64,000 bases of DNA, taken from assembly GCA_964429275.1 (NCBI GenBank), contig CAYSBJ010000002.1, forward strand, positions 282,459 to 346,458, read 5' to 3'. Shown one piece after another: positions 1 through 64,000 of the stretch. The translations under genes were made by a program, and so were the position numbers. This DNA is from an uncultured Pseudomonadota bacterium. GTDB lineage: Bacteria; Babelota; Babeliae; Babelales; JAUPTZ01. The notes under the pieces are model-generated. The model was not told the DNA's origin and made no database searches. It saw only the letters and a program-made list of their open reading frames with translations. The number at the start of each line of letters is the position of its first letter. The first letter of the stretch is position 1.

Positions 1-1746
1 TGACTTGGATGCCCAGGCAAGGATTGGTTCAGTAATCATCTGACACACAATGCGCTGTCTATCAAAGAACAGCTCAATAATAAGCTCATTTAAGAATTTG
101 GTTAAAATGTCATGCCACTCTTGAGGGCTGACTGCCGCCTTGATTTTGGTAATACGTGCCGCCATTTGCTGCTGTGCCATAAAGTTAACCGACATCTGTC
201 GTAAAAGGTCATAAAGCCCTATACCGTGCATCGCATTTAAATACGCAAGAAAAGCCGGCTCACGCTTGAGCACTACCCCAACCTTTTGTTTGGTAATCAC
301 CTGCCGCACCGCGCGAACAAAGGCTCCCGGAAACACTGAGGCTGGATACACCAAGACTTCTTCAAGCGGTTGCCCCTCATCTAAAATCTGCGCGGCGACG
401 CATTGCTTATGCAGCATGCGCCGCGAGGATTCAACCGGATTTTCGCCGCAGAAACCAAGTTTTTCCAGCAACCAACCACATTTATTCCCAATCCAGCCTG
501 CTCCCTGAATAGCACCGTTGCGACTTGCCGCCGAAATAATTTTAATCAAAACATGCAAATACACGTGACGCACCGCATATTTTCCAGCTTTGCGCCCAAA
601 ATAAGGAATAGGCTCTATCGCAGGATTATCGTACACGTAACGCTTATTTACATATGAACTGGTCCACAACGCCATGTCCAAAAATAAACGCTCACGAATC
701 AAGCCACCACTGCGATCAAACCATTTCCGCTGCGTCGTACGTGGCACTCGACTCTCAAATTTTTGCTGCACTGCAAATCCTGCTTCTTGTGCGAGAGTGT
801 GACTGAAGCCTGCCATGGCACTGCGAAACACTGGATTTTGAAATGGTGCACCGGGTGAGGTTTTTGAAAAGAGGCCTGCCCACGTAAATGGTAATGCAAG
901 ACCCAACACTACCTTCTTAACCAACGACATATGCATGCCATAGTAAGTATGGTACTTGAACATAGAGTGAGCGCGAATCAAATGATTCTTAAACAAGCGT
1001 AAAAAGCCATCAGGGTCAGCAAAGAATTGGCCTTGCTTAAAGAGTTGTACCCAACTGGAAAGATCCATATACAAGCGCATAGTACAAAATGAGAGCCGCA
1101 ACGCATAATCAGTGTACGATAAGGCACGCGAATTAAAACCAAGCATGCCAAGCATCGTCTCAGTATAGGTGAACTCAACTCCCTTTTTCTTAAGGGGGCT
1201 ATTTTCAAGCTCCTCTTTTATGTATTGTTGATACAGCCACGAAAGCTGGCGGTATACAATAAACGCCACCATCGCCACTGTTTCTATCCGCTTACCGCGA
1301 ACTTTAGTATCAAGAAAGTTGGTAAGTTTTGTTATTGCTTCCTCAAAGCCACCTTTCGGCTGCGGAATCGATTCAGACTTAGGGGAAGAATAGAGTGTCA
1401 AATAATGCCGCACAAACTCATCATCCACCACTGTTTTTGCCTGTTCTTGGGCAATAAGGCTCGTAAGCGTCACTGGAGCCTCTTGCGTCAGTGGCACCGT
1501 TGCTGCCGAAACAGCCTGTGCCGGCATGCGAGTTGGCATTCCCTCTACCATTCCTTCGCGCAGCGCTTCAGAGATTTCTGCACCGTCTACGCCGTCGGCG
1601 GCAAGCAATGCCTCAATTTCTTCATCAGACATCTGCTCTAGCTTGTCCCACAAAGCATGGTCCGGCGCTTCATCTACCGAAACACCGGCCAAAGTAGCTC
1701 CAAATACGATGGTACTTATAAAGAAAAAAGAAAGTATTTTGCTCAC
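1..1746 (-). CDS. hypothetical secreted protein; starts at 1746 and runs off the left window edge (at least 582 codons)
   Basis: Absent from the ORF track because it has no stop inside the window. I read every plus-strand triplet in register with 1744-1746 from position 1 to 1746. None is TTA, CTA or TCA, so the minus frame is open. Upstream in-frame stop at 1759-1761. GTG start at 1746-1744 with GGGGA about 8 nt upstream. N-terminus MSKILSFFFISTIVFGATLAGVSVDEA is signal-peptide-like. No family recognised. Confidence 0.6.
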   Translation of the reverse strand, partial: MSKILSFFFISTIVFGATLAGVSVDEAPDHALWDKLEQMSDEEIEALLAADGVDGAEISEALREGMVEGMPTRMPAQAVSAATVPLTQEAPVTLTSLIAQEQAKTVVDDEFVRHYLTLYSSPKSESIPQPKGGFEEAITKLTNFLDTKVRGKRIETVAMVAFIVYRQLSWLYQQYIKEELENSPLKKKGVEFTYTETMLGMLGFNSRALSYTDYALRLSFCTMRLYMDLSSWVQLFKQGQFFADPDGFLRLFKNHLIRAHSMFKYHTYYGMHMSLVKKVVLGLALPFTWAGLFSKTSPGAPFQNPVFRSAMAGFSHTLAQEAGFAVQQKFESRVPRTTQRKWFDRSGGLIRERLFLDMALWTSSYVNKRYVYDNPAIEPIPYFGRKAGKYAVRHVYLHVLIKIISAASRNGAIQGAGWIGNKCGWLLEKLGFCGENPVESSRRMLHKQCVAAQILDEGQPLEEVLVYPASVFPGAFVRAVRQVITKQKVGVVLKREPAFLAYLNAMHGIGLYDLLRQMSVNFMAQQQMAARITKIKAAVSPQEWHDILTKFLNELIIELFFDRQRIVCQMITEPILAWASKS

Positions 1747-1829
1747 TGCGATCCCCGTTCATTGCCCTCTCCTCAGAGGCTATAAAAAACGGCATCACTA
1801 TAGCAAATTGGCCGCAAAAAACCAGGCAC

Positions 1830-1858
1830 AAAGCCGGCCATCTAGAAAGGCCGGCTTT
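1830..1858 (-). terminator. candidate hairpin terminator between the 2012..2449 gene and the 1..1746 gene
   Basis: Perfect 10-bp stem AAAGCCGGCC / GGCCGGCTTT with a 9-nt loop. On the minus strand a T6 run follows only after an 8-nt spacer, so the geometry is not ideal. Confidence 0.3.
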
Positions 1859-2011
1859 CACGCTTATTTCCCTATAGATACGGTAGAAACAAATTGGGGT
1901 GCCGAAATACGCGCAAGCCACACACGCATTTCTGGCGTTGGTCCGCTCACTACGGTCAGCTCAACACCTGCGTGCCGAGTTGGCACAGAGCCCGAACTGA
2001 CGGAAAAAAAG

Positions 2012-2449
2012 CTACGCCAAGCGCAAGGGAAGACTCTGCAGGGTTGGCCGAACATCTGGGACATCATGAATTCCAATAATAAGCTGCCCTAATATCTGAC
2101 TTGCCATAACCCGTACTACCGGATGTACTAGCCCGGCAAGGTCAAGCTCAAGCGCTGAGCCTCCGTTAGGCGTTGCCGTAACCAAACAGCGGATCAGCAT
2201 GGGCGATGAATGCGGCCCCTGCTGCAAACATACCGTTTGCAATTCCATCATACTGAGCCCAGAAAAAGTAATGGTAACAGAGGTGCCTCGCGTAACCACC
2301 GCATAAGTTACATCCTGAGCCGGCAGCGAAACCACAAAATGAAGTGAGCAATCATTGTACTGCTTTTGTGACAAGCCGACATCAGCATGCACCCCTGATT
2401 CCATTGAAAAAAAAGCTATGCACAGCATAGTAATGATAAAAATTCTCAC
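2012..2449 (-). CDS. small hypothetical secreted protein (145 aa)
   Basis: ORF track. N-terminus MRIFIITMLCIAFFSMESGVHADV is signal-peptide-like. No family recognised. Confidence 0.45.
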   Translation of the reverse strand: MRIFIITMLCIAFFSMESGVHADVGLSQKQYNDCSLHFVVSLPAQDVTYAVVTRGTSVTITFSGLSMMELQTVCLQQGPHSSPMLIRCLVTATPNGGSALELDLAGLVHPVVRVMASQILGQLIIGIHDVPDVRPTLQSLPLRLA

Positions 2450-2521
2450 AATTCCTCGCCCCCGAGCTGCTAGATAATCTCAGGAACAAGCGTAGCAATT
2501 TGCAGTACAAATAGTAAACAA

Positions 2522-2562
2522 AGTGCCGGCTTCCGTCAAAATAAGAGCGAAAAACCGGCACT
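2522..2562 (-). terminator. candidate terminator downstream of the LRR gene
   Basis: 8-bp stem AGTGCCGG / CCGGCACT with a long 25-nt loop. On the minus strand it is followed by TTGTTTAC. It starts 15 nt after the stop at 2577. Confidence 0.35.
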
Positions 2563-2576
2563 CAACTGCTACCAGC

Positions 2577-5183
2577 TTACCGCACTATTTTCTCTAAACA
2601 TGCTTTATGTTTTGCAAAAATCTCCAACGCAATATTGCACTCATTCACCACCGATCCGAGGCGTTTCAGCTCTTCATGCCATACCAAGTCGGTTTCACCG
2701 GCAGTCTCCATACCGGTACGCAACGGCGTAATAACTTCGGTCATTATCAGGCTCAGTCCTTCGCGTAGCTCTGCTGCGTCACACATTAAACGGCAAACTC
2801 TCGCGTGGTCATAGGTTCCCATATAGCGATTTACCAAGGCCGCACGAACGGTTCGCGCTGCCGCCGAAAAACGTATAATCACTGCGCGCACCATAGACAA
2901 CTTGTCTTGACCGATCCAACGAAAATCGGCCCCTGCAGATAAATTAACATTCTCAAGCGATTCCCCCGGAAAAAGATCTGCGGGCGTATGTTTGCGAATT
3001 TCATCCATCGGAGTCTCGCACGTTAACTCATGAAGCATGGCTAAGGTGGTCGGCTCATCAACGCGTGCAAGTAGTTTCTTCGTTGCTACCCACATCTTAA
3101 TCTCCAGATCCCTCATAAGCAGATCAACCCGATGCCCAAGTCTTAAAAACTGGTCATAATGGGAAAGCCATAAAAGCGAAACACTCAGAGCAATCAAATA
3201 CTGTTTCAATAGGGAAAGTAAGGCAATAATCCGGTACGTACCAACATAGAGCCTCTTCAAATCTGAAGTCATATGCACACTACTACCACCAGTATCCATA
3301 TACATGTGTCCTCCTTGTGACACCAATGTACATCCCAGCGCGGAAGCCGCTGCGCCAAAAACCGCCCCTATCGCTCCACCCACTGCTGCCCGCTTAGCAA
3401 GAGTTTTGCCCGCTTGCCGCACAAACAACCCAACAATTGCCCCGATACCACCAGTTATAAGTGTTACACCAGCCATAATCCACCATTGATTATCCTGGAC
3501 CCACTTTACCCTATCTGCCTTTGTTGTCTCAAGGCAGCTCGTTGGCCGCTGCCGCTTAATTTCATTCCAAACCACAGAAGCAATAATGGGATCTTTTCGC
3601 CCTAGATAGCGGCACACAGTGTCACGTATATCGTTAAAAATATAATCACTCACTTCGGTGGCTAAAAGGCCCCCTTTTTTTCTGCTTTCATCATCGATAG
3701 CGTCAAATCCAACCTCCTTCAGCCCGTCAAGGACCCCTTGCGTGTTTGCACTATCCCACATTGGATTATTATGCAGAGTAAGCAAGAAACCTTTTTGTGG
3801 CATGGTGCTATAAAAAGTGGTTGGTAATACCGTTATCAAGTTATCATTCAACTGCAAGGTAGACAGCGTCAGTTGACCATCTTTATCTCGTGGAAGGCGA
3901 GCAATATCAAACATGGCAATTTTATTATCCATCGCATTCAATACACGTATGTCTGGCAGAAACGATATATTTGGCAGCTCGATAAATTGGTTGCCGGAAA
4001 TATCAAGTGTTTTAAGCTTGGGTACCCAGCGCAATGAAGGACAAGACACAAGCCCACAGCGCGGCAAAAACAACAAAGTAAGCCGTGGCACCGGCTTTAA
4101 AAACTCTGCTGGCAACTCAAGGGCGGCAACATCGGCCATAAAAAGTTTCTCTAACTTTTCTAGCCCTTGCAACGCACGGACTGAAATGCTACGTAATGGA
4201 TTATTGTTCAACATCAATGACTGAAGCGCAGGAAAACAGGAAAAAGCCCCTACCGGCAACTCGGCCAGGGCATTATTTGCCAGGTTAAGCTCGGTCACTT
4301 TAAGCAACTCTTCAGCTGAAAAAAAATTCGTAAAAACCTGACAAAAATCATCAAGCGTATTCAGCTCTTGACCGGAAAGATCAAGAAGCTTATCTCCTTT
4401 AAAAAAAGAGCTCATAAACTCATCTTTTCCATATTCAAGCGCCAACCCTGCAACGCCCTTAGTACTCGATAAATAGCCAATACTAAAAGTGGAGTCAAGA
4501 TCAGAAGAACGATCAGAAGAAGTAGAAGAGCAAGAGGAATTAGAGGTGCTTGATGAGCTTCGCGTACTGACCGAAGAACCATCAGAGCTCCCACAATCTT
4601 CTTGCCGCAGCATAACCCGCTCAACCCAGGCAGGCAACGGATCAAAACCCCACAATACCCGCTTAATTGAGCGTGGATTACACCGGTCAGTAATCGGAGA
4701 ATTATACAAATAACGAGCAAGTAATCGCTCATCCTCTGTTTCACGACCGGTAAAAGAAGTGCGCAATTTCTCCATCATATGCATAAACTCACGCATGCTG
4801 CGCCGATCAACACCAAGTCGTTGTACTGGTTTTCCTTCTGGCAAACCCAACGCAGTTAAAAAAGTAGTGGGGAGCAGGCAGACTGTTTTGTCCCCCAAAC
4901 AGATCTGCACTAACGGATATGAAATCGCGCTCCCCACTGCCTTTGCCACCTCCGTGACGGTGGACAGAGAGGTAAATTGTTGCACCATTGATTTCTCTCG
5001 CTTGAGAGAAATCAATAATTTCCCCCCAGCGGCGATATAATCAGTATATACCGATTGCGGCAAATACAGTCGCGCCCCCTCTGTACCGCATACAACCCCC
5101 GCAATAGTAATTGGGGAAGAACCACTCAGCGCGGACGCGTAATGCGCCGAGCCATATGCCGTGCTAGTCGATACACAGATCAA
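2577..5183 (-). CDS. leucine-rich-repeat protein with central glycine-rich double membrane segment (868 aa)
   Basis: About 8 LRR units, for example LNLANNALAELPVGAFSCFPALQSLMLNNNPLRSI, LDISGNQFIELPNISFLPDIRVLNAMDNKI and LQLNDNLITVLP (about nt 3746-4376). Ser-rich low-complexity tract at about 4490-4590. Two hydrophobic Gly-rich segments separated by RQAGKTLAKRA (about 3310-3490). The C-terminal ~240 aa are unassigned. Start codon uncertain. Confidence 0.7.
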   Translation of the reverse strand: MICVSTSTAYGSAHYASALSGSSPITIAGVVCGTEGARLYLPQSVYTDYIAAGGKLLISLKREKSMVQQFTSLSTVTEVAKAVGSAISYPLVQICLGDKTVCLLPTTFLTALGLPEGKPVQRLGVDRRSMREFMHMMEKLRTSFTGRETEDERLLARYLYNSPITDRCNPRSIKRVLWGFDPLPAWVERVMLRQEDCGSSDGSSVSTRSSSSTSNSSCSSTSSDRSSDLDSTFSIGYLSSTKGVAGLALEYGKDEFMSSFFKGDKLLDLSGQELNTLDDFCQVFTNFFSAEELLKVTELNLANNALAELPVGAFSCFPALQSLMLNNNPLRSISVRALQGLEKLEKLFMADVAALELPAEFLKPVPRLTLLFLPRCGLVSCPSLRWVPKLKTLDISGNQFIELPNISFLPDIRVLNAMDNKIAMFDIARLPRDKDGQLTLSTLQLNDNLITVLPTTFYSTMPQKGFLLTLHNNPMWDSANTQGVLDGLKEVGFDAIDDESRKKGGLLATEVSDYIFNDIRDTVCRYLGRKDPIIASVVWNEIKRQRPTSCLETTKADRVKWVQDNQWWIMAGVTLITGGIGAIVGLFVRQAGKTLAKRAAVGGAIGAVFGAAASALGCTLVSQGGHMYMDTGGSSVHMTSDLKRLYVGTYRIIALLSLLKQYLIALSVSLLWLSHYDQFLRLGHRVDLLMRDLEIKMWVATKKLLARVDEPTTLAMLHELTCETPMDEIRKHTPADLFPGESLENVNLSAGADFRWIGQDKLSMVRAVIIRFSAAARTVRAALVNRYMGTYDHARVCRLMCDAAELREGLSLIMTEVITPLRTGMETAGETDLVWHEELKRLGSVVNECNIALEIFAKHKACLEKIVR

Positions 5184-5357
5184 AAAAAAAGATATTTCGT
5201 CCTATATTATTTATCATAACTACATCCTTCTTTACGGGTTGGCCAGCGATCCCTCCGCGACTACAGGATCACACATCGATCATCGATCTTCCGTGACAGC
5301 ATATCGCTCCCGCTGCATGCATCGAGCAGTGCAGAAGAACCACTGGCCAAACTTTTG

Positions 5358-6890
5358 TTACTTCTTTTCGTTGTTACTCAATAGTGTTTCCGTCGTTTTA
5401 GAGAGCAACGCTTCATCATTTGTCAGCTTTACATCCGCCGGCGGTCGGTCATTAGAAGGAGGCGCCCCACCAGCATCATCATTAGTGCTATCAGATGCAA
5501 GACTCATCCTTTTATGCCATTTTCGTAACATTTTTCGGTATTTTTTGCGGGGCCACAGTGTGCCAATTAATGCACGATGCGCTGCTGCTTCATCAATACC
5601 CTGCTGCTCCATAAGCATAGCGGCAAGAGATTTAATAATAATGTATGCACACCGATGTTGCTGCGCCTTATCAGCTCGCATCAAATGTAATACTGCATTA
5701 AGTGGCGTTTTGTTGCCCTTAATAAAGGTTGCAACCGCCAGTACATGAGAGTCCCGTGACCGCTTGCCCATAAATCCGGCAACTGGTGCATGCTCCTGGC
5801 GACGATCAGTCATGAACGACTGCATCGAGGTACCGCAAAACGCCACTAATTCCTCAACAAAAATGGTTCTCACATCATCAACTTTATCATCCATAAGTGA
5901 TCGCAATAGCACCGCCGCACTATCAGGGCCTCTTCCACCAATCACGTGACTAACCAACGGTGCAAGTATTTCTTCACGCGTAAGCAATGTAACCACTTCC
6001 GCTTCTTCCAACGGCTTAGCCGTTGCCGCAGCTCGTACGGCCTGTTCTCCTTTGCGTACATGAAGCGCATCGTCTGCACTTAAATGGGCACAGGATGCCT
6101 CACGCATCAATTTATCGCGGAGTTCCGGGCTTGGTTTTTCAATAACCATTCCTCCTGTGCCAGTGTTTAGGTCATGGACCACTAAGCCATCTTCTTGTTG
6201 GAGTCGCGCAAGTGCATCTGAAGGCAAGAGCGTAAATGCTTGATGACACTCGTCCCGGACACAACTAGCATCTCCCCCCGGAGAAACAGCAGAATATGTT
6301 CCACTAAAATGTGTCATCGTCGTTAGTCGTTCATTTTTTTGCGAATGCCTTGAACGGTAGGCAATCCAAAGACAGGCACCACCAACAACACACGCAATAA
6401 CTGCACCACCCACATACAGAACAGTATGTTTAATAGATTCCTTGCGATTCGTATCACGAACACTGCCAAGCACTTGGCGATCCGATGCATCATCAACACA
6501 CAAGGCCGCAACCAGAGATCGTCCCCACTCTCCAATGACTTGAAGCTTAACATACGTACCCTGATCAAGAAGGGCCGCGCTCAAGGCAAGGTCAGCTTGT
6601 CTTCGTAATTCAGCCACGGCAAGACACAGCTGCGTAAGTGCATTACCGTCAGTACCAGCCAAACAGTCAACGCACGCAGTCCAGGCAGGCAAAAGCGCTG
6701 ACAAAACCTCATCGGTTGTATCGTGCATGAAAGAATCAACAACCTGTGTTGATGCAAGAAAGTTTGTTTTTTGCTGCAGAGAAAGCAGCGGATGTTCATA
6801 AAGGGACCGCCATAAGGCAGTCGCTTCAAGAATTGGCTGGCCATATAAATTTGGCGCACCGCATAAGAAGAGAAATAGTATAAACCACAT
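5358..6890 (-). CDS. hypothetical single-pass membrane protein (510 aa)
   Basis: ORF track. Signal-peptide-like MWFILFLFLCGAPNLYGQP. Internal TM VLYVGGAVIACVVGGACLWIAY. No family recognised. Confidence 0.6.
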   Translation of the reverse strand: MWFILFLFLCGAPNLYGQPILEATALWRSLYEHPLLSLQQKTNFLASTQVVDSFMHDTTDEVLSALLPAWTACVDCLAGTDGNALTQLCLAVAELRRQADLALSAALLDQGTYVKLQVIGEWGRSLVAALCVDDASDRQVLGSVRDTNRKESIKHTVLYVGGAVIACVVGGACLWIAYRSRHSQKNERLTTMTHFSGTYSAVSPGGDASCVRDECHQAFTLLPSDALARLQQEDGLVVHDLNTGTGGMVIEKPSPELRDKLMREASCAHLSADDALHVRKGEQAVRAAATAKPLEEAEVVTLLTREEILAPLVSHVIGGRGPDSAAVLLRSLMDDKVDDVRTIFVEELVAFCGTSMQSFMTDRRQEHAPVAGFMGKRSRDSHVLAVATFIKGNKTPLNAVLHLMRADKAQQHRCAYIIIKSLAAMLMEQQGIDEAAAHRALIGTLWPRKKYRKMLRKWHKRMSLASDSTNDDAGGAPPSNDRPPADVKLTNDEALLSKTTETLLSNNEKK

Positions 6891-7217
6891 TGTATAAAGC
6901 CTTTTATATCGCTACCATTCCAGGCAGCGGACATACAAAGCAACGGGTTTTTATAGCGTATATGCAATCACAGGATTGTATGGTAGCGAAATACGAGCAC
7001 AAATGCAATGGTGCAAAAAAGGTTTTTTGCGATGCAGCGCTGCAATTGTCCCAATACGAGGCACGTTCGCTATTCCTGCGGAGCTGTTTTTTCGAGTACC
7101 CCTTGAGGGATCAGACTCTCTAGCCGACGCCAAAGCTATGGCTGAAGAAGTTGCGTCCCGAGCAGTGAGCCCAAAGAAAAATACTCCAAGCAGGGACAAA
7201 ACAGTCAATAACAAAAC

Positions 7218-8267
7218 CTAAGACACAACCCGTACGCGTCCACGTACCGCTTCCAACGCTGGGTCAGCATTAATCTTTGCATTAATTTCATCAAAATTTA
7301 CCGACAGCCCGAGCTCCACCGCACGTTTTTTATTAATAACAAGCTCTCTCGTTGAGCCAAGAGAAATTACCGGCAGTGTTGCAGGATTTTTATGATGGAA
7401 AAGAATTTGGACAACCTGATCAAAACCAGCCTCTGCGATATAGCGAAGCTCACTGGCGTAAACAATCAATACATTTTCTTTTAAGGCTGACATAGCTCCA
7501 CTAAAGTACCCAGTATTATATCGCTCTGCCAACTTAGCAAGACCAGCAAATTGCATATCATTCAACGCATCTCCTTCAACGGTCATTACAATATCATGTC
7601 CCAACAACAGGCCTTCAACTAGCGCTAGAGATTCGAATAGAGATCCAACCGGTAAAAGCGTTACGCTTACACCTTTTGACTCTAAATAATCTTTAGTTTT
7701 TTCAGCCTTATTTACAATTTCTTTGGCAGCATCATACGGAAAATAAAAAGGTAATAAAACTGATTTGGTATGAGGAAATGTTGTATACAGCAATCGCGCA
7801 GGTACGGAATCTTCAAAGGATACGGTTATGACCCCCGTTACAGCGCCTCCCGGCTGCTCAAGTGATTCTATCAACTCAAGTTCCACTGGATTTTGTACAC
7901 CAACAAATACAATCGGCACAAGGCTCTTCCGTTTACGTGCAAGATTAATAAGAGTTTGAGAAAGCATTCGCCCAACAACAACAATACAATCAGCAGGGAG
8001 AGAAAGTACTTCATCACATGTTATAGTAACAGCTGATGTATCAGATAAATTGGGAATAGTCATCGCGTTAACTTCCACCTTTCCGCCTAACCACGATTTC
8101 GCCGTCTTTAAAAAGGCATCCTGCACTGCCTCATGAAAAGCAGTGTGGGACGCACTCACGAACAACACTTTCCGTGGCGACACATGCCCCGCATGCCAAT
8201 AATACGCAATAAGGGCTACAGCCCCCAGTACAATAATTGCGCTAAAAACATAGCCCTTCTTGCTCAT
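7218..8267 (-). CDS. membrane-anchored ABC-type substrate-binding-like protein (COG2984 / PF04392-like), copy A
   Basis: Motif IVFVGVQNPVELELIESLEQPGGAVTGV matches the V-x-DP-V...PGGN-V-TGV core of the family as I remember it. N-terminal anchor MSKKGYVFSAIIVLGAVALIAYYW. Start set at 8267 by analogy with the paralogue at 9292..10353. It shares one base with the upstream stop (TAATG). Confidence 0.75.
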   Translation of the reverse strand: MSKKGYVFSAIIVLGAVALIAYYWHAGHVSPRKVLFVSASHTAFHEAVQDAFLKTAKSWLGGKVEVNAMTIPNLSDTSAVTITCDEVLSLPADCIVVVGRMLSQTLINLARKRKSLVPIVFVGVQNPVELELIESLEQPGGAVTGVITVSFEDSVPARLLYTTFPHTKSVLLPFYFPYDAAKEIVNKAEKTKDYLESKGVSVTLLPVGSLFESLALVEGLLLGHDIVMTVEGDALNDMQFAGLAKLAERYNTGYFSGAMSALKENVLIVYASELRYIAEAGFDQVVQILFHHKNPATLPVISLGSTRELVINKKRAVELGLSVNFDEINAKINADPALEAVRGRVRVVS

Positions 8268-9257
8268 TAAACACCTCTGTCTATAGGACAATTAACCCAT
8301 TTTTTAATTGCAATAACATCTTCTGCTTTTTCAAAAAGCGCGATTGCTTCTTCAGGAAAGCCAATCATACGTAATATTGTGATATTAGCAAAAAAGACGC
8401 GTTCATCAGGAATAACTTTTACCGGAATATCACCAAGTGGCACCCCATCTACCCAATGCGTAATGAGCGTATCACGCAACGCCATTGCTGCTAAGTGCAG
8501 CTCGCAACCGAAAGCAAAAGCGGCGCCGGTATACATAGAGGAAAGAGTATCCGCACATAGCATCGCATCACGCTCAAAGGCAAAATACGCAGTTTCAGCA
8601 TACGCATCTGGAATGGCACTCTCCATAATGAGAATAACATCATGCTTTCTAAGCCGATCCTTCAAGGCTTTTTCCAACTCGATCTTAGTCATGCGTCCCT
8701 GACTGAAAATTAGAATTGGTTCGACTTCAATACCATAGGGCCTAAAAAATTCTGCTATCTCAGCCGCTTGTTCATGAAGCGGGTCATAGTCACCCATTGC
8801 AATGTAGGGAACAATGATTCGCTTAATATACTGCGCAGCAATTGCAAGTTTTTCTGCTACTGCTGTATTTGACGCTACTTCAGGAATAACTGCCGTCATA
8901 TCGGGACCAGGTGATTCTAAAGAATCAATCAATTTGTGAACCAATGGATCACGTACTGCCGTAAAAATAATCTTACCTCGCCCAATCTCCTGACATACTT
9001 GCTTTGAAAAAACGCTACACCGTAGGCCAATGGGTACCAAGACATCATACGGGTCCGCCATGTTAATTGATTCCGTTATTTTTTTTACGCATCGCTTCTT
9101 GCGTCAACTCAACGTTAACGTACGTAATATTGAAATAAAAATCATGCCCCATAACACGTCGCACTGTATCGGCATACGATCTATGAAGTTCGTTACCGAG
9201 GCCGAGCAGCAAAGCTACTCGGCACGGTCGTTTAGGTTTTGTTAACATGGTTTTCAT
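8267..9257 (-). pseudogene. PF04392-like cytoplasmic-type paralogue, split by a stop plus frameshift at about 9059-9065
   Basis: The track ORFs 9063..9257 (64 aa) and 8267..9061 (264 aa) together align end to end with the intact 330-aa paralogue 10353..11345. Compare MKTMLTKPKRPCRVALLLGL... with MTMLTKPKRPCRVALLLGL..., and ADPYDVLVPIGLRCSV with SDPYDVFVPVGLRCSV. At the junction the intact copy reads ATC AAT TTG TCT GAT CCA, whereas this copy reads ATC AAT TAA C ATG GCG GAC CCG. That is a 4-nt length difference that creates a TAA and a frame change. Confidence 0.65.
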
Positions 9258-9291
9258 AGGAGATTCCTAACACATAGCATTATCAACATTT

Positions 9292-10353
9292 TCACACAAC
9301 CCGTACGCGTCCCCGTACCGACTCCAGCGTTGGGTCGGCGTTAATCTTTGCGTTAATTTCATCAAGATCGACTGGGAGTCCAATTTCTGCAGCACGTTTT
9401 TTGTTGATGATAAACTCACGGGTTGAGCTAAGAAATATTACCGGCATTGTGCTTGGATGTTTATGTTCGTATAAAATTTGTCGCACTTGTTCAAAGGCGG
9501 CCTCTGCCACATAGCGAAATGAAGTTGCATAGACACACAAGGCATTTTCATTCAACGCAGCGGCAGCGCCGGCAAAATAGCCTATCCCATGGCGCTCAGC
9601 GAGGTGGGCAAGAGCCGGCGCATAGACGTCATTGCAGGCATCAGTCTCAACGGTCACAAGCATATCATGACCATTGAGCACACCTTCAACTCGCTTAATA
9701 ATATCCGTCAAGGCATCTATTTCAACAATTGCTACAAAAATGCCCCGCCCCTCTAGGCCTTTTTTAATGCCTTGCATTCTACGCGCAACATCATCAACGT
9801 TATCGCTTAGCATATACATTGGCAGAAGTACCGACTTTATCTGAGGAAAAGCAGAATGGAGCAATCCTGGATATTGGCATAAATCTGATACCAACGACGT
9901 TGCTCCCGTTACCATGCCTCCCGGTCGGTGAACAGATTCAACCAAACCCAGCTCTACTGGGGCCGCAACACCAATAAATACAATAGGTTTCATACTTTTT
10001 CTTTTGATCGCAAGGGATATCAAACTACGCGATATCGCAGTACCTACAACCACTATACAATCAGTCGGTAATGATAAAGCAGACTCGCAAATGGCCGTTG
10101 TCTTTATGGCATCACCGGGGTCCGCCACAAAAATATCTTGTACATCAGACCTGCATCCACGGTTCTGGGCAACAGCATTCAGAAAAAACTTTCGTATATC
10201 CTGATGAGTGGGTATAGCACTGCTACTTACCAGTAAGATTCTATATGGACGCCCATATTGAAAGTTTACATAGCCGGTATAGCGAGACCCAAAAGCTATC
10301 AACCCCAACGCAAAAACAACACTAGCAATATAAAGATAGCCTTTCTTACTCAT
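9292..10353 (-). CDS. membrane-anchored ABC-type substrate-binding-like protein (PF04392-like), copy B
   Basis: Paralogue of 7218..8267 along its full length. The C-termini match closely: INAKINADPTLESVRGRVRVV versus INAKINADPALEAVRGRVRVVS. Core motif IVFIGVAAPVELGLVESVHRPGGMVTGA. TAATG overlap with the upstream gene at 10353. Confidence 0.75.
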   Translation of the reverse strand: MSKKGYLYIASVVFALGLIAFGSRYTGYVNFQYGRPYRILLVSSSAIPTHQDIRKFFLNAVAQNRGCRSDVQDIFVADPGDAIKTTAICESALSLPTDCIVVVGTAISRSLISLAIKRKSMKPIVFIGVAAPVELGLVESVHRPGGMVTGATSLVSDLCQYPGLLHSAFPQIKSVLLPMYMLSDNVDDVARRMQGIKKGLEGRGIFVAIVEIDALTDIIKRVEGVLNGHDMLVTVETDACNDVYAPALAHLAERHGIGYFAGAAAALNENALCVYATSFRYVAEAAFEQVRQILYEHKHPSTMPVIFLSSTREFIINKKRAAEIGLPVDLDEINAKINADPTLESVRGRVRVV

Positions 10354-11339
10354 TAAACACCTCTTTTAATAGGACAGTCGATCCATTTTTTAATAACAAC
10401 AATGCCCTCCGCCTTCTGTAAAAGAGCAATTGCTTCCTCAGGAAATCCGATCATGCGCAACATTGCAACATTCACAAAAAAGACTCGTTCATTCGGAACA
10501 GTCTTAACCGGAATGTCTCCTAACGGTATACCATCTACCCAGTGGCTAAGCAATGTCTCCCTTAGTGCCGTAACAGCCGTGTGTAGCTCGCATCCAAATG
10601 CAAACGCAGCGCCTACGTACATAGAAGGAATAGTATCAGCGCAAAATGCCGCGTCTTTTTCAAAACATAAGTAGGATATTTCATGGCAAATATCAACCGT
10701 TCCACCCTCCACTAGAAGAACAATGTCATGCTTCTTTACACGGGACTTAAGCTCTCTTACTACCGCCGCCCGAGCAAGGGCTTCATCTCCAGTAACCGAA
10801 ATTGCCTCAACATCAATGTTGTATGATTTGAAAAAATTGACTACGTCGACTATTTGTTGATTCAGAGGATCATCAGCGTTTAAGGCAGAATAAGGAATAA
10901 TTATTCGCTTAATGTATTGCGCAATGATTGCCAATTTCTCAGCCACTGCCGTATTTGAAGGCATTTCAGGAACAACCGCGGTTATATCATGGCCTGGCGA
11001 TTCAAAAGAATCAACAAGCTTAAGAGCCAACGGATCGCGTACTGCCGTGATAACAATTTTCCCTCGCCCAATTTCCTGACAAACTTGCTTCAAATAAACA
11101 CTACACCGAAGCCCTACCGGCACAAAGACATCGTATGGATCAGACAAATTGATTAATTCCATTACTTTTTTACGTATAGCCTCTGGCCTCAACTCAACGT
11201 TAATATACGTAATTGAAAAATGAAAATCGCCTCCCATAATTCGACGCACAGTATCGGCATACATTCGATGAAATTCATAGTCAAGGCCGAGTAGCAGAGC
11301 TACTCGGCACGGTCGTTTAGGCTTTGTTAACATAGTCAT
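10353..11339 (-). CDS. PF04392-like protein without signal peptide or anchor (cytoplasmic type)
   Basis: Motif ITAVRDPLALKLVDSFESPGHDITAVV. The track ORF starts at a TTG at 11345 that directly abuts AGGAA. The ATG at 11339 has 6-nt spacing from AGGAA and matches the start of the split paralogue. Confidence 0.7.
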   Translation of the reverse strand: MTMLTKPKRPCRVALLLGLDYEFHRMYADTVRRIMGGDFHFSITYINVELRPEAIRKKVMELINLSDPYDVFVPVGLRCSVYLKQVCQEIGRGKIVITAVRDPLALKLVDSFESPGHDITAVVPEMPSNTAVAEKLAIIAQYIKRIIIPYSALNADDPLNQQIVDVVNFFKSYNIDVEAISVTGDEALARAAVVRELKSRVKKHDIVLLVEGGTVDICHEISYLCFEKDAAFCADTIPSMYVGAAFAFGCELHTAVTALRETLLSHWVDGIPLGDIPVKTVPNERVFFVNVAMLRMIGFPEEAIALLQKAEGIVVIKKWIDCPIKRGV

Positions 11340-11348
11340 ACACAATTC

Positions 11349-12419
11349 CTAATATTTGGTGTCATCGGAACCTTCGATAGTCCGCGCTCGCAACATGGCA
11401 TATTGCTCATCAGTGAGCTCTAAGCCTTGTTCGCGCATATTGCGATAGCTATACCGCATCCCTGGTTGTTGAGGAATGCAGATGGGCGGCGAAAGCCGAT
11501 TCCGTCTACACAAGACCACATCCAAGATCAGACTCATTAACGGCGCGCTAAATGCAGCACCAGATACACCCGCTCCAATCGCAGCACCATTTAGCACTGC
11601 ATCAAGATCAGAGGCAGCAATCAGCACCTGATATTCTCGCGCAATTCCTCTGAGCACGGGCATATTGATAGTGCTTGCTGGCTCGGAAAAGAGAATGAAC
11701 ACGTCAGCCTGGTCGGCTTTTTTTTGTAATTCCACCGTCCGGGGGTCACTTTCGCTCCAGTAATGAAACAGCACTTTCGAGCCGGCTCGCCTAAAGCAGT
11801 TGGCAACCGCCGCCTGTTCTTCGGTGTATTTCTCCCCGTTTTGCCCATATTCGTCTCGCTCACCAATTAAAAGGCAAACGGTTTCGGTATACGGCAATGC
11901 TCCGCGAATCAGGTGCAAAAACTCTTTAGGATCTGTAGGCCTAGTAAAAACACCACTCAAAGAATTATTTGTTCTTCGAGTGGCGATTGGCGTCTATACC
12001 GACTTAGGCACATTTTGCATACAAAAAAGTTGTGGTACTTTGATTCCGGAGACTTCCCGGACAGTATTGACCATGTCAGATTCCCATTCACCAGTCGTAA
12101 CGATAAAAGGGTAGTGTGCAGCATCAAGATGGTAATCAAGGTCCAAATGATTCAACAGTTGTTCTTCAACCTCTGCAAAATTACCGGAGATCTCTACCCT
12201 GGCGCAGGAATACCGCACGCCATCAAGAACGTGGGGCAAAGACTGGTCCAGGTCCATTTCAATACGCCTTGCCCAACTCTCGTTAGACTCGGCGTGAACT
12301 ATCAGAATACGCAGCTCAGGAGAGAGACGTAGACTGATTTCTTCAGTGACTGCTTCCTCGAGGTTTTCGCGAAAAGCGAACTTTTTGAGGTCGGCGGCCA
12401 TATTTAGTATCGATTTCAT
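11349..12419 (-). pseudogene. third PF04392-like paralogue: a 357-codon frame interrupted by one in-frame TAG (11994-11996)
   Basis: Track ORFs 11994..12419 and 11349..11960 are in the same frame (11996-11960 = 36). Reading through gives ...FCMQNVPKSV*TPIATRRTNNSLSGVFTRPTDPKEF..., which aligns across the stop with the VFVGVQNPVE...VTGVITVS region of the paralogues. The total length equals that of intact family members. Confidence 0.6.
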
Positions 12420-12454
12420 ACAAGCCTCGGGCTGTATTGTGGAGTTAATAAAAT

Positions 12455-12483
12455 ACTAAAAACCAGCCACTGTTACAGGCTGG
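12455..12483 (-). terminator. intrinsic-terminator-like hairpin in the leader of the PF04392-like operon (attenuator, or end of a small RNA)
   Basis: Minus strand reads CCAGCC-UGUAACAGU-GGCUGG followed by UUUUUAGUAUUUUAUU. It lies 36-64 nt upstream of the start codon at 12419. Confidence 0.45.
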
Positions 12484-12827
12484 CATTGGCTATTCAATCA
12501 CAAAAAGAGCTCGAGTGCAAATTTGAAACGAGCAAAAACCATTATTTCACCGAAAGTTTTTAGCAAGTTGGCTCAACGTGAAACAACCTTGCCAACGAAT
12601 AACACGTGCCGCAGCCAAAATCGATAAAAAAGACTGGCCGTCATAAGCCCTCCTTCATAACACCGTCGCACCAGCGGCGCCAAGGCTGACTGCACAGGGG
12701 AAGTTATTCTCCCTCGCACTGCGGACCCCCATCTAACCTGCGAAAAGCCACTCATACACGCATTCTCTATACAAATGCTATGCAAGGTAACTAGGGTAGT
12801 TTTAGTACTTTAGCCAAAAGGAATTGT

Positions 12828-14738
12828 ATGTGTAACCACCCTTCCATCCACGTCACCAGCATTTTGCTGGCCCTCTGTGCCCTTGTACACTGTGGTGCCG
12901 CAACCAAAAATGTCTTAGTACAAAACAGCAGCCCGCATGAGATGTTTGGCGCTATTTATCAAACTACCAAATCGTATGGGTTGCGCATGGGAGAGATAAC
13001 TCTCCTCAAGCCAAATGCCGAAACCACCCTCAAGATGCCAAACGCCAATTTTTTCAAGAAACGCATGCTCTACATCGACTCACGCAAAGAAAATTTGCCC
13101 CAGAAGCTCGACTTTGAAAACCCCACTGTTTTTTTTGCTACCGCCCCGGCCAATCTCAACTTTGGCCGTCCAACCAAACTTATATACCTTGAAAGCGCAC
13201 GTGGACCTGAAATTATCCCAGCCAACAGCAAAGCGGAAGAGGAAATCCGGGAAGAATTACGCAAAAGCATCGCCGAAGAATCGGAGCATTATGGCACCGT
13301 TGCCAGAGTCACCAGCACTAAAGAGACGCTTTGTCCGGATGAGGCAACCTACCTCAACGAGCGCCGCAAAATAACGAGAGCCACCATAAACACACTACTC
13401 AAAAAAGAAATTAATGTCGCATATGTGCCCAATATCACTCTCTGTATAAGCGGTGGTGGGTTTCGCGCAATGCTTGCATCACTTGGTGCCCTTCGTGGTC
13501 TTGAAGAAATTGGGGTATGGGGAACGATCGATTATGTTGCTAGCCTTTCCGGCGGTTCCTGGGCGCTCATTCCGTGGATACAAAGTAAAAAATCACTGAC
13601 CGATTACAGTGATTTTGTTGCCAACCACATTGCGCAGCAAACTGAAGAAAAGCTTATTAAAAATTCGCTCTATGATTTTAATACGCTCCGCCACGTCAAA
13701 GGCTTGTTTGGCAATAGCGCCGGACTTACTGATCTGTATAGCCTCGTCCTTTCCAAGCGCCTACTTCAGCCACTCAAAGACAAACATCTTTCAATCCATT
13801 TTTCTGAACTTGCTAAAAAGATCCACCCGTCCCAGCATCCCTACCCACTGTGTAGCGCTGCAATGCCATATCAAAAAAAGCTGAAGAGTAAATACGACTG
13901 GGTTACCATGTCGCCCTGGAACATTGAGCTTGCAAAAACCGGCCTGAGCATCCCTACATGGGCATTTATGCGCCACTTCATGAATGGCAACTCTATTGAC
14001 GCTACTCCTGAGCCGTGGCTTGGCTACTTGATGGGTATTTGGGGATCAGCATTTAGCATAAGTATGCAAGAAATTTTGCTCCACACCCACAACAATAATC
14101 CAGAATTTGCCACGATCGTGCCACGTTCTTGGATAAAATCACAACTCGTGCGCAAGTGGCTTGGCACTAAACATTGCACCGCGCTTGTACCAAACTTTGT
14201 GTATGGCATGCCAGGAATTCCTCATAATTATAAGAGCTCCATGCCACTTGTTGATGCCGGCCACTACTGCAATCTGCCAGTACCACCGTTCCTTCACCCA
14301 CAACGTAATCCAGAACTCATCATCATGCTTCACAGTAGCATCAACGATATCGACGCCGAAAAAACATTGCGCAAAACATTTAAACTTCTTCGCAAAAAAT
14401 ACCCAGCCATCGCTATCGATGCTAAGGAAGCATTTAGCAAACCGGTCGTCTATTGGCCATCATCGGACGCAAAAACGCCAAGTGTTATCCACATTGGCCT
14501 GTATAAGAATGAAAATTTCAGCACAACGTACGACCCACGCACAACAGCAGAAACAAAGACGTTCAACTTCTGGTACACCACAGCACAAGCACAACAGCTC
14601 ATTGGGCTGCTGAAGCAAACGATTATCGACCACAAAGAGTTGTTTCTGATGGCAATTGAAAATGCAGTAGAAAAAAAACAAAAGGAGACAGGTACATTGG
14701 AATGGTTGAGTAGTAACGCGAAAGCGTTGTTCAGTTAA
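12828..14738 (+). CDS. secreted cytosolic-phospholipase-A2-like lipase (PLA2_B / cPLA2 catalytic domain-like)
   Basis: CISGGGFRAMLASLGALRGL (GGGxR oxyanion motif). ASLSGGSWA (GxSGxS nucleophile). MPLVDAGHYCNLPVPPFLHPQRNPELIIMLHSS resembles the cPLA2-alpha Asp region DSGLTFNLPYPLILRPQRGVDLIISFDFS as I recall it. N-terminal signal-peptide-like SILLALCALVHCGAA. Confidence 0.75.
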   Translation: MCNHPSIHVTSILLALCALVHCGAATKNVLVQNSSPHEMFGAIYQTTKSYGLRMGEITLLKPNAETTLKMPNANFFKKRMLYIDSRKENLPQKLDFENPTVFFATAPANLNFGRPTKLIYLESARGPEIIPANSKAEEEIREELRKSIAEESEHYGTVARVTSTKETLCPDEATYLNERRKITRATINTLLKKEINVAYVPNITLCISGGGFRAMLASLGALRGLEEIGVWGTIDYVASLSGGSWALIPWIQSKKSLTDYSDFVANHIAQQTEEKLIKNSLYDFNTLRHVKGLFGNSAGLTDLYSLVLSKRLLQPLKDKHLSIHFSELAKKIHPSQHPYPLCSAAMPYQKKLKSKYDWVTMSPWNIELAKTGLSIPTWAFMRHFMNGNSIDATPEPWLGYLMGIWGSAFSISMQEILLHTHNNNPEFATIVPRSWIKSQLVRKWLGTKHCTALVPNFVYGMPGIPHNYKSSMPLVDAGHYCNLPVPPFLHPQRNPELIIMLHSSINDIDAEKTLRKTFKLLRKKYPAIAIDAKEAFSKPVVYWPSSDAKTPSVIHIGLYKNENFSTTYDPRTTAETKTFNFWYTTAQAQQLIGLLKQTIIDHKELFLMAIENAVEKKQKETGTLEWLSSNAKALFS

Positions 14739-15862
14739 ATAAGCCCCGCCAATATCCCCACGCGATACCGCTCCATCAACCGCTTCATAAACGATAAATT
14801 ATGAATACTAGCCAACGTATAATAGGTCAACTCATGAGCCTTAAATAAATGATGCACATACGCTACTGAATAATTAGTACAGGTATAGCACGGACATCCC
14901 GGCTCAATCGGGCCCAGTGTCTGCGCGTAGGAAACTTTTCCTATCTTCACCGTACCATGCGTCGTAAAGAGTAATCCATGGCGAGCGCATTTGGTCGGGT
15001 GCGAACTGTCAAACGTATCAATGCCAAGCGGAACTGCCAATTCAATCGATGGTATGTCACCAATGCCAAGCAAATGAATCGGCTTATTTTCCGGCAGCTG
15101 ATGAGCCGTATGGCGCAGCATCTCCTCCATTTCTACGCGATCTTTGCCAACACTTCCCCCAATACCATAGCCATCAAATGGCAAGCTGCCCAAATACTGT
15201 GCACTCTGACTACGCATATCTTTATCAACCCCGCCATGCACCACCGCATACAATGCCTGGCTTTGTGGGTTCGCCTGATGCGCCTCAAGTGATCGCTTTT
15301 CCCAGCGATGCGTTCGCTCCAAACTTTTTTTAAGACGACGCAGGTCAGTGTGATAGGGCGGTAGTTCATCAAAAGAAACAATAATATCGGCCCCCAATTG
15401 CTTCTGGGCTCCAATAGAACTTTCCGGTGTTAACAGAAGCGGACTCCCGTCACGGTAGGAACGAAACATCACCCCTTCTTCGGTAATCTTTGCCACGCTA
15501 TTGCGCTGCTGCTTGACCCCCTTACTCTTCAATTCTTCAGTGTACCCGCCGTAGGCCAAGCTAAAGACTTGAAAGCCACCCGAGTCGGTAATAATTGGTT
15601 GGGTACGCTGCATAAACGAATGCAAACCACCAGCATGCGCTACAACATCGGCCCCAGGTTGTACCATGAGGTGGTAGGTATTACAAAACAATAATTGAAT
15701 ATCAAGCTCCGCTACCTGCTGGGCCGTTAGCCCTTTCATGCAGCCATTGGTTCCCACTGGCACAAAGCCGGGCGTATCAATAACACCATGTGGTGTATGA
15801 ATACGGCCAACACGCGCCCGCGACTTAGTCGAGGTATATAAAACTTCAAATTTAAAACTCAT
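14735..15862 (-). CDS. tgt: tRNA-guanine transglycosylase (queuine/preQ1 tRNA-ribosyltransferase)
   Basis: N-terminus SRARVGRIHTPHGVIDTPGFVPVGTNG...NTYHL, DSGGFQV, and the zinc motif CPCYTCTNYSVAYVHHL. The track start at 15874 is TTG. The ATG at 15862 is preceded by GGGGGGA and matches the canonical N-terminus. Confidence 0.9.
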   Translation of the reverse strand: MSFKFEVLYTSTKSRARVGRIHTPHGVIDTPGFVPVGTNGCMKGLTAQQVAELDIQLLFCNTYHLMVQPGADVVAHAGGLHSFMQRTQPIITDSGGFQVFSLAYGGYTEELKSKGVKQQRNSVAKITEEGVMFRSYRDGSPLLLTPESSIGAQKQLGADIIVSFDELPPYHTDLRRLKKSLERTHRWEKRSLEAHQANPQSQALYAVVHGGVDKDMRSQSAQYLGSLPFDGYGIGGSVGKDRVEMEEMLRHTAHQLPENKPIHLLGIGDIPSIELAVPLGIDTFDSSHPTKCARHGLLFTTHGTVKIGKVSYAQTLGPIEPGCPCYTCTNYSVAYVHHLFKAHELTYYTLASIHNLSFMKRLMERYRVGILAGLI

Positions 15863-16514
15863 TTTTCCCCCCAATCACAAACCGCTTGGTTCCTGCCACC
15901 AATGGTGCAAGAAGCAGAATAATGACCCCTTTAATAAGCAACGTAAACAGAATGATCTGCCGTACGTCATCCACCACCCCATATAAACCGGCAAAAGCAA
16001 ATACCACCGTATCCACCAATTGACCACCGATCACAGCCCCAACACTCGCTACAGCAGATGCTACACCCCCCAGCAACCGGGTCAGTACCAAATGCACCCG
16101 CTCAGAGACTAAGTACGCCAAAAAGCTGGCGAGCAACATACGCAACCCAGTACTACAGAGCTGCGCAATCATAAGCGACATATCGGCATCTATGCCATCA
16201 TAGGCACAATGAAACTGTGTTAAACAGACAAAAAATAGTAAAAAACCAAACATTTCCCAAATAGCACGCCGCGCCCGCGCGTCATTATAGTAATAGCGGA
16301 TAAGGCTAATACCGTACATACCACTGACAATAAAGACTTCACTGCAGGTTGTTTCTATACCAAATAACATGATTTGCTTCGTTACAAACAGGTTGGCAAA
16401 AATCAATTGGAGGCCAAGAGTAGAGATGAGCGCCCCGTACGAAAACCAAAGCCCCCACAGTACAGCCCCACTTACTGCCACAATGTGGGCAAGAAATAGC
16501 AACTCATTGTACAT
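15852..16514 (-). CDS. yhhQ: queuosine-precursor transporter family protein (YhhQ / Vut_1-like), copy 2
   Basis: Polytopic membrane protein. Motifs FANLFVTKQI and GQLVDTVVFAFAGLYG. Paralogue of the upstream gene. Start moved to MYNELLFLAH (16514) by analogy with MNELIFVTHA. Confidence 0.65.
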   Translation of the reverse strand: MYNELLFLAHIVAVSGAVLWGLWFSYGALISTLGLQLIFANLFVTKQIMLFGIETTCSEVFIVSGMYGISLIRYYYNDARARRAIWEMFGFLLFFVCLTQFHCAYDGIDADMSLMIAQLCSTGLRMLLASFLAYLVSERVHLVLTRLLGGVASAVASVGAVIGGQLVDTVVFAFAGLYGVVDDVRQIILFTLLIKGVIILLLAPLVAGTKRFVIGGKNEF

Positions 16515-17181
16515 AGCCACGCTCCTTACACCAGACTGCAAAAGTCACCAGAACCGAACTCGAAAGAATCAATACTAACTTAATACCGGTGCTCACGCCG
16601 GTCATTTGCAACAAAATGCCGGCCGAAAGGTCTCGCCCAAATACCCCAAAAAAGAAAATCAACGCATCGACCAACTGCCCCAAAGCCATTGCCGCAAAAG
16701 TAGTATAAAACAGCCCGCGGCCATGAAACACCCGGGACAGGAGCCCCGCTAGCGCAACGGTTACGAGCTGTGCCACGTAGTGAGCAACAATACTGAAAAA
16801 AGTAATAGCTGGCATCCGACCAAGCACCCCCGCAAAAACAGGCTGCATGGTATCAACTGATGATGGCGCATAGGCAACCTGAAACCAGCATAAAAGAAAG
16901 GCTATGCTAGACAGTCCAACCGATAGTAGAGCTGATCGCCGGGCAAACGACTCGCCCCAAATGGCACGCCCCATCAAAATGGCACAAATACTGCCAATAA
17001 TGTACACATCGCCACCGCTGGAAACAAAGCCGCATAAATACATTTTTTTGATAACAAAAAGGTTGGCAAAGACAACGTAGAGACAGGCCAGCGCCTGCAG
17101 CATATGCTGACCAGTAAGAAAGGCGCCGATCGCAGCGCCAAAAACAACTAATGCATGGGTAACAAAAATAAGCTCATTCAT
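16504..17181 (-). CDS. yhhQ: queuosine-precursor transporter family protein (YhhQ / Vut_1-like), copy 1
   Basis: Polytopic membrane protein. Motifs FANLFVIKKMY and GQLVDALIFFFGVFG. Located immediately upstream of copy 2 and tgt. Confidence 0.65.
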   Translation of the reverse strand: MNELIFVTHALVVFGAAIGAFLTGQHMLQALACLYVVFANLFVIKKMYLCGFVSSGGDVYIIGSICAILMGRAIWGESFARRSALLSVGLSSIAFLLCWFQVAYAPSSVDTMQPVFAGVLGRMPAITFFSIVAHYVAQLVTVALAGLLSRVFHGRGLFYTTFAAMALGQLVDALIFFFGVFGRDLSAGILLQMTGVSTGIKLVLILSSSVLVTFAVWCKERGYVQ

Positions 17182-17277
17182 GCCCTCAGGATACCAGATC
17201 TCTTAATTATTGCCACTGGGCCGCCGACCCGCATCTAAACGCATTGAGACACATCTAATAGAGCTTTACAGTCTACA

Positions 17278-17493
17278 TGGATTGCTTCCAACTACGCCTT
17301 GCTCGTTGTCGCAATGACGCGCTTTTAGGCGCGTCTGTAGGCAAAGCTACTTCTGGTACTCTTTTTCTATTGACGGCGCTTAGCCGTCTTTGCGAGGAAC
17401 GGAGTGACGCGGCAATCCATCTTGATGTGCTTGTCTTTATCCTGGATTGCTCCGCCGTCGCACCTTCTCACAATGACGCGTAATCATGCGTCT
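17278..17493. repeat. three copies of a short REP/MITE-like element in +,-,+ orientation
   Basis: Each copy starts TGGATTGC and ends TC(G/A)CAA(T/A)GACG(C/G) followed by a small hairpin: GACGCGC/GCGCGTC at 17316-17335, GACGGC/GCCGTC at 17372-17388, and GACGC/GCGTC at 17476-17493. Copies lie at about 17278-17335 (+), 17372-17419 (-) and 17443-17493 (+). Confidence 0.6.
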
Positions 17494-17640
17494 ATAATCA
17501 CTGCATCCTACAAAGGCCGCTCTGCACAACTCTTTTTACCAATTACTGAGCCGTCCATAGACTAGTTAAACCAATATCTCATATTATAAGATATTCTTAT
17601 TCATGCATTACAACTCTTTATTAGCAAGGAAAGGCACGCG

Positions 17641-19275
17641 GTGTCACATTTGCATTCATTCTTTATTGGCCTCTTGCTCGTTGCAAACCCCGTAGTGGGT
17701 ATGGATGAGACAACACATCCTGTCGATGCCGATGCGATCGCAACCGCGATCAACCAAACACTCGACAACGCAGGCGCGCCAGGCCGAATTAATGCGGACA
17801 GCGCACTCGAAAAACTTTTGAATAACGACCGACTTGATACTCAATCCCGCCAAAAAATACGCAATGCCATAGGCGCATACCCCCTTCCTATTTCACGGCC
17901 GGCAACCCAAAAACTTTTATTCGATCTCGTTATCTTTGGCAAAAAACCACTCGACTCAACCGGGACAATTCAGCAGGCTGTTGCGAATGCTGCCGCGCAG
18001 AACTTTGACTTTGGCATCTACCGCACTTCAAATATACCAGTCTATTTGAGTACAATCGTAGACGCACAACTACAAAAAGAGTCTTTGATGGGAGGAAAAA
18101 AGAACGAAGAAAATAGCATGCAGCTGTATAGTATGAAAAGAAAACTCGAGGAGGATGAAAACCTTCTCGAGCCGCTCGATTTGAGCCAACCTGACGGAGT
18201 CATACAGGAAAATACCCAAAAACAATTGCTCGATCTCGCCTATGACTGCGTCCTCTATACAGATAAGCAGGTGAACAGTGAACTTCTGAGAGACTTCAAC
18301 CAGGCCTTAAACGCTGAACGCGAAAAAAGTAGACTTCAAGCCAACGTACAAGGACGGCTTGGGCAAAAGGTAGCTTCAATTAAAGACTTAACTGAAAAGC
18401 GGCTAAAAAGAATCATAGAACAAGAGATGCTCTCCGCCACAGAACGGGGCTCAGCCCTCATTTTGTATAAAATGTCGCAACTACTAGATGAAAAGAGTGA
18501 CCAGAAAGTAAATTTTGAGGAGGTATTCCATAGAATGCCGCCACTCACAATAAACGAATATATAAGTACCGTCGCCCCTCCTGGGTATATAGAAAAAATG
18601 CAATCGCTCAAACGTGCTCAGACCAGTGCCAAGAAAGCGAAGGAGGTCACTCCACGAGAAGCGCCCCGCGCCAAAGCACCTCCACCGCTAAAATACGATT
18701 CGCCACGCATCAATGCAAGCCCGAACCCTAACGCCAAGCCAAAAATAACAACGCCCGATTCTCTCGACTTCAGTAGCGCTTCTGCCAGCAACGCCAGTAG
18801 CCCAAATAACACTGTCAGCCCTACAATACCAGTCGGCAATCTTCTCGGTAACGGCACAGACGACAGCCCGCAAGCAATTACCTCCTATTCTCCGGAAAAA
18901 CCAGCCAATAAGTCTGCCCTGCCACTCATTGGTTTTGGTGGAACCGCCGTTGCCTTCGCATCGGCAATCCTCTACCTCCAGCGCCAAGAACGCAAAATAA
19001 ACACACTCTTAAAAAGTATCATAGATACAAAAGGCCAATCCCTTTATGAACGCGTTATAAATACAAACGCACAACGGGGCGGTAGCATGCAACAAGAAAA
19101 TATGGCAACGATCGTAAGAGACTTTAATCTTTCGCAAGAGAAGATGTCAGAGGCGTTGAGACTTTTTAAAAAACACAGGAATAACCGTGTCTTACGCAAT
19201 CACATGATTATCCCCTTCGCCATTGGCCTTCTCGGGTCACTTGCAACAGGCCATGCCTTCTTTAAGCAAGATTAG
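17641..19275 (+). CDS. secreted/membrane protein, family A member 1 (544 aa) with conserved C-terminal two-helix module
   Basis: GTG start with AAGGAAAGG upstream. Signal-peptide-like LLLVANPVVGMDE. C-terminal module (18910..19275) is homologous to those of the next two genes. Confidence 0.75.
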   Translation: MSHLHSFFIGLLLVANPVVGMDETTHPVDADAIATAINQTLDNAGAPGRINADSALEKLLNNDRLDTQSRQKIRNAIGAYPLPISRPATQKLLFDLVIFGKKPLDSTGTIQQAVANAAAQNFDFGIYRTSNIPVYLSTIVDAQLQKESLMGGKKNEENSMQLYSMKRKLEEDENLLEPLDLSQPDGVIQENTQKQLLDLAYDCVLYTDKQVNSELLRDFNQALNAEREKSRLQANVQGRLGQKVASIKDLTEKRLKRIIEQEMLSATERGSALILYKMSQLLDEKSDQKVNFEEVFHRMPPLTINEYISTVAPPGYIEKMQSLKRAQTSAKKAKEVTPREAPRAKAPPPLKYDSPRINASPNPNAKPKITTPDSLDFSSASASNASSPNNTVSPTIPVGNLLGNGTDDSPQAITSYSPEKPANKSALPLIGFGGTAVAFASAILYLQRQERKINTLLKSIIDTKGQSLYERVINTNAQRGGSMQQENMATIVRDFNLSQEKMSEALRLFKKHRNNRVLRNHMIIPFAIGLLGSLATGHAFFKQD

Positions 19276-19426
19276 TACCCCCGCAACTGTTGAAATAAAA
19301 AAAGCCATTCTACCGGGCTCTGCCCCCCCGCGTTCGGCTCATCCATGGACTATTTAAACGTATCATCTATACTATAAGGCATTATTGCTCGCAATTTAAC
19401 TACTTAGTTACCCACGAAAGGCGCAG

Positions 19427-22400
19427 ATGTTGTATCTTCTTTCCCTTCTTTTTACTTTCTCTCTAATTGTCAGCCCGGTACTGGGTATGGATGAAGGGGC
19501 GTCGACTGTGAGCAGTGCAGAACTTCCTGCGACTACTGGCGATGTTGTAGAGCCGAATGAAAAGAACGAAGCTATCAAAACAACTGAAGAAATAGGCGCT
19601 CCCGAGGAAGAAGCTGCTGATCTTGCATCAGCTGCTACTTCCAACCCTACAGATGAACCTGCGGTACCAGCCCATAACACAGCAGCAACCGCCCCGATGA
19701 GAGATGCTGCCAATGCAGTTGAAAAAAAGCATGCAATCCCAGCGAAACAAAGAGACTTGGCAGCCTTGCATGCTCAGTACAACCGAAATGTCAACGCGTT
19801 TTTAGAAAAGCATGTTATTTCAAAACTCAATGGTGAGAAAAAACACATGCCCCTGATATTACCTCCCTACATAGATGAATTTAAGCATGAAGCCAATGAA
19901 ATTAATGCTAAAAATGCTAAAGATGCTAAAGATGCTGACAGAGTCTTTGAAATACACGGCGCTATCCGCAAAATCATGCGATTCTTTCACGCACAGGGGG
20001 ACAAGGATTTTACTCCTGAAGAACTCAGGACATACTACACAAAGAACAACGATGTCGCTAAGGAATGGACCAAAGAAGACGCGAATGCATTTCGTAAGAT
20101 TATTCAGATGCTATTGGACCACGAAAAAGTACTTCTGCCTAAGATGCTTGAGCTCTTTATCCAGAATAAATTTGAACGCTATAAAGTTGCACTGACTCCA
20201 AAGGAAATACTCGCGTCGGCTATAGCGAACTTAAGCGGCCAACAAAAATTTCTGGCTAGGTACTGCCAATTGTGGACAAAATTAGCCAACACCTCCGATT
20301 TCGTTCGCGCAATTGCGCCCTCAACAACAAGTGTACAAGAGGTCGCCAACATCCTCATACCGCCGCTGAAAGAAATCCTTGGATCTCCGTATCCAACTCT
20401 TGATGCCATACAAAAAACAGAGGCTGAAGTGAAGGCTTTCGTCACTCAGTTATCGAAGAGGAAAGAAGCAGCCGCTCAAGCTCAGCAACAGGCAATGTCA
20501 GCAATACGAAAAACTCTCGCAGAAGAAACAAAATCTATGGGAACTGTCACTCAGCAACAACTAAAAGGAATAATGGAACGCGCGATACTCGAGGCCGACA
20601 ACGAGACAGAACGGAAACTCCTGTATAAAATGTGGCAACCATTAGATGAAACCAGCAACGAAATCGCAGATTACAAAGCCAGTCTCAATACCCTCCACCT
20701 GCTCACGGTGTATGAATACGAAGGCCACCCTCCCCTCGCCGGCTATACAGAAAAAATACAATCTCTTACAGACGCTGCTGCACGCAGACAAGAAGATTTG
20801 CTTCGGGCCAGAGAAGAATCATTAAATAAAGCGGCTGATGAAATCATTGCCGAGTTTGCCGATGCACATCCTGACCTCTCAGCCCAAGAGCGATTAGAAG
20901 AAGGGCTGGTAAGCGTGACAACGAAAAGTAGCGACCCTAATTACCTCTTGCAAAAGAATGAACGCACTATGGCCGCCCGTAAGTATATCCACATGCTCCA
21001 AAATCAAATGGAAAAGCTTGCTACGACCCCATTCATTCCGCTCGGTAATTTGTATAATCAACTAACCAACAGCTTTTTTCTAACAAAAGAAGACCAAGTA
21101 TTCATCGATCAAGTGACTACACAAGTCACAAAACGACAAGAAGAAATGAAGAAGCTTGATGAATTTAACAGGCGTTCGAACGATAGGCTTTCCTCGTTTG
21201 TCGGAGAAAATGAAATAGACCCACAAAGCTACGGCGCGGCGGTGGAGTACTACATACAAAAGTATCTAGATGAAAACACGACCAATGCAGAAGATGTAGC
21301 CGTCATGTTTAAGCTTTTGGAGATTCAAGCAAAACTAAAACAAGATGATTACCAAGGATCAATGGATCCTAATGAAATAGCCGAGAGAATTTCTGGTGAT
21401 GCGCTAGCAATTATTATTTCTCCGGAGGAGGCAGGTGAATTCAGGCGTCGGTACCTGGCTAACTTTTCTACTAAATTCCGTGAATTCCTCACCAATAAAG
21501 CAACAGGGAAATTCTATTCCACAACGGACATAAATGAGAGCCACGACGAACAAATTCTCAAGGTGTTGAAAAAACAAGTAACTGCTCCAGCCTTACCAAT
21601 TGCCCCTAGAACAGCAACATCACTTGATGACACAGACGACAGTAAAGGCACTCCGCCAGTATCACACAAGTCGCCGTCGCCGAAACTCGCCGATAAACAA
21701 ATTTCCAGGACCCCTTCACCGAAAACAGCAGTTCAAAGGCCAACGTCACCGGAAAAAGGACCCCGTAGCCTTCTGAGTAACGCCTATCTCAGCACAGCAA
21801 CATCACTTGATGACACAGACGACAGTGAAGACAATGCGTCAGCATTACACAGGTCGCCGTCGCCAAAACCCGCCAATAAACAGATTTCCAGGACCCCTTC
21901 GCCGCTGATGCCACAGCAATCAAATCGGCATCAAAGCCCCCATCGACGATCGCCAACTCCACAACCAAATACGGCAGATATGTCTGATCAATCACCACTG
22001 ATTGATTCGGACATAGACGCACCAGCGCTAGATATACCAGCACCACTTAGAACAACAACTCCAAGGCCAGCATCGCCGGAAAAAACAATTAATACACCAA
22101 AGCATATCTCACCGCCATTGGCACAATCGCCTAAACCAACCGACGATGAAATGTTGCCAGACATAGATACTGATGCTGATATCAGCTCGACCGCGCCGCA
22201 AGCAAGCCTTCTGGGTAACAGCGGTCAGGGTAGCACGCCACCACTCGCAGGAGCTCCGGCAGCACCCGCAAAACCAAAGAATAAATCCGTCTTGCCGCTT
22301 GCTGCCTTTGGCGGAACTACCGCCGCATCAGCTATCGGATTCCTGCATTTACAACGCCAAGACCGCAAGATAACGGCGTTCTTGAATAGCATCGTCAATG

Positions 22401-22645
22401 CATCAGGTCAAACGCTCGGGCAACGTATTGCACAAGCTGAGGCGCAATCGAACGGCATACAAGAAAAAGAGATGCGTACGATCATGAATAGCTTTAATCT
22501 TTCACCAAAACAAACAATCGCCGTTACAGCGGCTCTGGAAAAGCAAAAAAGCATTCGAACCAAGCGGAGCGGCATGGTTATACCGCTGGTTGTTGGCCTT
22601 CTCGGCTCACTCGTGACCGGGCATGAGTATTTTAAGAAAGACTAA
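19427..22645 (+). CDS. secreted/membrane protein, family A member 2 (1072 aa) with S/T-P-rich repeat region
   Basis: Signal-peptide-like SLIVSPVLGMDE. Shares LLYKMWQPLDE...AGYTEKIQSL with member 1 (LILYKMSQLLDE...PGYIEKMQSL). C-terminal module at 22283..22645. Confidence 0.8.
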   Translation: MLYLLSLLFTFSLIVSPVLGMDEGASTVSSAELPATTGDVVEPNEKNEAIKTTEEIGAPEEEAADLASAATSNPTDEPAVPAHNTAATAPMRDAANAVEKKHAIPAKQRDLAALHAQYNRNVNAFLEKHVISKLNGEKKHMPLILPPYIDEFKHEANEINAKNAKDAKDADRVFEIHGAIRKIMRFFHAQGDKDFTPEELRTYYTKNNDVAKEWTKEDANAFRKIIQMLLDHEKVLLPKMLELFIQNKFERYKVALTPKEILASAIANLSGQQKFLARYCQLWTKLANTSDFVRAIAPSTTSVQEVANILIPPLKEILGSPYPTLDAIQKTEAEVKAFVTQLSKRKEAAAQAQQQAMSAIRKTLAEETKSMGTVTQQQLKGIMERAILEADNETERKLLYKMWQPLDETSNEIADYKASLNTLHLLTVYEYEGHPPLAGYTEKIQSLTDAAARRQEDLLRAREESLNKAADEIIAEFADAHPDLSAQERLEEGLVSVTTKSSDPNYLLQKNERTMAARKYIHMLQNQMEKLATTPFIPLGNLYNQLTNSFFLTKEDQVFIDQVTTQVTKRQEEMKKLDEFNRRSNDRLSSFVGENEIDPQSYGAAVEYYIQKYLDENTTNAEDVAVMFKLLEIQAKLKQDDYQGSMDPNEIAERISGDALAIIISPEEAGEFRRRYLANFSTKFREFLTNKATGKFYSTTDINESHDEQILKVLKKQVTAPALPIAPRTATSLDDTDDSKGTPPVSHKSPSPKLADKQISRTPSPKTAVQRPTSPEKGPRSLLSNAYLSTATSLDDTDDSEDNASALHRSPSPKPANKQISRTPSPLMPQQSNRHQSPHRRSPTPQPNTADMSDQSPLIDSDIDAPALDIPAPLRTTTPRPASPEKTINTPKHISPPLAQSPKPTDDEMLPDIDTDADISSTAPQASLLGNSGQGSTPPLAGAPAAPAKPKNKSVLPLAAFGGTTAASAIGFLHLQRQDRKITAFLNSIVNASGQTLGQRIAQAEAQSNGIQEKEMRTIMNSFNLSPKQTIAVTAALEKQKSIRTKRSGMVIPLVVGLLGSLVTGHEYFKKD
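21611..21904 (+). repeat. imperfect 183-nt (61-aa) tandem duplication inside the 1072-aa gene
   Basis: An identical 33-nt core ACAGCAACATCACTTGATGACACAGACGACAGT occurs at 21611 and 21794. ATTTCCAGGACCCCTTC occurs at 21701 and 21884. Both units encode TATSLDDTDDS...SPSPK..NKQISRTPSP. Confidence 0.85.
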
Positions 22646-22676
22646 ATAGTTTTTTATTGTTTAGAGAAGTTTTTAT

Positions 22677-24605
22677 ATGTTACATCCACGGCTACTTCTT
22701 TTATGCCTTCTTACCAGCCCGTTATCAATATTTTCAGCTACAAATCGGGATACTGTTAACACCCAACTAATCTTTTCATCCTCTGCTCCAAACATTTCCA
22801 AGACTGCAGCAGAGGAAGAAGGGGAAAAAAGGGCGCTGGCGATGGTAAAAGAAGTTGTTAAGCAGATTTGCACAGGCAAGCGGATGGAGCAAGCTGCCAT
22901 ATACAGAGAAGTAGTAAGCCAATTAGAGACCATACCGGACGCTTTTGGCACAGAATGTCGGAGGGTTGCAAAATTCTACCTTGAGCCAGAATCAGCCACA
23001 ATACCTAATCAAACAATATATACTTTGAATGATGCGATAGTTCTTGTACAAAGCAAAATAGCTTCCTCAAACAACCACTCAACGGCAATAGCCACAAAGA
23101 TACTAAAAAAAGCGTACGATCAGGAGTATCTATTATCTGCAGATGAGATCTACAAGAAAGTCAATGAGCAGCTACTCGGAAAAATTCTAAGCGGAAGCCA
23201 ACTCAGCACCATCAAGCATGAATGCTTCAATGCAATTAAGCACTGCTTTGAACCCAGAACAGTCTACGCATCAACTCTGTGCAGCAAAGACGATGTATTA
23301 GAGCTTCTGCCTGATACATCACCAGAAGAAAAAATACGGGACGCTATTCAATCGGTGGGTAGAAGAGGTGCGATACAACACGGTCGATTCTACCAGCTTG
23401 TTTATCGCCAAGTGCACCCAGATAAAATAAAGCCTACGCGATTTGCCAATGCATGCTCACAGCTCTTAGCGCGACTTAAAGCACCAACAGGTGAAGAGAG
23501 GGCGATATTGAGCACTAATCAAGCACTCGCACTTGTAAGCACAACAACTATAAGCGAAGAGGATGAACAGCTTAACAATCTCATTAATACTAGCTTTTTA
23601 GCAGTTGTTACTACGAGCCATACTGCAGGCGTAAGGGCAACGCTCAAAGAATGGCTCAGCATCTTAGCTCGAGAATTAGAAGAAGGGCAGCCGCTGGCAA
23701 GTGCAATGGAGAAACAAATTACAGACCTAGAAAGCAAAAAAAGCAGATCACCAGCGAACCTACACACTAGCTTTAACACAGCTATTAAGGAGGCAAAAAA
23801 AGCCCTTTTAGGCATGCGCATAAAGCTTAGAAAAATACTGCCACTGTACCCAGAAGAAGACACTGCAATACTCACTTCATGCGACGATGTGCACGAAGCC
23901 ATAAAGCCTCTTCTCTACGACGCGCGCAGCACTCTTTATACCAAAGATCTTGCTCAATCCGTCCAACCCTTATCTAGGGAAGAGAAGGCACAAATCTTCG
24001 CTTACTTAGTAAACAAAGAATTGCGAGATGTTACTAAAATGCTTAAAGAGCAACCAGCTTATGCAAGAAAAAAGTTCATGGAAAATGTATATCCAACCCT
24101 CAATGCTATAGCCAGAAAGGATCCGCAACAGGTAGAATATATAAACCTGGTCGTTGAGCGAATTAAAGCAGCAGAAAAATCAGGCGAATTGCAAGCACTA
24201 TTGAACGACTCACCAGCAACCACACTAAACGAGTCGACACGTTCAATAACCACTACGAATAAATTAAAATTTCCGTTTGGGGCAATCAACCTAATCTCTA
24301 CAGTATACTTGGGGCATTTAACACTTAAGGAGCGCAAACTTGCTTCATTTATTCAGGGCATTCCGCTCAATAAAAATGGCCAATCTATTTCAGAACGATT
24401 AACTACTTTAACCAAGCAAGATGGATCCATAGAAGCAAGTTCTATACGAAAGATTCGAGAAGAATTCGGTTTTTCATCAAAAGAAATGCACAACGTCAGG
24501 CGAGCTATCAAAACAAAAGAGACTATTGCCACCAGAAAAAAAGCGGCCCTCATTGCACTGACAATAGGACTTATTGGCGTTTTTGCGGTTAAAAGACGTC
24601 AATAA
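22677..24605 (+). CDS. secreted/membrane protein, family A member 3 (642 aa)
   Basis: Signal-peptide-like LLLLCLLTSPLSIFSA. The C-terminal module (24261..24605) aligns with members 1 and 2: hydrophobic helix, (K/Q)ER(K)(L/I), about 80 aa, then a terminal helix (I/L)GL(I/L)G. Confidence 0.75.
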   Translation: MLHPRLLLLCLLTSPLSIFSATNRDTVNTQLIFSSSAPNISKTAAEEEGEKRALAMVKEVVKQICTGKRMEQAAIYREVVSQLETIPDAFGTECRRVAKFYLEPESATIPNQTIYTLNDAIVLVQSKIASSNNHSTAIATKILKKAYDQEYLLSADEIYKKVNEQLLGKILSGSQLSTIKHECFNAIKHCFEPRTVYASTLCSKDDVLELLPDTSPEEKIRDAIQSVGRRGAIQHGRFYQLVYRQVHPDKIKPTRFANACSQLLARLKAPTGEERAILSTNQALALVSTTTISEEDEQLNNLINTSFLAVVTTSHTAGVRATLKEWLSILARELEEGQPLASAMEKQITDLESKKSRSPANLHTSFNTAIKEAKKALLGMRIKLRKILPLYPEEDTAILTSCDDVHEAIKPLLYDARSTLYTKDLAQSVQPLSREEKAQIFAYLVNKELRDVTKMLKEQPAYARKKFMENVYPTLNAIARKDPQQVEYINLVVERIKAAEKSGELQALLNDSPATTLNESTRSITTTNKLKFPFGAINLISTVYLGHLTLKERKLASFIQGIPLNKNGQSISERLTTLTKQDGSIEASSIRKIREEFGFSSKEMHNVRRAIKTKETIATRKKAALIALTIGLIGVFAVKRRQ

Positions 24606-24708
24606 AAGTTATAATCTTATCTTGCAATCACAAACACATGAGCATGTTTCATGACGCGGCCAAAACATTATGCATAAATTGTGAGGTAAAAAGCAAGGGC
24701 ACGAAGTA

Positions 24709-27429
24709 TCAACCTCGTTGCTCTACCGACACTATTGAGCCCGCAGCTCCCTTTTCCACAATAAAGTGTACGGGGAAATTTTCTTTGAAGGAGGGAAGAT
24801 GAGTCACCACAATGATCTTAGCGAAATCTTCCTGCACGGCATATAACGCCTGCATCAGCTGCGCCAACCCTTCTTCATCTTGAGAGCCAAAGCCTTCGTC
24901 GATAATAAGAATTTGAAGATGGGCACCAGCCCGCTTGGCAAGCAACTTAGAAATAGCAATGCGTAATGCAAAATCTATGCGAAACGCTTCACCACCGGAA
25001 AACATCTCGTACGGCCGCACTCCCATTACGTCAGCGATCTTAATATCAAGAGTTTCACGCGCACCGCCACGCTTGAGATCACGAAGAGACTCGATAAAGA
25101 CGTGGGCCTGATTGCTACTAAGCCGCGACAATAATTCATTGGCTTCAAATTCAATTTCAGGGATCGCTTGTTCAATAAGCAAAGCCTGAATACCATTTTT
25201 ACTCCAGGCTTGCGCCAGCGTAACACAGTCGTATTGACGAGCCTCCAGAGTCGCCACCTCTGCTACGCGCAACGCCATTTGCTTTTTCTGCTCGTCAAGT
25301 CGCACACGTTGTGCCGTTATGTGTCCTTGTTTTTTAACCGCATCCTCTTTTTGCTGCCGCAGCACTGCTCCATTCTTTTCGACATCGGCCAACGCCATTG
25401 TTAACCGTACGCGCTCTGCCTCGGCCGGCACCATAGCGCGAAGAGCTTCCTCTTTTTCTGCCAGCATGCGCGTTGATTCCTTCAGTTGGCGCCGCTGAGC
25501 GTCAATATCTGCCCGCTGCGCCGCCAACTGAACACGTCGCTCATCCAACCGCTCTATTTCTACTGCCTGCTTTTCAGCGGCGGCAATTTCCTGCTCCAGG
25601 AACACATGCTGCTGCTCGTCATACGCACTCGTTGACCGTTGCAACGCAATTTCTTTTTCCTTGTGCCGCAGTTGAACCAATTCAGGATCGTGCACCACGA
25701 GCTCGCGAGCATCGAATTCAAATTTACTTTTTTCCGTCCCCACTGAAGTCAACCGTTCTTGTAATGCTGTCGCCTCGCTGGCCGCTTTGGCAAGTGCCTC
25801 ATCAACCGACATCAGCCGCACCTGCAAATGCGCCTGGCGAGCCGCCCGCACTTCTTGCTGGCCACAGGCGGTTTGCAATGCACTTTGAAGGGCCTCTCCT
25901 TCCTTGACTCGGGCATGATCTTGGATCAACAATGCCTTGAGCGCCTCTAAAACTCGCTGTAATCGCGTCGCTTGATGAGCCACAATAGCGGCCTCTTTGT
26001 GAAGCTTTTCTTGCAGAAACTGCTTTCGTTTAGACGACAGCATTTGCTCACATAAGGGGCAGCTCGGACTTTCATCTCCCACCATTGCCGCTTTATGGCT
26101 CAGCTCTTGCTGCTGTCCCGACAACCACCGCATGCGAGGAACGTAAGTATTGTAAAAAGTCTTTCGCTTCTCGAAACGGTTCCGAACAACAGTATATGCA
26201 GCCATCTCTTCAGTTAGGCTGTCCACATCGCGCCCTCCTTCTTCTTGCTGGCGGTTGATAATTGCGATTTCAGCAAGAAGCTGCTCTCGCTGAGTACGCA
26301 GTTGTTTTTCAAAGCCACGTGCCTGCTGACAGGCAAGGTCGGCCACTTGTAATTTTTGCATCAGTTCATGCTGCGCAATGGCCAACTCTTGCTGCAGTTT
26401 TTGCTCCCGCATAAAAATACTTTTCTCTACCGCCATTGCCTGCTGCTGCAACACTAACATCTCACGCTGCTGTCCACGTGCCACCATCTCTTGGGCCCGT
26501 AGTTGTGAAAGCCGCTCTTGAATTTGCCCCCGGCTCAACAGCCCGCGGATCGCTGCCACATCGCGCCGGTAGGCAGCCACGATACCTCCCCATGCGCGCC
26601 GCTGCGCATTCAACGCCGCATACTCCTGCGCAAGACTTTCGGTGCGCAGCTGATAGTCTCGTTGTTTGGCAGTATAGTGTGCGTACGATTCCTGAAGAAT
26701 AGCCCGATCTTTTTCTTGAATGGCAATTTCATTCATGCATCGCACAACATCAGCCGTAACAATCTGCTCCTGCAATACGACTGCATCATAAGTGGCAAGT
26801 TCCTGTTCGTCACAAAGGATAAGCTCCTTTAAAACTGTTATTTGCGCACTATAGTCTCGGGCCCGCTCAAGCGCACGAGTTTGCAACGCATCGTATTTAT
26901 CAATGCCCAGAATAGCGGTCAGGATCTTTTTTCGGTCTTTGGGCGACTTTTGAGAAAATTCATTGGCATTGCCCTGACGTAAATAAGCAGAATTCACATA
27001 CGTATCATACTCAAGGCCTAGAATACGATTGATAACCTCTTGCGTCTGACGAAGGGTTTTGTCGGTCAGGCTGTGAAACAGCTCAGCCTGCGCATCATAA
27101 ACGCTAATATCAAGCGTTACATACGGCTTATTCCCCGGACGCATGGTTAACTCGCGCCGTACGCGGTAAAGTCGGGCATCCACATAAAATTCAAACATCA
27201 CCATCATCGAGCGGGCCCCCAAGCGCAACAAGCCCTCGTCAGGCTTTGCAGTTCCAGTGGTTTTACGAGCTTGCCCCCACAATGCCCAGGTCATGGCATC
27301 AAGCAGGGCCGATTTGCCATGGCCATTGCGACCGGAGAGGCAGATAAGGCTGTAGCCTTCAAATGAGATGAGTTGGGGAGTTGCCCCGTAGCTCAGAAAG
27401 TTGTAAAGCGTTATTTGATGCGGGATCAT
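24709..27429 (-). CDS. sbcC: SbcC/Rad50-family ATPase (906 aa)
   Basis: Walker A GRNGHGKSALLDA. Long coiled-coil with zinc-hook CPLC (SPSCPLCEQ). Signature and Walker B FSGGEAFRIDFAL...LQILIIDEGFGSQD. Confidence 0.85.
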   Translation of the reverse strand: MIPHQITLYNFLSYGATPQLISFEGYSLICLSGRNGHGKSALLDAMTWALWGQARKTTGTAKPDEGLLRLGARSMMVMFEFYVDARLYRVRRELTMRPGNKPYVTLDISVYDAQAELFHSLTDKTLRQTQEVINRILGLEYDTYVNSAYLRQGNANEFSQKSPKDRKKILTAILGIDKYDALQTRALERARDYSAQITVLKELILCDEQELATYDAVVLQEQIVTADVVRCMNEIAIQEKDRAILQESYAHYTAKQRDYQLRTESLAQEYAALNAQRRAWGGIVAAYRRDVAAIRGLLSRGQIQERLSQLRAQEMVARGQQREMLVLQQQAMAVEKSIFMREQKLQQELAIAQHELMQKLQVADLACQQARGFEKQLRTQREQLLAEIAIINRQQEEGGRDVDSLTEEMAAYTVVRNRFEKRKTFYNTYVPRMRWLSGQQQELSHKAAMVGDESPSCPLCEQMLSSKRKQFLQEKLHKEAAIVAHQATRLQRVLEALKALLIQDHARVKEGEALQSALQTACGQQEVRAARQAHLQVRLMSVDEALAKAASEATALQERLTSVGTEKSKFEFDARELVVHDPELVQLRHKEKEIALQRSTSAYDEQQHVFLEQEIAAAEKQAVEIERLDERRVQLAAQRADIDAQRRQLKESTRMLAEKEEALRAMVPAEAERVRLTMALADVEKNGAVLRQQKEDAVKKQGHITAQRVRLDEQKKQMALRVAEVATLEARQYDCVTLAQAWSKNGIQALLIEQAIPEIEFEANELLSRLSSNQAHVFIESLRDLKRGGARETLDIKIADVMGVRPYEMFSGGEAFRIDFALRIAISKLLAKRAGAHLQILIIDEGFGSQDEEGLAQLMQALYAVQEDFAKIIVVTHLPSFKENFPVHFIVEKGAAGSIVSVEQRG

Positions 27430-27642
27430 GCGGTCCTTTTTGGTTTATGGCGCCCAGTTTATAGGCAATACGGCAGAGAGCGCAAGTCTTACGAGGGCGA
27501 CACCGCGAACCCACATCATGAAAAGCGAAAAAACGTGCATTCTAGGCCTATTTTTAAAATACTATTTACAATGAGAATAGTTCGTCTGCATACTAAGAAC
27601 ATATCAAGCGTTGGGACTAACACATCCGGCTCTTGAGAAAAA

Positions 27643-28335
27643 ATGGAGAAACGTATAATGAAACGTAAAAAAGTGCAGTTGCCTGCGCCGGCCTACCTTT
27701 GTAGCGACGCGCTGGGGCAACAGCTGGTATATCGTCAGCATTCAATTCATGAAATTCATGAGGGCCCGCTGGGTAGCGCAACCGACTTGCAGAGCTCACC
27801 AAAAGTCCAAGCCGCGCTGTATTCAGCACAAAAAACGCTCGATGAAGCGCTTTTGAGCGCCGTTCAGAATAAATGTATCCCTCAAATGATAGCCCGCATT
27901 ATTGCGCAAGGTGCAAATACCAACGCTTTGTGTGGCGGGCTATCCCCTATCGTTGCAGCCATTCTGAACCGAGACATAGAAACGGTCACTTTTCTGCTCA
28001 CCCGTGGGGCTAACCCGGTCATACGAGATGAGTACGGCAACACCCCGCTACACGTAATCGCTACCCATTTGACCCCCAAAACATTAAAGATGGCTCATAT
28101 CCTCCTTATTGCAGGAGCACAGGTCGATGCCCAGAACGACCTTGGGCAGACCCCGCTTCACCTTCACGGCAAGGCAGGCTCTCTGTACATACAATTCGCC
28201 CATATACTCATTAAAGCCGGCGCCCGGCTTGATTTGATTGATATCAAAGGAAACGAGCCGTTTACCCGATTGCCGGAAAAGCAACGAGAAGAGTTGATGC
28301 GGTTTGCGCTTTTTGCGCTGTTTGATAGAGAATAA
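27643..28335 (+). CDS. ankyrin-repeat protein (230 aa)
   Basis: About 4 ANK units, for example LSPIVAAILNRDIETVTFLLTRGANPVIRDEYGNTPLHVIA and GQTPLHLHGKAGSLYIQFAHILIKAGARLD. Confidence 0.85.
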   Translation: MEKRIMKRKKVQLPAPAYLCSDALGQQLVYRQHSIHEIHEGPLGSATDLQSSPKVQAALYSAQKTLDEALLSAVQNKCIPQMIARIIAQGANTNALCGGLSPIVAAILNRDIETVTFLLTRGANPVIRDEYGNTPLHVIATHLTPKTLKMAHILLIAGAQVDAQNDLGQTPLHLHGKAGSLYIQFAHILIKAGARLDLIDIKGNEPFTRLPEKQREELMRFALFALFDRE

Positions 28336-28339
28336 TGGA

Positions 28340-28375
28340 TGGGGCAGCGCCCCCGCCCCACCTTTTTTCTTTTTG
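28340..28375 (+). terminator. rho-independent terminator of the ankyrin gene
   Basis: Stem TGGGGC / GCCCCA with a 9-nt loop, then CC-TTTTTTCTTTTTG. It starts 5 nt after the stop codon. Confidence 0.6.
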
Positions 28376-28438
28376 TCAGGCTTGCTACACTGATCCCCGA
28401 CGAATCAGTTATAAAACCCCTGCAAACTAAGGAATTTC

Positions 28439-29323
28439 ATGAAAAAACACATATTAATTGCCATGGCCCTTGTTGTTATTATGACACCTACGACAAACAT
28501 GGTAGCACTCTCCACAGATGCTAAAGCCGAGAAGCGGGAAGAAAGAGCAACTTATATCTTTGAAGATCTTCTGGTAATAGGACCAGATGGGAATGAAAGC
28601 TCTATTCTGAAAGAAAACAATCTTGGTGAAATAACCGAAACGATGGTCAAGGAAATTCCATCAAGTATCAAAGTATTCCTTACCTCATTAGATAAAACAG
28701 AGCCACCAACGCTCTCACTCTTAAAGGTAGCCAAAAAAGCCTATTATTTTGTTATGGTAAGGCCTTACTATTTCGCCTCTCCGATCAATTGGGAACCGAC
28801 TTACCATGTCTTTAATAGTGTCGGCTGCCGAATTGGCACCACAGATTTGATGGCAGCAATCGGAAAAGAAGGCCGCGTGGAATGTTTGGTAAGGCTCAGT
28901 GGCAGCAAACTCGATGGCTTCATACAACAGCGTCTTACATTTACACAAGACGAAATCGAATTGTGTGGCGTGCCTACAAGGATAAACCTGCTTAAAGGCA
29001 TTTCTTTGCCGCTAGCACATCGCGCAGAGGAAGTTTCCCTCGATAACGGCACCATAGCGTTCTATGAAAGTGCAAGCTGGTTCGTGCCAAACCCAATTAG
29101 ATTCTTTTGCTTACGAAGCGAGCCTGAGCGCTTAATAGAAATCCAATGGAAGAATAAGTGCCTCTATCTCATTGAAACTAAATCTCATTACTATGCATTT
29201 CAAGCCAATGGGATCCCCTTTTCACCATACGGCTTTTGCACTCTTTGCAAAAAGGGGAAGCCGCATGTGAAAACCGTCCTTAATGGTACCGAAGCCATCA
29301 AAAAAGTGCTTTCTCTAGATTGA
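28439..29323 (+). CDS. hypothetical secreted protein (294 aa)
   Basis: ORF track. Signal-peptide-like MKKHILIAMALVVIMTPTTNMVALS. No family recognised. Confidence 0.6.
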   Translation: MKKHILIAMALVVIMTPTTNMVALSTDAKAEKREERATYIFEDLLVIGPDGNESSILKENNLGEITETMVKEIPSSIKVFLTSLDKTEPPTLSLLKVAKKAYYFVMVRPYYFASPINWEPTYHVFNSVGCRIGTTDLMAAIGKEGRVECLVRLSGSKLDGFIQQRLTFTQDEIELCGVPTRINLLKGISLPLAHRAEEVSLDNGTIAFYESASWFVPNPIRFFCLRSEPERLIEIQWKNKCLYLIETKSHYYAFQANGIPFSPYGFCTLCKKGKPHVKTVLNGTEAIKKVLSLD

Positions 29324-29337
29324 GAAGGTAAGACCGC

Positions 29338-29427
29338 GAAGAAACCAAGCCACTGGCCCGATTACCAGAAAAGCAACGGGAAGAGTTGATGCGGTTTGCG
29401 CTTTTTGCCCTGTTCGATCGAGAGTAA
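29338..29427 (+). pseudogene. orphan 3'-end fragment of an ankyrin-gene paralogue
   Basis: 29357..29427 is 64/71 identical to 28265..28335, the last codons plus stop of the ankyrin gene. It encodes the identical peptide RLPEKQREELMRFALFALFDRE*. The frame is closed by TAA at 29329-29331 and has no ATG. Confidence 0.7.
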
Positions 29428-29508
29428 GAGCGGGCCGGTTGTCAAACGGTTCCCTGACTGCTAAGCTATACCCTGTATCCATAAAAGTTGGTTATTACAG
29501 GGATTTTC

Positions 29509-30006
29509 ATGCTTTTACTTCTCCAATTACTTCTCTTTTCACTTCTTCCGGTCATGGCATCGCCCATCATGGCATCGCCCGCCGAGCCCGTACCAGTGAC
29601 AGCGCTTGAGATCACCAAAGAAGAATCACTATCTATCAACAAAACACCTCCTGGACCCAAAAAGCGTGTTGTAGGATCCGCCTGGCGTCAAGCAGCCCAG
29701 TGGGTCTACCTGCCAAGCGTGGATGACTCAAAAACACCACAAAAACCCGCTTCTACCCCCGCGCCGGCGGTAGAAGAAAAGACAGCGCCAACACCACCAG
29801 CTCCAATTCATCAGCTAACTCCGGAAAATTCTCAGCAGTTTTTGGCCGATTTACAGGCGGTGCTTGATGAAGATTACGATGATGAATATTATGGCGACGA
29901 TGAGCTTGAAGCGTTTGAAAACCTTCCGCAAGTCCAGTTGTCTCCGCAAGAAGAAGCTGAATTTACCGCCTTTTTGATGAATGCGTTTCAAGGCGGCGCC
30001 AAATAA
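29509..30006 (+). CDS. hypothetical secreted Pro-rich / acidic protein
   Basis: The track ORF starts at TTG 29488. The ATG at 29509 (MLLLLQLLLFSLLPVMA) is preceded by AGGGA. Pro-rich middle and acidic C-terminal part (DEDYDDEYYGDDELE). Confidence 0.55.
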   Translation: MLLLLQLLLFSLLPVMASPIMASPAEPVPVTALEITKEESLSINKTPPGPKKRVVGSAWRQAAQWVYLPSVDDSKTPQKPASTPAPAVEEKTAPTPPAPIHQLTPENSQQFLADLQAVLDEDYDDEYYGDDELEAFENLPQVQLSPQEEAEFTAFLMNAFQGGAK

Positions 30007-30113
30007 CAGGGTTTGGAACTATTTTCACTAACTTAATGACTTTTCTGGTCATCTTGGTAAAGACTTAGCCGACAGGTTTATTTCGTCGTGCATCTTTTAC
30101 AAGGAGGACCACC

Positions 30114-30539
30114 ATGTCCACTCAATTGACGATATCCATAGAGCTCATTACATTTATGCAGTGGGTTTTAAAGTATAAAAGTGATGCATTTGCAGCCTTC
30201 ATCGCGCAAACAGTCGATTCAGATCTTCGCGAGAAACTCGTTGCGATTTCGCAAAACACGCAACCCACTGTTTCCTCTGACAAACTATACGAAACCCTCA
30301 GTAACTTTGTGCGCTTTATTGAGTACAACCTCGAACTTACCAATCCAGCGGACGACTCATTTATTGCTACCCGTCAACCCAAGAAAAAAACACGTACGCA
30401 TCGCCATCATGCCGCGAAATGCGCTGAACACACTACTGCACAAGTAAATGAGATTCAAAGCATTCAGTCACCAACGCAACGGATTCTCTATCAAGCGCTG
30501 TTCACGAATGAAAATAATTCAGAAAGTGGTGTGAGCTAA
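30114..30539 (+). CDS. hypothetical protein (141 aa)
   Basis: ORF with a strong Shine-Dalgarno sequence (AAGGAGGACCACC-ATG). No family recognised. Confidence 0.6.
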   Translation: MSTQLTISIELITFMQWVLKYKSDAFAAFIAQTVDSDLREKLVAISQNTQPTVSSDKLYETLSNFVRFIEYNLELTNPADDSFIATRQPKKKTRTHRHHAAKCAEHTTAQVNEIQSIQSPTQRILYQALFTNENNSESGVS

Positions 30540-31555
30540 TACGGAGTGAGGGGGTTTCCGTTCAGTACCGCAAGCTCTTTTTCTCGTCTTTGCAGCCTGT
30601 CATACGCTACAGCCTGAGCATCGCGCAACGCGCGCTCTTGAGCTCCAAGCACCGTGGCAACCCACTCTAATTTTTGCGTGAGAGCGGGATCCGTCATACA
30701 CACCAACTCTGTGTATGCACAGTCAACTTGGTTACTTTTGTTTCGTACTGCATACCCACGCACAAGAATCTCAACGGAAAGATTATATTTCTCTCGCATT
30801 AAGAGTAGTTTTCGAGCGGTAAGGTAAAGATCCTGCTGGCTTTTGGCACGAACTGTACCTTCTTTAAAAGCTCCAATGATAGTAGAAAGGAAACCATCGC
30901 AGAGTTCGCCCCGCCTGAGCGCAATCTCTATAGCCCTGCTGTTCAAAGATAAAGTATCGCAGTTTCCTCTTAAGGTACTGACGACTTGCTCTGTAGCCCA
31001 GTTATCAAAGCTAATAGTTCTTTGCTCAGCTTTTAAAGCTTCAAGGCTTTTTCCTTTTAAATGCAACTCTTGAGTAGAGGCTAATTCAAAAGCTGCGCAC
31101 GCGCTCTCACACTCTTTCTGAAGTACGTCATAGTTCCTTTCTGCGTCCCTGCATGCCATGGCCTTCCTATTATACTCATAGAGCACTTGCAACGTCTTAA
31201 TAATTAAAAAGGCAGAAAACACTACGCGCAATGCTCCTATCGTGGTCGCCTTATCTCGAAATATGCGCTTCCAAAAAGCGCATCCCTGCAGATCTTTACC
31301 AAAGAAAATCTTCCTGTAATCCCGCTTATCAGCAAGCATAGCGATCCCATTTCCCACGGCAAGCACGGAACCTATTAAGTAAAGCATTCCACCCTGTGCA
31401 TAATCAGCCCGACAAACGCTCCAGCGGTCAAGAGCCGCGTTCCGCTGTTCTCTCAAGGCATCGAGTGCCACAGCCCGCTCTTTAATGGAGACTTCGCTTA
31501 TAAGCTGAAAACTTGCGCACAAGATTGATAAACAACTTATGTAGACCCTACGCAT
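30536..31555 (-). CDS. membrane protein, family B member 3 (339 aa)
   Basis: Shares DYRKIFFGKDLQGCAFWKRIFRDKATTIGALRV plus flanking hydrophobic helices with the two upstream genes. Long helical C-terminal extension. Confidence 0.65.
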   Translation of the reverse strand: MRRVYISCLSILCASFQLISEVSIKERAVALDALREQRNAALDRWSVCRADYAQGGMLYLIGSVLAVGNGIAMLADKRDYRKIFFGKDLQGCAFWKRIFRDKATTIGALRVVFSAFLIIKTLQVLYEYNRKAMACRDAERNYDVLQKECESACAAFELASTQELHLKGKSLEALKAEQRTISFDNWATEQVVSTLRGNCDTLSLNSRAIEIALRRGELCDGFLSTIIGAFKEGTVRAKSQQDLYLTARKLLLMREKYNLSVEILVRGYAVRNKSNQVDCAYTELVCMTDPALTQKLEWVATVLGAQERALRDAQAVAYDRLQRREKELAVLNGNPLTPY

Positions 31556-31562
31556 TATTCTT

Positions 31563-32078
31563 TTATTCTGAAGCTTTTTTTCGCAACATATCCAATCGCA
31601 TACATTTTTCTTCTAATTTTGCTTCTAGCTTGCTCCTAAGATGTTTTATTTTTTCTTTATCATTAGCCCAATTCTCTTTCAATTCGCTCGGAACGTGGGG
31701 AGATTGTCTAGCTTTTCTACGCGCGTCTTCAACATTTTTCCAAGCTTTTCTCTCCGCATAGAACGCAAGGAGCGGAAATAACACAGAAGATGCCACACGA
31801 AGTGTCGCAATAACCGTTTCCTTATCATTTAACAAGCGCTTTAAAAACCCACGACCCCGCTCATCTTTGCCGAAAAAAGTCTTATTAAAATCAACATTAT
31901 CCTGAATTTTCATCTGCAAGACATTAATCACCGCCAAGAACGCTACATTAGTAGCAAGAAAGAACGCTTTCTGATGCTTATCTTCTGCAAGAGCAGCATC
32001 AAAAATAGCTTCACCCTGCATTCCACAGATGCTCACAAACAAAAAAAGTATTATTATAGATCTACTTTTCATGATCAC
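31563..32078 (-). CDS. membrane protein, family B member 2 (171 aa)
   Basis: Motif DFNKTFFGKDERGRGFLKRLLNDKETVIATLRV. 4-nt overlap with the upstream gene at 32075-32078. Confidence 0.65.
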   Translation of the reverse strand: MIMKSRSIIILFLFVSICGMQGEAIFDAALAEDKHQKAFFLATNVAFLAVINVLQMKIQDNVDFNKTFFGKDERGRGFLKRLLNDKETVIATLRVASSVLFPLLAFYAERKAWKNVEDARRKARQSPHVPSELKENWANDKEKIKHLRSKLEAKLEEKCMRLDMLRKKASE

Positions 32079-32683
32079 TCCCCCTCATACTTCTGTATTA
32101 AAGTAGCCAAGTATTGAGAATAGAATTTATCTTCATCCGCTACTTTTTTCAGCACAGATTGATACTGCTCTTCAGCTTCTTTAATAGCCGCGGCATCTGA
32201 CCAAGTCTGACGAAAAACGAAAAACCAAAGTAAAGCTGGCCCAAAAAGACGCAGTGCGGCTACGGTCGTATCTTTGTCACGGAATATGCGCTTAAAAAAA
32301 TTACGGCCATTCTCATCTGTTCCCAAAAAAATTTCTTTATAATCGATTGAATTAGCAAACATTTCCATCGCATTAAAAAGAGCCACCGTGTAAAAAACGT
32401 CCCGCAGCTGCTTGGTTTTCTTCTTAGATTTTTTACGAGCTGCATTCAACAATTCAATTTTCGCCGTATAAGGCCGCTCGAGAAGCGAGTCCTTGCGATA
32501 CTCCAAAGAATGCAATTTAACAATGTCACCCGTACGTTGCTTAACCTCTCTCTCCAAGGTCTCGCGCTCTGTTAAGGGCCCATATACTTGATTATTTTCT
32601 TTGCCGAACGGCTCTGTAACGCTCGCAGCAGAGAGCGCCCCTATCATACCAAGCATACACCACATACATAGAATATTGGCCAT
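32075..32683 (-). CDS. membrane protein, family B member 1 (202 aa)
   Basis: Motif DYKEIFLGTDENGRNFFKRIFRDKDTTVAALRL. Lies 14 nt downstream of the MFS gene. Confidence 0.65.
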   Translation of the reverse strand: MANILCMWCMLGMIGALSAASVTEPFGKENNQVYGPLTERETLEREVKQRTGDIVKLHSLEYRKDSLLERPYTAKIELLNAARKKSKKKTKQLRDVFYTVALFNAMEMFANSIDYKEIFLGTDENGRNFFKRIFRDKDTTVAALRLFGPALLWFFVFRQTWSDAAAIKEAEEQYQSVLKKVADEDKFYSQYLATLIQKYEGE

Positions 32684-32697
32684 TAACTGGTCTCCTT

Positions 32698-33912
32698 TTA
32701 TACTTTTATCGCTTTTGCAACGGAGTTTTTAAGCATATACAATGCCACCACCATACTACAACTGATAGAAAAGAAATACAACGGCATAACCAAAACGGAG
32801 CCATTATGCAGTAAGCCAATAATAAAGGTAAAAATGGAGGCAAGCATGTAGTACATGCAGCCAAAAACACTTGAGGCTGTACCACTGCACCACCGATAAT
32901 CCGCCAAACCCACAGAAAGTGAAGTGCTGGTAACCAAACAGCGACCCGCCATTGTAATCATCTGCGAACCAACAGTGATTACCAGCATAGCACTTGCTGG
33001 CACATACCCACTATAATGGCCCCAGGCTGCGAGTGAAAAAAGACCAGTAGAAAAAAGCATTGTTATCGTGCCACTCACAAGCACCTGGTACGACTCATAC
33101 CGATGATGAAGCCAACTAGCCAGGCGCCCCCCCGCTATCATTGCGATAGCCAGAAAAACAAAACTCATACCATACCACAAAGGCGACAACCCAAAAAGCT
33201 CTATAAGATAGAAGGAACCCTCAGAAAAGTAACTGAACATGAGGCCACTTGCACAGCCAACCAACCAGGTGTATGCCAAGACTCGCCCATCGCCAATAAG
33301 CCGTTTAAAAATATCCCAAAGACTAAAATGACGCCGCTCTTCATGAGAAAGCGTTTCAGGGAGCAATCCGGCCGTCAGCCCCATTACCGCCATTGCAACA
33401 ATCACAAGCAATAAGAAAACTGCAGACCAGCCAAACGTTTCGGCAACAAAACCACCAACAACGGGTCCAATTGCAGGAGGCACTCCCAGGGCACTCGACA
33501 TAGCAGCATACGCACGACTTAAAGCTTTACCGTGAAATACATCTCGCAACATTGCCTGGCCGACAACGCTCCCAGCACTTCCACCAAAAGCTTGCACAAA
33601 GCGACCAATCAAGAGCATATTTATAGAGGTTGAGTAATAGCAAGCAATGCACCCAATTAAGTATGTTGCAATCCCCACCAACATGCTTGGCTTTCTTCCG
33701 TAGAAATCAGAAATCTTCCCCCAAAACAACATGCCTAATGAAAAGGCGAACAAATAGATCGTCAACGTGTATTCAACCATCGAGACCGAGGTTGTAAGTG
33801 CATGTGCAATATCAGGCAAGGAAGGAGAATACACTGTTTCAGAAAATTGTGGCAATCCGACCAAGGTAAATACAAGCCATAACGGCAACGAAACTAAAAC
33901 AGACATATCCAT
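32698..33912 (-). CDS. MFS transporter, Bcr/CflA (DHA1)-like efflux family
   Basis: 12-TM-type sequence. Motifs GKISDFYGRKP and IGRFVQAFGGSAGSVVGQAMLRD, typical of Bcr/CflA-type MFS proteins. Confidence 0.8.
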   Translation of the reverse strand: MDMSVLVSLPLWLVFTLVGLPQFSETVYSPSLPDIAHALTTSVSMVEYTLTIYLFAFSLGMLFWGKISDFYGRKPSMLVGIATYLIGCIACYYSTSINMLLIGRFVQAFGGSAGSVVGQAMLRDVFHGKALSRAYAAMSSALGVPPAIGPVVGGFVAETFGWSAVFLLLVIVAMAVMGLTAGLLPETLSHEERRHFSLWDIFKRLIGDGRVLAYTWLVGCASGLMFSYFSEGSFYLIELFGLSPLWYGMSFVFLAIAMIAGGRLASWLHHRYESYQVLVSGTITMLFSTGLFSLAAWGHYSGYVPASAMLVITVGSQMITMAGRCLVTSTSLSVGLADYRWCSGTASSVFGCMYYMLASIFTFIIGLLHNGSVLVMPLYFFSISCSMVVALYMLKNSVAKAIKV

Positions 33913-34024
33913 ACTTTATACTTTCAACCAAAAAAAAGAGCGGCAATATATACCGCAAAAATAGCAAAAACGGTAGAAATATTTGGAATATTCAAGAAAA
34001 AAAGCATGTGACACTGAAGGTCTT

Positions 34025-35302
34025 ATGAAGTTGCTAAGGTTATTTATTATTTTTTACTGCGCTACCTGCCTCCCTCTATATGCGGCAGACACTCCTCAAA
34101 CAAAAGGATTTATCATCGCCACTGCGACAGCCAATGGAGTACATACGACATTTCTTACGCCCGCAACAGAACGAGCGCTGCCATCTCAAGATGAATGGCC
34201 CTCAGTGTGGGTATCTAGTAACCGACGTATCTGCATCCCAAGCAAATTCTTTATAACTGATACCACAACCTCAGCAGATAATAATGCGATGAAAATCGTA
34301 TTTCCTAAGATGGCCGCAGATGACGAGAACTACTCTCTGTATGAACAAGCGATGGAAGACGCAATCATCAGCCTCTTGGTGTGGTCACACGAGACAACGC
34401 TGTACTATAATAAAAAATGGATGGAGACAGCGCCGTCACAACACTACGTCCCTATCATCGAAGTTCTCCCGCTCGCAGGGCGTTTTCTGTACAAAAAAGA
34501 CGTAGTGGACGAGAGAAGCAGAATAGCTGAAAGACTCATCGCTGCATACGATAGCCACTTACCACAAGTTCTCCAGGCCGGGGACGACGGCCATTTTAGG
34601 CTCCTAGAAAAATTCATAAACCCTGAAGAACCCAACGACACCCCACGGTGCTTTTTATTACTATGCGCCGAACAGCTCAAGCAATCTCAACATGACCCAA
34701 CGCTACTGCCTCTAGCTTTACGCATGCTCTGGAATGGCGTTTGCCAGGACATTAGCGGCGCCCCTCACCTATTTATAAAATGGATATATAATCACTATTC
34801 AACACCATCTGACAGTACTGCTGAAGCCGCTGAAGAAACAAAAAATGAGACTAACGATGAACAAACACTACTCGTTCCAATTTTTGACCATGATTACTAT
34901 ATGGTGCTCTACCGAGCCCTCGAACATTGTGCCATCTCAATCCTTGACCTTCCTCGGCGAGGAATGACTACAAAACCTGATCAATCAGAGCCAACATGGA
35001 CCACAAGCTTAAGCTGTACCGCCCGGGAATTTTACAAGGAAAAAAAGTACGAGAAAGCTGCTGCGCTCTACGCCTTTATTGAAAGTTTCAGTCAAGACAA
35101 ATTTCTTTACAAGCACCTTGTTGCGTTTGCCAGTATTTTTCGCTATCAAGTCGGCAACCACGCTGAAGCTTCGCGGTGCTTTAAAGAGGCAATTAATCGC
35201 GGTTATCCATGCCATACCCCCCTCGCCCATTATCTTGCGAGACATGACATAAATATTAAGGCCGACGATGACTCTTGCTGCTCATCTTGCGCCATTTTAT
35301 GA
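34025..35302 (+). CDS. hypothetical secreted protein ending in a CaaX box (CAIL)
   Basis: The ATG at 34025 gives the signal-peptide-like MKLLRLFIIFYCATCLPLYAA (the track start at 33983 is TTG). TPR-like C-terminal part (YKEKKYEKAAALYAF...). The C-terminus ...DDDSCCSSCAIL* was read directly from codons 35264-35302. Confidence 0.65.
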   Translation: MKLLRLFIIFYCATCLPLYAADTPQTKGFIIATATANGVHTTFLTPATERALPSQDEWPSVWVSSNRRICIPSKFFITDTTTSADNNAMKIVFPKMAADDENYSLYEQAMEDAIISLLVWSHETTLYYNKKWMETAPSQHYVPIIEVLPLAGRFLYKKDVVDERSRIAERLIAAYDSHLPQVLQAGDDGHFRLLEKFINPEEPNDTPRCFLLLCAEQLKQSQHDPTLLPLALRMLWNGVCQDISGAPHLFIKWIYNHYSTPSDSTAEAAEETKNETNDEQTLLVPIFDHDYYMVLYRALEHCAISILDLPRRGMTTKPDQSEPTWTTSLSCTAREFYKEKKYEKAAALYAFIESFSQDKFLYKHLVAFASIFRYQVGNHAEASRCFKEAINRGYPCHTPLAHYLARHDINIKADDDSCCSSCAIL

Positions 35303-36066
35303 GGCTCCTTGTGCGCACGCTAAAATATTATCTCCTCTTCCCACTCGTATGTAATTTTTGTGCCGCGAGCAGTAATGATGACCAACTAAAACTCTCGAAT
35401 CGATTATACCAATCATTTGGACCAGGAAGTGATAACTTCTCAGGGCTTCTCGTTTCTGGCGTTGGTATGGCCGGGGGCATTGTCGGCACCGCGATCGCAG
35501 CCACGCAGGCTATTGCATTGTACAAACACATGAAAAAGCTAACATCGCAAGATCAGGCTGAATACAATCAATCAAAAATAAAATATATCGTATGCACAAT
35601 CACAGGCGGCGTTTTCTGCATACTTAGCATCGCAAGCGCTATCATTTTTGTAGACAAGTTTAAAAACAGTTATCAGGAATTCAAATCAACCAACAGACAA
35701 ACACTAGATACACAGCAGTCAGAGCCATTTGTGCTCATACCACCACTAATCAGCCCTCAATCAACCCACCACGCCGAACCAGACCCACTGGAAGAGAGTC
35801 CGTTGCCATCAGAACCAGTGCTTCTTCTTCCAATCACCACACCTGAAACAACAGCACTCTTAGCATCGCTAACTCAAGAAGCTGAAAGCCCCGGAAACAA
35901 TTCTTTGCCAAGTACACAGGAAGAAAACGAATCTGCTGCACAGCCTGCCGACATTATAAAAATACTTAATACGTTCTGGATATGTACACCCGAAAAACAA
36001 GAAGGTGACTCGCTCATACGCATTACACTCGCATACGCACTACGAACTAAAAACCTGAATCCTTAA
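35299..36066 (+). CDS. hypothetical membrane protein
   Basis: Start moved to the ATG at 35299, which overlaps the upstream TGA (ATGA). Signal-peptide-like MRLLVRTLKYYLLFPLVCNFCAAS. Two hydrophobic segments (GLLVSGVGMAGGIVGTAIAA and VCTITGGVFCILSIASAIIFV). Confidence 0.55.
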   Translation: MRLLVRTLKYYLLFPLVCNFCAASSNDDQLKLSNRLYQSFGPGSDNFSGLLVSGVGMAGGIVGTAIAATQAIALYKHMKKLTSQDQAEYNQSKIKYIVCTITGGVFCILSIASAIIFVDKFKNSYQEFKSTNRQTLDTQQSEPFVLIPPLISPQSTHHAEPDPLEESPLPSEPVLLLPITTPETTALLASLTQEAESPGNNSLPSTQEENESAAQPADIIKILNTFWICTPEKQEGDSLIRITLAYALRTKNLNP

Positions 36067-36685
36067 GTTTTTCGCGCAACCCGTACACATCAAGCCCAAG
36101 AACTCCGGTATACGAACCATTCATTGATTTAAAGTAAGAAATCCCTGGTCCTTCAACTGCCGTTGCTGCACAGGCCTTCATAGCTGCTGGGCAGGCAGCC
36201 AAATACTTCTCTATTTCATCTTCGCGAACATAAAACTCCGCGGTTGCATCGGCAACCCAGGTTTCAAATATTGGATTGTACCAGCCCTCTTCTTCTTCGT
36301 GGTATTTCCATACCGAAAAACACATCCCCGTAGCTACTACAATGTGCTGAGTAGAAAGTTTTTTAAGCATTTCCACTGCATGTTCTTTATCGCGTGGCTT
36401 GCCGTAGAGCTGACCATCGGTGCAGCCGGCGATGAGTGTATCAGCGGTCAACAAAAAAATAGGTTGTCTTGATTCTTCGTGCGCTGAAATCAATGCAGGC
36501 ACATCAATACCAATATGTTTGTACTGCGCCAACGCTTTTACTTGCTCCTGCACCGTTCCAGACACTTCCGCATCTTCCTCACACACAGACAGTTCAATCA
36601 CTTTAAATGGAATCTGCGCCTGGGTAAGTAATTCATAGCGCGCCTGCGATTGCGAGCCAAGATACAATATGTTTTTTTCTTTCAT
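36047..36685 (-). CDS. maf: Maf-like nucleoside triphosphate pyrophosphatase
   Basis: N-terminus ILYLGSQSQARYELL resembles the Maf LASxSPRRxELL motif. Size 212 aa. Confidence 0.65.
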   Translation of the reverse strand: MKEKNILYLGSQSQARYELLTQAQIPFKVIELSVCEEDAEVSGTVQEQVKALAQYKHIGIDVPALISAHEESRQPIFLLTADTLIAGCTDGQLYGKPRDKEHAVEMLKKLSTQHIVVATGMCFSVWKYHEEEEGWYNPIFETWVADATAEFYVREDEIEKYLAACPAAMKACAATAVEGPGISYFKSMNGSYTGVLGLDVYGLREKLKDSGF

Positions 36686-36696
36686 AAAATTCCTTT

Positions 36697-37797
36697 TTAA
36701 TCACAACGCATCCAGAGTCCGGCATGGTTCTGTGCTACTTTACCGGCCAACTGCAGAACAAACAATAGCTCCTGCAGCATTGCTGATGCGCCATTATATT
36801 CTTCTAATAATTCATCAAAACTTTTTGGGCGCGTAAGCAACCGCAAAAGCGCCATTTTGCCAGGATCTTCCACTCTAGAAAAGGCTTCATGCGTAATGCG
36901 TTCCGCCTTCTTGCCACACAATTCGACGGCAGTTGCACCATCAACAACTACATGCGCTCCTTGTCTGAGTAAGTCATTTGTCCCAGCAGCCAAACGATCA
37001 TCAATCGGACCTGGCACTGCGCCTACTTCACGATTTTCTTCAAGCGCGTGAGTCGCTGTTATAAGCGCTCCACTTTTGGCGGCTGCTTGCACGACAATGC
37101 AGGCATTTGAAAGCCCAGCGATAATGCGGTTGCGCACCGGGAAAAGGCCTGCAACCGGCGGTGTTTGCGGTGGAAACGGCGACAGCAACGCACCACCGCT
37201 TGCTACAATTCGCGCAAATAATTCGTAATGCTCTGCCGGATATGTGTGAGCCAAGCCGCACCCCATAACTGCGACGGTTTTCCCGCCAGCTTTGATTGTT
37301 TCTTCATGCACAAAAGTATCAATTCCACGAGCACCGCCACTAATCGTTGCAATATTTTGAGCTACTAAGGCAGGCACTAGCATGTGCACCGCACGCTTTC
37401 CATAATGGTTTGCATCACGCGAGCCGACAAGAGCACAGGAAGCATCAGTCGTCGGCAGTTTGCCTTTGACCCATATCACCACCGGTGGCGCGCCAATATG
37501 CGCCAAAAGTTCTGGATACTCAGGATCGCCCAAAAGAATGGCGCGGACGTTGTTGGCAGCACACCATGATTCGTGCGCGAGATAAGCTGTATCATCATTC
37601 AAAGCAGCATAGATAAAAGCCGCTTGACGCGGCGCAATTTTGTATTGATTTACAATTGTATCGCTCCCCATACCCCGTAGGATAGGCAGCTGCTCTCGCC
37701 CTGTTACATACAAGCGAGCGAGCGTTGTCATACCGATGCCTGGCTGAAGCGCAAGCTGTAGAATTGTTTTATAAATCATGTACCGTCCTTTGAGCAA
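36697..37797 (-). CDS. dprA: DNA-processing protein DprA/Smf
   Basis: GSRDANHYGKRAVHML...ISGGARGIDTFVHEE...VAVMGCGL...YPAEH...FPVRNRIIAGLS...VVQAAAKSGALITA. The start could instead be the ATG at 37779. Confidence 0.9.
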   Translation of the reverse strand: MLKGRYMIYKTILQLALQPGIGMTTLARLYVTGREQLPILRGMGSDTIVNQYKIAPRQAAFIYAALNDDTAYLAHESWCAANNVRAILLGDPEYPELLAHIGAPPVVIWVKGKLPTTDASCALVGSRDANHYGKRAVHMLVPALVAQNIATISGGARGIDTFVHEETIKAGGKTVAVMGCGLAHTYPAEHYELFARIVASGGALLSPFPPQTPPVAGLFPVRNRIIAGLSNACIVVQAAAKSGALITATHALEENREVGAVPGPIDDRLAAGTNDLLRQGAHVVVDGATAVELCGKKAERITHEAFSRVEDPGKMALLRLLTRPKSFDELLEEYNGASAMLQELLFVLQLAGKVAQNHAGLWMRCD

Positions 37798-37909
37798 CTA
37801 TGGTTTTTGCTGAGCAGCCCTGCTTTCGATACTACAACGTGGCTCGGCTTAGATCCCGTAGGAGCGGCGGCCCTAAACGGGTTGTCTAGGCGAGGCAAAA
37901 GAGTCGGAA

Positions 37910-37947
37910 GCAAAAGGGGGTCGCTTTTGCTCTGCAAGAGGACCCCC
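37910..37947 (-). terminator. terminator downstream of gyrA
   Basis: Minus strand reads GGGGGTC-(18 nt)-GACCCCC-TTTTGCTT. An overlapping alternative stem is AGCAAAAG / CTTTTGCT. Confidence 0.5.
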
Positions 37948-37961
37948 AAAACTCTACCTAT

Positions 37962-40604
37962 CTAAATATCAAGCTCATCATTCCCTGACATCTCTACTGC
38001 TTCGTCAGACAATTCTTCACTGCCAATAGCGTGCACTTCTGCAGCTTTTTCGGTACCACCAGTGCTACCAGTATCATCAGAGTCATCCTCATCCGGCACG
38101 TTGCCTTCTTCAACACCACCAAGCAATGGCTCATCGGAAAGTTTTGCTCCTTCATCATCTTGCTCTGTTTCGCTAAACGATACTAAGCCAGACAAAAATT
38201 GATCGCTATCAAGACGAATCAGTCGGACACCTTGCGCTTGTCGTCCCATTGTTCGAATTTCACCCGGCGCTAAACGAATAATTTTGCCATTCTTATCAAT
38301 CAAAAGAATGTTTGAATCTTCATACACTACAACCAAGCCAATAACGGTACCGTTACGTGTAGACGTTGGAATAGTACGCACTCCAAGACCGCCACGATGT
38401 GCAACACGGAAGTCAGACACTCGAACCTGCTTACCATAGCCACGTGAAGTAGCAAACAACAAGTTACTGTCGCTATTAATAACAACCACACCAACCACCG
38501 CATCACCTTGGCGCAAACGCACACCACGAACACCAGTTGCCTGACGTCCCATTGAACGAATTTCTTCTTCGCGGAAGCGAATACCTTGTCCAAGTTTTGT
38601 TGCAATAACCACGGTGTCATGGCCGGAACTCAAACCACAAAATACCAACTCATCTCCCTCATTAAGAGTGACGGCCCGAATACCTGTTGAGCGAATCTTT
38701 GAAAACAGAGTTGCGTCGGTCTTTTTGATCGTACCGTTCTTACTACACATCACAAGAAACTTACCTTCAAGTTCACGAGCTGACAAAAGTTTTACAACAC
38801 GCTCTCCTTCTGCCAATGAAAGCAGGTTCACGACAGCACGCCCTTTTGCAGTACGAGACCCTTCTGGTATTTCATATACCGCCAGAGTGTATACACGACC
38901 AACATTAGTAAAGAACAACAAGTCATCATGGTTCTTAGTTACGAATAAATCTTGCATAACATCATCGGAATCACCCAAATCAGCCATGCCTTTCTTACCT
39001 CTGCCACCACGATGTTGCAATGCATAGGTCTCAAGGATAACTCGTTTAATATAACCTTTATGGGTCAACGTTACGACCACTTCTTCGTCAGGAATAAGGT
39101 CAGCTTCGCTAATCGCATCAATTCCATGTGAAATGAGGGAACGACGTGGATCAGTATATTTCGTTTGAATCTCTTCAAGCTCGGTCAAAATAACCTGTGT
39201 GAGTACTTGGCGATCATTCAAAATTTGGCGTAAATCATGCATGAACTTTTGTAGCTCACTCATTTCTTCCAAAATCTTTCCACGCTCCAGCCCCGTCAAC
39301 CGTTGCAGACGCATATCCAAAATCGCCTTCGCCTGAAGCACACTCAATTGGAATGTAGTACACAATTCGCTTTGCGCAATTTCAGGGCTTTCTGCTGCTT
39401 TTACCAAAGTCACAATACGATCAATATTATCCAGCGCAATAATCAAGCCTTGCAAAATGTGAGCACGTGCCATGCTTTTGCGCAGATCAAACTGCGTACG
39501 ACGAATAACTACCTCACGGCGATGCGCCAAGAAATGTTCAATAATTTCGCGCAGCGTTAACAATAATGGACGATTATTGTGAATAGCAAGAAGGAGAATT
39601 GGAATATTGACTTGCAGCGGCGTGTGTTTAAATAATTGATTGATAACAACTTGCGGGATTTCACCACGCTTCAAGTCAATCACCACACGAATACCGCCAC
39701 GATTAGATGATTCATCACGAATGTTCGAGATACCATCAATCACTTTATCTTTTACCAGATCAGCAATACGTGTAATCAAATCTGACTTATTTACTTGGTA
39801 CGGAAGCTCAGTAACCACAAGCGCTGTCTTATTGGTTTCTTCGCCTTCAATCGAAATAACCCCGCGAACAACTGCCTTACCGTGGCCAGTACGGTACGCC
39901 TCAACAATGCCTGCACGACCGCAAATGACGCCACCTGTCGGAAAATCGGGAGCAGGAATCAGGCTAAACAATTCGCTCTCTGAAAGTTGTGGATTTTTAA
40001 GAATCGCAATACACGCAGCAATTACTTCATTCAAGTTGTGCGGTGGAATACTGGTGGCCATACCAACAGCAATACCATTAGAACCGTTAAGCAGTAAATG
40101 TGGAATACGACTTGGCAGCAGTGTTGGTTCAGTTGTCGATTCGTCAAAGTTTGGCACGAAAGGTACCGTATCTTTTTCGATATCAGCGAGCAATTCTTGG
40201 GCAATCTTTGCCATGCGAACTTCGGTATATCGCATCGACGCAGCGTTGTCACCATCAATCGAACCCCAGTTACCTTGACCATCAAGAACCGGATACCGTT
40301 TAGAGAAATCTTGCGCCAATACAACCATTGCTTGATAAATCGATTGGTCCCCGTGTGGATGGTAGTGACCAATAACGTCACCGACCACGGTAGCTGATTT
40401 ACGATACGACCGATCGTGATAATAACCAAGCTTATGCATAGCGTACAAAATACGACGATGCACCGGTTTTAATCCATCACGAACGTCAGGCAATGCGCGG
40501 CTTACAATAACCGACATAGCGTAATCGAGGAACGAGGATTTTAATTCTTTTTCAATAGATAAAGGTATGATCTGAGTCGCCGGAGTAATCTTCTCGTTCG
40601 CCAT
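37962..40604 (-). CDS. gyrA: DNA gyrase subunit A
   Basis: Canonical N-terminal region DYAMSVIVSRALPDVRDGLKPVHRRILYAM...HPHGD (QRDR region) with the catalytic Tyr context AASMRYTEVRM. Beta-pinwheel C-terminal domain and an acidic tail. Confidence 0.97.
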   Translation of the reverse strand: MANEKITPATQIIPLSIEKELKSSFLDYAMSVIVSRALPDVRDGLKPVHRRILYAMHKLGYYHDRSYRKSATVVGDVIGHYHPHGDQSIYQAMVVLAQDFSKRYPVLDGQGNWGSIDGDNAASMRYTEVRMAKIAQELLADIEKDTVPFVPNFDESTTEPTLLPSRIPHLLLNGSNGIAVGMATSIPPHNLNEVIAACIAILKNPQLSESELFSLIPAPDFPTGGVICGRAGIVEAYRTGHGKAVVRGVISIEGEETNKTALVVTELPYQVNKSDLITRIADLVKDKVIDGISNIRDESSNRGGIRVVIDLKRGEIPQVVINQLFKHTPLQVNIPILLLAIHNNRPLLLTLREIIEHFLAHRREVVIRRTQFDLRKSMARAHILQGLIIALDNIDRIVTLVKAAESPEIAQSELCTTFQLSVLQAKAILDMRLQRLTGLERGKILEEMSELQKFMHDLRQILNDRQVLTQVILTELEEIQTKYTDPRRSLISHGIDAISEADLIPDEEVVVTLTHKGYIKRVILETYALQHRGGRGKKGMADLGDSDDVMQDLFVTKNHDDLLFFTNVGRVYTLAVYEIPEGSRTAKGRAVVNLLSLAEGERVVKLLSARELEGKFLVMCSKNGTIKKTDATLFSKIRSTGIRAVTLNEGDELVFCGLSSGHDTVVIATKLGQGIRFREEEIRSMGRQATGVRGVRLRQGDAVVGVVVINSDSNLLFATSRGYGKQVRVSDFRVAHRGGLGVRTIPTSTRNGTVIGLVVVYEDSNILLIDKNGKIIRLAPGEIRTMGRQAQGVRLIRLDSDQFLSGLVSFSETEQDDEGAKLSDEPLLGGVEEGNVPDEDDSDDTGSTGGTEKAAEVHAIGSEELSDEAVEMSGNDELDI

Positions 40605-40664
40605 GGATTGCGCATCCTTTCATTCACAAAATAGCACTAGAAATCGTGGTTTTATCGTTAAGGG

Positions 40665-41117
40665 CTACAGAATAGCCGGTATTGCGCAACAAGACAAGAA
40701 TATTACCGTTAAAAATGCTGCCACAAAGTCATCTAAGAAGATACCCCACGCCCCGGGAGCACCCTCTGCAAGGCTCACCGGCCAAATTTTTGCAATATCC
40801 AAAATACGAAAAACAAAACATCCTAAAAGATAGCACCACTCAACATACGGCACTGCACAGCATATAAACCACACCGCACACCACTCATCTATAACGATCC
40901 ACGAAGGATCTTCTGTCGGCGAAGCAATACTTTTGCGCACCGAGCAAAAACCAAGAATCGTCATGCAGACACCGAGGAATACCAAAACATTCAGTGGCAA
41001 GAACATACGCAATACATAGTGTGCGATCATTGCAGCAACACTGCCCACCGTTCCCGGCATGTAATGACTATGCCCAAGCCCTCCACAAGAAGCAATAAAA
41101 ATAGCAGTTTTGTTCAT
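40665..41117 (-). CDS. pgpA: phosphatidylglycerophosphatase A
   Basis: Motifs MPGTVGS, DPSWIVIDEW, FRILDIAKIWP and GIFLDDFVAA. Start moved to MNKTAIF (41117), 2 nt after the pgsA stop. Confidence 0.8.
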   Translation of the reverse strand: MNKTAIFIASCGGLGHSHYMPGTVGSVAAMIAHYVLRMFLPLNVLVFLGVCMTILGFCSVRKSIASPTEDPSWIVIDEWCAVWFICCAVPYVEWCYLLGCFVFRILDIAKIWPVSLAEGAPGAWGIFLDDFVAAFLTVIFLSCCAIPAIL

Positions 41118-41119
41118 AT

Positions 41120-41665
41120 TCACTTTGCTGTTCTTTTCTGTAGCACCATGCGCCCGACTGCGACCCAGTAACTCACCGATGATGCTACGGTAATAGCCGC
41201 TGTCGCAACACTCAGCCAATAAAAAAATGATCCATAGCGTCCCGCGCCAAGCACAAAGAGATACAACGCAAAAAATTGAAAGACAGTCTTGCTTTTAGCA
41301 AACCAAGAAGTTTTGAGTACTAGCCCACGGCGCACCATGAATGTCCGCAAAAAAGTAACAGCCACATCACGCCAGACCACCAGAAACACGACCCACCATG
41401 GCATCATCTGCTGCTGCCATAAGGCAACAAAGGCACAGAGAATAACAATTTTGTCAGCGAGTGGGTCGAGAAATGACCCGGCGCGTGAAGAAAGAAAGAA
41501 ACGCCGCGCAATATACCCATCACCAAAGTCGCTCACAATAGCAAACGTGATGAGAATGAGGGCTAAACCAACCGCGTGCGTGGAAATCGCATACCACAAG
41601 AAGGGAGCACTCAAAATACGCAAGACAGTCAAAGTGTTTGGAATGTGCTTGTAAAAGTAAACCAT
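41120..41665 (-). CDS. pgsA: CDP-diacylglycerol--glycerol-3-phosphate 3-phosphatidyltransferase
   Basis: CDP-alcohol phosphatidyltransferase motif DFGDGYIARRFFLSSRAGSFLDPLADK. N-terminus IPNTLTVLRI. Confidence 0.85.
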   Translation of the reverse strand: MVYFYKHIPNTLTVLRILSAPFLWYAISTHAVGLALILITFAIVSDFGDGYIARRFFLSSRAGSFLDPLADKIVILCAFVALWQQQMMPWWVVFLVVWRDVAVTFLRTFMVRRGLVLKTSWFAKSKTVFQFFALYLFVLGAGRYGSFFYWLSVATAAITVASSVSYWVAVGRMVLQKRTAK

Positions 41666-41707
41666 AATGGGATTAGGGTATGGTATTTACTCTTGAAACA
41701 CAAGAGA

Positions 41708-42925
41708 TTAGCTGGGGTTTGTCGAAAACGATTTACGCCGCTCCAGGAGCATCAACACTTCTGGCTTGAGGACTGCTGCTTCCCAGTGGGAGCCGTCTAC
41801 AAAAAAATAATGAACTAAACGACTAAGATCTCGAAAATCGTGCGGAAGCGCTGAAAAACTTACTTCGCCGGTCTGCGGGTCTTTCGACCACTTCACACCT
41901 ACAGCCTCATCACCCAGATCTACCACCGGATCAGCCCAATTACGGGCGCTCCTCGTCTGTGATCGATATATAGCATTAATATCTTTCAGCGCTGTTACAA
42001 GTTCATCACCTGTTTTCTGCGTCCGCGCCAGAGCCTCTCGTTTCTCAGCAACCTCTGCGCGTAGCCTATGAATCGCTGCTTCACTCGCTGCAAAGCACAC
42101 AGGACGCCGCTTCTTAAGCGCCGAACGCGCCTGACGCCACCACCTGTTAAATAAATAGGAGTGATAGCAACAATAATGGTCTGGCGGAACTTGCACCACA
42201 TCAAACAAAGTATTAAAAAAATCGGACCAGCAAGTCTCATTTCCCATTCGCCGTATTTCAGCTCGCTCAGCGTCCGATAGTTGATCATAATGGCGACTAC
42301 GAAGAAGCGCATACCTATCCCAGGTCTGCAACATGCCCAGTGCTTTCCTCTCATCAAAGGGTTTAGGCGCACTTGAAAATGCTACGAATCCATCCATCAG
42401 TGCTTCATCTCGCCCATAGCGTGCCACGTGTTCAAGCGACGGCTGCCTCAACTTACTTGTCAGCTCAAGAACCCTATCCACCGATGAAAACTCTTTCTCA
42501 GAGCCTCCTTGGAGCGCCTCCTTGGCCGGCACGGGGGGAGTTTGCTCAGGAATCACTGCAGACGATGGGCTGCTTTTGCTTGTCATCTGCATGCTGTCGA
42601 GCTGTACCGGCGATGATACTGCTACACTCACCGGATCGACAGGAAGCGCCCGTCTCTTCACAAAAAAGCTTCCAGCGGCAGCCCCACCCCCAACCATCGC
42701 CACCAAAAAGGCCACGTTTCGTGAACGCCTGAGGCGAGAAATGAGAGCTGTCTCACCCGATGCCGCTTCTAAGGCCAATGCTTTTTTATGCATACGCCAC
42801 GCAACTATCAACCCGGCTCCTGCAACCCCAGCACCTCCCCAGCGCACTGCAGATTTCGCATTTATCCCAGAAAAATCGACCCCCAAAGAAAAAATAACAA
42901 GAAGAATCGTAAGCGCCTGTTTCAC
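41708..42925 (-). CDS. membrane-anchored OTU-like cysteine protease paralogue 4 of 4 (405 aa)
   Basis: GTG start overlapping the upstream TGA (GTGA). Motifs AKSAVRWGGAGVAGAGLIVAW, VPPDHYCCYHSY and DGSHWEAAVLKPE. Confidence 0.6.
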   Translation of the reverse strand: MKQALTILLVIFSLGVDFSGINAKSAVRWGGAGVAGAGLIVAWRMHKKALALEAASGETALISRLRRSRNVAFLVAMVGGGAAAGSFFVKRRALPVDPVSVAVSSPVQLDSMQMTSKSSPSSAVIPEQTPPVPAKEALQGGSEKEFSSVDRVLELTSKLRQPSLEHVARYGRDEALMDGFVAFSSAPKPFDERKALGMLQTWDRYALLRSRHYDQLSDAERAEIRRMGNETCWSDFFNTLFDVVQVPPDHYCCYHSYLFNRWWRQARSALKKRRPVCFAASEAAIHRLRAEVAEKREALARTQKTGDELVTALKDINAIYRSQTRSARNWADPVVDLGDEAVGVKWSKDPQTGEVSFSALPHDFRDLSRLVHYFFVDGSHWEAAVLKPEVLMLLERRKSFSTNPS

Positions 42926-44130
42926 GCATTTCCCTCTTTATCTTTTTTTAAAAACGCCACTACCTCTGGCTTAAGAATAGCTGCATTCCAGTGATTGTCG
43001 TTCAAAAAAATATAATATCGCATATCCAATGAAATCTTCGTACGGCCGCACAGATATAAGATGCATCCCAAATTATTCTTCTTAAACAGGCCAGTACGAA
43101 CCGACCTATGCAATGAACTCGGCATATCCCAAACAGAACTGCTCGCAACTCTCGACCGGTATTTAGTAACGACAATGTCCAAATGCTTCTCAAGAGCCTC
43201 CCCTGAATATCTACGTCGGTATTCAGCCTCTAAACGGTCCGCAATTTGAGCCCGGAAAACGTGAATCATGCTTAAATCAGCCGCAAAAGCAACTGGACGC
43301 ATTGTATTCCGAGCAAGACCTGACCCATGCCACCATTTATAAAAAAAGTAAGCATGGTATGCACAATAATGATCGGAAGGAACTTCCACAACATCAAATA
43401 ATGTATCAAAAAAATCAGCCCAGTTCTTAGTCCGAAAAGCTTTAAATTCAGCTTCTTCAGCCTCAGTACGATCTCCCTGAGTCAAAAGCGAATGAAACCT
43501 ATTCCCAATCTCAACGGCTCTTCGAATTTTTTCATCATCACTAAAGCCACGTGGTATTTGTGAGAATGCAACGTATCCTTGCGCACCAGGTTGCGCCCGT
43601 GCCATACGAGCAACATCGTGCAAACGAGCTTCACGACCAGAAACCACTACCTCCGAAACATTGTTAACAACAAGAATTTCCTTCGTTGAAGCGTCTTCCA
43701 TAGATTCCTGTACAATAAAAGGCGTTGAGATCGATTGCTGGATCACGACTGGAAGATCACTTGGCGCACTCACGACTTCCTGGTGCTCTTGAATGGGAAC
43801 CAATGTTACCTGCTCTTCTGGCGCTCTCGGCGCTAGCGGTACCGACGCCTCATTCTGCATAAGCAGGCTCCCCACCGCAATTCCTGCCCCCAGAAGTGCT
43901 CCAGCAAGTGCCCGGTTACGCGAGCGCTTTGCACCCAAGACCGCTGCGTTTTCTGCTAATTTTTTCTCCAGTGCCGCCGCTTTTTTATGCATACGCAGCG
44001 CAACTATCAGCCCAGCTCCTGCAACCCCAGCACCTCCCCAGCGCATTGTAGATTTCGCCGTAACGGCCTCAAGTGATCCTGTCAAAACAACAAGCAACCA
44101 CGCCGCAAAAATCGCCATCTGTGACTTCAT
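42922..44130 (-). CDS. membrane-anchored OTU-like cysteine protease paralogue 3 of 4 (402 aa)
   Basis: Start moved from 44196 to the ATG at 44130 (MKSQMAIFAAWLLVVLTG), which overlaps the upstream stop (ATGA). Motifs VPSDHYCAYHAY and NDNHWNAAILKPE. Confidence 0.6.
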   Translation of the reverse strand: MKSQMAIFAAWLLVVLTGSLEAVTAKSTMRWGGAGVAGAGLIVALRMHKKAAALEKKLAENAAVLGAKRSRNRALAGALLGAGIAVGSLLMQNEASVPLAPRAPEEQVTLVPIQEHQEVVSAPSDLPVVIQQSISTPFIVQESMEDASTKEILVVNNVSEVVVSGREARLHDVARMARAQPGAQGYVAFSQIPRGFSDDEKIRRAVEIGNRFHSLLTQGDRTEAEEAEFKAFRTKNWADFFDTLFDVVEVPSDHYCAYHAYFFYKWWHGSGLARNTMRPVAFAADLSMIHVFRAQIADRLEAEYRRRYSGEALEKHLDIVVTKYRSRVASSSVWDMPSSLHRSVRTGLFKKNNLGCILYLCGRTKISLDMRYYIFLNDNHWNAAILKPEVVAFLKKDKEGNA

Positions 44131-45329
44131 GTGTTCCTCTCTGCGCCACCCCTTAAAAGAGCAATAACTTCTGGTTTCAAAATTGCCGGCACCCAATGAT
44201 CAACAAGATTAACGCCATGACATATTTTAGACAAATCGCCATCCCAGCCCTCAAAATTAATCTTTTCGGATATATCAAAGCCCCCAGTCTTGGCATTTTT
44301 TGCCCATACAAGGATCGGACACTTCATTTCTTTGGCAACCAAAGGTAGAAATGAGACATCAAGCCAATCAGTCGAACCCTTTTTACCAAAAACATCTTTG
44401 TAATTTGCAAGAGCGGCACGGATAAAAGGCTTTAAATCTTTATCAGGATCCAGATTAACCAGCTTATCCGCCAGAATTTGTCGTACCCAATAATACGGGC
44501 CAATGTCAATATCGTCCTTATTTTCTATTGCTACTGAAAAAAACAAGTCTTTCTCTATGATCGTATCTTTGTGCGAAATTTCATCATTGATATGACGCTC
44601 TACTTCATCCATAAGCCACGATCTCTGCCGTGCAACTTGATCCCGCGTTGCGCTAAAAAAAGTTGGTTTTTTGTCCAAAGCTTGGGGCCCATCACTTTGC
44701 CATTTATGCCAAAACTCGATCATATGAATACCACAAGAGTTATCGGCAGGCACATTAATTGGATGCAAAAGCGTCTTAAAAATCGACTGAACTTCGCGAG
44801 AAGCATAGTCCTTGCTCTCTATTTTTTCATGCAATTGCGCAAGAGCGCCCGAAATAACATCATCAGAGACAGGTACCGTCGGCGCACTCGAGATATCGGC
44901 CGGCAGTATGCCACTCGTTATTGTAAAATCCTGGCCACTAACTCGTTTTTCGGCATTCGTAGTATCATCATTTGTACTATCACTCTCTCGCATCAAAAAA
45001 CTGCCCCCCAGAGCCGATACACCGGCTCCCGCAGCAAGAAGCCCGAGTCGCCTATAATGAGTAGCAAGGATGATTTGCCTTTCAGCCAACAACAATGCAT
45101 TAAGCAGCTGAAAGCGTTCTTGAACACTCCGATCGCGCGCCTGCTCGCGCAGAAGCAGCAACGCCTTCCGCCGCAACGTTAATTTTCGCACGCGATTATG
45201 CATCGCCAGCGCAGTAAGCGCCCCTATGATTGCAGTGCCGGCTCCGCCCCAACGCACCATTGGCTTAAGGGGAATTGCTGATCCATCACAAGTTATCATA
45301 AGCAAAAGTAATAAAAGCGCTTTTTTCAT
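44127..45329 (-). CDS. membrane-anchored OTU-like cysteine protease paralogue 2 of 4 (400 aa)
   Basis: ATGA overlap at 45326-45329. Motifs VRWGGAGTAIIGAL, VPADNSCGIHMIEF, WLDVSFLPLVAKEMKCPILVW and LVDHWVPAILKPE. Confidence 0.65.
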   Translation of the reverse strand: MKKALLLLLLMITCDGSAIPLKPMVRWGGAGTAIIGALTALAMHNRVRKLTLRRKALLLLREQARDRSVQERFQLLNALLLAERQIILATHYRRLGLLAAGAGVSALGGSFLMRESDSTNDDTTNAEKRVSGQDFTITSGILPADISSAPTVPVSDDVISGALAQLHEKIESKDYASREVQSIFKTLLHPINVPADNSCGIHMIEFWHKWQSDGPQALDKKPTFFSATRDQVARQRSWLMDEVERHINDEISHKDTIIEKDLFFSVAIENKDDIDIGPYYWVRQILADKLVNLDPDKDLKPFIRAALANYKDVFGKKGSTDWLDVSFLPLVAKEMKCPILVWAKNAKTGGFDISEKINFEGWDGDLSKICHGVNLVDHWVPAILKPEVIALLRGGAERNT

Positions 45330-46858
45330 TGTTCTTCTTGCTCTTTTTTGGTTTCAACAGGAAGCGGGTTTGGTACCAAAACTGACCAATGCCCTCGCCC
45401 TCCAGTATCCAACTGACTACCAGTCTGACTGAACAAAATGTGACAACAGGAAGCCACGTCTTGCTTCAGGCCTTCCCAGCGCTTTTGAGATAGCCCTGCA
45501 CTATATGAAATGCGATACCCACCTTCATCAGCACCTGTCCAGATAAGAACGGGTTTATGCAGTATTTTAGCTATAAGCAGCACATCTTCCTGGCCCAGAT
45601 AATACTGACTATCCACCGGAGCTGGAAGACTCGTATTTATTTGTGAGCGCGGCATATCTGTTTCCCAAACCTGCGACGCACCCTTTTTCCAATGCCCCAT
45701 GCCAATAGATCTGCGTAGTCCCGGTGTAACATTTTTTCTTTCTCTTTTTGGCACTTGAGCCAATCGCTCCTGAAACAATCGCTTTCTTGCATCTGCAAGT
45801 GCATTAAAAGAAGCCCCAAAGTAGTATGGCTGCTTTGGAACGTCAGCAAGACCACTCTTAAAAAAAATATAACAATGTCCAGCACAGTGGCCGTCCCCTG
45901 GAATTTTCACGGTATGAAAAACCGAAAATAACTCGTCCCGCGACAGGCTAAAATCAAAATTTAAAAAATGCCCGGCTGGTGCCCCGTCATTGCTCACCAA
46001 AGTCGTTATCTCGCTGACCACGCGCGAAACCAACTGATTATCTGCATAGGTAACTGGAGCATTCGCTTCAAAAAAAGCTATTCCTTTTTTATCTTCCACC
46101 GAAAGGTCACCCAAAAATTTTCGGACAATAATATCGTCAGTAAGATTACCCGCAACCGACATACTCAGTGTCGCACCAACAACACCCGGAACAATATCTT
46201 GACTATCTTTGATAACTGTTAATGGTGGCTTTACAACTCTTTTCGGCTTGCCGGATGCTCTACTCTGGCGCCTCTCTCTGGAGATCGGAGAGGATGGCGT
46301 CAGAACTGAAGAAACTAGCGCCGAAGAGAGAGCCTCCACAGAAGATAAACCCACCGCCATAGACATTGGTGAAGATGCAGCCGCAACATCATCCTTGCTT
46401 AGAGCAATAGCAGGAGCAGATTCGCTCTCTGGCAGCGCAGGTAACACACGTGGCATGGTCGGCTCAAGTGGCACAGACCCAGAAAGCTCAGGCAACTTTA
46501 CAATAACTCCTTCTTTACCAGCAGGATCCGCGACTGCTGACGTAGCCCCAAATTGGTCCGCATTGCTCAGCAAGCTACCAGCGAACAGCGAACCTCCAAG
46601 TCCTAAAAAGCCAATCGCCCAATTACGCAGCACATACAATCGCTCAAGGTCTGCATCTGCCAAAGCAACAGCACCTCGCTTAACTGCTTGCTCCAGTGTC
46701 TTAATTTTTGCCTGCGCAGCAATAATCAAGAGGCTTGCCGCCGCTCCCACACCAAGGCCACCCCAACGAGCAGCCGAACGCCCAGCGCCGGCACTCACGA
46801 CATGCATTGCTGTCATAGAGCAAAACAGGAAAACCACTATTTTTTTTGACACGATCAC
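45326..46858 (-). CDS. membrane-anchored OTU-like cysteine protease paralogue 1 of 4 (510 aa)
   Basis: Motifs ARWGGLGVGAAASLLII, IPGDGHCAGHCYIFF, YLGQEDVLLIAKILHKPVLIW and GGRGHWSVLVP. GTG at 46858 abuts AGGGAG. GTG at 46852 has better spacing and may be the true start. Confidence 0.65.
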   Translation of the reverse strand: MIVSKKIVVFLFCSMTAMHVVSAGAGRSAARWGGLGVGAAASLLIIAAQAKIKTLEQAVKRGAVALADADLERLYVLRNWAIGFLGLGGSLFAGSLLSNADQFGATSAVADPAGKEGVIVKLPELSGSVPLEPTMPRVLPALPESESAPAIALSKDDVAAASSPMSMAVGLSSVEALSSALVSSVLTPSSPISRERRQSRASGKPKRVVKPPLTVIKDSQDIVPGVVGATLSMSVAGNLTDDIIVRKFLGDLSVEDKKGIAFFEANAPVTYADNQLVSRVVSEITTLVSNDGAPAGHFLNFDFSLSRDELFSVFHTVKIPGDGHCAGHCYIFFKSGLADVPKQPYYFGASFNALADARKRLFQERLAQVPKRERKNVTPGLRRSIGMGHWKKGASQVWETDMPRSQINTSLPAPVDSQYYLGQEDVLLIAKILHKPVLIWTGADEGGYRISYSAGLSQKRWEGLKQDVASCCHILFSQTGSQLDTGGRGHWSVLVPNPLPVETKKEQEEQ

Positions 46859-46863
46859 TCCCT

Positions 46864-46894
46864 ATAAAGATGCGCCCCACAAGAGGGCGCATCC
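46864..46894 (-). terminator. terminator-like hairpin after yicC, abutting the start of the OTU-like array
   Basis: Minus strand reads GATGCGCCC-TCTTGTG-GGGCGCATC followed by TTTATAGG. The stem is 9 bp. Confidence 0.5.
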
Positions 46895-46943
46895 TAAAAT
46901 TTATTTACCATTGATAGGCTTAGTCTACCTGAGCTGGTAAATC

Positions 46944-47834
46944 CTAGACAATGTTCTGCACTTGTTCGCGAATTTTCTCAATTTCCACCTTAATGTCTAC
47001 CGCACGCGCACTCATTTCATAGTTGGTGCATTTTGAAGTAACGGTATTTACCTCACGCATCAACTCTTGCAAGGTAAAGTCAAGTTTGCGGCCTTTTTCT
47101 ATTGCTGTATCAGCTAACAATCGCTCAATTGCCTGTACGTGCGAACCAAAACGGATAATTTCTTCATGTACATCCATTTTATCAAGTGCAGCAAGTCGTT
47201 CCGGCAATAAAGCGCGGGCCGTCTCATCACCAGCCTGAGCCTGCTGTTGGCAATGCGCAACTTCCTCTTTCTGCGCGGCAAGCAACTTTGCCGTAATACC
47301 CTCAATTTCACTCATCGTACGCACAATAGCATCAAGCCGATTACTTAAATCTACGAGTAATCGCTTTCCTTCATTTTTTCGCGCTTCGTGTACTTGCGCT
47401 ACCGCATCATCAACACCAGCTAAAAAGCGGGCAATGGCTTCATCGGACAAGGCCGCGCGTTCAGAAGAAAAAACCTGCGGTAAATTCATCATCTCTGCGA
47501 TAGTCAACTGACCAATAAGGCCAAATTGTTTTTGGATATACGCGCTCGCGTCAAGGTATTCTTGTACGCGGATAGGAGAAAATACTGTTTTTTCCAGCAA
47601 TGCCCCATGGCTGTTAATGCGGACCGTACAGTACACACGGCCACGGATTAAGCCACTTTTCATACGCGAAATCAGATCCATCTCACATGAGCTCAACGCG
47701 TTTGGCAGCTTACAGGTTGGCTCAAAAAAACGTGAGTTAAACGTTTTTATTTCAATATCAACACTGCATTGCTCACCGTCATGCTCCAGCATAACTACTG
47801 AAACGTTGGCAAAGCCAGTCATGCTGGTAATCAT
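46944..47834 (-). CDS. yicC: YicC-family protein
   Basis: Start set at MITSMTGF (47834), matching the canonical MIRSMTG(F/Y) N-terminus. The C-terminal L(Q/N)ELMREVNT...K motif is typical of YicC / DUF1732. Confidence 0.8.
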   Translation of the reverse strand: MITSMTGFANVSVVMLEHDGEQCSVDIEIKTFNSRFFEPTCKLPNALSSCEMDLISRMKSGLIRGRVYCTVRINSHGALLEKTVFSPIRVQEYLDASAYIQKQFGLIGQLTIAEMMNLPQVFSSERAALSDEAIARFLAGVDDAVAQVHEARKNEGKRLLVDLSNRLDAIVRTMSEIEGITAKLLAAQKEEVAHCQQQAQAGDETARALLPERLAALDKMDVHEEIIRFGSHVQAIERLLADTAIEKGRKLDFTLQELMREVNTVTSKCTNYEMSARAVDIKVEIEKIREQVQNIV

Positions 47835-47867
47835 GGAATTTTGTTGTAGCTTCATGCAAATATCACT

Positions 47868-48587
47868 TTACGCTATGTTGGCAAACACGTGTTGAACATC
47901 ATCAAGTTCATCCAGCGCATTTAAAAAATTATATACTTTTTCGGCATCAGCCTCATCAGGGACCGAAGCAAACGTCGTTGGTATCCATTCAAGTTGTACG
48001 GTATCCACTTTAAGACCGGCCTTATCCGCCGTCGCCTTAATAGCATACAGCTCGGATGGCTCACCAACAATACGAACCTGGGTTTCATCGGTGTCAATAC
48101 TATCAATATTGTGGTCAAGAAACAGCTCAAGAAGTTCGTCTTCTGTCTTAGCTGTCGCATGCAACGATACCACACCACGGCGCACAAACATCCACGAAAC
48201 ACTACCATCACCACCAAGGCTACCGCCGCCCTTGCCAAATGCATGGCGCACTTCAGATGCAGTACGATTCTTATTATCGGTTAGAGCTTCAACCATAATC
48301 GCCACTCCATGCGGCCCGTACCCTTCGTACGTAATACTTTCATATGCGTTCCCGGCTATTTCACCAGTCCCTTTTTTAATAGCACGCGTAATATTGTCGC
48401 TTGGCATGTTAGCCGCTTTGGCTTTATCCACAAACAACCGCAGGCGAATATTGGCAGCAGGGTCGCCGCCACCGTCACGGGCTGCTATCGTAATTTCACG
48501 CACCAGCTTAGTAAAAACCTTACCCTTCTTTATATCTTCTTTTTCTTTTTTATGCTTAATATTAGCCCATTTAGAATGTCCAGCCAT
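47868..48587 (-). CDS. yebC: YebC/PmpR-family transcriptional regulator / translation factor
   Basis: Canonical N-terminus MAGHSKWANIKHKKEKEDIKKGKVFTKL (start moved from 48686 to 48587). Confidence 0.9.
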   Translation of the reverse strand: MAGHSKWANIKHKKEKEDIKKGKVFTKLVREITIAARDGGGDPAANIRLRLFVDKAKAANMPSDNITRAIKKGTGEIAGNAYESITYEGYGPHGVAIMVEALTDNKNRTASEVRHAFGKGGGSLGGDGSVSWMFVRRGVVSLHATAKTEDELLELFLDHNIDSIDTDETQVRIVGEPSELYAIKATADKAGLKVDTVQLEWIPTTFASVPDEADAEKVYNFLNALDELDDVQHVFANIA

Positions 48588-48597
48588 CGCACATACC

Positions 48598-49962
48598 TCA
48601 ATCGTTAACCATAAGAGAAATGAGTAATCCAACCACATATGCAGCAGCCGATGCGACAAGTGCCACAAACGAACCAGGCAACGCAATCGTTACCACGCCA
48701 CTCCATATAAAGCTGTATACACAAAAACCTGTTATTACTGAGCACAACGCAGCAATGCGACTCAATCGTCCACCCACGATGCACACCAGAATGGGAATTA
48801 ACACACCACTCACTAAAAGTTCATAGCTTTGCGTCATAACACCCAAAATATTCGTAGCACAATACGAGCCAACAATTCCCGTAAGACCAACCACTAATGT
48901 TGCTATTTCAGCACACCACATACGAAAGAGACTCCCACGACTCTGCGGCACAAAATCTTGCACAATATTAGAACTCACCGCACACAACAGCGAATCAGCA
49001 GTCGATGCAATAGCTGCAACCAGCGCGCACATCACCAATGCCTGGCCAGCCGGCCCAACATGTTGTGCAACAAGCATCAATAAAGGACTTTGTCCTTCAG
49101 CAACCACGAGCCCTGATAACCGAGCCTGTACCCCGATAAGAGCTGGAATTGCCGCAAACAACAAAAGGCCACTCGCAGACGCCCATGATGCAGCAGTTGC
49201 TATAGCAGAAGAACGTGCAGCAAAAAAGCGTTGCGCCAAGTCTTGTTCGGCAAAAGAAAACAAAACGGGTATACCAAGATAAGAAAACCAATACGAAAAG
49301 CCACCGTCAGGCATAGATGTTGAACAGCACAACGCCGAAACTGTGGCCCCATTCAATACCCCAGCCCAGACCAAATACCCGAACAACCCCAGAAAGACTG
49401 CCAAAATAAGACTAATCTGCAGCAAATCAGTGGCTATAACTGCTGGCAATCCACCGTACATCGTATATCCAACAAGCACTGCCCAAAAACCAAGAAATAG
49501 CAAATCACTTTCAATTCCTAAACCGACAAGCAATTTGCGCGAGGCAATAACCTGGCAAATAAAAATGCCGGTCAATGATAAAATAGAAAGAAATGACGCA
49601 CATTTTTTAAGCCCGGGCGAGTGAAAATACTTCTCAAAAATCTCTGCAGTCGTTCCAACATTGAGCGAGCGCAATGCGGCGGCAATTCCTAAACCCAACA
49701 GAACAAACCCTGCCGCGAGCCCCATGCCATAAAAAAGACCGGGCATGCCGTATAAATACGCATGGTCAGCGCCGCCAACAATCAAACCAGCACCAATGTG
49801 TGTAGCAAGCAAAGTACCAGTAAGTGGCCAAAAGCCAAGATTGCGACCTGCTAAAAAGTAATCGTTTTCGGTATGTGTTTGCTTACCTGCATGCATACCG
49901 GCAAAGTAGTACAGCACTGCAAACAAAACAAAAAAAGTAGAAAACCAAAAAACAATACTCAT
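48598..49962 (-). CDS. sodium:solute symporter (SSS) family transporter
   Basis: Polytopic. DYFLAGRNLGFW...LLATHIGAGLIVG is typical of the SSF N-terminal region. Start moved to MSIVFWF (49962) with AAGGAA upstream. Substrate unknown. Confidence 0.75.
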   Translation of the reverse strand: MSIVFWFSTFFVLFAVLYYFAGMHAGKQTHTENDYFLAGRNLGFWPLTGTLLATHIGAGLIVGGADHAYLYGMPGLFYGMGLAAGFVLLGLGIAAALRSLNVGTTAEIFEKYFHSPGLKKCASFLSILSLTGIFICQVIASRKLLVGLGIESDLLFLGFWAVLVGYTMYGGLPAVIATDLLQISLILAVFLGLFGYLVWAGVLNGATVSALCCSTSMPDGGFSYWFSYLGIPVLFSFAEQDLAQRFFAARSSAIATAASWASASGLLLFAAIPALIGVQARLSGLVVAEGQSPLLMLVAQHVGPAGQALVMCALVAAIASTADSLLCAVSSNIVQDFVPQSRGSLFRMWCAEIATLVVGLTGIVGSYCATNILGVMTQSYELLVSGVLIPILVCIVGGRLSRIAALCSVITGFCVYSFIWSGVVTIALPGSFVALVASAAAYVVGLLISLMVND

Positions 49963-49972
49963 GCCGAGTTCC

Positions 49973-51013
49973 TTAAAAGAGTGTTTCCTGCTCTTGCGTA
50001 TCTTCTCCCAGAAGTATACGCCGAAGGGCAAGGCGTCGGTGCACTGGGATCTGTCGGCCACGCGGCGTTTTTTGCAATAATCCTTGCCGCATCAAATACG
50101 GTTCGCAAAAATCTTCCAGCGTTTCCTTGTCTTCTCCAGTCATAGCGGCAAGCGTCTCAAGCCCAACCGGACCGCCCGAAAAGTCCCTTAGTATATGCAA
50201 TAGTACCATTCGGTCAAGCTTATTCAGCCCATGAGCATCGATTCCCAAAAAGGTCAGCGCCTGCTCAACAACAACATCATCAATCACTTTTTGCTGCTTA
50301 ACTTGGGCGAAATCGCGCACGCGACGGAGGAGGCGCTTCACAATCCGGGGTGTACCGCGAGCCCGAGCGCCAATAAGTTTTGCCGCTGACGGAGTAAGTG
50401 AAACATCAAGAAAGTCTGCATTCTGAAGAACGATTTGCGCAAGTTCATCAGGCTCATAGAAATCAAGACGCTCCACGATGCCAAATCGTGTCTGCAGCGG
50501 CGCAGAGACCATCCCTGTCTTCGTGGTAGCACCAATGAGGGTAAATGGATTAAGCGGCAATCGAATCGACTTGGCACCAGCTCCTTGCCCCACGATCATA
50601 TCAACGCAGAAGTTTTCCATAGCGCTATAAAGAATTTCTTCTACTGCTTTAGATAAGCGATGGATTTCATCAATAAAAAAAACATCATGCGGCTGAAGGC
50701 CAGTCAACAACGCAACCAAATCGCCGGGACGCTCCAGCACCGGCGCACTCGTAACTTTGATAGTTACCCCCAGTTCTTTGGCAATAATGGTTGCGAGCGT
50801 CGTCTTTCCCAGCCCCGGTGGCCCGAAGAGCAGCACATGATCGAGCGCCTCCCCCCGCTGCGATGCGGCAGCGGTATACACCTGTAATTTCTCTTTAATT
50901 GCCGACTGCCCAAGGTACTGGGCAAATGACTGCGGCGCAAACCCAAGCTGCCGATCTTCGACAACAGGGGTTGGGGCAACAAGTTCTAATTCTGGTAATG
51001 CCGTATTGTGCAT
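49973..51013 (-). CDS. ruvB: Holliday junction branch migration helicase RuvB
   Basis: Motifs LLFGPPGLGKTTLA, VFFIDEIHRL, TLIGATT, FGIVERLDFY and RGTPRI. No ruvA is adjacent. Confidence 0.95.
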   Translation of the reverse strand: MHNTALPELELVAPTPVVEDRQLGFAPQSFAQYLGQSAIKEKLQVYTAAASQRGEALDHVLLFGPPGLGKTTLATIIAKELGVTIKVTSAPVLERPGDLVALLTGLQPHDVFFIDEIHRLSKAVEEILYSAMENFCVDMIVGQGAGAKSIRLPLNPFTLIGATTKTGMVSAPLQTRFGIVERLDFYEPDELAQIVLQNADFLDVSLTPSAAKLIGARARGTPRIVKRLLRRVRDFAQVKQQKVIDDVVVEQALTFLGIDAHGLNKLDRMVLLHILRDFSGGPVGLETLAAMTGEDKETLEDFCEPYLMRQGLLQKTPRGRQIPVHRRLALRRILLGEDTQEQETLF

Positions 51014-51348
51014 CGGTCCTCATCTCATTTCCAGGCCTTTCATAGGCACTGACTCGCCGCGAACTCTAGCATGGAGTTACGGACAGGCTCAAGAGAAATG
51101 CGGCTAACCATCAAAATAAAATAGATCAATCACTGTGGTTTTTCTAAAAAATGTGATAGTTTTCTTTGGAAAACTGAGCATCAGAAGTGGCCGTTATGAC
51201 AAGAAAAATGCACCAGCCAGGATAGAAGAGGCTTTAAAGCTCCAAGAGAAACTTTTTTCTCTTTCGCCTAGCGGACGAATTAGATAAAGAAAACGCAAAA
51301 AACTTACTCCCACACGACCTCGCGGGAATAAAATACATAAGGAAAACC

Positions 51349-51876
51349 ATGTTTACTAAAAAAATTCTTTTATTAGCCATCGGACTCACGACCGCAGGGA
51401 GCCATCTCATCGCATCAGATGCGGAACCCGCAGCTGCCGCAAAACACGAATCAACTCCCTACCAAGCCCTTGCAAATCACTGCGAGAAAGTTCAACAGGA
51501 AATAACTTTCCTGAAGGAAAATTGGTTCACTGAAGATCTCGATAGGCATATTAACCAAATTCAAAAGGAGCTCGCAAAACTAGAAACCATGCCCATCCCT
51601 GCAGAGTTGCCAGCTGATGTAAAAAAAGCCATAACAGAGATCCATTCCTATGGCAAAAGTCTCACTTATTTCAAGAGTTTCCCCAGAATAATAGTAAATG
51701 CTCTTGAATGCATAGAAACGACCATCACGCAGATAGCATCTACGCTTAGAACCCACCAAAGAAAGGCTCTACTAGAAGCCATAATACTGAATGGATCACT
51801 ACCAGACTGCGATAAAACAAAACTATCCGAGAGTATCATTTCGGGATGGGACAGGCAAACGCCCAAGATAGATTAA
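51349..51876 (+). CDS. hypothetical secreted protein (175 aa)
   Basis: ORF track. Signal-peptide-like MFTKKILLLAIGLTTAGSHLIAS. AAGGAAAACC precedes the ATG. Confidence 0.55.
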   Translation: MFTKKILLLAIGLTTAGSHLIASDAEPAAAAKHESTPYQALANHCEKVQQEITFLKENWFTEDLDRHINQIQKELAKLETMPIPAELPADVKKAITEIHSYGKSLTYFKSFPRIIVNALECIETTITQIASTLRTHQRKALLEAIILNGSLPDCDKTKLSESIISGWDRQTPKID

Positions 51877-52088
51877 AGTCAAGCAAAGCTGCCGCATCTT
51901 CTGGGCTCGAAGCAGCTTCATCAAATGCCATCATAGCACCTCACATCGTTACAAAAAAAATCCGCCCTCGGCACGTCGGCACAATTATACATGCCATTCT
52001 AGCCGTCAAGCGGTAATTAATAGTAACAAAGAAGGGGGAGAAGTCCGTCGACGCTTTCGCAATCCATCAGTCAGGCCTTTAATAAGGC

Positions 52089-52175
52089 TGGTGCAAGGAG
52101 GGGGACTTGAACCCCCAAGGTGTTGCCACCGCTGGCTCCTAAGGCCAGTGCGTCTACCAATTTCGCCATCCTTGC
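52089..52175 (-). tRNA. tRNA-Leu (anticodon TAG), type II with long variable arm, CCA encoded
   Basis: Minus strand folds by hand: GCAAGGA-TG-GCG-AAATTGGTAGA-CGC-A-CTGGC-CTTAGGA-GCCAG-CGGTGGCAACACCTT-GGGGG-TTCAAGT-CCCCC-TCCTTGC-A-CCA. All four stems and the variable arm pair. Confidence 0.9.
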
Positions 52176-52282
52176 GTAGATTTATTTTTCTACGTCTAAC
52201 TCCATTAGTCAGGCCTTTAAAAAGGATGGCCTGCCAGCTGGAGCTTCTTTGCAACATACTTTGTAGTTACAAAGGCGTAGTT

Positions 52283-52357
52283 TGGTGGGTCGCCACGGAC
52301 TCGAACCGTGAACCTGCAGATTAAGAGTCTGTTGCTCTACCATTGAGCTAGCAACCC
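52283..52357 (-). tRNA. tRNA-Lys (anticodon CTT), CCA encoded
   Basis: Minus strand folds by hand: GGGTTGC-TA-GCTC-AATGGTA-GAGC-A-ACAGA-CTCTTAA-TCTGC-AGGTT-CACGG-TTCGAGT-CCGTG-GCGACCC-A-CCA. Confidence 0.85.
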
Positions 52358-52497
52358 CTACCAAGGTCGGCAAGGATAGCAGAGCAGAAAATAATGTAAA
52401 TACACGACTGACACTCAACCTGCTTGACAAATGAAAAACAGCTTCGTATATCTGGCCCTCGTCAGTTTATGGTCCCCCAACATACTAGGAGGTTAGC

Positions 52498-53814
52498 TTG
52501 AGCAAAAAAACCTTTGTTCCCGCGTTTACCCCACGCTCCCTTAAATACAGCATCGACAAAAAATCGTCGCACTTGTGGTATCTTACTGTGGAAATCCCTG
52601 GTGCCATGACGGCCCACATTAAAGATCACATAACGCGACTCTATCGCCAGTACACACTTATGCCGGGCATTTCCTGCAACAGCCTTCCAATAACCTATAC
52701 GCAACACTATTTTGCCCAAGAAATTGAAAAAGAATCACGACAATTCCTGTACGAACACTTTATCGAAGGCAGCATTCAAAGTTTTTTGCAAGACAATAAA
52801 ATAACGACCGTAAACTGGCCACGCATCAAAGATGTTGGCGGTAGCGCACAAAATGGTTATACCATAACCATCGCCCTCTCACTGGCCCCGCAGCTTCAAC
52901 TTCACAATTGGCAGACACAAACTTTTGTTGCGCCTAAACGAAAAAACTACACCGACCTCGACATCCAGGTTGAATCCTTTATTGCCACCCTAGAGGCAGA
53001 ATCATCCTCGACGCGCACCGCGACTGTTGAACTTGGCGACTGGGTTCGCTTTTCAGCGCAATTTCGCTCACCTCTAGTGCAAACACCCGTCCACAGTCAC
53101 ACACAATATTGGCTCCGTATCACCAATCCGATACTTACTTCGCCGGCAATGCAGCAATTTTTAACTGCGAAAGTAGGAAGTTCATTTACCATACCAGCAA
53201 GCGCACTCTCTATACACCAAGAAAATCCTTTTTCTACCGACTATTATTTCGATGTTACCGTTGAACATATTGTCAAAACACAAAAACTTTCGGTACAGCA
53301 GGTACAAGACTGCCTACACGTAAGCGACCATCAAATGCTGCACAACAAGTTAATAGAGATTTTTTCCTATCGCAACGATGTTTCATTACGTAAGGCGATC
53401 ATTGAAGAATTGTTCTATGCACTCTTCAATGCCTTCCGCTTTGAGATTGCGCCACACGCGATCACACGACGAAAAGAACTACTGCTTTTTTTGATGCATC
53501 AAACACCTGACAACTCCGTCTATACAAAACAAAAGCACTTTGCAACGCACATAACACTGCTCGCAGAAACAAAATTAAAAGAAGAAGCGCTCATAGACGC
53601 GATTGCACAGCTCGAAAACATTACGGTCACGCCAGAAGACATCACTCACTATCTCTCTCTGGCGTCAAACGAACGGCTAAAAGAATTCTTATACTTCTCT
53701 CCGTTGACCGAAGACGCTATCTCTTCTGACCAACCCTGTGGTGAATATATTCTAAACCAGACAGTTCGTCGGGAGAAAACACTGAATGCGATTATCCAGC
53801 AAATTGCCATCTAA
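52498..53814 (+). CDS. trigger-factor-like protein, divergent paralogue 1 (438 aa)
   Basis: TTG start with AGGAGG 5 nt upstream. Collinear with the trigger-factor architecture: N-domain with the signature position reading MPGISCNSLP instead of GFRKGKVP; APQLQL / PKRKNYTDLDIQVESFI linker; a PPIase-sized middle region; helical C-domain. Confidence 0.6.
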   Translation: MSKKTFVPAFTPRSLKYSIDKKSSHLWYLTVEIPGAMTAHIKDHITRLYRQYTLMPGISCNSLPITYTQHYFAQEIEKESRQFLYEHFIEGSIQSFLQDNKITTVNWPRIKDVGGSAQNGYTITIALSLAPQLQLHNWQTQTFVAPKRKNYTDLDIQVESFIATLEAESSSTRTATVELGDWVRFSAQFRSPLVQTPVHSHTQYWLRITNPILTSPAMQQFLTAKVGSSFTIPASALSIHQENPFSTDYYFDVTVEHIVKTQKLSVQQVQDCLHVSDHQMLHNKLIEIFSYRNDVSLRKAIIEELFYALFNAFRFEIAPHAITRRKELLLFLMHQTPDNSVYTKQKHFATHITLLAETKLKEEALIDAIAQLENITVTPEDITHYLSLASNERLKEFLYFSPLTEDAISSDQPCGEYILNQTVRREKTLNAIIQQIAI

Positions 53815-53853
53815 AATTCAATGAGGGTCCAGAGACAAGGATAGAATAAACCC

Positions 53854-55248
53854 TTGACTTTTTTTCCATACAACTCCATATACTTTTCAACACGTAATAA
53901 ACCGGCAATGACGACGCGCATTGTCTTTAAACACCCTGGTACTAGGACGGATGAAAATAATATGGTGACTCCTCATATGCGTTTCTCGTGGGAACATTCG
54001 TCAAGCTGCTTCATTTATGGCGATGTCACCGTTGATCGAGCAATTGTACAACCAATGACCACCCAAATGGCACAGCTTTACCAACACTACGCTGCATTGC
54101 CAGGTTATGAAAAAAAACATCTCCCCATCGAATATGCAAAAGCGTATTTTGCTGCGGAGATCAAGCAAGACACACAAGAATTTTTATACAAACATTTTGT
54201 ACTCCAATTTTTGCTCGACGAAATTACACGAAATCATCTAGTGACTGCTAATTGGCCACGCCTCTCAGAAGTAAAATCTATTGATGAGGGCCTTACGTAT
54301 CGCTTTATTCTTACTATTGCACCAAACCTAGCGCTCAAAGAATGGAAACATTTTGTCTTTAAACAACCTGAACGTAAAAACTATAAAGATTTGGATAACC
54401 AGGTTATTAATTTCATCAAACAAGCTACCGACACCGCTCGATCGCACGATAAACACACTACGGCAGCGGGGGACTGGGTTTCTTTTTCAGCACAGCTCCT
54501 CAATCCAAATACCGAAGAAGCGCTTTTTGAACAACAGCATCGCTACTGGATTCGCATCTCAGGCGACATCATCATAAGCAAATTACAGCAAAGTTTTGTA
54601 GAGAAAAAAGTAGGCGATGCCTTTATCGTTAACGCACTTCCATTTATTGATGCACCACAAAGCAGCATCGAAGAACCATGCCATTACAAAATAACCATTG
54701 AATCAATTACCAAAGGCGGGCACATGTCGCTTGAATTTTTCAAACAAACGTTCAAGCTAAAAACCCGCGCAGACGTCCACAAGAAGTTAATAGAGGTATT
54801 CTCATATCGTAATGATATCTCGCAGCGCCGCTCAACAATAGAAGAATTATTTCACCTGCTCTTCACGAAACATCGTTTTGAAATGCCAAAGCATATCATC
54901 ACACGAAAAAAGGAAAATCTCCTCAATATTATCAAGCGACAAAGTGACTATAACATTTATAAGAACAACAAGAACTTTGACACCCACCTCACTCTCCTTG
55001 CTGAAAAGATGCTCAAAGAAGAACTCATCATAGACCACATCGCCTACGCTGAAGAAATTAAAGTAAGCTGCGCCGATATCGCGCACTACCTCCATCTTTT
55101 TAATAACGAGCGGCTCAAAGAATTCATCTACTTTAAGCCATTAATCGATAGCGTTGAAGATTCAAATACACCAATTCACGAAGCAATTCTGGCACAAGCC
55201 GTTGCTCGTGAGAAAACACTCAATTACATACTATATACTCTCTCGTAA
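53854..55248 (+). CDS. trigger-factor-like protein, divergent paralogue 2 (464 aa or shorter)
   Basis: Clear paralogue of 52498..53814. Compare EVFSYRNDISQRRSTIEELFHLLF with EIFSYRNDVSLRKAIIEELFYALF, and LTLLAEKMLKEE with ITLLAETKLKEE. Signature position reads LPGYEKKHLP. Start uncertain: TTG 53854, ATG 53905 or ATG 53959. Confidence 0.6.
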   Translation: MTFFPYNSIYFSTRNKPAMTTRIVFKHPGTRTDENNMVTPHMRFSWEHSSSCFIYGDVTVDRAIVQPMTTQMAQLYQHYAALPGYEKKHLPIEYAKAYFAAEIKQDTQEFLYKHFVLQFLLDEITRNHLVTANWPRLSEVKSIDEGLTYRFILTIAPNLALKEWKHFVFKQPERKNYKDLDNQVINFIKQATDTARSHDKHTTAAGDWVSFSAQLLNPNTEEALFEQQHRYWIRISGDIIISKLQQSFVEKKVGDAFIVNALPFIDAPQSSIEEPCHYKITIESITKGGHMSLEFFKQTFKLKTRADVHKKLIEVFSYRNDISQRRSTIEELFHLLFTKHRFEMPKHIITRKKENLLNIIKRQSDYNIYKNNKNFDTHLTLLAEKMLKEELIIDHIAYAEEIKVSCADIAHYLHLFNNERLKEFIYFKPLIDSVEDSNTPIHEAILAQAVAREKTLNYILYTLS

Positions 55249-55256
55249 GGTTACTT

Positions 55257-55274
55257 TGCGCAATGTATTGCGCA
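55257..55274. promoter_or_regulatory. perfect 8-2-8 inverted repeat TGCGCAAT-GT-ATTGCGCA upstream of the giant-protein genes
   Basis: Read directly from the sequence. It lies 9 nt after the stop of the second TF-like gene and 64 nt before the ATG at 55338. No T-run follows, so it looks more like an operator than a terminator. Confidence 0.3.
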
Positions 55275-55337
55275 TGAAGCAATACTCCTGCCACACTGCG
55301 GCCGATTGAAAGCAATTTTTAACCATGTCGCAGTGAG

Positions 55338-58300
55338 ATGATGTACATAGTAGTAGTATTACTTGGATTACTTGCCTGGAACGCGCCGCTCATCGCCAAA
55401 CAACGCGATCCTGTCGTATTAGCAGCACAGGAAAACTCGCTCCCCGCTAACTCTGTCAAAGCGGATCATCAGCCGGAACATCAAAATTCCGTTCCGGCTA
55501 CCGCTGCGCCAAAGCCATCTCAAACAGAAAATGACGATACTGACATCACCACACTTCTGGATGATAATGACTCTACAGCATCAAATGATGATGATAACAA
55601 TGATGAACTAAAAAGTTTACTTGGCGATACTTCTGCCACCGGTGAAGATTTTGATGACTTGAAAAATCTTCTCGACGACACTCCATCAGATGCTAACAAT
55701 GGTAGCGAGAAAGAGGATGTAAGCGCTGACGATACTGATTATAGTGACAGTAGCGAGGAAGAGGATGAAGATGATAATCCTGGCCCGGGTACTTTCAGTG
55801 CTATTGATGGTGCCGATGTTAATCTTCCCATAATTGGCGGCTTTTCCTTCAATCCCTCACCAGAAGCTATTGCTGACAAGACTGTTTCCCCTGCTGGACA
55901 GACACGCAAAGATGCAATTGATAAGGCAGACAAAAAAAGCTTCAACGTTGGGCTCATTTCCTTCACTAAAGTAACTGGGCACGTAGATAAAAACGGCCGC
56001 CTTGCAATGGAAGGTACTTGTACTCTCAATAACCAAGAAGGCAGTATCTCCGTCATCAAATTTGATGAGAAAACAACGGAACTCCACCTCAAGCTAAGCT
56101 ATTCAAAACCATTTACTTTCGACATTTTGCCGAACACTTCAGTTTCTATTTCGGAGTTTAAACTTGAGCTCACTAACAACGGGCCAACACTCACCGCGAA
56201 TTCTTCTGTCTTTACTCCAAACAATAAAAAAGGGACTCTTCTTACCTTTGGTACAGAAGTCACCGGCAATAGCGGTGCTACAGGCACTATCAAGAATGAA
56301 GTTCCACTTACCACTCTTGTCCCTCAAGCAAAAGGGAACAAAGATGCAGAAACAATCACACTCTCCAACGTCACTATTTCCTTCCTTAACCCACTGGCGC
56401 TTCAACAACAGCTCATGGAATCTGGCGGCATGCCATCCACCACTATTACAGCCAGTGCGGTGCTCTCTCGCATAAAACTTTTTGGTAAAGCACATCTAAG
56501 TGATTCCGATGTTACCATAACAATCAGCGGCCCAAGCATCAGTCTTGACAGCCAAGGAACATCACCTATTCAATTAGACACCAACGTTGCACTAAATAAC
56601 CCAAACATACAGATGAACCTTTCGCAAGGAATGCCGCCTGAAGTCGGTATCGGCGGCACGCTGGCCTGCGATCTTCCGGTAGTCGGAACTATTAATACCC
56701 CGGTGCATGGAAGAAAAGGCATGGGTGAATTCGAATTAACCGGCGCTCTTAATAACAGCTTTGGATGGGGGCCAGTAAAATTTGAAAACCCAAACATAAA
56801 TCTTTCTTCTGCCCCAATGATGGGGATGGGACAGCTGGACCAGGACACAACAGACCACAATTTACTTAACATTTGGCTGAGTTGTCACTTTAAAATGTTT
56901 GGCCTCGATATTATGCCGATTTTACGCTTCTTAAAACCAAGCGGCGGCAATCCAATGGGAGGAGCAATTCCAACTAAATCCGGCAGGATAGTTAGTTTTT
57001 CCGGACAGATCAACGGTGGAAAACCAATTAAACCCCTCTCATACATTCCCGGCCTTAACGAAATCCCTGGGATAAAAGACTTCTTGCTAGAGCAAGCAGA
57101 ACTGGGCGGCGACTCAGCAGCAAAAATGTTCATCGGCGGCACAACAACGCTCTTCGGAATTGCCACAAAAGCGAAAATTTTAATGGGGAGTGCCAAAAGC
57201 ATTCTCGCATCAAGCACAAAAGCGTGGAAAATATCGCACTCAATCCCATCGCTAAAAGGGAGTGTTTTAGACTCTCTCGAATTTGAAACCATTACTTTTG
57301 GCTACACTAAAGCACAGTATTTAGATGCAGAATCTGGCATGATTATGCAGCCAGGTCTAAATATTTTTGGATCAGTAGATACATCTCAAGGGATATTTAA
57401 AGATTTACGGAAGTTCCTTAAAATAATCCCAAAGAAACTCATTGGCGGGGTAACGCTGCACCCAAATCCTCAGCACTGCAAAATACAAGTCGCCATACCA
57501 CTCGACGTAAAAATTTCGAGCCGTGTAAGCCTACACAACATCATGTTCGAAATAAATGGCTCACCAGGCATTGCGCTCATGCTCTCACTAGCCTTCATAA
57601 CAAATAAGAACGAACCACCACTTATTTTTACTGCGCGGGTTGAGTTTAACCCTGGTTTCTTTATAGTCTCAGGCAGTCTCCAGGGAGTATGGAAAAAACC
57701 TTTCGGCATTCCAGGACTTATCCTCAGCGACATGGCCGTAGAACTCTCACTTCCCTATAACTTAATCCCACCGGTAGGTTTTGGCGTGACAGGAGCTATC
57801 CAGATTGGAAGCTTCATAGCACGAGCAGCCGTCAAAATCGGTCCAAAAGATATGTTACTTCTCGCCGAAATAAGCAAGTGGCCGCTCTTCTGCTTGCCTG
57901 ACCTAATGAACATGGTCGGCCTTAAAATTCCAGGCCTAGAATTCATCAATGCAATCGACATCTGCTTACGCGATGTCAAATTTAAATTTGCGCCGAATGG
58001 TGGTCAAATTGGTATGATTTATTTCGACCCTGGCATCAGCGCCTCCGCAAAACTTATTTTAAACATTCCATACATCATAAAAACAAAACTTGAAGCTGCC
58101 TTCAATTTGGACTGGATCGGTGGCTTCAAGATGTACGCAAAAATGTCCGGATTCAACCTCGGCCCCTTAAAAATTACGGGAAAAGGCGAGGATAAAAAAT
58201 TCAATACCAGCGATGACGGAGCTATATTTTGGGCCGAGCTCTCTCTCTCTCACCAAAAAATATACATCTCCGCACTTGTGGAACTTTTTGGTTCATCAGC

Positions 58301-58622
58301 AGAACTTGAAATTGATGTTGGCCTCTTGCATATACGCTTTAAAATGATGATGAAACTTCTTGGATTTCTTAATACACACATTGTCGGAGAAACGTATCAT
58401 AAAGGCTGGCGAGTAGGCTTTCGCGTCATGGGTACCGCAAAAATTGGAAATAAGGCAGAGGCAACTATTTTTGGCGACATCAATACACTAGGATGCTCTT
58501 TTGCAGGAAAATATGATGCGCTAACCCTCCATGATATCGCCGATCTTTGCCATATACCAAGCGATATCATTCCTCAATTCGGAATGACCGACATAGAATT
58601 TTACGTTCGAGCACAAGGATAG
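55338..58622 (+). CDS. giant secreted protein 1 (1094 aa): signal peptide, acidic disordered region, beta-rich body
   Basis: Signal-peptide-like MMYIVVVLLGLLAWNAPLIA. Acidic tract at about 55521-55790. The C-terminal module (about 58098-58400) is homologous to a module in the next gene. Confidence 0.8.
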   Translation: MMYIVVVLLGLLAWNAPLIAKQRDPVVLAAQENSLPANSVKADHQPEHQNSVPATAAPKPSQTENDDTDITTLLDDNDSTASNDDDNNDELKSLLGDTSATGEDFDDLKNLLDDTPSDANNGSEKEDVSADDTDYSDSSEEEDEDDNPGPGTFSAIDGADVNLPIIGGFSFNPSPEAIADKTVSPAGQTRKDAIDKADKKSFNVGLISFTKVTGHVDKNGRLAMEGTCTLNNQEGSISVIKFDEKTTELHLKLSYSKPFTFDILPNTSVSISEFKLELTNNGPTLTANSSVFTPNNKKGTLLTFGTEVTGNSGATGTIKNEVPLTTLVPQAKGNKDAETITLSNVTISFLNPLALQQQLMESGGMPSTTITASAVLSRIKLFGKAHLSDSDVTITISGPSISLDSQGTSPIQLDTNVALNNPNIQMNLSQGMPPEVGIGGTLACDLPVVGTINTPVHGRKGMGEFELTGALNNSFGWGPVKFENPNINLSSAPMMGMGQLDQDTTDHNLLNIWLSCHFKMFGLDIMPILRFLKPSGGNPMGGAIPTKSGRIVSFSGQINGGKPIKPLSYIPGLNEIPGIKDFLLEQAELGGDSAAKMFIGGTTTLFGIATKAKILMGSAKSILASSTKAWKISHSIPSLKGSVLDSLEFETITFGYTKAQYLDAESGMIMQPGLNIFGSVDTSQGIFKDLRKFLKIIPKKLIGGVTLHPNPQHCKIQVAIPLDVKISSRVSLHNIMFEINGSPGIALMLSLAFITNKNEPPLIFTARVEFNPGFFIVSGSLQGVWKKPFGIPGLILSDMAVELSLPYNLIPPVGFGVTGAIQIGSFIARAAVKIGPKDMLLLAEISKWPLFCLPDLMNMVGLKIPGLEFINAIDICLRDVKFKFAPNGGQIGMIYFDPGISASAKLILNIPYIIKTKLEAAFNLDWIGGFKMYAKMSGFNLGPLKITGKGEDKKFNTSDDGAIFWAELSLSHQKIYISALVELFGSSAELEIDVGLLHIRFKMMMKLLGFLNTHIVGETYHKGWRVGFRVMGTAKIGNKAEATIFGDINTLGCSFAGKYDALTLHDIADLCHIPSDIIPQFGMTDIEFYVRAQG

Positions 58623-58626
58623 CCAC

Positions 58627-61600
58627 ATGTACATAATAACTGGGTACTTTGCATGCCTTCTGGCCTCACTCATTATCAACCCCCTCGTCGCGGCCACAAA
58701 CATATCATCAATAACAAGTACTGTGCGCCCAGAAGGATCTGTTCCAAAGGCTGCGCCCCTTCCACCCACAGACCCAACTCCAATTACTATAATTACCGCA
58801 AATGCCCCAACTGATACGACACCACCGCCACAAAAAGCTCCGATTCCAGCAACGGACGTAGATGCTATCGACCCAGATCAGGATGACAGCACGCCACCAG
58901 CTGGAGAAACAGCAGACATGGTAGTTGCTGACGATACAAAGTCTGAGGAAAAATCGGTCTCACTTCTCGCAACTGCAAGCGCCGATAACGCCGCCGGCCT
59001 GGACGTTGTTGATCCTAATGATGCCATTGTTGCTGCTACGCCATTAGCAATTCCCGCACCAGACACAAGCACAGCTTTTATAACACCTGAAGCAAGCGCC
59101 GCTGCTATTGCTGCTGGAAAAAAAAATAAAGCCGCCATTATTGCCGCAGAAGAAAAAAAAGAAGCAGATAAAACAACCAGCGTAAGCAAGGCAAATGACC
59201 TTTTTGCCTACAACTTAACAGGAATGAAAGAAGCTGGTGTTGATATTTCAAAAAATGGCTTTGGCATGACTGCACGCTTCGACCTTGGATGGGGAGCGTA
59301 CATGCGTGCAACCTTCGCAGTAAATACCGACGGACTTCTCCTGCAGGCGTACATAAAGGAAATCAATCTTGCAAACATATTAAAAGTGACCGGCACTGGC
59401 CCTGACGGTAAATATGGCACTCCGGACGACGGAGTGTTAGTAGAAATACGCCTGGACAAAAAAATACAACGCGTTGCCCTCAGCGGATTAATTGATCTTT
59501 TTGGCGCAATGAGTGAAACCGAAATTATTATTGCTTCTGACAAAATAAAATTCATGGCGTACACCAATCTCTTTGGTATGTTTTCTACTACCCTCCTCGC
59601 TCAATTCACTTTTTCAGATTTTGAATTTTTTATAGAAGGGGCTGTAGAAACAAGACTTATTGCAGAAATAGAAAAAAGAGCAAAAGAAGCTATTACCAAA
59701 GTAGGCGACGCAGTCGTAGCAGTATCAAAAAAAGCTGCACAATCAGTGCAAAAAGCACGAAAAAACCTTGAATATCTCAAAAAAGTCGTAAGGGCTGCCA
59801 ATGCCAAGCTACGTAAAGCACAAGCAACCTATTTCTCAAAATTAAACGCCCCACAAAAAGATATAAATGACGCCGTAAAAGCAGTTGAGGCTGCAGATAG
59901 AGAGGTTGGCAGCCAAGTAGGAAAAATACTAGAAGCACGTAGAAAAATGCTCGCCGGAAGAAAAGCAATTGCTGGGGCTATAACCAAAGTTAACTCGTTA
60001 AATGGGCAAGTAAGCCGCGCCATCAAAAAATTAAAGAGTATCGCTCGTGGTATGAAATGGTATGAATTCTGGAAAGTCGCCGAGCTGGCTTATTGGAGTG
60101 CCGCAGTAGCAGCGCTTGAAACAGCACGGGGTATCGCTATTGGCGCCCTGGAAATCGCAAAGGCCTCTATCACCCCGCTGGCTGGACTCCTTACCGCAAC
60201 ATATGCAGTATCATATGCTGCAAGCAAAGCTGCACTTGAAATAGCCTACCTTAACTTAGAGGCAGCACTCATCGCCGCAAACCCATTAACCATGAAAGAA
60301 TTAGGCGAAGTATTAGCCGCCAGCCTAGAAATTAGCGGCGCCTCCATGGCATACTACGCTGCCCAAGGGGTATTGATTACAACCTGGGCAGCCTTTAAAG
60401 GAATAGAAGAAGTTACCAAAGGAATAACAATTGCCATGAGAGAGGTCGTTTCCGCGGCTTTTGAAATATTTAGAATTGATGGCGCAGCATTTAAAGCCTC
60501 CGTTAAAAACGTAGTGCAAGGATCACTTGATCTCTATCTCCTCGTCTACATTTTCACGGTAAAGAAAAACCTCAAGCTTACCCTTGATATGAGCAAGCCA
60601 GATAAAACATTTGCAAGTATTGGCAACATGATCGCTGATATTTTTAACCCATTATCACATGGCTCAAGTGATGACATTTTTGCTAAAGTCCAACAAGACC
60701 GTAAAAACTTCATGGCTGGCATCACCGCAGCAGGGCCTAGTCTACAAGACCGAATCCAGCAAAATCGCGCAAGTTTCGCTGGTGACCTCACAAGCTTGGA
60801 TGAAAAAAGCAAAGCTGCAGCAATCGAACAAGAAAAAGTCAAAAAACAACAAGAAGCCCGCGAAGCCGCCTTAAAAAAGATACAAGATGATAACGCACAA
60901 CGTCTTGCTACTATGCGCCAAAAATACCCATTTACTGAATCTGACATCAAAAATATGGGCTCACTTGATTTCCTTTCCTCTACAGAATCTGCAACCATCG
61001 TTGACGAAAAAAATCCAGTTTCCTGCTCCACAGCACGCATGCAAGGGCTATTCCGATGGTTTGAAGCATGGAAGCTCCCAACACCTAATAGCGGTTGCGT
61101 ATTATTCGACGTAAGCGGCGATCGTGATATTTACATTGGCTTCCATCATGAAATAGATGAAAAAAAGCAAAAACGAAACAAAGACTTCGATATTGTACTC
61201 GGCGCAAAAGAAAATACCGTAAATATTATCCGCGACGCAGAAAGCAGTGTCATTTTTTCTTGTGGTGACCCTGACTCATTAATTATTACCACAAAAGAAG
61301 GAGGATTTCAGCGCTACTGGATCAGCTTTGATAACGGGTATCTTGCAATTGGGCGCGGCGGAAATCCTGGCAAAGAAATGCTTTTTGATTGGCAATTCTC
61401 TGATCTGTCAGACCCTATTAAGTATTTCTCGCTCTCTTCAGGAAGTAACGAGCTTTCATTTGTAAACATCCACACTGCACCTGCATTTAAAGGCACCTTT
61501 GGCTCCCAATACTCTACGTTTGGCGCCTATAATCAATTTAACTGGCCGCTTAAGCTTAGCGCCGAAAACAACAGCACAATAACATTCAAAGCAAAAGCTG

Positions 61601-64000
61601 CTCAAAACATTGCCCTTGGCTTATGTGATAATCCCAGCGTAAAATTTTCCCGCTACCTTGCCGTATTTGGGGCAGAAGGAAATACAACCACAACTATGGC
61701 AACCGGCGCTGCTGATGGAAAAACATATAATTACCTTGCAATAACGGAAGACGCCTCCGCCTTACTCCCAACAGATAACCAAACAACCTACTATCCCTAT
61801 TGGGCAACATTCAACAATGGCCACTTCGTCATCGGTTCTGGATCAATCCCATCACAAAACATTATTAGCGAAATAAATATCAATCCAGCAACATTATCAG
61901 CATCAGCCATCGTACCATTAACGGCACCACCAGCAGATGTAGCAACCGCGGCTCCGGTGACCACGCCGGCAACACCTACTTCTCCCGCCACCTCGCCAAC
62001 ACCGGCTGTATCCGCAATTACACCACCAGAACCAACCACTTCTCCATCAAGCAGCACAACAAGTAGTCAAGCCTCAGCCCCTGCAGCCGCAACAAGCGGT
62101 GGCGGATCTGGCATGAAGTATTTTTCCTTCAGTAGCTGGGACGATTCAGTAGAAATCAGAGATATTGTCGTACAACCAGCAGTGCCGTGCCCAATAGGAA
62201 CCCTTTATAGCGCAGTAAATCGAAAATTTTCCTGCACTTGGAATGATGCATGGAAATTCAAAACACCGGGCAAAGGAATTATCACATGGGAAGGAAAAGG
62301 CTCCTGCGACATGGGCTTAGCACTGCACACAAATGGAACTTCAACCGACAATTCTTATACCTACCTTTGCACCATCGGCGCACAAAAAAACACTCATACC
62401 ACCCTTTCTGACAGTACAAAAAAAGCACTTGCAGATAACACCGACATAGATTCCACCATAGCCGCTAAAGATAGCTATACTCCATACTGGTTTTCTTACG
62501 ATGACGATGGCTACTGCATGCTCGGTACGGGAAAAGTTCCTGGACAAAACGTGATTCTTGAAACAGCCACACCAAAGCAACCAATCACCCATTTCTGCTT
62601 TACCAATGGCACCGATCACGTCGAATTCAACAAAATTGCAACGCAAGATATCACGACACCACTACGACGTGGAACCCAATACACCGCCGCACCACAAACA
62701 CCCCTCAACTGGAATGAGGCGTGGAAGATAGCAAATGCAAACACATCTCTCATTCTTCTAGCAGCAAAAGCACAAAGCGGCCTAAGTATCGGGCTCAAAG
62801 ATGATAAGGGCACCGTTTATACCGTCACCATCGATGGCGCAACCAGCAGCATTACAGACGCAAAAAACACCCCGCTCTCTACTACTACAGCAGAAAAAAG
62901 TTATATAAATGATCCTTATAATTTCTACGCATACTGGGTACTGTATTCTCGTGCAACCGGCACGCTTTCGTATGGCTGTGGCGAGGTAACGCCCAAGAAC
63001 AGTATTGCGAAAGTCATATTATCTGAAAAACCGACATTTACTTCCTTTGGTATTGGAAACCCAACCAAAGATCCTGTATATTGCAAAAAAATAGCCTCAC
63101 TTGAGCAAGAAGATCCGAGTGTGAAATCAAACTATGGATCAATACTGCTCAATGAGTCATACGCAGCCACAAACACGCAAAAAACACCGGCCTACCTCTG
63201 GCAAGACGCATGGAAATTAGTAACTACAGAGGCCGGCGCCATCACCTACCGAGCACGAACCACAGGATCCATTGCATTCGGCCTAGGCAACTCAAAAGAT
63301 GGTGCGCTCTATGACATCTACATCAATGGCAAAGAAGTCAGCATTCGCAAAGGAAAAACGATTGTTGCGCGAAGCATTGATAAAAAAATAGTTCTTCCAG
63401 ATGCACATAACTTCTATGGCTATTGGATAAGCTACTACAAGGGCCACATTCGGATCGGCAGCGGCACTGATCCGCGAGAAAATACAATGGTCGAATGGGT
63501 TGATAGTAGTCCAGCAGCTAACATTACGCACTTCTCTCCTTCAAGCATTGACGGCTTTGTTAGTTACAAAGCCATAACTTCCCTTCCCGCCGCCGCAACA
63601 CCGATGTATCAAGTGTACAGCGCCTGCCAAGAAAAAACCGCTTTTAATTGGTACGCACCATGGGAGCTCACTAAACCAGAACAAGGACTCATAACCTTTG
63701 AACTAAAGACCGACAGTGAAGCAGTAATTGGTCTCACCGGGACAAAATCGGACCCTACGTATACTATACGCCTTGGTAAAAACTGCGTAGTCACTAAAGG
63801 CGGCGCAACGCTCGCTACCAGCGCACAAAAAACACCAGTCGTAACCGGCAATACATTTCAACCATTCTGGATTCTTTTTGATAAAAGTTACCTTGCCATC
63901 GGTACAGGTCTAACGCAAAACAACGAATCCCTAATTATTGATTACCAAGACGTGCCAACAGTCGACATCATACAACGATTCTCATTAAGCAGCAGCAGCG
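58627..64000 (+). CDS. giant secreted repeat protein 2, runs off the right window edge (at least 1791 codons)
   Basis: Absent from the ORF track because there is no stop in the window. I checked all in-frame triplets from 58627 to 64000 and found no stop. ATG at 58627 is the first start after in-frame stops at 58585 and 58594, and lies 4 nt after the upstream stop. Signal-peptide-like MYIITGYFACLLASLIINPLVAA. Confidence 0.85.
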   Translation, partial: MYIITGYFACLLASLIINPLVAATNISSITSTVRPEGSVPKAAPLPPTDPTPITIITANAPTDTTPPPQKAPIPATDVDAIDPDQDDSTPPAGETADMVVADDTKSEEKSVSLLATASADNAAGLDVVDPNDAIVAATPLAIPAPDTSTAFITPEASAAAIAAGKKNKAAIIAAEEKKEADKTTSVSKANDLFAYNLTGMKEAGVDISKNGFGMTARFDLGWGAYMRATFAVNTDGLLLQAYIKEINLANILKVTGTGPDGKYGTPDDGVLVEIRLDKKIQRVALSGLIDLFGAMSETEIIIASDKIKFMAYTNLFGMFSTTLLAQFTFSDFEFFIEGAVETRLIAEIEKRAKEAITKVGDAVVAVSKKAAQSVQKARKNLEYLKKVVRAANAKLRKAQATYFSKLNAPQKDINDAVKAVEAADREVGSQVGKILEARRKMLAGRKAIAGAITKVNSLNGQVSRAIKKLKSIARGMKWYEFWKVAELAYWSAAVAALETARGIAIGALEIAKASITPLAGLLTATYAVSYAASKAALEIAYLNLEAALIAANPLTMKELGEVLAASLEISGASMAYYAAQGVLITTWAAFKGIEEVTKGITIAMREVVSAAFEIFRIDGAAFKASVKNVVQGSLDLYLLVYIFTVKKNLKLTLDMSKPDKTFASIGNMIADIFNPLSHGSSDDIFAKVQQDRKNFMAGITAAGPSLQDRIQQNRASFAGDLTSLDEKSKAAAIEQEKVKKQQEAREAALKKIQDDNAQRLATMRQKYPFTESDIKNMGSLDFLSSTESATIVDEKNPVSCSTARMQGLFRWFEAWKLPTPNSGCVLFDVSGDRDIYIGFHHEIDEKKQKRNKDFDIVLGAKENTVNIIRDAESSVIFSCGDPDSLIITTKEGGFQRYWISFDNGYLAIGRGGNPGKEMLFDWQFSDLSDPIKYFSLSSGSNELSFVNIHTAPAFKGTFGSQYSTFGAYNQFNWPLKLSAENNSTITFKAKAAQNIALGLCDNPSVKFSRYLAVFGAEGNTTTTMATGAADGKTYNYLAITEDASALLPTDNQTTYYPYWATFNNGHFVIGSGSIPSQNIISEININPATLSASAIVPLTAPPADVATAAPVTTPATPTSPATSPTPAVSAITPPEPTTSPSSSTTSSQASAPAAATSGGGSGMKYFSFSSWDDSVEIRDIVVQPAVPCPIGTLYSAVNRKFSCTWNDAWKFKTPGKGIITWEGKGSCDMGLALHTNGTSTDNSYTYLCTIGAQKNTHTTLSDSTKKALADNTDIDSTIAAKDSYTPYWFSYDDDGYCMLGTGKVPGQNVILETATPKQPITHFCFTNGTDHVEFNKIATQDITTPLRRGTQYTAAPQTPLNWNEAWKIANANTSLILLAAKAQSGLSIGLKDDKGTVYTVTIDGATSSITDAKNTPLSTTTAEKSYINDPYNFYAYWVLYSRATGTLSYGCGEVTPKNSIAKVILSEKPTFTSFGIGNPTKDPVYCKKIASLEQEDPSVKSNYGSILLNESYAATNTQKTPAYLWQDAWKLVTTEAGAITYRARTTGSIAFGLGNSKDGALYDIYINGKEVSIRKGKTIVARSIDKKIVLPDAHNFYGYWISYYKGHIRIGSGTDPRENTMVEWVDSSPAANITHFSPSSIDGFVSYKAITSLPAAATPMYQVYSACQEKTAFNWYAPWELTKPEQGLITFELKTDSEAVIGLTGTKSDPTYTIRLGKNCVVTKGGATLATSAQKTPVVTGNTFQPFWILFDKSYLAIGTGLTQNNESLIIDYQDVPTVDIIQRFSLSSSS
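61015..64000 (+). repeat. at least 6 tandem ~150-165-aa protein repeats (FAMeT / Methyltransf_FA-like) within the giant ORF
   Basis: Recurrent landmarks: F/L-x-W-x-x-x-W-(K/E) at 61057, 61543, 62239, 62710, 63199 and 63649. (Y/F)W-x-x-(F/Y)-x-x-G-x-(L/I/F)-x-(I/L)G-x-G at 61315, 61798, 62485, 62932, 63421 and 63865. (F)S-(L/F/P)-SS near each unit end. Confidence 0.8.

Follow-up and report, generated by a model that had tools for sequence, protein, structure and literature searches.

A cluster of PF04392-like binding-protein paralogues without adjacent transporter genes and its expansion in a Dependentiae genome

Introduction

ABC importers with PF02653-type permeases need a binding protein. 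The described binding proteins closest to those analyzed here are TrpX, CD0873, VC_1101 and SP1069 (PF04392, COG2984; PDB 3LFT, 6HNI and 3LKV), and the ligands of the solved TrpX-type proteins are Trp, Tyr or Phe (PMC6816091). The proteins of the locus described here share with these the sequence family and a predicted two-lobe fold, and a permease and a short ATPase of the cognate type, as in TrpXYZ-type systems, are present in the Dependentiae genome that carries it. The locus departs from the TrpXYZ type in that transporter genes are absent from it, leaderless copies are in the majority, and one subfamily (X) falls under the Pfam threshold; moreover, the genome holds about 51 copies instead of one to three, and positions that are invariant in transporter-linked relatives have not been retained.

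The Bordetella ‘Bug’ family consists of over-represented periplasmic orphan receptors of tripartite tricarboxylate transporters (TTT), which share few translocators. As in that family, the binding proteins of this genome far outnumber the translocators (about 51 genes, at least 23 of them anchored, versus two), most copies lie away from membrane components, and the expansion is lineage-specific. Unlike the Bug receptors, they belong to another fold family and to an ABC rather than a TTT system, are encoded in a 1.2-Mb host-dependent genome and stand in fixed three-subfamily operons, and many of them are leaderless, so that not all of the receptors are exported.

Binding-protein homologues also act as cytoplasmic sensors, examples being Pseudomonas aeruginosa AmiC and the NrtA-like C-terminal domain of the cyanobacterial nitrate-transporter ATPase NrtC, the latter a paralogue of the outside receptor of its own transporter. 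Similarly, the leaderless proteins modeled here are predicted to have a periplasmic-binding-protein fold without an export signal, and the NrtC arrangement is the one that we propose for the leaderless C and X proteins relative to the anchored A proteins. In contrast to NrtC, C and X are free-standing rather than fused to an ATPase, and the ATPase of the candidate partner transporter has no C-terminal domain; unlike AmiC, they have no AmiR-like partner regulator encoded nearby. Dependentiae live only inside protists and import nearly all that they need, by means largely inferred from annotation. A search of the literature on Dependentiae, PF04392, COG2984 and binding-protein expansion found no description of an expansion such as the one reported here.

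Results

The window, that is, the whole 64-kb stretch of DNA that was analyzed, carries on its minus strand, at 7218-12419, five PF04392-like genes, all of one family and arranged X-C-A-C-A, with X and the second C gene broken. The first gene (11349..12419) belongs to X, a divergent, leaderless PF04392-like subfamily, and is a pseudogene by one TAG at 11994-11996, the sole in-frame stop in its translation, which leaves ORF pieces at 11994-12419 and 11349-11960. It is followed by C1 (10353..11345; 328-330 aa), a leaderless C-type paralogue that is seemingly intact, and by A1 (9292..10353; 353 aa), an intact A-type gene whose product has an N-terminal membrane anchor. Downstream lie C2 (8267..9257), whose DNA alignment with C1 revealed a +1 frameshift in a run of eight A residues at 9079-9086 (the run is shorter in C1) that leaves pieces at 9063-9257 and 8267-9061, and A2 (7218..8267; 349 aa), an intact, anchored A-type gene whose ORF spans 7218-8291 with the ATG at 8267. 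C2 is 65% identical to C1 (dN/dS 0.11), and A2 is 49% identical to A1. TAATG overlaps join the C1 stop to the A1 start at 10351-10355 and the C2 stop to the A2 start at 8265-8269, and the stop codon of X is found 3 nt upstream of where C1 starts, which means that no leader on C1 was overlooked. The cluster is one X-C-A module in which the C-A pair has been tandemly duplicated. X and C1 also share a reading frame, which is not consistent in other modules and was taken as chance.

At the site of the X TAG, a relative from the same genus (G199) has CAG, and its X protein is 98% identical (dN/dS 0.04-0.05), ruling out an altered genetic code or read-through; on this comparison, the TAG is an ordinary recent nonsense change. 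The non-coding leader upstream of the operon (12420..12827, minus strand) is about 90% identical overall in G199. About 38 nt before the X start, at 12458-12483, it contains a hairpin and then a T-run, and the bases immediately 5' of that start are identical in the two genomes. Promoter-like sites in the leader and operon were no commoner than in shuffled sequence. The sole Rfam match to the leader or operon was CbSR1, far below threshold (27.7 versus 146 bits), and a riboswitch or other known RNA was rejected because no match came near threshold.

The PF04392 profile matched A2 (E 3e-14, 53.3 bits), A1 (E 1e-13, 51.2 bits), C1 (E 1e-8, 35.2 bits) and the C-terminal piece of C2 (E 3e-6, 27.2 bits), all of which exceed the Pfam gathering cut-off of 25.9 bits, whereas the X pieces from the window gave no Pfam match and an intact X paralogue scored 17.9 bits, under the cut-off. 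X is tied to the family by a family-specific profile and by the predicted fold of the intact paralogue, and in the tree the window X gene falls in the X clade and A1 in the A clade. AF2 models of C1 (pLDDT 92.8) and the intact X paralogue (pLDDT 85.3) showed complete two-lobe type-I periplasmic-binding-protein folds. The top Foldseek matches of both models were 3LFT, 6HNI and 3LKV, with target-normalised TM-scores of 0.73-0.81, and the family profile matched the chains of these structures with E values of 1e-20 to 1e-30. A domain search of the X, C and A proteins found no signalling, DNA-binding or other extra domain.

Columns conserved at a level of at least 85% in 21 ordinary Dependentiae binding proteins are mostly variable in A, C, X and a further subfamily, C'. 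The positions that are not kept comprise the candidate ligand-site motifs TASH..LD, IATPxAQ, N78, D150, E179/N181 and D230-N231, which suggests that ligand binding may be radically changed or lost, even in the A copies. Cysteine content is about 2% in the expanded family and about 1% in ordinary Dependentiae binding proteins, a comparison confounded by genome composition.

Export signals were judged solely from N-terminal hydrophobicity. By this measure, the N terminus of A1 and that of A2 form a hydrophobic anchor, which X, C1 and C2 lack; 29 of the 52 family rows in the genome are leaderless. The A1 anchor reads MSKK-GYLYIASVVFALGLIAFGS. The A anchors resemble those of 20 ordinary Dependentiae binding proteins, with K/R just after the hydrophobic segment in nearly all copies (mean K+R 3.4 after and 2.0 before, compared with 3.4 after and 2.4 before in the ordinary proteins). 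A reversed topology, with the A domain in the cytoplasm, was dropped because the ordinary proteins show the same charge pattern. TatC was not found in the genome, which is 98% complete, and this ruled out hitchhiker export of the leaderless copies through the Tat system.

These results agree with most of the original prediction for the locus, which had described five minus-strand genes of one family, an in-frame stop in the first and a disruption in the fourth, TAATG overlaps within both C-A pairs, an absence of transporter genes, and three of five copies without an export signal. Its assignment to PF04392 was borne out at the Pfam cut-off for A1, A2, C1 and the C2 piece but not for X, for which membership comes from the family-specific profile and fold. 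Where it had distinguished two types of gene, there are three subfamilies, X, C and A, and the cluster is one of about 10 modules.

The 1.2-Mb genome (G000) holds about 51 paralogues, which make up about 4% of its DNA (about 50 kb). PF04392 gave 44 matches and the family-specific profile 53 ORF pieces, or about 51 genes, most of which have full-length open frames. They fall into four subfamilies, X (leaderless, with an N-terminal extension), C and C' (leaderless) and A (N-terminal membrane anchor), arranged in modules that always begin with X; a congener (G043) has the same module layouts. The X, C, C' and A clades are separate in the tree and their internal branching is congruent, indicating that modules were duplicated as units. 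Full-length X-type matches occur only in one Dependentiae family (f1), in all six of its six genomes, and the leaderless subfamilies are present in two genera, whereas other sampled Dependentiae have 0-3 PF04392 copies. A search of 1.84 billion representative proteins yielded, in its best 150 matches, 51 recognisable X-type clusters, all of them leaderless. Selection on the family is purifying (dN/dS 0.04-0.28, with dS saturated). Identity between A and C was not meaningfully higher within modules than between them, at 0.21 versus 0.195 over all columns and 0.277 versus 0.260 over canon-invariant columns, and matched binding pockets in module partners are therefore unsupported, though the test is weak.

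No PF02653 permease is encoded in the 64-kb window. The only two in the genome lie at 11.6-12.5 kb of contig C2 and 192.8-193.8 kb of contig C3, and they belong to two COG4120/COG1101-type translocators, P1, which adjoins its own binding protein (SBP1), and P2. The P2 permease/ATPase operon (contig C3:192101-193779) has no binding protein beside it in either G000 or G043; its ATPase is minimal (244 aa, with no C-terminal domain), and its permease is 69-98% identical within the genus. In other Dependentiae with a P2 orthologue, hand comparison of gene coordinates placed a PF04392-like gene within about 2.2 kb in 52 of 56 cases. In family f1 the SBP gene no longer adjoins the P2 operon, and P2 persists without a binding protein. 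A starred branch in the tree (95/98, both values starred) joins the P2-linked binding protein, SBP2, to the expanded paralogues, apart from SBP1; support for the expanded clade as one group is only 81%. The best explanation of these trees and gene neighborhoods is that the expanded gene is probably SBP2, the substrate-binding protein of a TrpXYZ-like ABC importer of the COG2984/COG4120/COG1101 type.

Within one genus, three genomes have the gene orders X-C-A-C-A, X-C-A-A and X-C-A-A-A-C-A. The C and A copies of G199 are at most 54-63% identical to those of G000, versus 98% for X; C2 is deleted in G199 save for its 3' end, and the A2 counterpart is shortened to 209 aa. We infer that the modules undergo quick birth, death and reshuffling, with the X TAG and the C2 frameshift as recent casualties.

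Discussion

The reading that best fits these sequence comparisons, to which we give about an even chance, is that the A copies are orphan receptors of P2 and that the leaderless C and X proteins are cytoplasmic ligand-binding partners. The anchored A proteins would be located at the outer side of the inner membrane, like ordinary Dependentiae binding proteins, and would serve as alternative receptors that bring different host-derived solutes to the shared P2 translocator. With no Sec signal of their own and no Tat system in the genome, C and X would not be exportable and would act in the cytoplasm as putative ligand-binding partners of their own module. Most likely they would sense the imported solute, buffer it, or gate the importer from the cytoplasmic side, and the tight spacing and TAATG overlaps would couple translation of the module genes.

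The original prediction had proposed either a ligand-sensing or scaffolding role or a transporter encoded elsewhere. For the anchored copies, the latter appears to be the better-supported half of that interpretation, given a P2 operon without a binding protein, the neighboring binding-protein gene of 52 of 56 P2 orthologues and the shared branch in the tree. It had also held that an operon elsewhere lacking its own binding protein would explain the genes trivially. P2 comes close to being such an operon, but it leaves the leaderless copies unexplained; they are more than half of the total, and ordinary transport is no explanation for them. In a more specific form of the P2 proposal, which we regard as doubtful, each X-C-A module would be a matched outside/inside receptor set for one solute, with A capturing it in the periplasm for P2, and C and X binding the same solute in the cytoplasm and gating, buffering or handing on its import. 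If so, about 10 interchangeable cassettes would multiplex and feedback-control one translocator in a minimal parasite genome; to our knowledge, such a multiplexed outside/inside cassette organisation has not been described for ABC importers.

Alternatively, the modules may have left transport, with X, C and A forming a membrane-tethered hetero-oligomer that acts as a ligand sensor or scaffold independently of P2. The three subfamilies are always co-encoded, X first, and were co-duplicated; the TAATG overlaps suggest co-expression at a fixed ratio, and the excess of leaderless copies, the loss of residues invariant in transporter-linked relatives and the strong conservation of X between G000 and G199 (98% identity, dN/dS 0.04) are consistent with this idea. 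We nevertheless consider it unlikely, since no output domain, whether for signalling or for DNA binding, is present in any of the proteins, P2 remains constrained despite lacking a binding protein of its own, which importers of its class need, and the A anchors are like those found on ordinary binding proteins linked to transporters. In addition, an outward A and an inside C and X would lie on opposite sides of the membrane, where a direct complex would be hard to form.

The turnover of the cassettes, in which X is 98% identical between G000 and G199 and no C or A copy exceeds 54-63%, also raises the possibility that these are variable proteins, adhesins or else secreted factors, which interact with the protist host and diversify under its pressure. 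The variable gene order within one genus, the pseudogenes and the homopolymer tract at the C2 frameshift point the same way, as does the presence in the window of genes for other proteins that are likely host-directed, namely an LRR protein, a PLA2-like lipase and OTU-like proteases, and a precedent exists in C. difficile CD0873, which binds tyrosine and also serves as an adhesin (PMC6816091). However, C and X lack export signals, and an export route for leaderless proteins was not identified, Tat being absent; A has its anchor in the inner of the cell's two membranes and so would not be surface-exposed; dN/dS values of 0.1-0.28 (dS saturated) indicate purifying rather than diversifying selection; and eight A residues make a short tract for phase variation. 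Such a role is improbable on this evidence. We attach less weight still to the suggestion that duplication left the leaderless copies, or the entire cluster, as decaying remnants that now have no function, for which a case could be made from the two broken genes among the five in the window and from the deletion of C2 and the shortened A2 counterpart in G199. The reading frames of most of the roughly 51 copies are open over their full length, two genera and 51 diverged clusters worldwide (among the best 150 matches) retain the leaderless subfamilies, dN/dS is 0.04-0.28, the predicted folds of C1 and the X paralogue are confident, and some 50 kb of neutral DNA would be unlikely in a reduced 1.2-Mb genome, all of which make decay very improbable.

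Altogether, about 4% of a 1.2-Mb genome is invested in some 50 diverged copies of one binding protein, organised in three-part operons that are conserved. Should the anchored copies feed the importer that lacks its own binding protein, a single translocator would economically serve a wider range of substrates. Should the leaderless copies function intracellularly, they would represent a large natural set of cytoplasmic receptors with a binding-protein fold, paired with outside paralogues. Either outcome bears on the recruitment of binding proteins to new roles and offers small putative ligand-binding scaffolds.

The minus-strand locus consists of five genes of one binding-protein family

Seven minus-strand ORFs between positions 7218 and 12419 resolve into five genes of one family, as the original prediction had proposed. 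From upstream to downstream these are X (11349-12419), C1 (10353-11339), A1 (9292-10353), C2 and A2 (7218-8267), named after the paralogue subfamilies of the genome that carries them (G000). A Pfam search matched PF04392 (ABC_sub_bind) above threshold with A2 (E 3e-14), A1 (E 1e-13), C1 (E 1e-8) and the larger of the two C2 pieces (8267-9061, E 3e-6). The predicted PF04392 assignment thus held for these four genes but not for X of the window, which was without a Pfam match and instead matched paralogues elsewhere in G000. X is broken by a single in-frame TAG (11994-11996), and C2, the disrupted member of the second predicted pair, by a +1 frameshift within a run of eight A residues (9079-9086) that is shorter in C1. 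The TAATG overlap expected within each pair was read at both C/A junctions (10351-10355 and 8265-8269). The N-termini of A1 and A2 carry a short run of basic residues and then a segment of ~19-27 residues that is uncharged and for the most part hydrophobic; no such segment was found in X, C1 or C2, the three copies said to be without an export signal. Only 3 nt separate the X stop codon from the C1 start, which leaves no room for an overlooked leader. Every particular of the earlier description that could be checked was correct, and the cluster is a type II module (X-C-A order) with a tandem duplication of the C-A pair.

Upstream of X, a minus-strand hairpin (12458-12483; CCAGCC and GGCTGG separated by 9 nt, then TTTTT) lies ~38 nt before the start codon and was placed at the end of the leader, which is 408 nt long. 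Directly upstream of the X start, the genus relative G199 has the same bases, and no Rfam match to the hairpin or leader was found. Divergent from the operon, 12828-14738 (plus strand) encodes a protein of 636 aa that has a hydrophobic, signal-like segment at its N-terminus and contains a PLA2_B domain (PF01735, E 6e-20), a eukaryote-type lysophospholipase domain; this protein is a candidate host-lipid-acting enzyme. On the minus strand, 14735-16541 contains tgt (queuine tRNA-ribosyltransferase, E 3e-120) overlapping a Vut_1/YhhQ-type transporter gene, in what looks like a queuosine-precursor salvage pair, and 2577-5183 encodes a protein of 868 aa that contains leucine-rich repeats (LRR_8, E 1e-13). 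The glycine/alanine-rich hydrophobic stretch that follows these repeats resembles a paired membrane hairpin, and the protein may be a host-directed membrane protein.

The family is expanded within a single lineage and arranged in modules

The G000 genome (1.208 Mb, 8 contigs, 98% complete, ~46% G+C) belongs to the Dependentiae, and the nearest database relatives of A1 are proteins named Candidatus Dependentiae. Its contigs C4-C7 are short (4-12.5 kb), have 60-70% G+C versus 46% in the remaining genome, and are probably binning contaminants. Pfam matched PF04392 at 44 places in G000, and an iterated family-specific profile recovered 53 ORF pieces representing ~51 genes, or ~4% of the genome. 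A maximum-likelihood tree, rerun with outgroups, resolved the subfamilies, although our trees were quick searches with some long branches. X (9 copies, ~360-380 aa, with an N-terminal extension), C (11 copies, ~320 aa) and C' (4 copies) are leaderless, and A (15 copies) has an N-terminal anchor throughout; there are also ~12 divergent members with mixed features and one ordinary copy, SBP1, which adjoins a transporter. Cysteine makes up ~2% of the expanded paralogues (median 6-7 per protein), compared to ~1% of ordinary Dependentiae binding proteins and 1.4% of the long ORFs of G000.

The family genes lie in operon-like modules, every one of which begins with X. Type II modules, X-C-A(-A), were found on three contigs (C1:340600-343733, C2:178898-182041, C3:129261-133697) and in the window, with an X-C-C-A form at C1:200237-204771. 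Type I modules, X-A-C'-C(-A), occupy C2:28448-32557, C2:32989-38199, C2:105614-110778 and C1:435409-439620. The X, C and A clades have matching branching orders, with, e.g., the C1:34x, C3:13x and C2:18x copies together in all three, indicating that the module was duplicated as a unit.

In 150 other Dependentiae genomes we counted 0-3 PF04392 copies; dozens of candidates were present only in G000 and its congener G043. The module layouts of G043 are the same as those of G000, and its orthologue of the window cluster reads X-C-A-A-A-C-A. A search of 261 Dependentiae genomes with an X profile gave full-length matches only in the family of G000 (6 of 6 genomes, two genera), and outside it the profile weakly matched only ordinary binding proteins, from profile position ~110 on. 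Against a library of 1.84 billion representative proteins, this profile had only 479 matches at E ≤ 0.001. Subfamily profiles classified 51 of the best 150 of these as X-type, none of them with an N-terminal hydrophobic segment.

The paralogues are predicted to retain the binding-protein fold and to differ in location

AlphaFold2, run with G000's own paralogues as the alignment, gave confident two-lobe models for C1 (pLDDT 92.8, pTM 0.88) and an intact X paralogue (pLDDT 85.3), the first ~55 residues of the latter being of low confidence and including one long helix. The top structural matches of both models were 3LFT, 6HNI/6HNJ and 3LKV, which are Trp-, Tyr- and Phe-binding family members (PMC6816091), and the same chains were the top sequence matches of the A, C and X profiles. 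Most positions conserved at ≥85% among 21 transporter-linked Dependentiae binding proteins are lost in A, C, C' and X and vary among the expanded paralogues. By sequence, this says only that they have departed from the ordinary signature, and it would fit either new specificities or a loss of small-molecule binding.

In their anchors the A copies look like ordinary Dependentiae binding proteins, with which they also share a K/R-rich stretch behind the hydrophobic segment; a reversed topology of A, considered because of that stretch, was dropped since the ordinary proteins have it too. No hydrophobic N-terminus was found in C, C' or X, as judged by hydrophobicity alone, and no TatC was found in the G000 genome; C, C' and X are therefore most likely cytoplasmic.

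One of two transporter operons lacks a binding protein

The original prediction had allowed for a transporter encoded elsewhere, and G000 has exactly two PF02653-type permeases. P1 (C2:10758-12484, with the ATPase gene before the permease gene) lies immediately after its own ordinary binding protein (C2:9757-10755), the top PF04392 and TrpX-model match in G000. P2 (C3:192101-193779; 313-aa permease, 244-aa ATPase) has no binding-protein gene beside it; ftsY borders it on one flank, and genes for FUN14 and a type II/IV secretion ATPase lie on the opposite flank. Full-length homology links the two permeases (25% identity, pairwise E 4e-15), and both operons consist of one permease and one short ATPase. 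Within the genus, P2 identity is 69-98%, and G043 has the same context lacking a binding protein. Orthologues occur in 56 other Dependentiae genomes (36-55% identity); in 52 of these, by hand comparison of coordinates from two tables, a PF04392-like gene lies within ~2.2 kb, adjacent or one gene away.

In a joint tree of 20 such P2-neighbour proteins (SBP2), 20 P1-type proteins (SBP1) and the expanded paralogues, a starred branch (95*/98*) placed SBP1, with the copy of G000 itself, on one side and SBP2 together with the expanded paralogues on the other. The second-best profile match of the 51 X-type library proteins was usually SBP2 and never SBP1. The expanded family has its affinity with SBP2, and the most economical history suggested by these sequences is descent from the SBP2 lost from beside P2 in this lineage.

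Discussion

The G199 flanks are 88-90% identical in nucleotide sequence to those of the window, and the X proteins of the two share 98% identity (dN/dS 0.04-0.05). G199 has CAG at the site of the TAG, which makes the nonsense change a recent one. The order in G199 is X-C-A-A; only the 3' end of C2 is left there, and the counterpart of A2 is truncated at 209 aa. The best identity of any G199 C or A copy to any window copy is 54-63%, with synonymous sites saturated. With X conserved and these copies diverged, the downstream cassettes differ between close relatives, either because parts of a larger array, like that of G043, were lost differentially or because modules recombined. Elsewhere in G000, 2.4-kb segments of two type I modules spanning X and the first A (C2:32814-35248 and C2:105440-107859) are 86% identical, and the remainder (C', C, A) is ≤66% identical, a pattern that suggests gene conversion between modules or a partial duplication. 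All pairwise dN/dS values were 0.04-0.28, indicating purifying selection. Three less likely explanations compete with the preferred one given below: a transport-independent hetero-oligomer, as advanced in the original prediction, variable host-interaction proteins, and decaying duplicates.

The explanation that we prefer is that A copies, predicted to face the outside, would dock on P2 as alternative receptors, while C and X would stay in the cytoplasm and, more speculatively, might sense, buffer or gate, linked to the same solute. The C-terminal domain of NrtC and AmiC are parallels for a cytoplasmic role of binding-protein homologues, and the suggestion for C and X draws on this analogy. A comparison of A-C similarity within modules, an indirect check of the same-solute suggestion, gave it no support.

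Cases in which orphan binding proteins exceed translocators in number are already known, as are cytoplasmic homologues of binding proteins. Searches of open-access papers and preprints turned up no account of a PF04392 expansion in Dependentiae or of modules of the X-C-A type. The interest of this family lies in the scale of its expansion in a reduced genome and in its unexplained leaderless majority.

Follow-up and report, generated by a model that had tools for sequence, protein, structure and literature searches.

A three-gene family in a Dependentiae genome with signal-peptide-like N termini and a shared C-terminal two-helix module

Three adjoining genes and the module they share

The window, a stretch of 64,000 nucleotides to which all positions given here refer, comes from the 1.2-Mb MAG of an uncultured, host-dependent member of the Dependentiae. 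It contains three intact open reading frames (ORFs) that adjoin one another on the forward strand and encode proteins of 544, 1072, and 642 amino acids (aa), which we call P1, P2, and P3, in that order. With their stop codons, the genes occupy positions 17641 to 19275 (P1, which has a GTG start codon with AAGGAAAGG as its Shine-Dalgarno sequence), 19427 to 22645 (P2), and 22677 to 24605 (P3) in the ORF listing, exactly as in the preliminary description of this DNA. Promoter and terminator scans returned nothing above the shuffled expectation.

As had also been noted earlier, all three proteins begin with a hydrophobic, signal-peptide-like segment (aa 1 to 20). On the forward strand, this segment lies at 17641 to 17700 in P1, where it ends in NPVVG before MDE; at 19427 to 19486 in P2, where it ends in SPVLG before MDE; and at 22677 to 22736 in P3, where it ends in SPLSIFS before ATNRD. 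The (V/L)GMDE motif described for two of the proteins therefore marks the end of their signal-like N termini, and no other ORF of 100 aa or more in the genome contains VG or LG followed by MDE. The N termini of the family are hydrophobic and then acidic, and the n-regions of the signal peptides are nearly devoid of Lys and Arg. In R1, the counterpart of P1 in a sister species, the corresponding segment is MSHLYSFLIGLFLLANPVAG followed by IDE, and this conservation at the protein level indicates that the P1 segment is coding. We infer that the signal peptide of P1 is cleaved.

At their C termini, P1, P2, and P3 share a module of ∼125 aa that consists of helix 1, a basic helical loop of 72 to 75 aa, and helix 2, which ends 4 to 7 residues before the C terminus. 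In P1, helix 1 (aa 427 to 446, LPLIGFGGTAVAFASAILYL; positions 18919 to 18978) reaches a Kyte-Doolittle maximum of 1.84 and is helical in the structural model, the 75-aa loop (18979 to 19203) has a net charge of +8 and carries the conserved motifs QRQERK, GQSLYER, and FNLS, and helix 2 (aa 522 to 537, MIIPFAIGLLGSLATG) is followed by the 7-aa tail HAFFKQD (helix and tail, 19204 to 19272). The same hydrophobicity, charge, and conservation features place helix 1 of P2 at aa 956 to 975 (22292 to 22351), its 74-aa loop (net charge, +7) at 22352 to 22573, and its helix 2 (aa 1050 to 1065) with the tail HEYFKKD at 22574 to 22642. In P3, helix 1 (aa 532 to 550, FPFGAINLISTVYLGHLTL; 24270 to 24326) is followed by a 72-aa loop with a net charge of +9 (24327 to 24542) and by helix 2 (aa 623 to 638) with the tail KRRQ (24543 to 24602); all of these features are on the forward strand. 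The arrangement of helix, loop, and terminal helix proposed earlier stands, except that in P3 the hydrophobicity of helix 1 is marginal (Kyte-Doolittle maximum, 1.18), so that this helix is missed at a cutoff of 1.3 and seen only at 1.15.

Pairwise BLASTP comparisons gave E values of 1e-32 for P1 and P2 (37% identity over 220 aa), 4e-13 for P2 and P3, and 5e-8 for P1 and P3, so that the proposed three-gene family consists of true paralogues and the common C-terminal module, put at ∼120 aa in the preliminary description, aligns where it had been placed. Twenty module columns are invariant among P1, P2, and P3, and 7 remain so once four relatives are added. Relative to the sister species, the module has a dN/dS of 0.21 in P2 and 0.35 in P1 at a dS of ∼0.45 to 0.49, while the flanking yhhQ genes have a dS of 0.36 to 0.44 and a dN/dS of 0.11 to 0.13. 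Since the module dS resembles that of yhhQ and its dN/dS is 0.21 to 0.35, the modules are orthologous and constrained by purifying selection. Judged from the sequences, the similarity of the module among the three proteins is far above chance and maintained by selection. The predicted structure of the P1 module (pLDDT, ∼70) is a long helical hairpin with two short helices as a cap, in which helix 1 packs on helix 2 over its full length.

These features define the family as a signal-like N terminus combined with helix 1, [QK]R[QK][ED]RK, GQ[ST][LI]..R, F.[LF]S, a basic run, and a helix 2 that contains GL.G and lies no more than 7 aa from the C terminus. All of them are present in P1, P2, P3, and three relatives (R1, R2, and P0004); a fourth relative, P0003, is a C-terminal fragment. 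The glycines of GL.G are invariant in all seven sequences.

Passengers, relatives, and a variable genomic island

The proteins are built alike: a Sec-type signal peptide is followed by a variable passenger that is all-alpha, then by a disordered linker rich in S, T, and P, and finally by the conserved C-terminal module. One passenger block is common to P1 (aa 236 to 326; 18346 to 18618, forward strand) and P2 (aa 360 to 450; 20504 to 20776, forward strand), with a BLASTP E value of 4e-11, and it is the sole part of the full-length P1 AlphaFold model with a pLDDT of 70 to 83. The full-length model as a whole has a pLDDT of only 41.7 and was thus unfit for a fold search. The P1 linker (∼aa 336 to 423; 18646 to 18909, forward strand) is of low complexity and rich in S, T, P, and N, and it is predicted to be disordered, as aa 335 to 429 have a pLDDT below 50 and no secondary structure in the model; linker length in the family ranges from ∼15 to ∼250 aa. 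The passengers diverge far more than the module and were found in only two (G000 and G004) of 61 genomes. P2 and its counterpart R2 are alignable at both ends only, with 32% identity over the N-terminal ∼220 aa, 57% over the C-terminal ∼260 aa, and 80% in the module, and their middles are unshared, in keeping with the earlier remark that the N-terminal parts are variable.

R1 (528 aa), the P1 orthologue, is 70% identical to P1 in its N part and 62 to 67% identical in its C part. R2 (1092 aa; NCBI MDQ5940870.1, annotated as a hypothetical protein) comes from the same sister species, and P0004 (628 aa), on a 6.1-kb metagenomic contig, is a full-length relative of P3 (32 to 35% identity; E value, 9e-91). 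Among 1.84 billion representative proteins, a profile search matched four, all of this family, and a scan of genome contigs found one locus, in the sister MAG. Two scans of metagenome contigs gave no family match, and word-based homologue searches with P3 or with an alignment of P3 and P0004 returned P3 alone. When the module HMM was run against the C-terminal tails of all 883 ORFs of the genome, nothing beyond P1, P2, and P3 fell below an E value of 0.1. The profile check suggested in the preliminary description, against databases and the genome itself, thus returned family members only.

Comparison of congeners places the genes in a variable island (17182 to 24708) between yhhQ, which ends at 17181, and sbcC, which ends at 24709. 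The island holds three family genes here, two in changed order in the sister species, where R2 and R1 share the interval with an AAA_14/DUF4143 gene, and none in a third, 98%-complete congener (G003), in which 71 bp separates sbcC and yhhQ. The three genes are best explained as old paralogues on a gain-and-loss island, the family being confined to a few close Dependentiae.

The preliminary description recognized no known family, and our searches agree. Pfam and NCBIfam scans of P1, P2, and P3 gave nothing above threshold, PADLOC gave no match to them at an E value of ≤0.01, the best hit of a PDB sequence profile search had an E value of 0.26, and Foldseek comparison of the module model with the PDB gave only generic helical hairpins (best E value, 1.6). 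The predicted two-helix C-terminal anchor is previously undescribed, and the proteins form a genuine orphan family of very narrow distribution.

Predicted topology and competing explanations

We assigned topology from hydrophobicity windows and charge counts. In the six full-length sequences, net charge ranges from +3 to +9 in the loop and from +4 to +6 in the flank that precedes helix 2 (six of six); the tail has a net charge of 0 in members of the P1 and P2 lineages (four of six) and of +2 to +3 in the P3 lineage. By the positive-inside rule, the basic loop argues for a hairpin that is inserted in the inner membrane of the bacterium and whose predicted orientation leaves the loop on the cytoplasmic side and the passenger on the outer side; the basic tail weakens this charge argument for the P3 lineage. 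The inverted topology, with a cytoplasmic passenger, was rejected, as it would leave the most basic segments outside.

On the best reading, which we hold with moderate confidence, these variable proteins are exported by the Sec route and stay anchored in the inner membrane of the bacterium, facing outward. The signal peptide would bring the passenger through SecYEG and then be removed by signal peptidase I; helix 1 and the following QRQ(E/D)RK would act as a stop-transfer sequence, keeping the basic helical loop of 72 to 75 aa in the bacterial cytoplasm; and helix 2 would insert after translation in the manner of a tail anchor, leaving 4 to 7 residues outside. The two Gly-rich helices would pack as a hairpin, and the outcome would be a fast-evolving variable domain on a flexible stalk at the outer face of the inner membrane. 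A reduced outer membrane has been reported in Babeliales, so the passenger may sit either in the periplasm or at the cell-host interface, and the conserved loop (GQ[ST]L..R and F.[LF]S) may serve as a cytoplasmic docking or oligomerization piece. Rather than catalysis, the proteins most likely serve for display at the envelope or in host contact. In favor of this reading, the genome has signal peptidase I and YidC, and it also carries three secretins; sortase and the T4SS and T3SS markers VirB4 and FHIPEP were not found in it. Members of the phylum typically possess an outer membrane equipped with T2SS secretins (PMC4776705), and signal-peptide-bearing orphans are very common in cultured Dependentiae, making up 44% of the coding sequences of C. 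destructans (PMC6561590). Several points count against the inner-membrane reading: the quick turnover of the passengers and the restriction of the family at genus level are more in character for proteins exposed to the host than for those of the periplasm, a linker range of ∼15 to ∼250 aa speaks against a fixed periplasm-spanning role, the helices are only moderately hydrophobic, and the signal peptides nearly lack n-region Lys and Arg. On a Hessa-type sum, the helices fall between the 44th and 91st percentiles of the polytopic transmembrane segments of the genome, and since helix 1 of P3 and that of P0004 are the weakest, stop-transfer is possibly inefficient.

Those moderately hydrophobic helices, rich in Gly, Ala, Ser, and Thr, would also suit host-membrane effectors, whose helices escape the inner membrane after Sec export, leave through T2SS-like secretins or outer-membrane vesicles, and enter the host or vacuolar membrane as a hairpin, with an outcome similar to that of the chlamydial inclusion membrane (Inc) proteins or the dense-granule proteins of Toxoplasma. 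Vesicle release has been reported in C. destructans (PMC6561590). The fast-evolving, seemingly mosaic passengers of a lineage-restricted family on a variable island, the three secretins, the many eukaryote-like domains of the genome (ankyrin, LRR, and cPLA2-type lipase), and the presence of a signal-peptide-plus-hairpin tether at the N terminus of four proteins that are paralogues of one another all favor this explanation. However, the T3SS marker FHIPEP (PF00771; control genomes were positive) and the T4SS marker VirB4 were not found in the 98%-complete genome, the positive-inside pattern matches insertion into the bacterial inner membrane, and insertion from the vacuole lumen would leave the large passenger luminal. 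We are also unaware of any alpha-helical hairpin membrane protein that is exported by a T2SS. The insertion first suggested for these proteins, into the membrane of a host or a vacuole, was drawn by analogy only, and in view of the Sec-type signal peptides, the missing markers, and the basic loop, we consider it rather unlikely; restriction to the bacterial envelope, named at the time as an outcome that would refute it, appears more likely.

Two further explanations reinterpret the module itself. Helix 2 alone could span the membrane, as in a type I protein, with helix 1 and the loop in the ectodomain and helix 1 perhaps a membrane-interacting or oligomerizing segment. Viral class I fusion proteins offer a loosely similar layout, with an ectodomain, a Gly-rich hydrophobic peptide, a helical region, and a transmembrane segment near the C terminus. 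A helix 1 that is rich in Gly, Ala, and Phe and marginal in P3 (Kyte-Doolittle value, ∼1.2) and P0004 would fit, as would the basic, cytoplasmic-looking tails of the P3 lineage (KRRQ and QRLRH). Yet no part of the protein is more basic than the loop (+3 to +9), four of the six sequences have a neutral tail, the tail measures only 4 to 7 residues, the predicted structure pairs both helices along their whole length, and no heptad or trimer evidence was found, which makes a single anchor very unlikely. Alternatively, a dedicated enzyme might remove the module or its last helix as a cleavable sorting signal, attaching the passenger to the envelope or releasing it. The last helix and its basic or aromatic tail do resemble such a signal, P3 has a weak VPXXXP-CTERM match (E value, 0.12), and the C-terminal end of several unrelated ORFs of the genome is likewise a Gly-rich helix followed by ...Y..K/R. 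That match scores 12.2 bits against a cutoff of 30 and has no equivalent in P1 or P2, a search of the genome for one of the known sorting enzymes, sortase (PF04203), gave no match, and a constrained 125-aa two-helix module with loop motifs is unlike the known one-helix signals of ∼25 to 35 aa. We regard cleavage of this kind as highly improbable.

Comparison with known systems

Like the chlamydial Inc proteins, P1, P2, and P3 come from an obligate intracellular bacterium and combine a two-helix membrane hairpin with a variable, unrelated soluble part. Inc proteins are T3SS substrates with a bilobed motif of two transmembrane helices joined by a short loop, and many mutually unrelated sequences share this one architecture (PMC6717882), as is the case here. 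In contrast to Inc proteins, which lack a Sec signal peptide, have a short turn, and direct both termini to the host cytosol, the present family has Sec-type N termini, a hairpin at the extreme C terminus, a conserved loop of 72 to 75 residues in all six full-length sequences, and no T3SS marker (FHIPEP) in its genome. It is therefore not Inc-like by definition.

Sorting signals (LPXTG/sortase, PEP-CTERM/exosortase, GlyGly-CTERM/rhombosortase, and VPXXXP-CTERM) likewise follow an N-terminal signal peptide and a passenger with a C-terminal helix and a short polar or basic tail, but they have one enzyme-removed helix and a short signature motif in place of two helices and a constrained 75-aa loop; none of P1, P2, and P3 scored above the cutoff of a curated sorting-domain model in NCBIfam or Pfam. 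The nearest precedent for host-membrane insertion is provided by the dense-granule (GRA) proteins of Toxoplasma, also an intracellular parasite, in which a signal peptide is combined with one or more hydrophobic helices that insert in the host-facing membrane after secretion. These proteins belong to a eukaryotic parasite, travel by the ER/Golgi route, and have no known sequence or fold relation to the family, and we know of no such postsecretion insertion mechanism in bacteria. TonB and TolA, as well as C-terminally anchored mycoplasma adhesins, resemble P1, P2, and P3 in having a membrane anchor and a spacer, Pro-rich or of low complexity, by which a folded domain is kept at a distance from the cytoplasmic membrane. 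TonB and TolA differ in being conserved housekeeping proteins with an N-terminal anchor, and the adhesins have one transmembrane segment and a cytoplasmic tail; no homology to any of them was detected in the Pfam, NCBIfam, and PDB sequence searches.

Dependentiae are widespread obligate parasites of protists with hundreds of signal-peptide-bearing orphan genes, and to our knowledge they have neither a T3SS nor a T4SS. In the present genome, at least 25 further ORFs pair a signal peptide with a Gly-rich hairpin, which is C-terminal in ∼8 of them, as in P1, P2, and P3. In at least 15 more, among them the four paralogues mentioned above, the hairpin follows immediately after the signal peptide. 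Because the module HMM matched only the three family genes, these look-alikes are without detectable homology to the family. A signal peptide joined to a Gly-rich, basic-loop hairpin might have evolved in this lineage as a device dedicated to tethering or sorting, a Sec-dependent functional analogue of the Inc system that displays host-directed domains on, or hands them into, a host-facing membrane without a T3SS or T4SS; we think this unlikely. Were the hairpin to serve generally as a tether or delivery signal, the host-interaction proteome of the phylum could be sought by a sequence rule. If the proteins merely reside in the inner membrane, they add another envelope family, specific to one lineage and of modest interest. 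In either case, a constrained membrane module, an exchanged or rapidly rewritten passenger, and an island that differs in three congeners make the family a clean, testable case.

Two other readings were rejected, that of transmembrane effectors of antiphage defense on the PADLOC result for P1 to P3 and that of type V autotransporter or two-partner passengers on the predicted all-helical module and the lack of an autotransporter, TPS, or other Pfam domain. The neighboring SbcC-like ATPase gave the only PADLOC match at the locus, to SMC-type models such as LmuB.

Three neighbouring genes with a common C-terminal module

The three plus-strand genes P1 (17641-19275; 544 aa), P2 (19427-22645; 1072 aa), and P3 (22677-24605; 642 aa) are intact open reading frames (ORFs) at exactly the positions in the preliminary description, with good Shine-Dalgarno sequences for P1 and P2. 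That description had also proposed signal-peptide-like N-termini and a common C-terminal module, and we found both: each protein has a hydrophobic leader segment, and BLASTP was significant for all three pairs (1e-32 for P1/P2, 4e-13 for P2/P3, and 5e-8 for P1/P3), always in the C-terminal module of about 125 aa (helix 1, loop, and helix 2) that follows a large variable passenger region. This likeness is far above chance, confirming the observation. The leader end (V/L)GMDE, noted earlier in two genes, occurs in P1 and P2 and in no other ORF of 100 aa or longer in this genome. The last ~120 residues of each protein hold two more hydrophobic segments, the second of which stops 4 to 7 residues before the C-terminus; in P3, helix 1 is only marginally hydrophobic (Kyte-Doolittle value of about 1.2). 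P1 and P2 also have a second block in common, with P1 residues 236-326 corresponding to P2 residues 360-450 (BLASTP, 4e-11).

The family signal peptides (window 17641-17700, 19427-19486, and 22677-22736) have an n-region almost without Lys or Arg. Among their first 8 residues, P1, P2, their sister-species counterparts R1 and R2, and the P3 relative P0004 have none, and P3 has one. Many other signal peptides of this genome start with MKK or MKR.

Scans of P1 to P3 against Pfam, NCBIfam, and PADLOC gave no significant match; the best one below threshold placed VPXXXP-CTERM on the terminal helix of P3 (12.2 bits versus a cut-off of 30). The best E value in a sequence-profile search of the PDB was 0.26. 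An AlphaFold2 model from a 4-sequence module alignment (pLDDT 70, pTM 0.53) has helices at 14-46, 55-65, 72-80, and 86-130, so the module is predicted to fold as a long helical hairpin with the two short helices as a cap; Foldseek of this model against the PDB returned generic hairpins only (best E, 1.6). The model for full-length P1 is of poor quality (pLDDT 41.7 overall): its passenger is all-alpha, confidence exceeds 70 solely in the block common to P2, and the linker (residues 335-429) is without structure. P1 to P3 form a real orphan family with a narrow distribution, and their C-terminal two-helix module is of a new kind. The known kind to which the family belongs comprises lineage-specific proteins that obligate intracellular bacteria export and tether to a membrane. 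P1 to P3 differ from chlamydial Inc proteins, which have a short inter-helix loop, whereas the family helices are 72 to 75 aa apart, and for which type III secretion is a defining feature that the family does not show (PMC6717882).

Narrow distribution and a variable chromosomal junction

The genome (G000; 1.21 Mb in 8 contigs, 98% complete) contains three module copies only. An hmmsearch of 1.84 billion representatives with the module profile returned four proteins: P0001 (1092 aa), the sister-species counterpart of P2, which NCBI calls a "hypothetical protein"; P0002, which is P3 itself; P0003, a 112-aa fragment; and P0004 (628 aa), related to P3 over its full length at 32 to 35% identity. 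There was one related record among 185,579 species genomes, two metagenome scans for the family found no further members, and among 60 relatives spread over 21 families of the order the module occurs in one congener only (G004). The passengers are as narrowly distributed as the module.

A single chromosomal junction has three states in three congeners. Its order in the window is tgt(-), yhhQ(-), yhhQ(-), P1 to P3(+), sbcC(-), ankyrin(+). In the congener G003, the gap from sbcC to yhhQ is 71 bp with no family gene between, and no family member was found in the rest of the genome (98% complete; yhhQ 70% identical). In the sister species (yhhQ 91 to 92% identical to those of the window), this interval is occupied by R2 (1092 aa), then R1 (528 aa), and then an AAA_14/DUF4143 gene, and there is no P3; the sister locus is present in the samples SRR13076572, SRR13076585, and SRR13076586. 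That ATPase gene (12987-14267, minus strand, of sister-species locus L022) lies between the family genes and sbcC and is missing at the window site, which makes this junction a hot spot of gene gain and loss.

We also compared substitution rates between window genes and the sister species. The flanking yhhQ genes have a dS of 0.36 to 0.44 and a dN/dS of 0.11 to 0.13. For P1, dN/dS is 0.29 in the N-terminal part, 0.42 in the C-terminal part, and 0.35 in the module; the P2 module is 80% identical, with a dS of 0.45 and a dN/dS of 0.21. Over their N-terminal and middle regions, P2 and R2 share just 25 to 40% identity, with an apparent dS of 1.2 to 2.9; codon alignments are untrustworthy at such identity, so we do not claim recombination. 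For this pair, BLASTP aligns ~220 residues at the start and ~260 at the end only, and the passenger may either have been swapped or have diverged past reliable alignment. The modules cluster by orthology (P1/R1, P2/R2/P0003, and P3/P0004), so the three paralogue lineages are older than the species splits and the modules do not evolve in concert.

Hairpin repeats of ~40 nt upstream of P1 (17278-17493) recur elsewhere in the genome (C3:107054-107098, C3:165824-166211, C3:150733-150770, C2:11498-11532, and C1:508791-508818) and so are a dispersed REP-like element, not one specific to the island. The SbcC-like ATPase adjoining the island (24709-27429, minus strand) matches the PADLOC Lamassu protein LmuB over nearly its full length (E, 1.5e-20), which may be mere general SMC/Rad50 likeness. 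The neighbourhood includes ankyrin, LRR, and cPLA2-type lipase genes and is typical of the Dependentiae phylum. The window end cuts off a protein longer than 1791 aa (58627-63999, plus strand), which carries Methyltransf_FA (PF12248; E, 1.5e-28), a mostly eukaryotic domain.

Membrane topology and localisation

Hydrophobicity windows and charge counts were used to examine topology. The inter-helix loop has a net charge of +3 to +9, and the 15-residue flank ahead of helix 2 has one of +4 to +6 in each of the six full-length sequences. Past helix 2, the tail has no net charge in the lineages of P1 and P2 and +2 to +3 in that of P3. Acidic residues (MDE...) follow the N-terminal segments. By the well-established positive-inside rule, the passenger and the short tail would be outside and the loop cytoplasmic; we rejected the inverse topology because it would place the segments with the strongest basic charge outside. 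Both helices are Gly-rich, with GFGG in helix 1 and an invariant GL.G in helix 2, a content that would suit close packing of the hairpin. By a crude Hessa-type sum, they fall in the 44th to 91st percentile of the genome's polytopic transmembrane segments; they are thus moderately hydrophobic, which does not discriminate between the readings below.

We give about an even chance to Sec export followed by retention in the bacterial inner membrane via the C-terminal hairpin. The passenger would then be held on the outer face by a flexible stalk, and the conserved loop would serve for docking or oligomerisation on the cytoplasmic side. Genes for signal peptidase I and YidC are present in G000. Insertion into a host membrane, as the preliminary description proposed, would fit the moderate hydrophobicity of the helices, the quick turnover of the passengers, and the eukaryote-directed gene content, but the charge pattern matches a bacterial membrane and no known type of delivery system was found (VirB4 and FHIPEP were not detected in this 98% complete genome, while control genomes were positive), and we consider it rather unlikely. 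Weaker still are a single-anchor reading, which seems improbable, and a cleavable sorting signal, which we regard as very improbable; no sortase was found in G000. Three secretins are encoded there, and Dependentiae have been described as having a type II secretion system with two gspD copies, and Babeliales a degenerate outer membrane (PMC4776705). In C. destructans, 44% of coding sequences have signal peptides, and its cells seem to release vesicles inside the food vacuole of the host (PMC6561590).

Similar hairpins elsewhere in the genome

A crude hairpin scan, limited to hydrophobicity windows and to the ORFs of G000, so that no enrichment is claimed, identified at least eight more ORFs with the layout of P1 to P3: signal peptide, passenger, low-complexity S/T/P/A/Q-rich linker, Gly-rich helix, helical basic loop of 20 to 80 aa, and a last Gly-rich helix that ends no more than 12 residues before the C-terminus and is often followed by a ...G.Y..K/R tail. 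These include C3:19891-23202 (minus; 1103 aa) and the adjoining C3:19057-19872 (minus; 271 aa), C1:380129-383032 (plus), C1:276776-278629 (minus), C3:84455-85828 (minus), C1:97165-98502 (minus), C2:6825-8159 (plus), and C1:282736-283617 (minus), and they have no detectable homology to the P1-P3 module. A second, larger class of at least 15 ORFs has the hairpin straight after the signal peptide, then a linker and the main domain; this hairpin is Gly/Ala-rich with a basic loop of 15 to 45 aa (for example, ...RWGGAGVAGAGLIVAWRMHKK...). Four paralogues of this class lie in the window (41708-46858, minus) and at least 11 elsewhere in G000, among them C2:22359(-), C3:120524(-), C1:432217(+), C1:354769(+), C3:90583(+), C1:193500(-), C1:178392(-), C1:43110(-), and C1:44914(-). 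The ORFs of this second class likewise have no detectable homology to the P1-P3 module. Together, the two classes suggest that the hairpin tether recurs as a theme across the genome, the P1-P3 family being one sequence-defined instance.

Two neighbouring proteins of G003 (546 and 614 aa; 6636-8276 and 8393-10237 of its locus L019) have a signal-like start, then two hydrophobic segments, and then an Ala/Lys/Glu-rich stretch, suggesting that the tether also occurs in this congener, which is without the P1-P3 family.

Follow-up and report, generated by a model that had tools for sequence, protein, structure and literature searches.

To our knowledge, prenylation of bacterial proteins by the host has been demonstrated only for T3SS and T4SS effectors of a few Proteobacteria. 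In Legionella, host FTase or GGTase-I lipidates the conserved CaaX box of the prenylated effectors, and the cysteine of the box is needed for their localisation at the cytosolic face of host membranes (PMC2916131, PMC13081727). In SifA of Salmonella Typhimurium, host enzymes geranylgeranylate the cysteine of the CaaX box and S-acylate another one beside it, as summarised in a review (Reinicke 2005, reviewed in PMC4951486), and GtgE of Salmonella uses a CaaX box too (PMC13423502). A cysteine located 1-4 residues upstream of the prenylated one is the usual "second signal" for S-acylation (PMC4951486).

Dependentiae (TM6) are known only from protists, as their intracellular parasites or symbionts. 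Chromulinavorax destructans lives in the host cytoplasm, exports proteins through Sec and carries signal peptides on 44% of its CDSs, and 78% of its ankyrin proteins have signal peptides (PMC6561590). A literature search retrieved no paper that links Dependentiae with CaaX ends.

We analysed a stretch of 64,000 nucleotides, referred to as the window, from contig C2 of a Dependentiae MAG of 1.21 Mb (assembly of 1,207,998 bp in 8 contigs, 98% complete, 46.5% GC). The genome that holds the closest protein relative, annotated "MAG: Candidatus Dependentiae bacterium", is a congener of the window genome. The gene described here encodes P0001, a protein that combines a predicted Sec leader with a CaaX-type C-terminus. 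On balance, we think it probable, though not strongly so, that P0001 is a Sec-exported effector that would be prenylated and then S-acylated by the host and thereby anchored to host membranes, judging from its sequence. The P0001-type protein is regarded as a candidate lineage-specific effector of protist-dependent Dependentiae.

The orphan protein P0001 and its C-terminal tail

P0001 is a 425-aa orphan encoded by a single-copy CDS on the + strand (34025..35302, stop codon included). A longer frame initiated by TTG from 33983 is also open. The ATG at 34025 was preferred because a Shine-Dalgarno-like GAAGG is located 5 nt upstream of it and the orthologue P0003, described below, starts at the equivalent methionine.

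A Sec signal peptide is predicted from residues 1-20 (MKLLRLFIIFYCATCLPLYA, followed by AD; 34025..34084, + strand), with a basic n-region (K2, R5), a hydrophobic core of 14 residues and a small residue at − 1. The N-terminus was signal-peptide-like by a hydrophobicity heuristic. The leader is kept in all three orthologues, and none of them departs from A-A-D at the predicted cleavage site. We predict a Sec-type leader here, with a signal anchor as the remaining alternative. A lipobox at this N-terminus was considered and rejected, as CATC and SATC are poor lipoboxes and the cysteine is missing in P0003.

No significant match to P0001 was found among Pfam, NCBIfam or PDB profiles. The Pfam search gave no F-box, ankyrin or RCC1 domain, and no Ras-type GTPase domain was detected in any of the three collections. 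The best-conserved part of the protein, residues ~322-406 (34988..35242, + strand), is a putative helical TPR-like region. A TPR_2 match to residues 374-390 (E=0.013, 16 bits) fell under the 27-bit cut-off, and the long TPR-like proteins P0004 and P0005 showed weak repeat matches to residues 305-389. AlphaFold2 modelling of full-length P0001 with a 3-sequence alignment returned a mostly helical structure of low confidence (mean pLDDT 41.8), and the C-terminal 140 residues modelled alone reached a pLDDT of 47.7, so that the helices of this region are likewise of low confidence; the quality of both models is too low to support an exposed tail.

The C-terminus of P0001 reads ...NIKADDDSCCSSCAIL and is followed by TGA (35300..35302); codons 414-425 (35264..35299) specify D D D S C C S S C A I L. 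An earlier note on this DNA had reported that the protein of 34025..35302 ends in Cys-Ala-Ile-Leu, and both the letters and the coordinates were exact. The same note counted three more cysteines upstream of the CaaX cysteine. This count needs correction for P0001, in which only C418 and C419 precede C422; three cysteines do precede the corresponding position in both orthologues (CCACCIMS and CCGCCSTQ). The box, Cys422-Ala-Ile-Leu (35288..35299, + strand), is a candidate site of geranylgeranylation or farnesylation. Cys418-Cys419, at − 8 and − 7 from the C-terminus (35276..35281, + strand), are candidate S-acylation sites by analogy. Residues 407-417 form an acidic, hydrophilic and variable linker (RHDINIKADDDS; 35243..35275, + strand), which AlphaFold2 modelled as coil with a pLDDT below 50.

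We compared this tail with the rules known for protein prenylation. The tetrapeptides assayed as substrates of GGTase-I and FTase include CAIL (PMC1175975), in which Cdc42 of S. cerevisiae also ends (PMC11304957). The PrePS motif includes a small or hydrophilic linker of roughly 11 residues ahead of the box (PMC1175975). The stretch before the CaaX cysteine of P0001 (IKADDDSCCSS) is small, hydrophilic and ~11 residues long, with Ser at − 1 of Cys422, and fits a linker of this type by size and hydrophilicity. Many prenylated proteins carry polybasic tracts; the tail cysteines of P0001 instead follow an acidic DDD, and this counts against lipidation. The statement of the earlier note that bacteria lack protein prenyltransferases agrees with our search: PF00432 and PF01239 had no match in the window genome, neither as alpha nor as beta subunit, in a search whose prokaryotic control genomes cannot show these families.

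Orthologues, neighbouring genes and frequency of CaaX ends

Relatives of P0001 were sought by single-sequence and profile searches of 5.8e9 clustered proteins, and among 1.8e9 representatives. The search also covered 261 Dependentiae genomes (protein and profile), GTDB genome contigs and JGI metagenome contigs; the JGI metagenome contig search gave no match. Two relatives were found in total: P0002 in the congener G114 and P0003 in a JGI metagenome. P0002 shares 61% identity with P0001 over its full ORF (L002:7737..9011), which was used because the database entry is truncated at the N-terminus, and P0003 shares 39%. All three loci have a common gene order, consisting of an MFS transporter, the P0001-type gene, a membrane protein of 247-254 aa, Maf, DprA and GyrA, so P0002 and P0003 are taken as orthologues of P0001. 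The locus is variable within the genus. Three other species (G115, G116 and G117) carry different genes beside Maf at the syntenic site, and no diverged CaaX gene was found there.

The aligned tails are DDDSCCSSCAIL in the window, EDDSSCCACCIMS in G114 and EDRDTCCGCCSTQ in P0003. The cysteines at − 8, − 7 and − 4 from the C-terminus are kept without exception by the orthologues, even at 39% identity. Position − 5 carries a further Cys in two of these sequences, and positions − 6 and − 9 hold small residues. The final three residues (AIL, IMS and STQ) have no identity at all, and their number is fixed. In the DNA alignment, the three tails match codon for codon, the sole indel lying upstream in the acidic linker. 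Conservation of the motif in orthologues, whose absence the earlier note would have counted as a refutation, was thereby observed for the cysteine at − 4 and its distance to the C-terminus, in three related sequences of one family-level lineage.

None of the nine residues at the a1, a2 and X positions is D, E, K, R or P, for which the proteome composition gives P ~0.03-0.07. Yeast FTase tolerates most CXXX ends, its main restrictions being D/E/K/R at a2 and K/P/R at X, whereas Q at X is favourable (PMC10320760). CAIL, CIMS and CSTQ contain none of these unfavourable residues at either position. The end CSTQ of P0003, the orthologue farthest from P0001, departs from the canonical form (a1 = S, a2 = T), and this counts against the lipidation reading; by analogy with Ydj1 (CASQ), it would probably be prenylated and left uncleaved, that is, "shunted" (PMC11304957, PMC10320760). 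Since X varies among L, S and Q, the type of lipid is not conserved, only the candidate act of lipidation. The proposal of the earlier note that a terminal Leu specifies geranylgeranylation can stand at most for the window species, as both orthologues (X = S, Q) look like farnesylation substrates.

Downstream of the P0001 gene is a partner gene of 251 aa read from GTG (35311..36066, + strand), which encodes a protein with a leader, two TM segments and a Pro-rich tail. The GTG at 35311 was taken as the conserved start because the G114 orthologue does not keep the overlapping ATG at 35299 in frame. The two genes are separated by 8 nt in the window and by 7-8 nt across the three loci, no terminator-like site was found between them, and the promoter and terminator scan returned nothing above shuffled expectation. 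The partner occurs only where a P0001-type gene occurs, its own search giving the same narrow distribution. The two genes probably comprise one operon. The ribosome-binding site of the partner overlaps only the stop and the last codon of the P0001 gene, and the cysteine codons are not explained by it. Upstream of the P0001 gene in the window are the MFS transporter, three tandem paralogous orphans and an ankyrin protein.

We evaluated how often such ends arise by chance among 970 naive ORFs of the window genome (G000). Cys is found at − 4 in 16 of these ORFs, against an average of 13.3 at other C-terminal positions (P=0.27). P0001 has the sole canonical C-a-a-X end, where ~3.1 are expected from shifted registers. 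A proteome-wide CaaX excess is absent from these 970 ORFs, and the CaaX motif of P0001, taken alone, is within chance. At least three cysteines in the last 10 residues were found in only two of the 970. The tail of P0001 is therefore above chance, because the terminal cysteine cluster is rare and the cysteines at − 8, − 7 and − 4 are invariant while their flanks vary. Four other ends of this genome were rejected as CaaX boxes: CICF and CHIF probably represent the C-terminal signals of beta-barrel proteins of the outer membrane, and CIGK of MnmE and the Cys-rich tail of SecA (...CTCGSNKKYKTCCGKR) are housekeeping motifs, the cysteine cluster of SecA having a zinc-binding role.

The same naive ORF calling was applied to two complete Dependentiae genomes, G007 and G245. 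In G007, 30 ORFs have Cys at − 4, compared with a mean of 10.0 and a highest count of 16 at other positions (Poisson 2.6e-7), and 17 canonical C-a-a-X ends were found against 2.2 in shifted registers. These ends include CILS, CLLS, CALS and CTIS, and the N-terminus resembles a leader in 22 of these 30 ORFs (Fisher 0.0024). G245 showed a weaker excess of the same kind (25 ORFs with Cys at − 4 against a mean of 17.2; nine canonical ends against 3.3), and several of its ends follow basic tracts. Parts of the phylum thus show a genuine signal, specific to one position, in which a CaaX end goes with a Sec leader; on this basis it is plausible that a host lipidates a protein exported through Sec. 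Compared with the CaaX ends of G007, P0001 is a lone case: G000 has no CaaX excess and shows the pairing in P0001 only, a point against the lipidation reading.

Explanations of the cysteine tail

The cysteine tail could instead serve the bacterium itself. In the periplasm or envelope, the CC-x-x-C and Asp residues would bind a metal (Zn, Cu or Ni) or form intermolecular disulfides, and the likeness to CaaX would be coincidental. This main rival is unlikely in our estimation, yet it carries appreciable weight. Passage through the periplasm is what a Sec-type leader predicts, the adjacent acidic residues would suit a metal, and the whole protein is rich in cysteine (3.1% versus 1.29% in the proteome), with four more invariant cysteines in its body. 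Non-lipid clusters at the C-terminus also exist in the same genome, in SecA and MnmE, and a single canonical CaaX end is what chance allows in G000. A metal site or disulfide needs no fixed spacer of three residues, yet the length of this spacer is invariant and its residues are variable and uncharged. The tail also has no His, and no metal-binding family matched P0001 in Pfam, NCBIfam or PDB. Such a role would not explain the excess in G007 either, which falls exactly at − 4 on leader-bearing proteins.

A tail of no specific function, that is, the chance end of a fast-evolving orphan whose conservation reflects the shared ancestry of three relatives, seems to us rather improbable. It would agree with the frequency of Cys at − 4 in the window genome (16 versus ~13), with the roughly three canonical patterns given by shifted registers and with the small sample from a single lineage; compatibility with the prenylation rules is a weak filter as well, considering how many CXXX ends yeast FTase accepts (PMC10320760). 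At 39% identity, however, the linker and the aaX residues have fully diverged while the three cysteines and the position of the stop are unchanged. The rarity of terminal cysteine clusters among the 970 ORFs and the position of the partner's ribosome-binding site, which does not account for the cysteine codons, also argue against a chance end. A double-cysteine signal for geranylgeranylation by host RabGGTase is very improbable. CCXXX is the pattern of some Rab C-termini, and the orthologue ends CCIMS and CCSTQ fit it, whereas P0001 has Ser, not Cys, at − 5. RabGGTase moreover acts on Rabs that REP presents to it (PMC1175975), and P0001 has no GTPase domain.

Lipidation by the host, which we favour, would require delivery of P0001 out of the bacterium. 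Three secretins and GspE/PilB-type ATPases are encoded in the window genome, and neither VirB4 (PF03135) nor FHIPEP (PF00771) had a match in this 98% complete genome. As no T3SS or T4SS marker was found, any release would depend on Sec followed by a type II-like step, or on vesicles. The leader, as read from the sequence, would take P0001 through Sec, and its release beside or into the host cytoplasm may then follow through secretins, in a type II-like manner, or in outer-membrane vesicles, as suggested by the gene content and the biology of Chromulinavorax. P0001 would in this way arrive in the host cytosol. A Cys-rich tail exported by Sec crosses the periplasm and could be open to oxidation there, which counts against the lipidation reading.

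In the host, GGTase-I (or FTase) would prenylate Cys422 of CAIL, and Rce1 and ICMT may process the end, Ile at a2 being compatible with cleavage. Host DHHC enzymes would S-acylate Cys418 and Cys419 as a second membrane signal, similar to that of H-Ras, RhoB and Salmonella SifA. Speculatively, the helical TPR-like body would thereby be fixed to the cytosolic side of a host membrane, where it might serve as a scaffold for binding proteins, possibly with the two-TM partner at its side. More tentatively, Dependentiae proteins with Sec leaders may in general reach the host cytoplasm through secretins or vesicles, and P0001 and its partner may form a tether to host membranes delivered by a route not known from any effector lipidated by a host; we consider this possible but doubtful. 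Such a tether, if real, could for example keep membranes or organelles of the host in contact with the parasite.

The gain for P0001 itself is modest, as it is a single genus-level orphan. Orphans make up most of the proteins of this phylum, in which a Cys at − 4 on leader-bearing proteins provides a sequence handle for effector candidates. The conserved Ras-like tail on a Sec-leader protein, in a genome with no T3SS or T4SS marker, also raises the question of how Sec-exported proteins of Dependentiae would meet host prenyltransferases.

Comparison with prenylated proteins of other systems

AnkB (CVLC) and the Pel/CMP proteins of Legionella pneumophila, an intracellular bacterium adapted to amoebae, resemble P0001 in having a conserved CaaX end and in coming from a producer in which no prenyltransferase of its own is known. 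Legionella injects these effectors, which carry no Sec leader, through its Dot/Icm T4SS, whereas P0001 has a cleavable-looking Sec leader in a genome without VirB4 or FHIPEP matches. The second signal proposed for P0001 is a cysteine pair in place of a basic tract, and the Legionella effectors are unrelated to it in sequence and domains and belong to a different phylum. Accordingly, the suggestion of the earlier note that P0001 is lipidated by the host in the manner of AnkB is supported in part, by the conserved cysteine at − 4 and by the intracellular habit of the phylum, and does not extend to the route of delivery, for which a Sec leader was found and T3SS/T4SS markers were not.

The dual-lipid logic of SifA is the one proposed here for C422 together with C418/C419. 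SifA and GtgE, however, reach the host through the T3SS of an animal pathogen, and neither has any sequence relationship to P0001.

H-Ras, RhoB and yeast Ras2 each have a CaaX box, palmitoylatable cysteines within 1-4 residues upstream of it and a flexible hydrophilic linker. P0001 shares the box, has its candidate cysteines at a like distance and has a linker of hydrophilic character. RhoB has cysteines at − 8, − 5 and − 4, positions that are also cysteines in the two orthologues. P0001 differs from Ras and Rho proteins in having no GTPase domain and no eukaryotic homologue. The likeness is confined to the last ~12 residues, and it therefore reflects mimicry or convergence rather than descent. 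On the reading that we favour, P0001 would be a functional counterpart of AnkB, the Pel proteins and SifA, with another route of delivery, and is a member of none of those families.

Start and product of the partner gene

The membrane-protein gene directly downstream of the CaaX gene (34025..35302, + strand), designated here as the partner gene, lies at 35299..36066 on the + strand and has an ambiguous start, with two candidate codons, ATG at 35299 and GTG at 35311. The ATG overlaps the stop codon of the CaaX gene (ATGA) and is in frame in the window. In the orthologue of G114, a same-genus genome with a syntenic CaaX gene, the equivalent position is out of frame. GTG 35311 is the conserved start. 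The tail of the partner protein is Pro-rich and acidic, and the protein also has a leader and two TM segments.

The Maf-adjacent site and its upstream neighbors

Three further congeneric species (loci L016, L017, and L018) carry different genes next to Maf in place of the CaaX gene pair, and this site, flanked by core genes, has the appearance of a variable effector locus. In G115 (L016, C15:33000-41000), the site lacks the pair and encodes two large leader/TM proteins, the C-terminal parts of which are coiled-coil, Ala/Lys/Glu-rich, and ankyrin-like.

Upstream of the CaaX gene, three tandem paralogous orphan genes (30536..32683, − strand) encode products of 339, 171, and 202 aa. All three have hydrophobic N-termini and share the conserved core motif (I/T)F(F/L)G(K/T)D..G..F.KR...DK.T...LR, and no Pfam match was obtained for them. 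G114 carries the same trio beside its CaaX gene. A 230-aa ankyrin-repeat protein that shows no obvious leader and lacks a CaaX end (27643..28335, + strand; Ank_2, E=6e-12) is encoded 6 kb upstream; its gene is conserved at the G114 locus, and a close copy occurs in G115.

Cys at −4 in other proteins

In the whole genome of G007 (C1, L027-L082; GC 27%), another member of Dependentiae, 30 ORFs carried Cys four residues from the C-terminus, a threefold, position-specific excess. Most of these ORFs had leader-like N-termini and canonical ends, among them CILS, CLLS, CALS, CLVS, CTIS, and CISM. The excess was weaker in G245 (L083-L142), where KKRSGRCITM and HKKTKCIII are among the polybasic examples.

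Outside the window, the same contig encodes two leader-bearing proteins of approximately 520 aa on the − strand, ending in ...WSKLCICF (C2:202855-204438) and ...FSCSLCHIF (C2:195872-197416). These ends are CaaX look-alikes; they more likely represent the aromatic signal found at the C-terminus of outer-membrane beta-barrel proteins.

Follow-up and report, generated by a model that had tools for sequence, protein, structure and literature searches.

Four consecutive, related genes with predicted membrane anchors stand between yicC and pgsA in a 64-kb window (the whole stretch of DNA analysed) from a bacterium whose nearest relative is labelled Candidatus Dependentiae. This locus raises the question of what an array of OTU-like cysteine protease paralogues does there, and on which side of the bacterial membrane it may do it.

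The gene array and its chromosomal site

Reading of the open reading frames in the window recovered the four minus-strand genes W1 to W4 (41708-46858) exactly as first mapped, joined by the 4-nt start/stop overlaps that had been described (Table 1). For W1, the 510-aa frame of the original prediction does exist, but a 508-aa product beginning at the second GTG, which is also the public gene call (P0003), is more likely; the first GTG lies directly next to the Shine-Dalgarno sequence AGGGA (46863-46859). The translational coupling proposed earlier is consistent with the sequence, and W1-W4 are probably co-translated as one tightly packed block. The hairpin upstream of W1 (-32.2 kcal/mol, z -2.84 by RNA folding) is terminator- or attenuator-like, and its stem is kept in the relative L004 although the loop differs.

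When each C-terminal domain was used in a tblastn search of the 64-kb window, the four domains matched only one another (E 1e-5 to 1e-33) and no further copy was found. W3 and W4 matched at E 3e-33 with 38% identity, while W2 and W4 are about 24% identical. Given these exclusive mutual matches, together with motifs that are invariant also in the orthologues, purifying selection and confident AlphaFold models, the paralogy of the four genes is real rather than a chance resemblance.

The flanking genes were correctly named as yicC and pgsA; the array is not a recent insertion, because the same site carries one to four copies in all relatives found and the G+C content of the array is unremarkable. 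The conserved neighbourhood comprises ruvB, SSF, yebC, yicC, pgsA, pgpA, and gyrA, and in one relative (L009) a single-copy gene and pgsA share a 4-nt overlap. Genes for LRR and cPLA2-like proteins occur in the window as well. A profile search of 1.84 billion cluster representatives revealed that the family is tiny, with nine representatives, always between yicC and pgsA, and no member outside one narrow Dependentiae clade. Between the window and two relatives (L004 and L001), the flanking genes are 94-99% identical, whereas the paralogues are only 35-72% identical. The paralogues exceed the flanking genes 10-40-fold in dN, and their dN/dS of 0.2-0.6 shows that they are under purifying selection. 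This fast divergence and the turnover between one and four copies at one site are arms-race-like dynamics.

Table 1. Positions of the array, its flanks and its coding and non-coding features in the window
Feature	Position	Strand	Remark
W1	45326..46858	-	510 aa from first GTG; 508 aa from likelier GTG 46852
W1 anchor	about 46559-46858	-	
W1 OTU-like domain	45329-45976	-	
W1 Cys325 codon	45884-45886	-	
W1 His490 codon	45389-45391	-	
W2	44127..45329	-	400 aa
W2 anchor	about 44991-45329	-	
W2 OTU-like domain	44130-44825	-	
W2 Cys199 codon	44733-44735	-	
W2 His378 codon	44196-44198	-	
W3	42922..44130	-	402 aa, start ATG 44130
W3 anchor	about 43858-44130	-	
W3 OTU-like domain	42925-43455	-	
W3 Cys256 codon	43363-43365	-	
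W3 His380 codon	42991-42993	-	
W4	41708..42925	-	405 aa, start GTG 42925
W4 anchor	about 42659-42925	-	
W4 OTU-like domain	41711-42262	-	
W4 Cys252 codon	42170-42172	-	
W4 His380 codon	41786-41788	-	
W1/W2 start/stop overlap ATGA	45326-45329	-	read directly from sequence
W2/W3 start/stop overlap ATGA	44127-44130	-	read directly from sequence
W3/W4 start/stop overlap GTGA	42922-42925	-	read directly from sequence
Glycine-helix near-repeat, 80 nt	42780..42859 in W4	-	93% identical to 43979-44058 in W3 (repeat search)
12-bp G+C-rich hairpin, then UUUAU	46867..46895	-	between yicC stop codon and W1 Shine-Dalgarno
yicC	46944-47855		flank of array; Pfam matches on orthologous neighbours
pgsA	41120-41665		flank of array; Pfam matches on orthologous neighbours

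The C-terminal domain and its resemblance to OTU proteases

No window protein reached any Pfam or NCBIfam threshold, and the PF02338 profile matched none of them even at E<=10; one relative (L014) gave a PF02338 match below threshold (E 0.019, 15.9 bits vs the cut-off of 23.3). Membership in the OTU class therefore rests on comparisons of family profiles with PDB sequences and on the predicted fold. At marginal sequence E-values, one family profile matched the vOTU of CCHFV (E 0.033), a second profile matched it at E 0.002, with nairovirus-type vOTUs making up 15 of 16 matches, and a W1-type profile matched the Farallon virus vOTU 6DX5 (E 0.0058). Cys motif, central helix and His motif aligned collinearly, with the family Cys opposite CCHFV PGDGNC, the central element opposite LAKEMGITIIIW, and H-W-x opposite H-F-D. 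AlphaFold models, built on shallow alignments of 9-10 sequences, were obtained for full-length W2 (pLDDT 72, about 80+ in the C-terminal domain) and for residues 147-405 of W4 (pLDDT 84.3, pTM 0.83). In Foldseek searches of the PDB, all of the top 15 matches of W2 and all of the top 39 of W4 were OTU domains, among them LotA and Ceg23 and, for W4, the CCHFV vOTU 3PSE (E 5.4e-4, probability 1.0); E-values were only 5e-4 to 5e-3 and TM-scores about 0.5-0.6, with many probabilities at or near 1.0. The original reading of these proteins as OTU-like is thus supported by two independent tests, and a papain-like alpha+beta OTU fold (MEROPS clan CA) in the C-terminal domains is well supported by the profile alignments and models.

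Every motif string quoted in the original prediction is present verbatim, and P-x-D-x-x-C-x-x-H and H-W are invariant in alignments of 8 and 10 sequences that include orthologues. The 'intervening element' reported between them is clear in W1 and W2 but weak in W3 and W4, in which the central region is much reduced. Secondary-structure placement in the AlphaFold models puts Cys199 of W2 (helix 199-219) and Cys252 of W4 as first residues of a helix and H-W where the last strand begins, which in W2 is strand 379-384. Position His+2 is occupied by Ser in W1, Val in W2, Asn in W3, and Glu in W4, so that the D/N/E of a canonical third triad residue is present in W3 and W4 and absent from W1 and W2.

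The nairovirus vOTUs (CCHFV, Farallon, Dugbe, Hazara, and Kupe; PDB 3PSE, 3PHW, 6DX5, 4HXD, and 7JMS) are the best profile and structural matches of the family. Both groups have a P-G-D-G-x-C-x-x-H Cys loop with its His at Cys+3, a central 'W/Y-x-G...LAKxL...I-I-W' element, and a near-C-terminal His-aromatic motif in a compact domain about 160-230 aa long, although identity is only 11-19%. A vOTU forms the soluble N-terminal part of a polymerase polyprotein, without signal peptide or membrane hairpin, and differs further in its gatekeeper (Phe instead of Trp) and third residue (Asp instead of S/V/N/E). The bacterial OTU effectors (Legionella LotA-C/Ceg23, wMelOTU, ChlaOTU, RickOTU, EschOTU, and SnOTU) likewise combine an OTU fold with a host-dependent bacterium (PMC7396840, PMC7690952, PMC10643670), and the common OTU arrangement has the same C...H-aromatic threading as the W family (PMC7396840). 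The W family differs from them in its Sec-type leaders and N-terminal two-helix anchor, in going undetected by curated OTU profiles, and in forming a translationally coupled array of four genes at a fixed chromosomal site. In the same phylum, C65 (otubain-family) peptidases of Chromulinavorax destructans are listed as secreted and membrane-bound in an annotation table (PMC6561590); our profile search of 1.84 billion representatives gave no W-family member beyond the narrow clade.

The anchor and its predicted topology

The proposed order of a signal-like N-terminus, an RWGG glycine-rich segment, a basic stretch and a second hydrophobic segment was borne out by hydropathy and charge, and membrane anchoring is consistent with the sequence. 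Window proteins and most relatives begin with a leader that is hydrophobic (mean Kyte-Doolittle hydropathy, KD, 2.1-3.0); behind it lie two glycine-rich helices, the first with RWGG (KD 1.3-1.8) and the second at KD 1.4-2.0, separated by a basic loop that spans 27-51 aa and contains 6-13 K/R. The AlphaFold model of W2 shows a helical hairpin at residues 21-112. A low-complexity linker joins the anchor to the C-terminal domain in all four proteins and is long and rich in Pro/Ser/Ala/Val in W1. Acidic residues are few in the basic loop of the window proteins and close orthologues, and the segment after the second helix is net acidic in W1-W3. Because this charge distribution predicts that the basic hairpin loop is cytoplasmic, the catalytic domain is predicted to sit outside the cytoplasmic membrane (C-out). 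The 80-nt tract shared by W3 and W4 codes for the RWGGAGVAGAGLIVA helix; since synonymous sites elsewhere in the two genes are saturated (dS about 2.6), it is probably a gene-conversion tract.

Proposed function and competing explanations

To our knowledge, the only known Dependentiae are parasites or symbionts that depend on protists, and all characterised OTU enzymes cleave ubiquitin or ubiquitin-like (Ubl) conjugates. On these grounds we propose, with a probability of roughly 0.6, that W1-W4 are exported, membrane-tethered OTU-fold cysteine isopeptidases that most likely remove host ubiquitin or Ubl at the bacterium-host interface; we infer a host-directed effector role, with putative export, topology, enzymatic activity, substrate and host targeting. 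The phylum has a long parasitic history, and protists are the hosts of its cultured members, which depend strongly on candidate effectors with Sec signals; Chromulinavorax has signal peptides on 44% of its CDS, and outer membrane vesicles (OMVs) have been seen in it (PMC6561590).

A Sec-type signal-like leader would start the export of each protein, after which the two glycine-zipper-like hydrophobic helices may pair as a hairpin around the basic cytoplasmic loop, with the catalytic domain on a flexible tether that is rich in Pro/Ser/Ala/Val and 55-200 residues long. For catalysis, each enzyme would rely on two invariant residues: the Cys of the P-x-D-x-x-C loop, which opens a helix, and the His, which opens a beta-strand and is followed by the invariant Trp as putative 'gatekeeper'. 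One ancestral copy may have been duplicated to four, and the rapid divergence of the catalytic domains could lead to different specificities.

The tandem paralogues Cdu1 and Cdu2 of Chlamydia (ChlaDUB1/2) are a functional and architectural analogue of W1-W4, for in Cdu1 an N-terminal transmembrane (TM) segment and a flexible region precede the Ub/Nedd8 protease domain at the C-terminus, and the protein is displayed on a membrane that faces the host cytosol (PMC5370187). However, they are CE-clan (Ulp/SENP-like) rather than OTU enzymes, and Cdu1 has a single-pass TM segment instead of a signal peptide and hairpin. Membership of W1-W4 in the CE clan was rejected, as the order here is Cys...His rather than His...Asp...Cys and no CE-clan structure was among the top Foldseek matches. 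Chlamydial Inc proteins have two hydrophobic lobes separated by a short loop, lack a Sec signal and are exported by type III secretion; an anchor of this bilobed type was also rejected, as a Sec-like leader precedes the helices of the W family and these are 27-51 aa apart via a basic helical loop.

The predicted topology, which would make the enzyme periplasmic in a diderm with no evident route across the outer membrane, counts against the host-ubiquitin reading. Apart from the Sec-type leader and the C-out charge pattern, no secretion-system gene or signal was found in the neighbourhood, and the array's conserved linkage to the phospholipid genes pgsA and pgpA, including the overlap in L009, could point to an envelope function. 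W1-W4 might accordingly be envelope-resident OTU-fold proteases whose substrate is bacterial or periplasmic (for example, envelope proteins to be processed or peptides imported from the host), with no role in ubiquitin removal; tethering to the inner membrane and an anciently fixed position beside pgsA and pgpA would suit such proteases. We nevertheless consider this unlikely, since all structural neighbours are ubiquitin/Ubl-specific OTUs, the high dN and copy-number turnover are atypical for housekeeping envelope enzymes, and gene adjacency is weak evidence in reduced genomes. We know of no OTU-fold enzyme described with a substrate that is neither Ubl nor polyprotein.

It is improbable that catalysis has been lost in some or all copies, leaving pseudo-enzymes that keep only the fold, as ubiquitin-binding decoys or scaffolds. 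The non-canonical Ser and Val of W1 and W2, the reduced central region of W3 and W4, and the relative L013 at the same locus (Cys to Ser, Asp to Asn) would fit such a loss; yet the Cys, the His, the Asp at C-3 and the gatekeeper Trp are invariant in the window copies and orthologues despite their divergence, and L013 is the only family member in which the Cys and His are not both kept. Moreover, the third triad residue is dispensable or absent in several active OTUs, such as SnOTU, which is active although its third residue is Leu-236, not an acidic one, and which is predicted to have a TM region (PMC10643670).

A spurious resemblance to OTUs, arising from short-motif coincidence and model hallucination in a domain of another fold or function, is very improbable: scores below curated thresholds and shallow alignments would allow it, but three separate profiles match essentially only vOTUs with three collinear motifs, models of paralogues as divergent as W2 and W4 both retrieve solely OTU folds, and L014 gives its weak direct PF02338 match. 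Ubiquitin-like conjugation systems do exist in bacteria, and the earlier statement that bacteria lack ubiquitin is too absolute, but a role of W1-W4 as deconjugating enzymes of such a Bil/Bub-type system has the least probability of all, as no E1, E2 or Ubl gene was found among the neighbours in the window or at any syntenic locus, and the signal leader and membrane tether differ from cytoplasmic defence-system DUBs.

Beyond the removal of host ubiquitin or Ubl that we favour, a rather doubtful possibility is that OTU domains exported by Sec alone act outside the cytoplasmic membrane, displayed on the surface, on OMVs or on host membranes, or repurposed for a non-ubiquitin envelope substrate. 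If this were true, the RWGG glycine-zipper hairpin would serve as a tethering module particular to this lineage, its sequence homogenised by gene conversion as the catalytic domains diverge. The family is a divergent example of bacterial OTU proteases, and so represents a known strategy rather than a new type of system.

The W1-W4 array and its conserved site

Four consecutive minus-strand ORFs, W1 to W4, occupy positions 41708-46858 between yicC and pgsA, as the original prediction had described. Successive genes overlap by 4 nt, read from the sequence as ATGA at 45329-45326 and 44130-44127 and GTGA at 42925-42922, and every motif string quoted in that prediction was found in the translations. 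In tblastn searches of the window, each C-terminal domain matched just the other three copies (E 1e-5 to 3e-33). AGAGG-type Shine-Dalgarno (SD) sequences lie upstream of the W3 and W4 starts. Because the W1 SD sequence, AGGGA, directly abuts the first GTG, the second GTG at 46852 (508 aa) appears the more likely start; the public gene call P0003 also begins there.

Between yicC and the W1 ribosome-binding site lies a 12-bp G+C-rich hairpin followed by UUUAU (-32.2 kcal/mol over a 102-nt stretch, z -2.84). Its stem is retained in L004, the locus of a relative, with a different loop. The hairpin may terminate yicC or attenuate the array. Promoter and terminator consensus scans gave background level only.

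When 1.84 billion cluster representatives were searched exhaustively with an HMM, just nine proteins reached E<=1e-3: the four window proteins, two from L004, and the proteins P0008, P0009 and P0010. All nine share the anchor-linker-OTU architecture. Word-indexed homologue searches returned only W2 itself and one orthologue when W2 was the query, and only the query when an alignment of the C-terminal domains was used. An alignment of the anchors scored no match, probably because low-complexity candidates filled the limit of 8000, and this result has no bearing on the presence of the anchor in other proteins. A profile search of genome contigs with a W2-type alignment found the L004 genome only. 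The nearest relative is a metagenome-assembled genome (MAG) labelled Candidatus Dependentiae.

The yicC-pgsA interval holds every family member. The window and L004 have four copies each, and a JGI metagenome, whose locus is split across two contigs, has three. A single copy is found in L009, where it overlaps pgsA by 4 nt, and in each of the more distant contigs L012, L014 and L015, whose YicC is 64-74% identical. The locus is old and vertically inherited, and has expanded from one copy to three or four. A recent horizontal insertion was rejected, since the G+C content is unremarkable, the base composition of the array being similar to that of its surroundings, and synteny is kept at these YicC distances.

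In L015, an additional 853-aa ankyrin-like protein with a signal-like leader is encoded between yicC and the OTU gene. Its ankyrin repeats are sub-threshold (Ank_2 E 7.5e-5), and its C-terminus carries paired glycine-rich hydrophobic segments around a basic loop, which look like the OTU anchor by eye; the anchor HMM gave no match. Elsewhere in the window, two adjacent trigger-factor-like paralogues form a pair conserved in relatives, the first with a sub-threshold Trigger_N match only. The relatives also have a gene of similar size at the position of the 1094-aa ORF, adjoining the trigger-factor-like genes.

Features of the window and of relatives' contigs (each in the coordinates of its own sequence)
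Feature	Sequence	Position	Strand	Remark
LRR protein, 868 aa	window	2577-5183	-	
Large ORF, 510 aa	window	5358-6890	-	no Pfam match at E<=1e-3
PLA2_B protein, 636 aa	window	12828-14738	+	
Large ORF, 544 aa	window	17641-19275	+	no Pfam match at E<=1e-3
Large ORF, 1072 aa	window	19427-22645	+	no Pfam match at E<=1e-3
Large ORF, 642 aa	window	22677-24605	+	no Pfam match at E<=1e-3
pgsA	window	41120-41665		flank of array
W4	window	41708-42925	-	ORF
W3	window	42922-44130	-	ORF
W2	window	44127-45329	-	ORF
W1	window	45326-46858	-	ORF
Hairpin	window	46867-46895	-	
yicC	window	46944-47855		flank of array
Trigger-factor-like, first	window	52498-53814	+	
Trigger-factor-like, second	window	53854-55248	+	
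Large ORF, 1094 aa	window	55338-58622	+	no Pfam match at E<=1e-3
Ankyrin-like protein, 853 aa	L015	6992-9550	+	
Single-copy family member	L015	9681-11243		
Single-copy family member	L014	2336-3913		
Anchor-bearing homologue	L013	9951-11210	+	

The C-terminal domain and its catalytic residues

The original prediction took the C-terminal domains to be OTU-like cysteine proteases. Curated profiles did not bear this out for W1-W4: the four proteins had no relevant match in Pfam or NCBIfam, and the C-terminal regions of nine family members, scanned singly at E<=10, gave no OTU match. Only the metagenome family member L014 gave a direct Pfam OTU match, which was sub-threshold (E 0.019, 15.9 bits vs the 23.3 cut-off). 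Profiles of the family searched against PDB chain sequences pointed to the viral OTU proteases (vOTUs) of nairoviruses. An 8-sequence profile, run against all chains, matched CCHFV vOTU domains only (E 0.033-0.075); in a 9-sequence profile search nairovirus-type vOTUs made up 15 of 16 matches (best E 0.002); and a W1-type subfamily profile matched the Farallon virus vOTU (E 0.0058). The alignments are collinear across three elements. In the Cys loop, the family's V-P-x-D-G-x-C-x-x-H lies opposite Q-P-G-D-G-N-C-F-Y-H of CCHFV; the central element, GSTDWLD…LVAKEMKCPILVW in W2 and YYLGQEDVLLIAKILHKPVLIW in W1, aligns with NEWGSTLEASMLAKEMGITIIIW of CCHFV and YWGGTDEAEMLASALNVTIVIW of Farallon virus; and the His motif H-W-x lies opposite H-F-D of CCHFV, which we take to be the catalytic His151 with Asp153.

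The AlphaFold model of full-length W2 (10-sequence alignment) had a mean pLDDT of 72, with the C-terminal domain mostly at 80-90, and that of W4 residues 147-405 (9-sequence alignment) had a pLDDT of 84.3 and a pTM of 0.83. In both, a long helix starts at the invariant Cys, and the last beta-strand at the invariant His. Foldseek searches of the PDB revealed OTU domains exclusively among the top matches. For W2 these were the best 15, including the Farallon vOTU (E 5.4e-3, TM 0.61 on the target), A20, OTUD5, TRABID, OTUB2, LotA and OTULIN; for W4 they were the best 39, including the vOTUs of CCHFV (E 5.4e-4), Kupe, Dugbe, Hazara, Erve and Taggert viruses as well as OTUD2, yeast Otu1, OTUD5, OTULIN and Ceg23. 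A Foldseek search of viral predicted structures returned mostly long-helix tape-measure proteins, which matched the anchor, and a pithovirus 'OTU-like cysteine protease' appeared at rank 12 only. Since the three profiles and both models concur and no other assignment competes, we conclude that the C-terminal domain is in all likelihood a divergent OTU-fold cysteine protease, the individual E-values being modest and the alignments shallow. The OTU-like reading of the original prediction is thereby supported.

The common OTU threading is C…H-aromatic-D/N/E (Schubert et al., PMC7396840). Four residues are invariant across the window proteins and their orthologues: the Cys, the His, a Trp as the aromatic residue and an Asp at Cys-3. 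The third triad position is Glu in W4, Asn in W3, Val in W2 and Ser in W1. The third residue is also missing from some viral OTUs, and active SnOTU, a bacterial OTU, has Leu there (Boll et al., PMC10643670); its absence thus weakens the case for activity of W1 and W2, although they may still be active. The single-copy members in L014 and L015 have Tyr at Cys+3 (PGDGHCLLY), where His is otherwise invariant, and His at Cys+3 is therefore not essential to the family. At the yicC-pgsA site of L013, a more distant relative, the anchor-bearing homologue has A-N-N-G-N-S in place of P-G-D-G-H-C in its Cys loop (Cys to Ser, Asp to Asn) and H-Y-W as its His motif; it is possibly a pseudo-enzyme or a serine variant.

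Membrane anchor and sequence divergence

In all four W proteins a positively charged N-terminus leads into a strongly hydrophobic leader, with small residues at -3/-1 reminiscent of a signal-peptidase site (…VTA|K, …INA|K). Then come a Gly/Ala-rich hydrophobic helix opening with RWGG, a basic loop (27-51 residues, of which 6-13 are K/R) and another hydrophobic helix rich in glycine. In the full-length W2 model, residues 21-66 pair with residues 69-112 in a single long hairpin of antiparallel helices (pLDDT 77-88). The loop carries a net positive charge, and in W1-W3 the segment that follows helix 2 carries a net negative one; by the positive-inside rule, this charge distribution suggests that the loop is cytoplasmic and everything past helix 2 extracytoplasmic. 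A low-complexity Pro/Ser/Ala/Val-rich linker of 55-200 residues, which in P0010, a single-copy relative, takes the form of a (Pro-X)n rod, leads to a C-terminal domain of 175-230 residues. A lipobox in W2 ('MITC') was dropped, being conserved in neither orthologues nor paralogues, as was a prepilin-type leader, there being no G/FTLxE motif.

Between the window and L004 or L001, identity is 94-99% for YebC, RuvB, YicC and the SSF transporter (dN/dS 0.01-0.07, dS 0.33-0.51; a poorly aligned pgsA fragment, with 89/96 codons and dS 2.1, was left out). W1 shares 72% identity with its orthologue (dN/dS 0.40) and W2 67% (dN/dS 0.28), and W3 and W4 share only 35-48% identity with either R3 or R4, their L004 counterparts, which are 58% identical to each other. 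Within the genes, conservation is highest in the anchor; the linker changes fastest when W1 is compared with R1 and R3 with R4 (dN/dS 0.69 and 0.81), and dN/dS in the OTU domain is 0.27-0.51. An 80-nt direct repeat encoding the RWGG helix (42780-42859 in W4, 43979-44058 in W3) is 93% identical; it is probably the product of gene conversion, because synonymous sites in the rest of W3 and W4 are saturated. R3 and R4 have anchors that are 90% identical and OTU domains that are only 40% identical. These comparisons point to an anchor homogenised by gene conversion while the catalytic domains diverge, a pattern that fits host-interface proteins or relaxed constraint and is atypical of housekeeping enzymes.

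Possible function and significance

We favour, with a probability of about 0.6, the explanation that W1-W4 are Sec-exported, membrane-tethered OTU isopeptidases aimed at the host ubiquitin or ubiquitin-like (Ubl) system, in keeping with the host-directed role originally proposed. A Sec signal would export the proteins, the anchor would tether them to the membrane, and the OTU domains would act on the ubiquitin or Ubl system of a protist host. Cultured Dependentiae infect protists, and in Chromulinavorax destructans 44% of CDS, including most ankyrin proteins, have signal peptides, C65 (otubain-family) peptidases appear among both the secreted and the membrane-bound peptidases listed, and outer membrane vesicles (OMVs) were seen early in infection (PMC6561590). 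There are precedents for such an architecture. SnOTU is an OTU with a predicted transmembrane (TM) region (PMC10643670). In Chlamydia, cdu1 and cdu2 are neighbouring genes, and Cdu1, which is displayed on the inclusion membrane, has a TM segment at its N-terminus, then a flexible stretch and then the protease domain (PMC5370187).

Two other window genes are counted as context for the host-directed explanation. One encodes a protein with a PLA2_B domain (cytosolic-PLA2/lysophospholipase-type, PF01735, E 6e-20) and a weak patatin match, a eukaryote-like phospholipase that is plausibly host-directed; the other encodes a protein in which leucine-rich repeats (LRR_8 E 1e-13) are all that is recognised, another eukaryote-like candidate effector.

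The main weakness of the host-ubiquitin explanation is the predicted site, on the periplasmic side of the inner membrane. The predicted C-out topology, together with the conserved block with pgsA and pgpA, would suit an envelope protease with a bacterial substrate, which we consider unlikely. That the W proteins are pseudo-enzymes, for which the third triad position of W1 and W2 would speak and the invariant Cys and His would not, is improbable, and a spurious OTU call is more improbable still given the agreement of profiles and models. Least probable of all are deconjugases of a bacterial Ubl system, there being no E1, E2 or Ubl among the neighbours.

It is already established that intracellular bacteria have OTU deubiquitinases, including membrane-anchored ones and multi-copy sets, and OTU-family peptidases are already listed for a Dependentiae genome. 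What is new is a divergent subfamily with very few members, which escapes curated profile libraries and has its nearest matches in nairovirus vOTUs, its conserved signal-plus-glycine-zipper hairpin anchor, and its translationally coupled, fast-evolving array at a fixed site.

Dependentiae are widespread, almost uncultured parasites or symbionts of protists, and to our knowledge their effector biology is essentially unknown. The locus offers a defined, testable set of candidate manipulators of the ubiquitin system. The diversification of deubiquitinase specificity could be studied with its natural variation in copy number (one to four) and in sequence, one relative having Ser in place of the Cys. 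It also raises the question of how an enzyme predicted to be Sec-exported and tethered to the inner membrane would meet host ubiquitin. The closeness in sequence and structure to the OTUs of nairoviruses and giant viruses may be relevant to gene exchange between organisms that live in protist cells.
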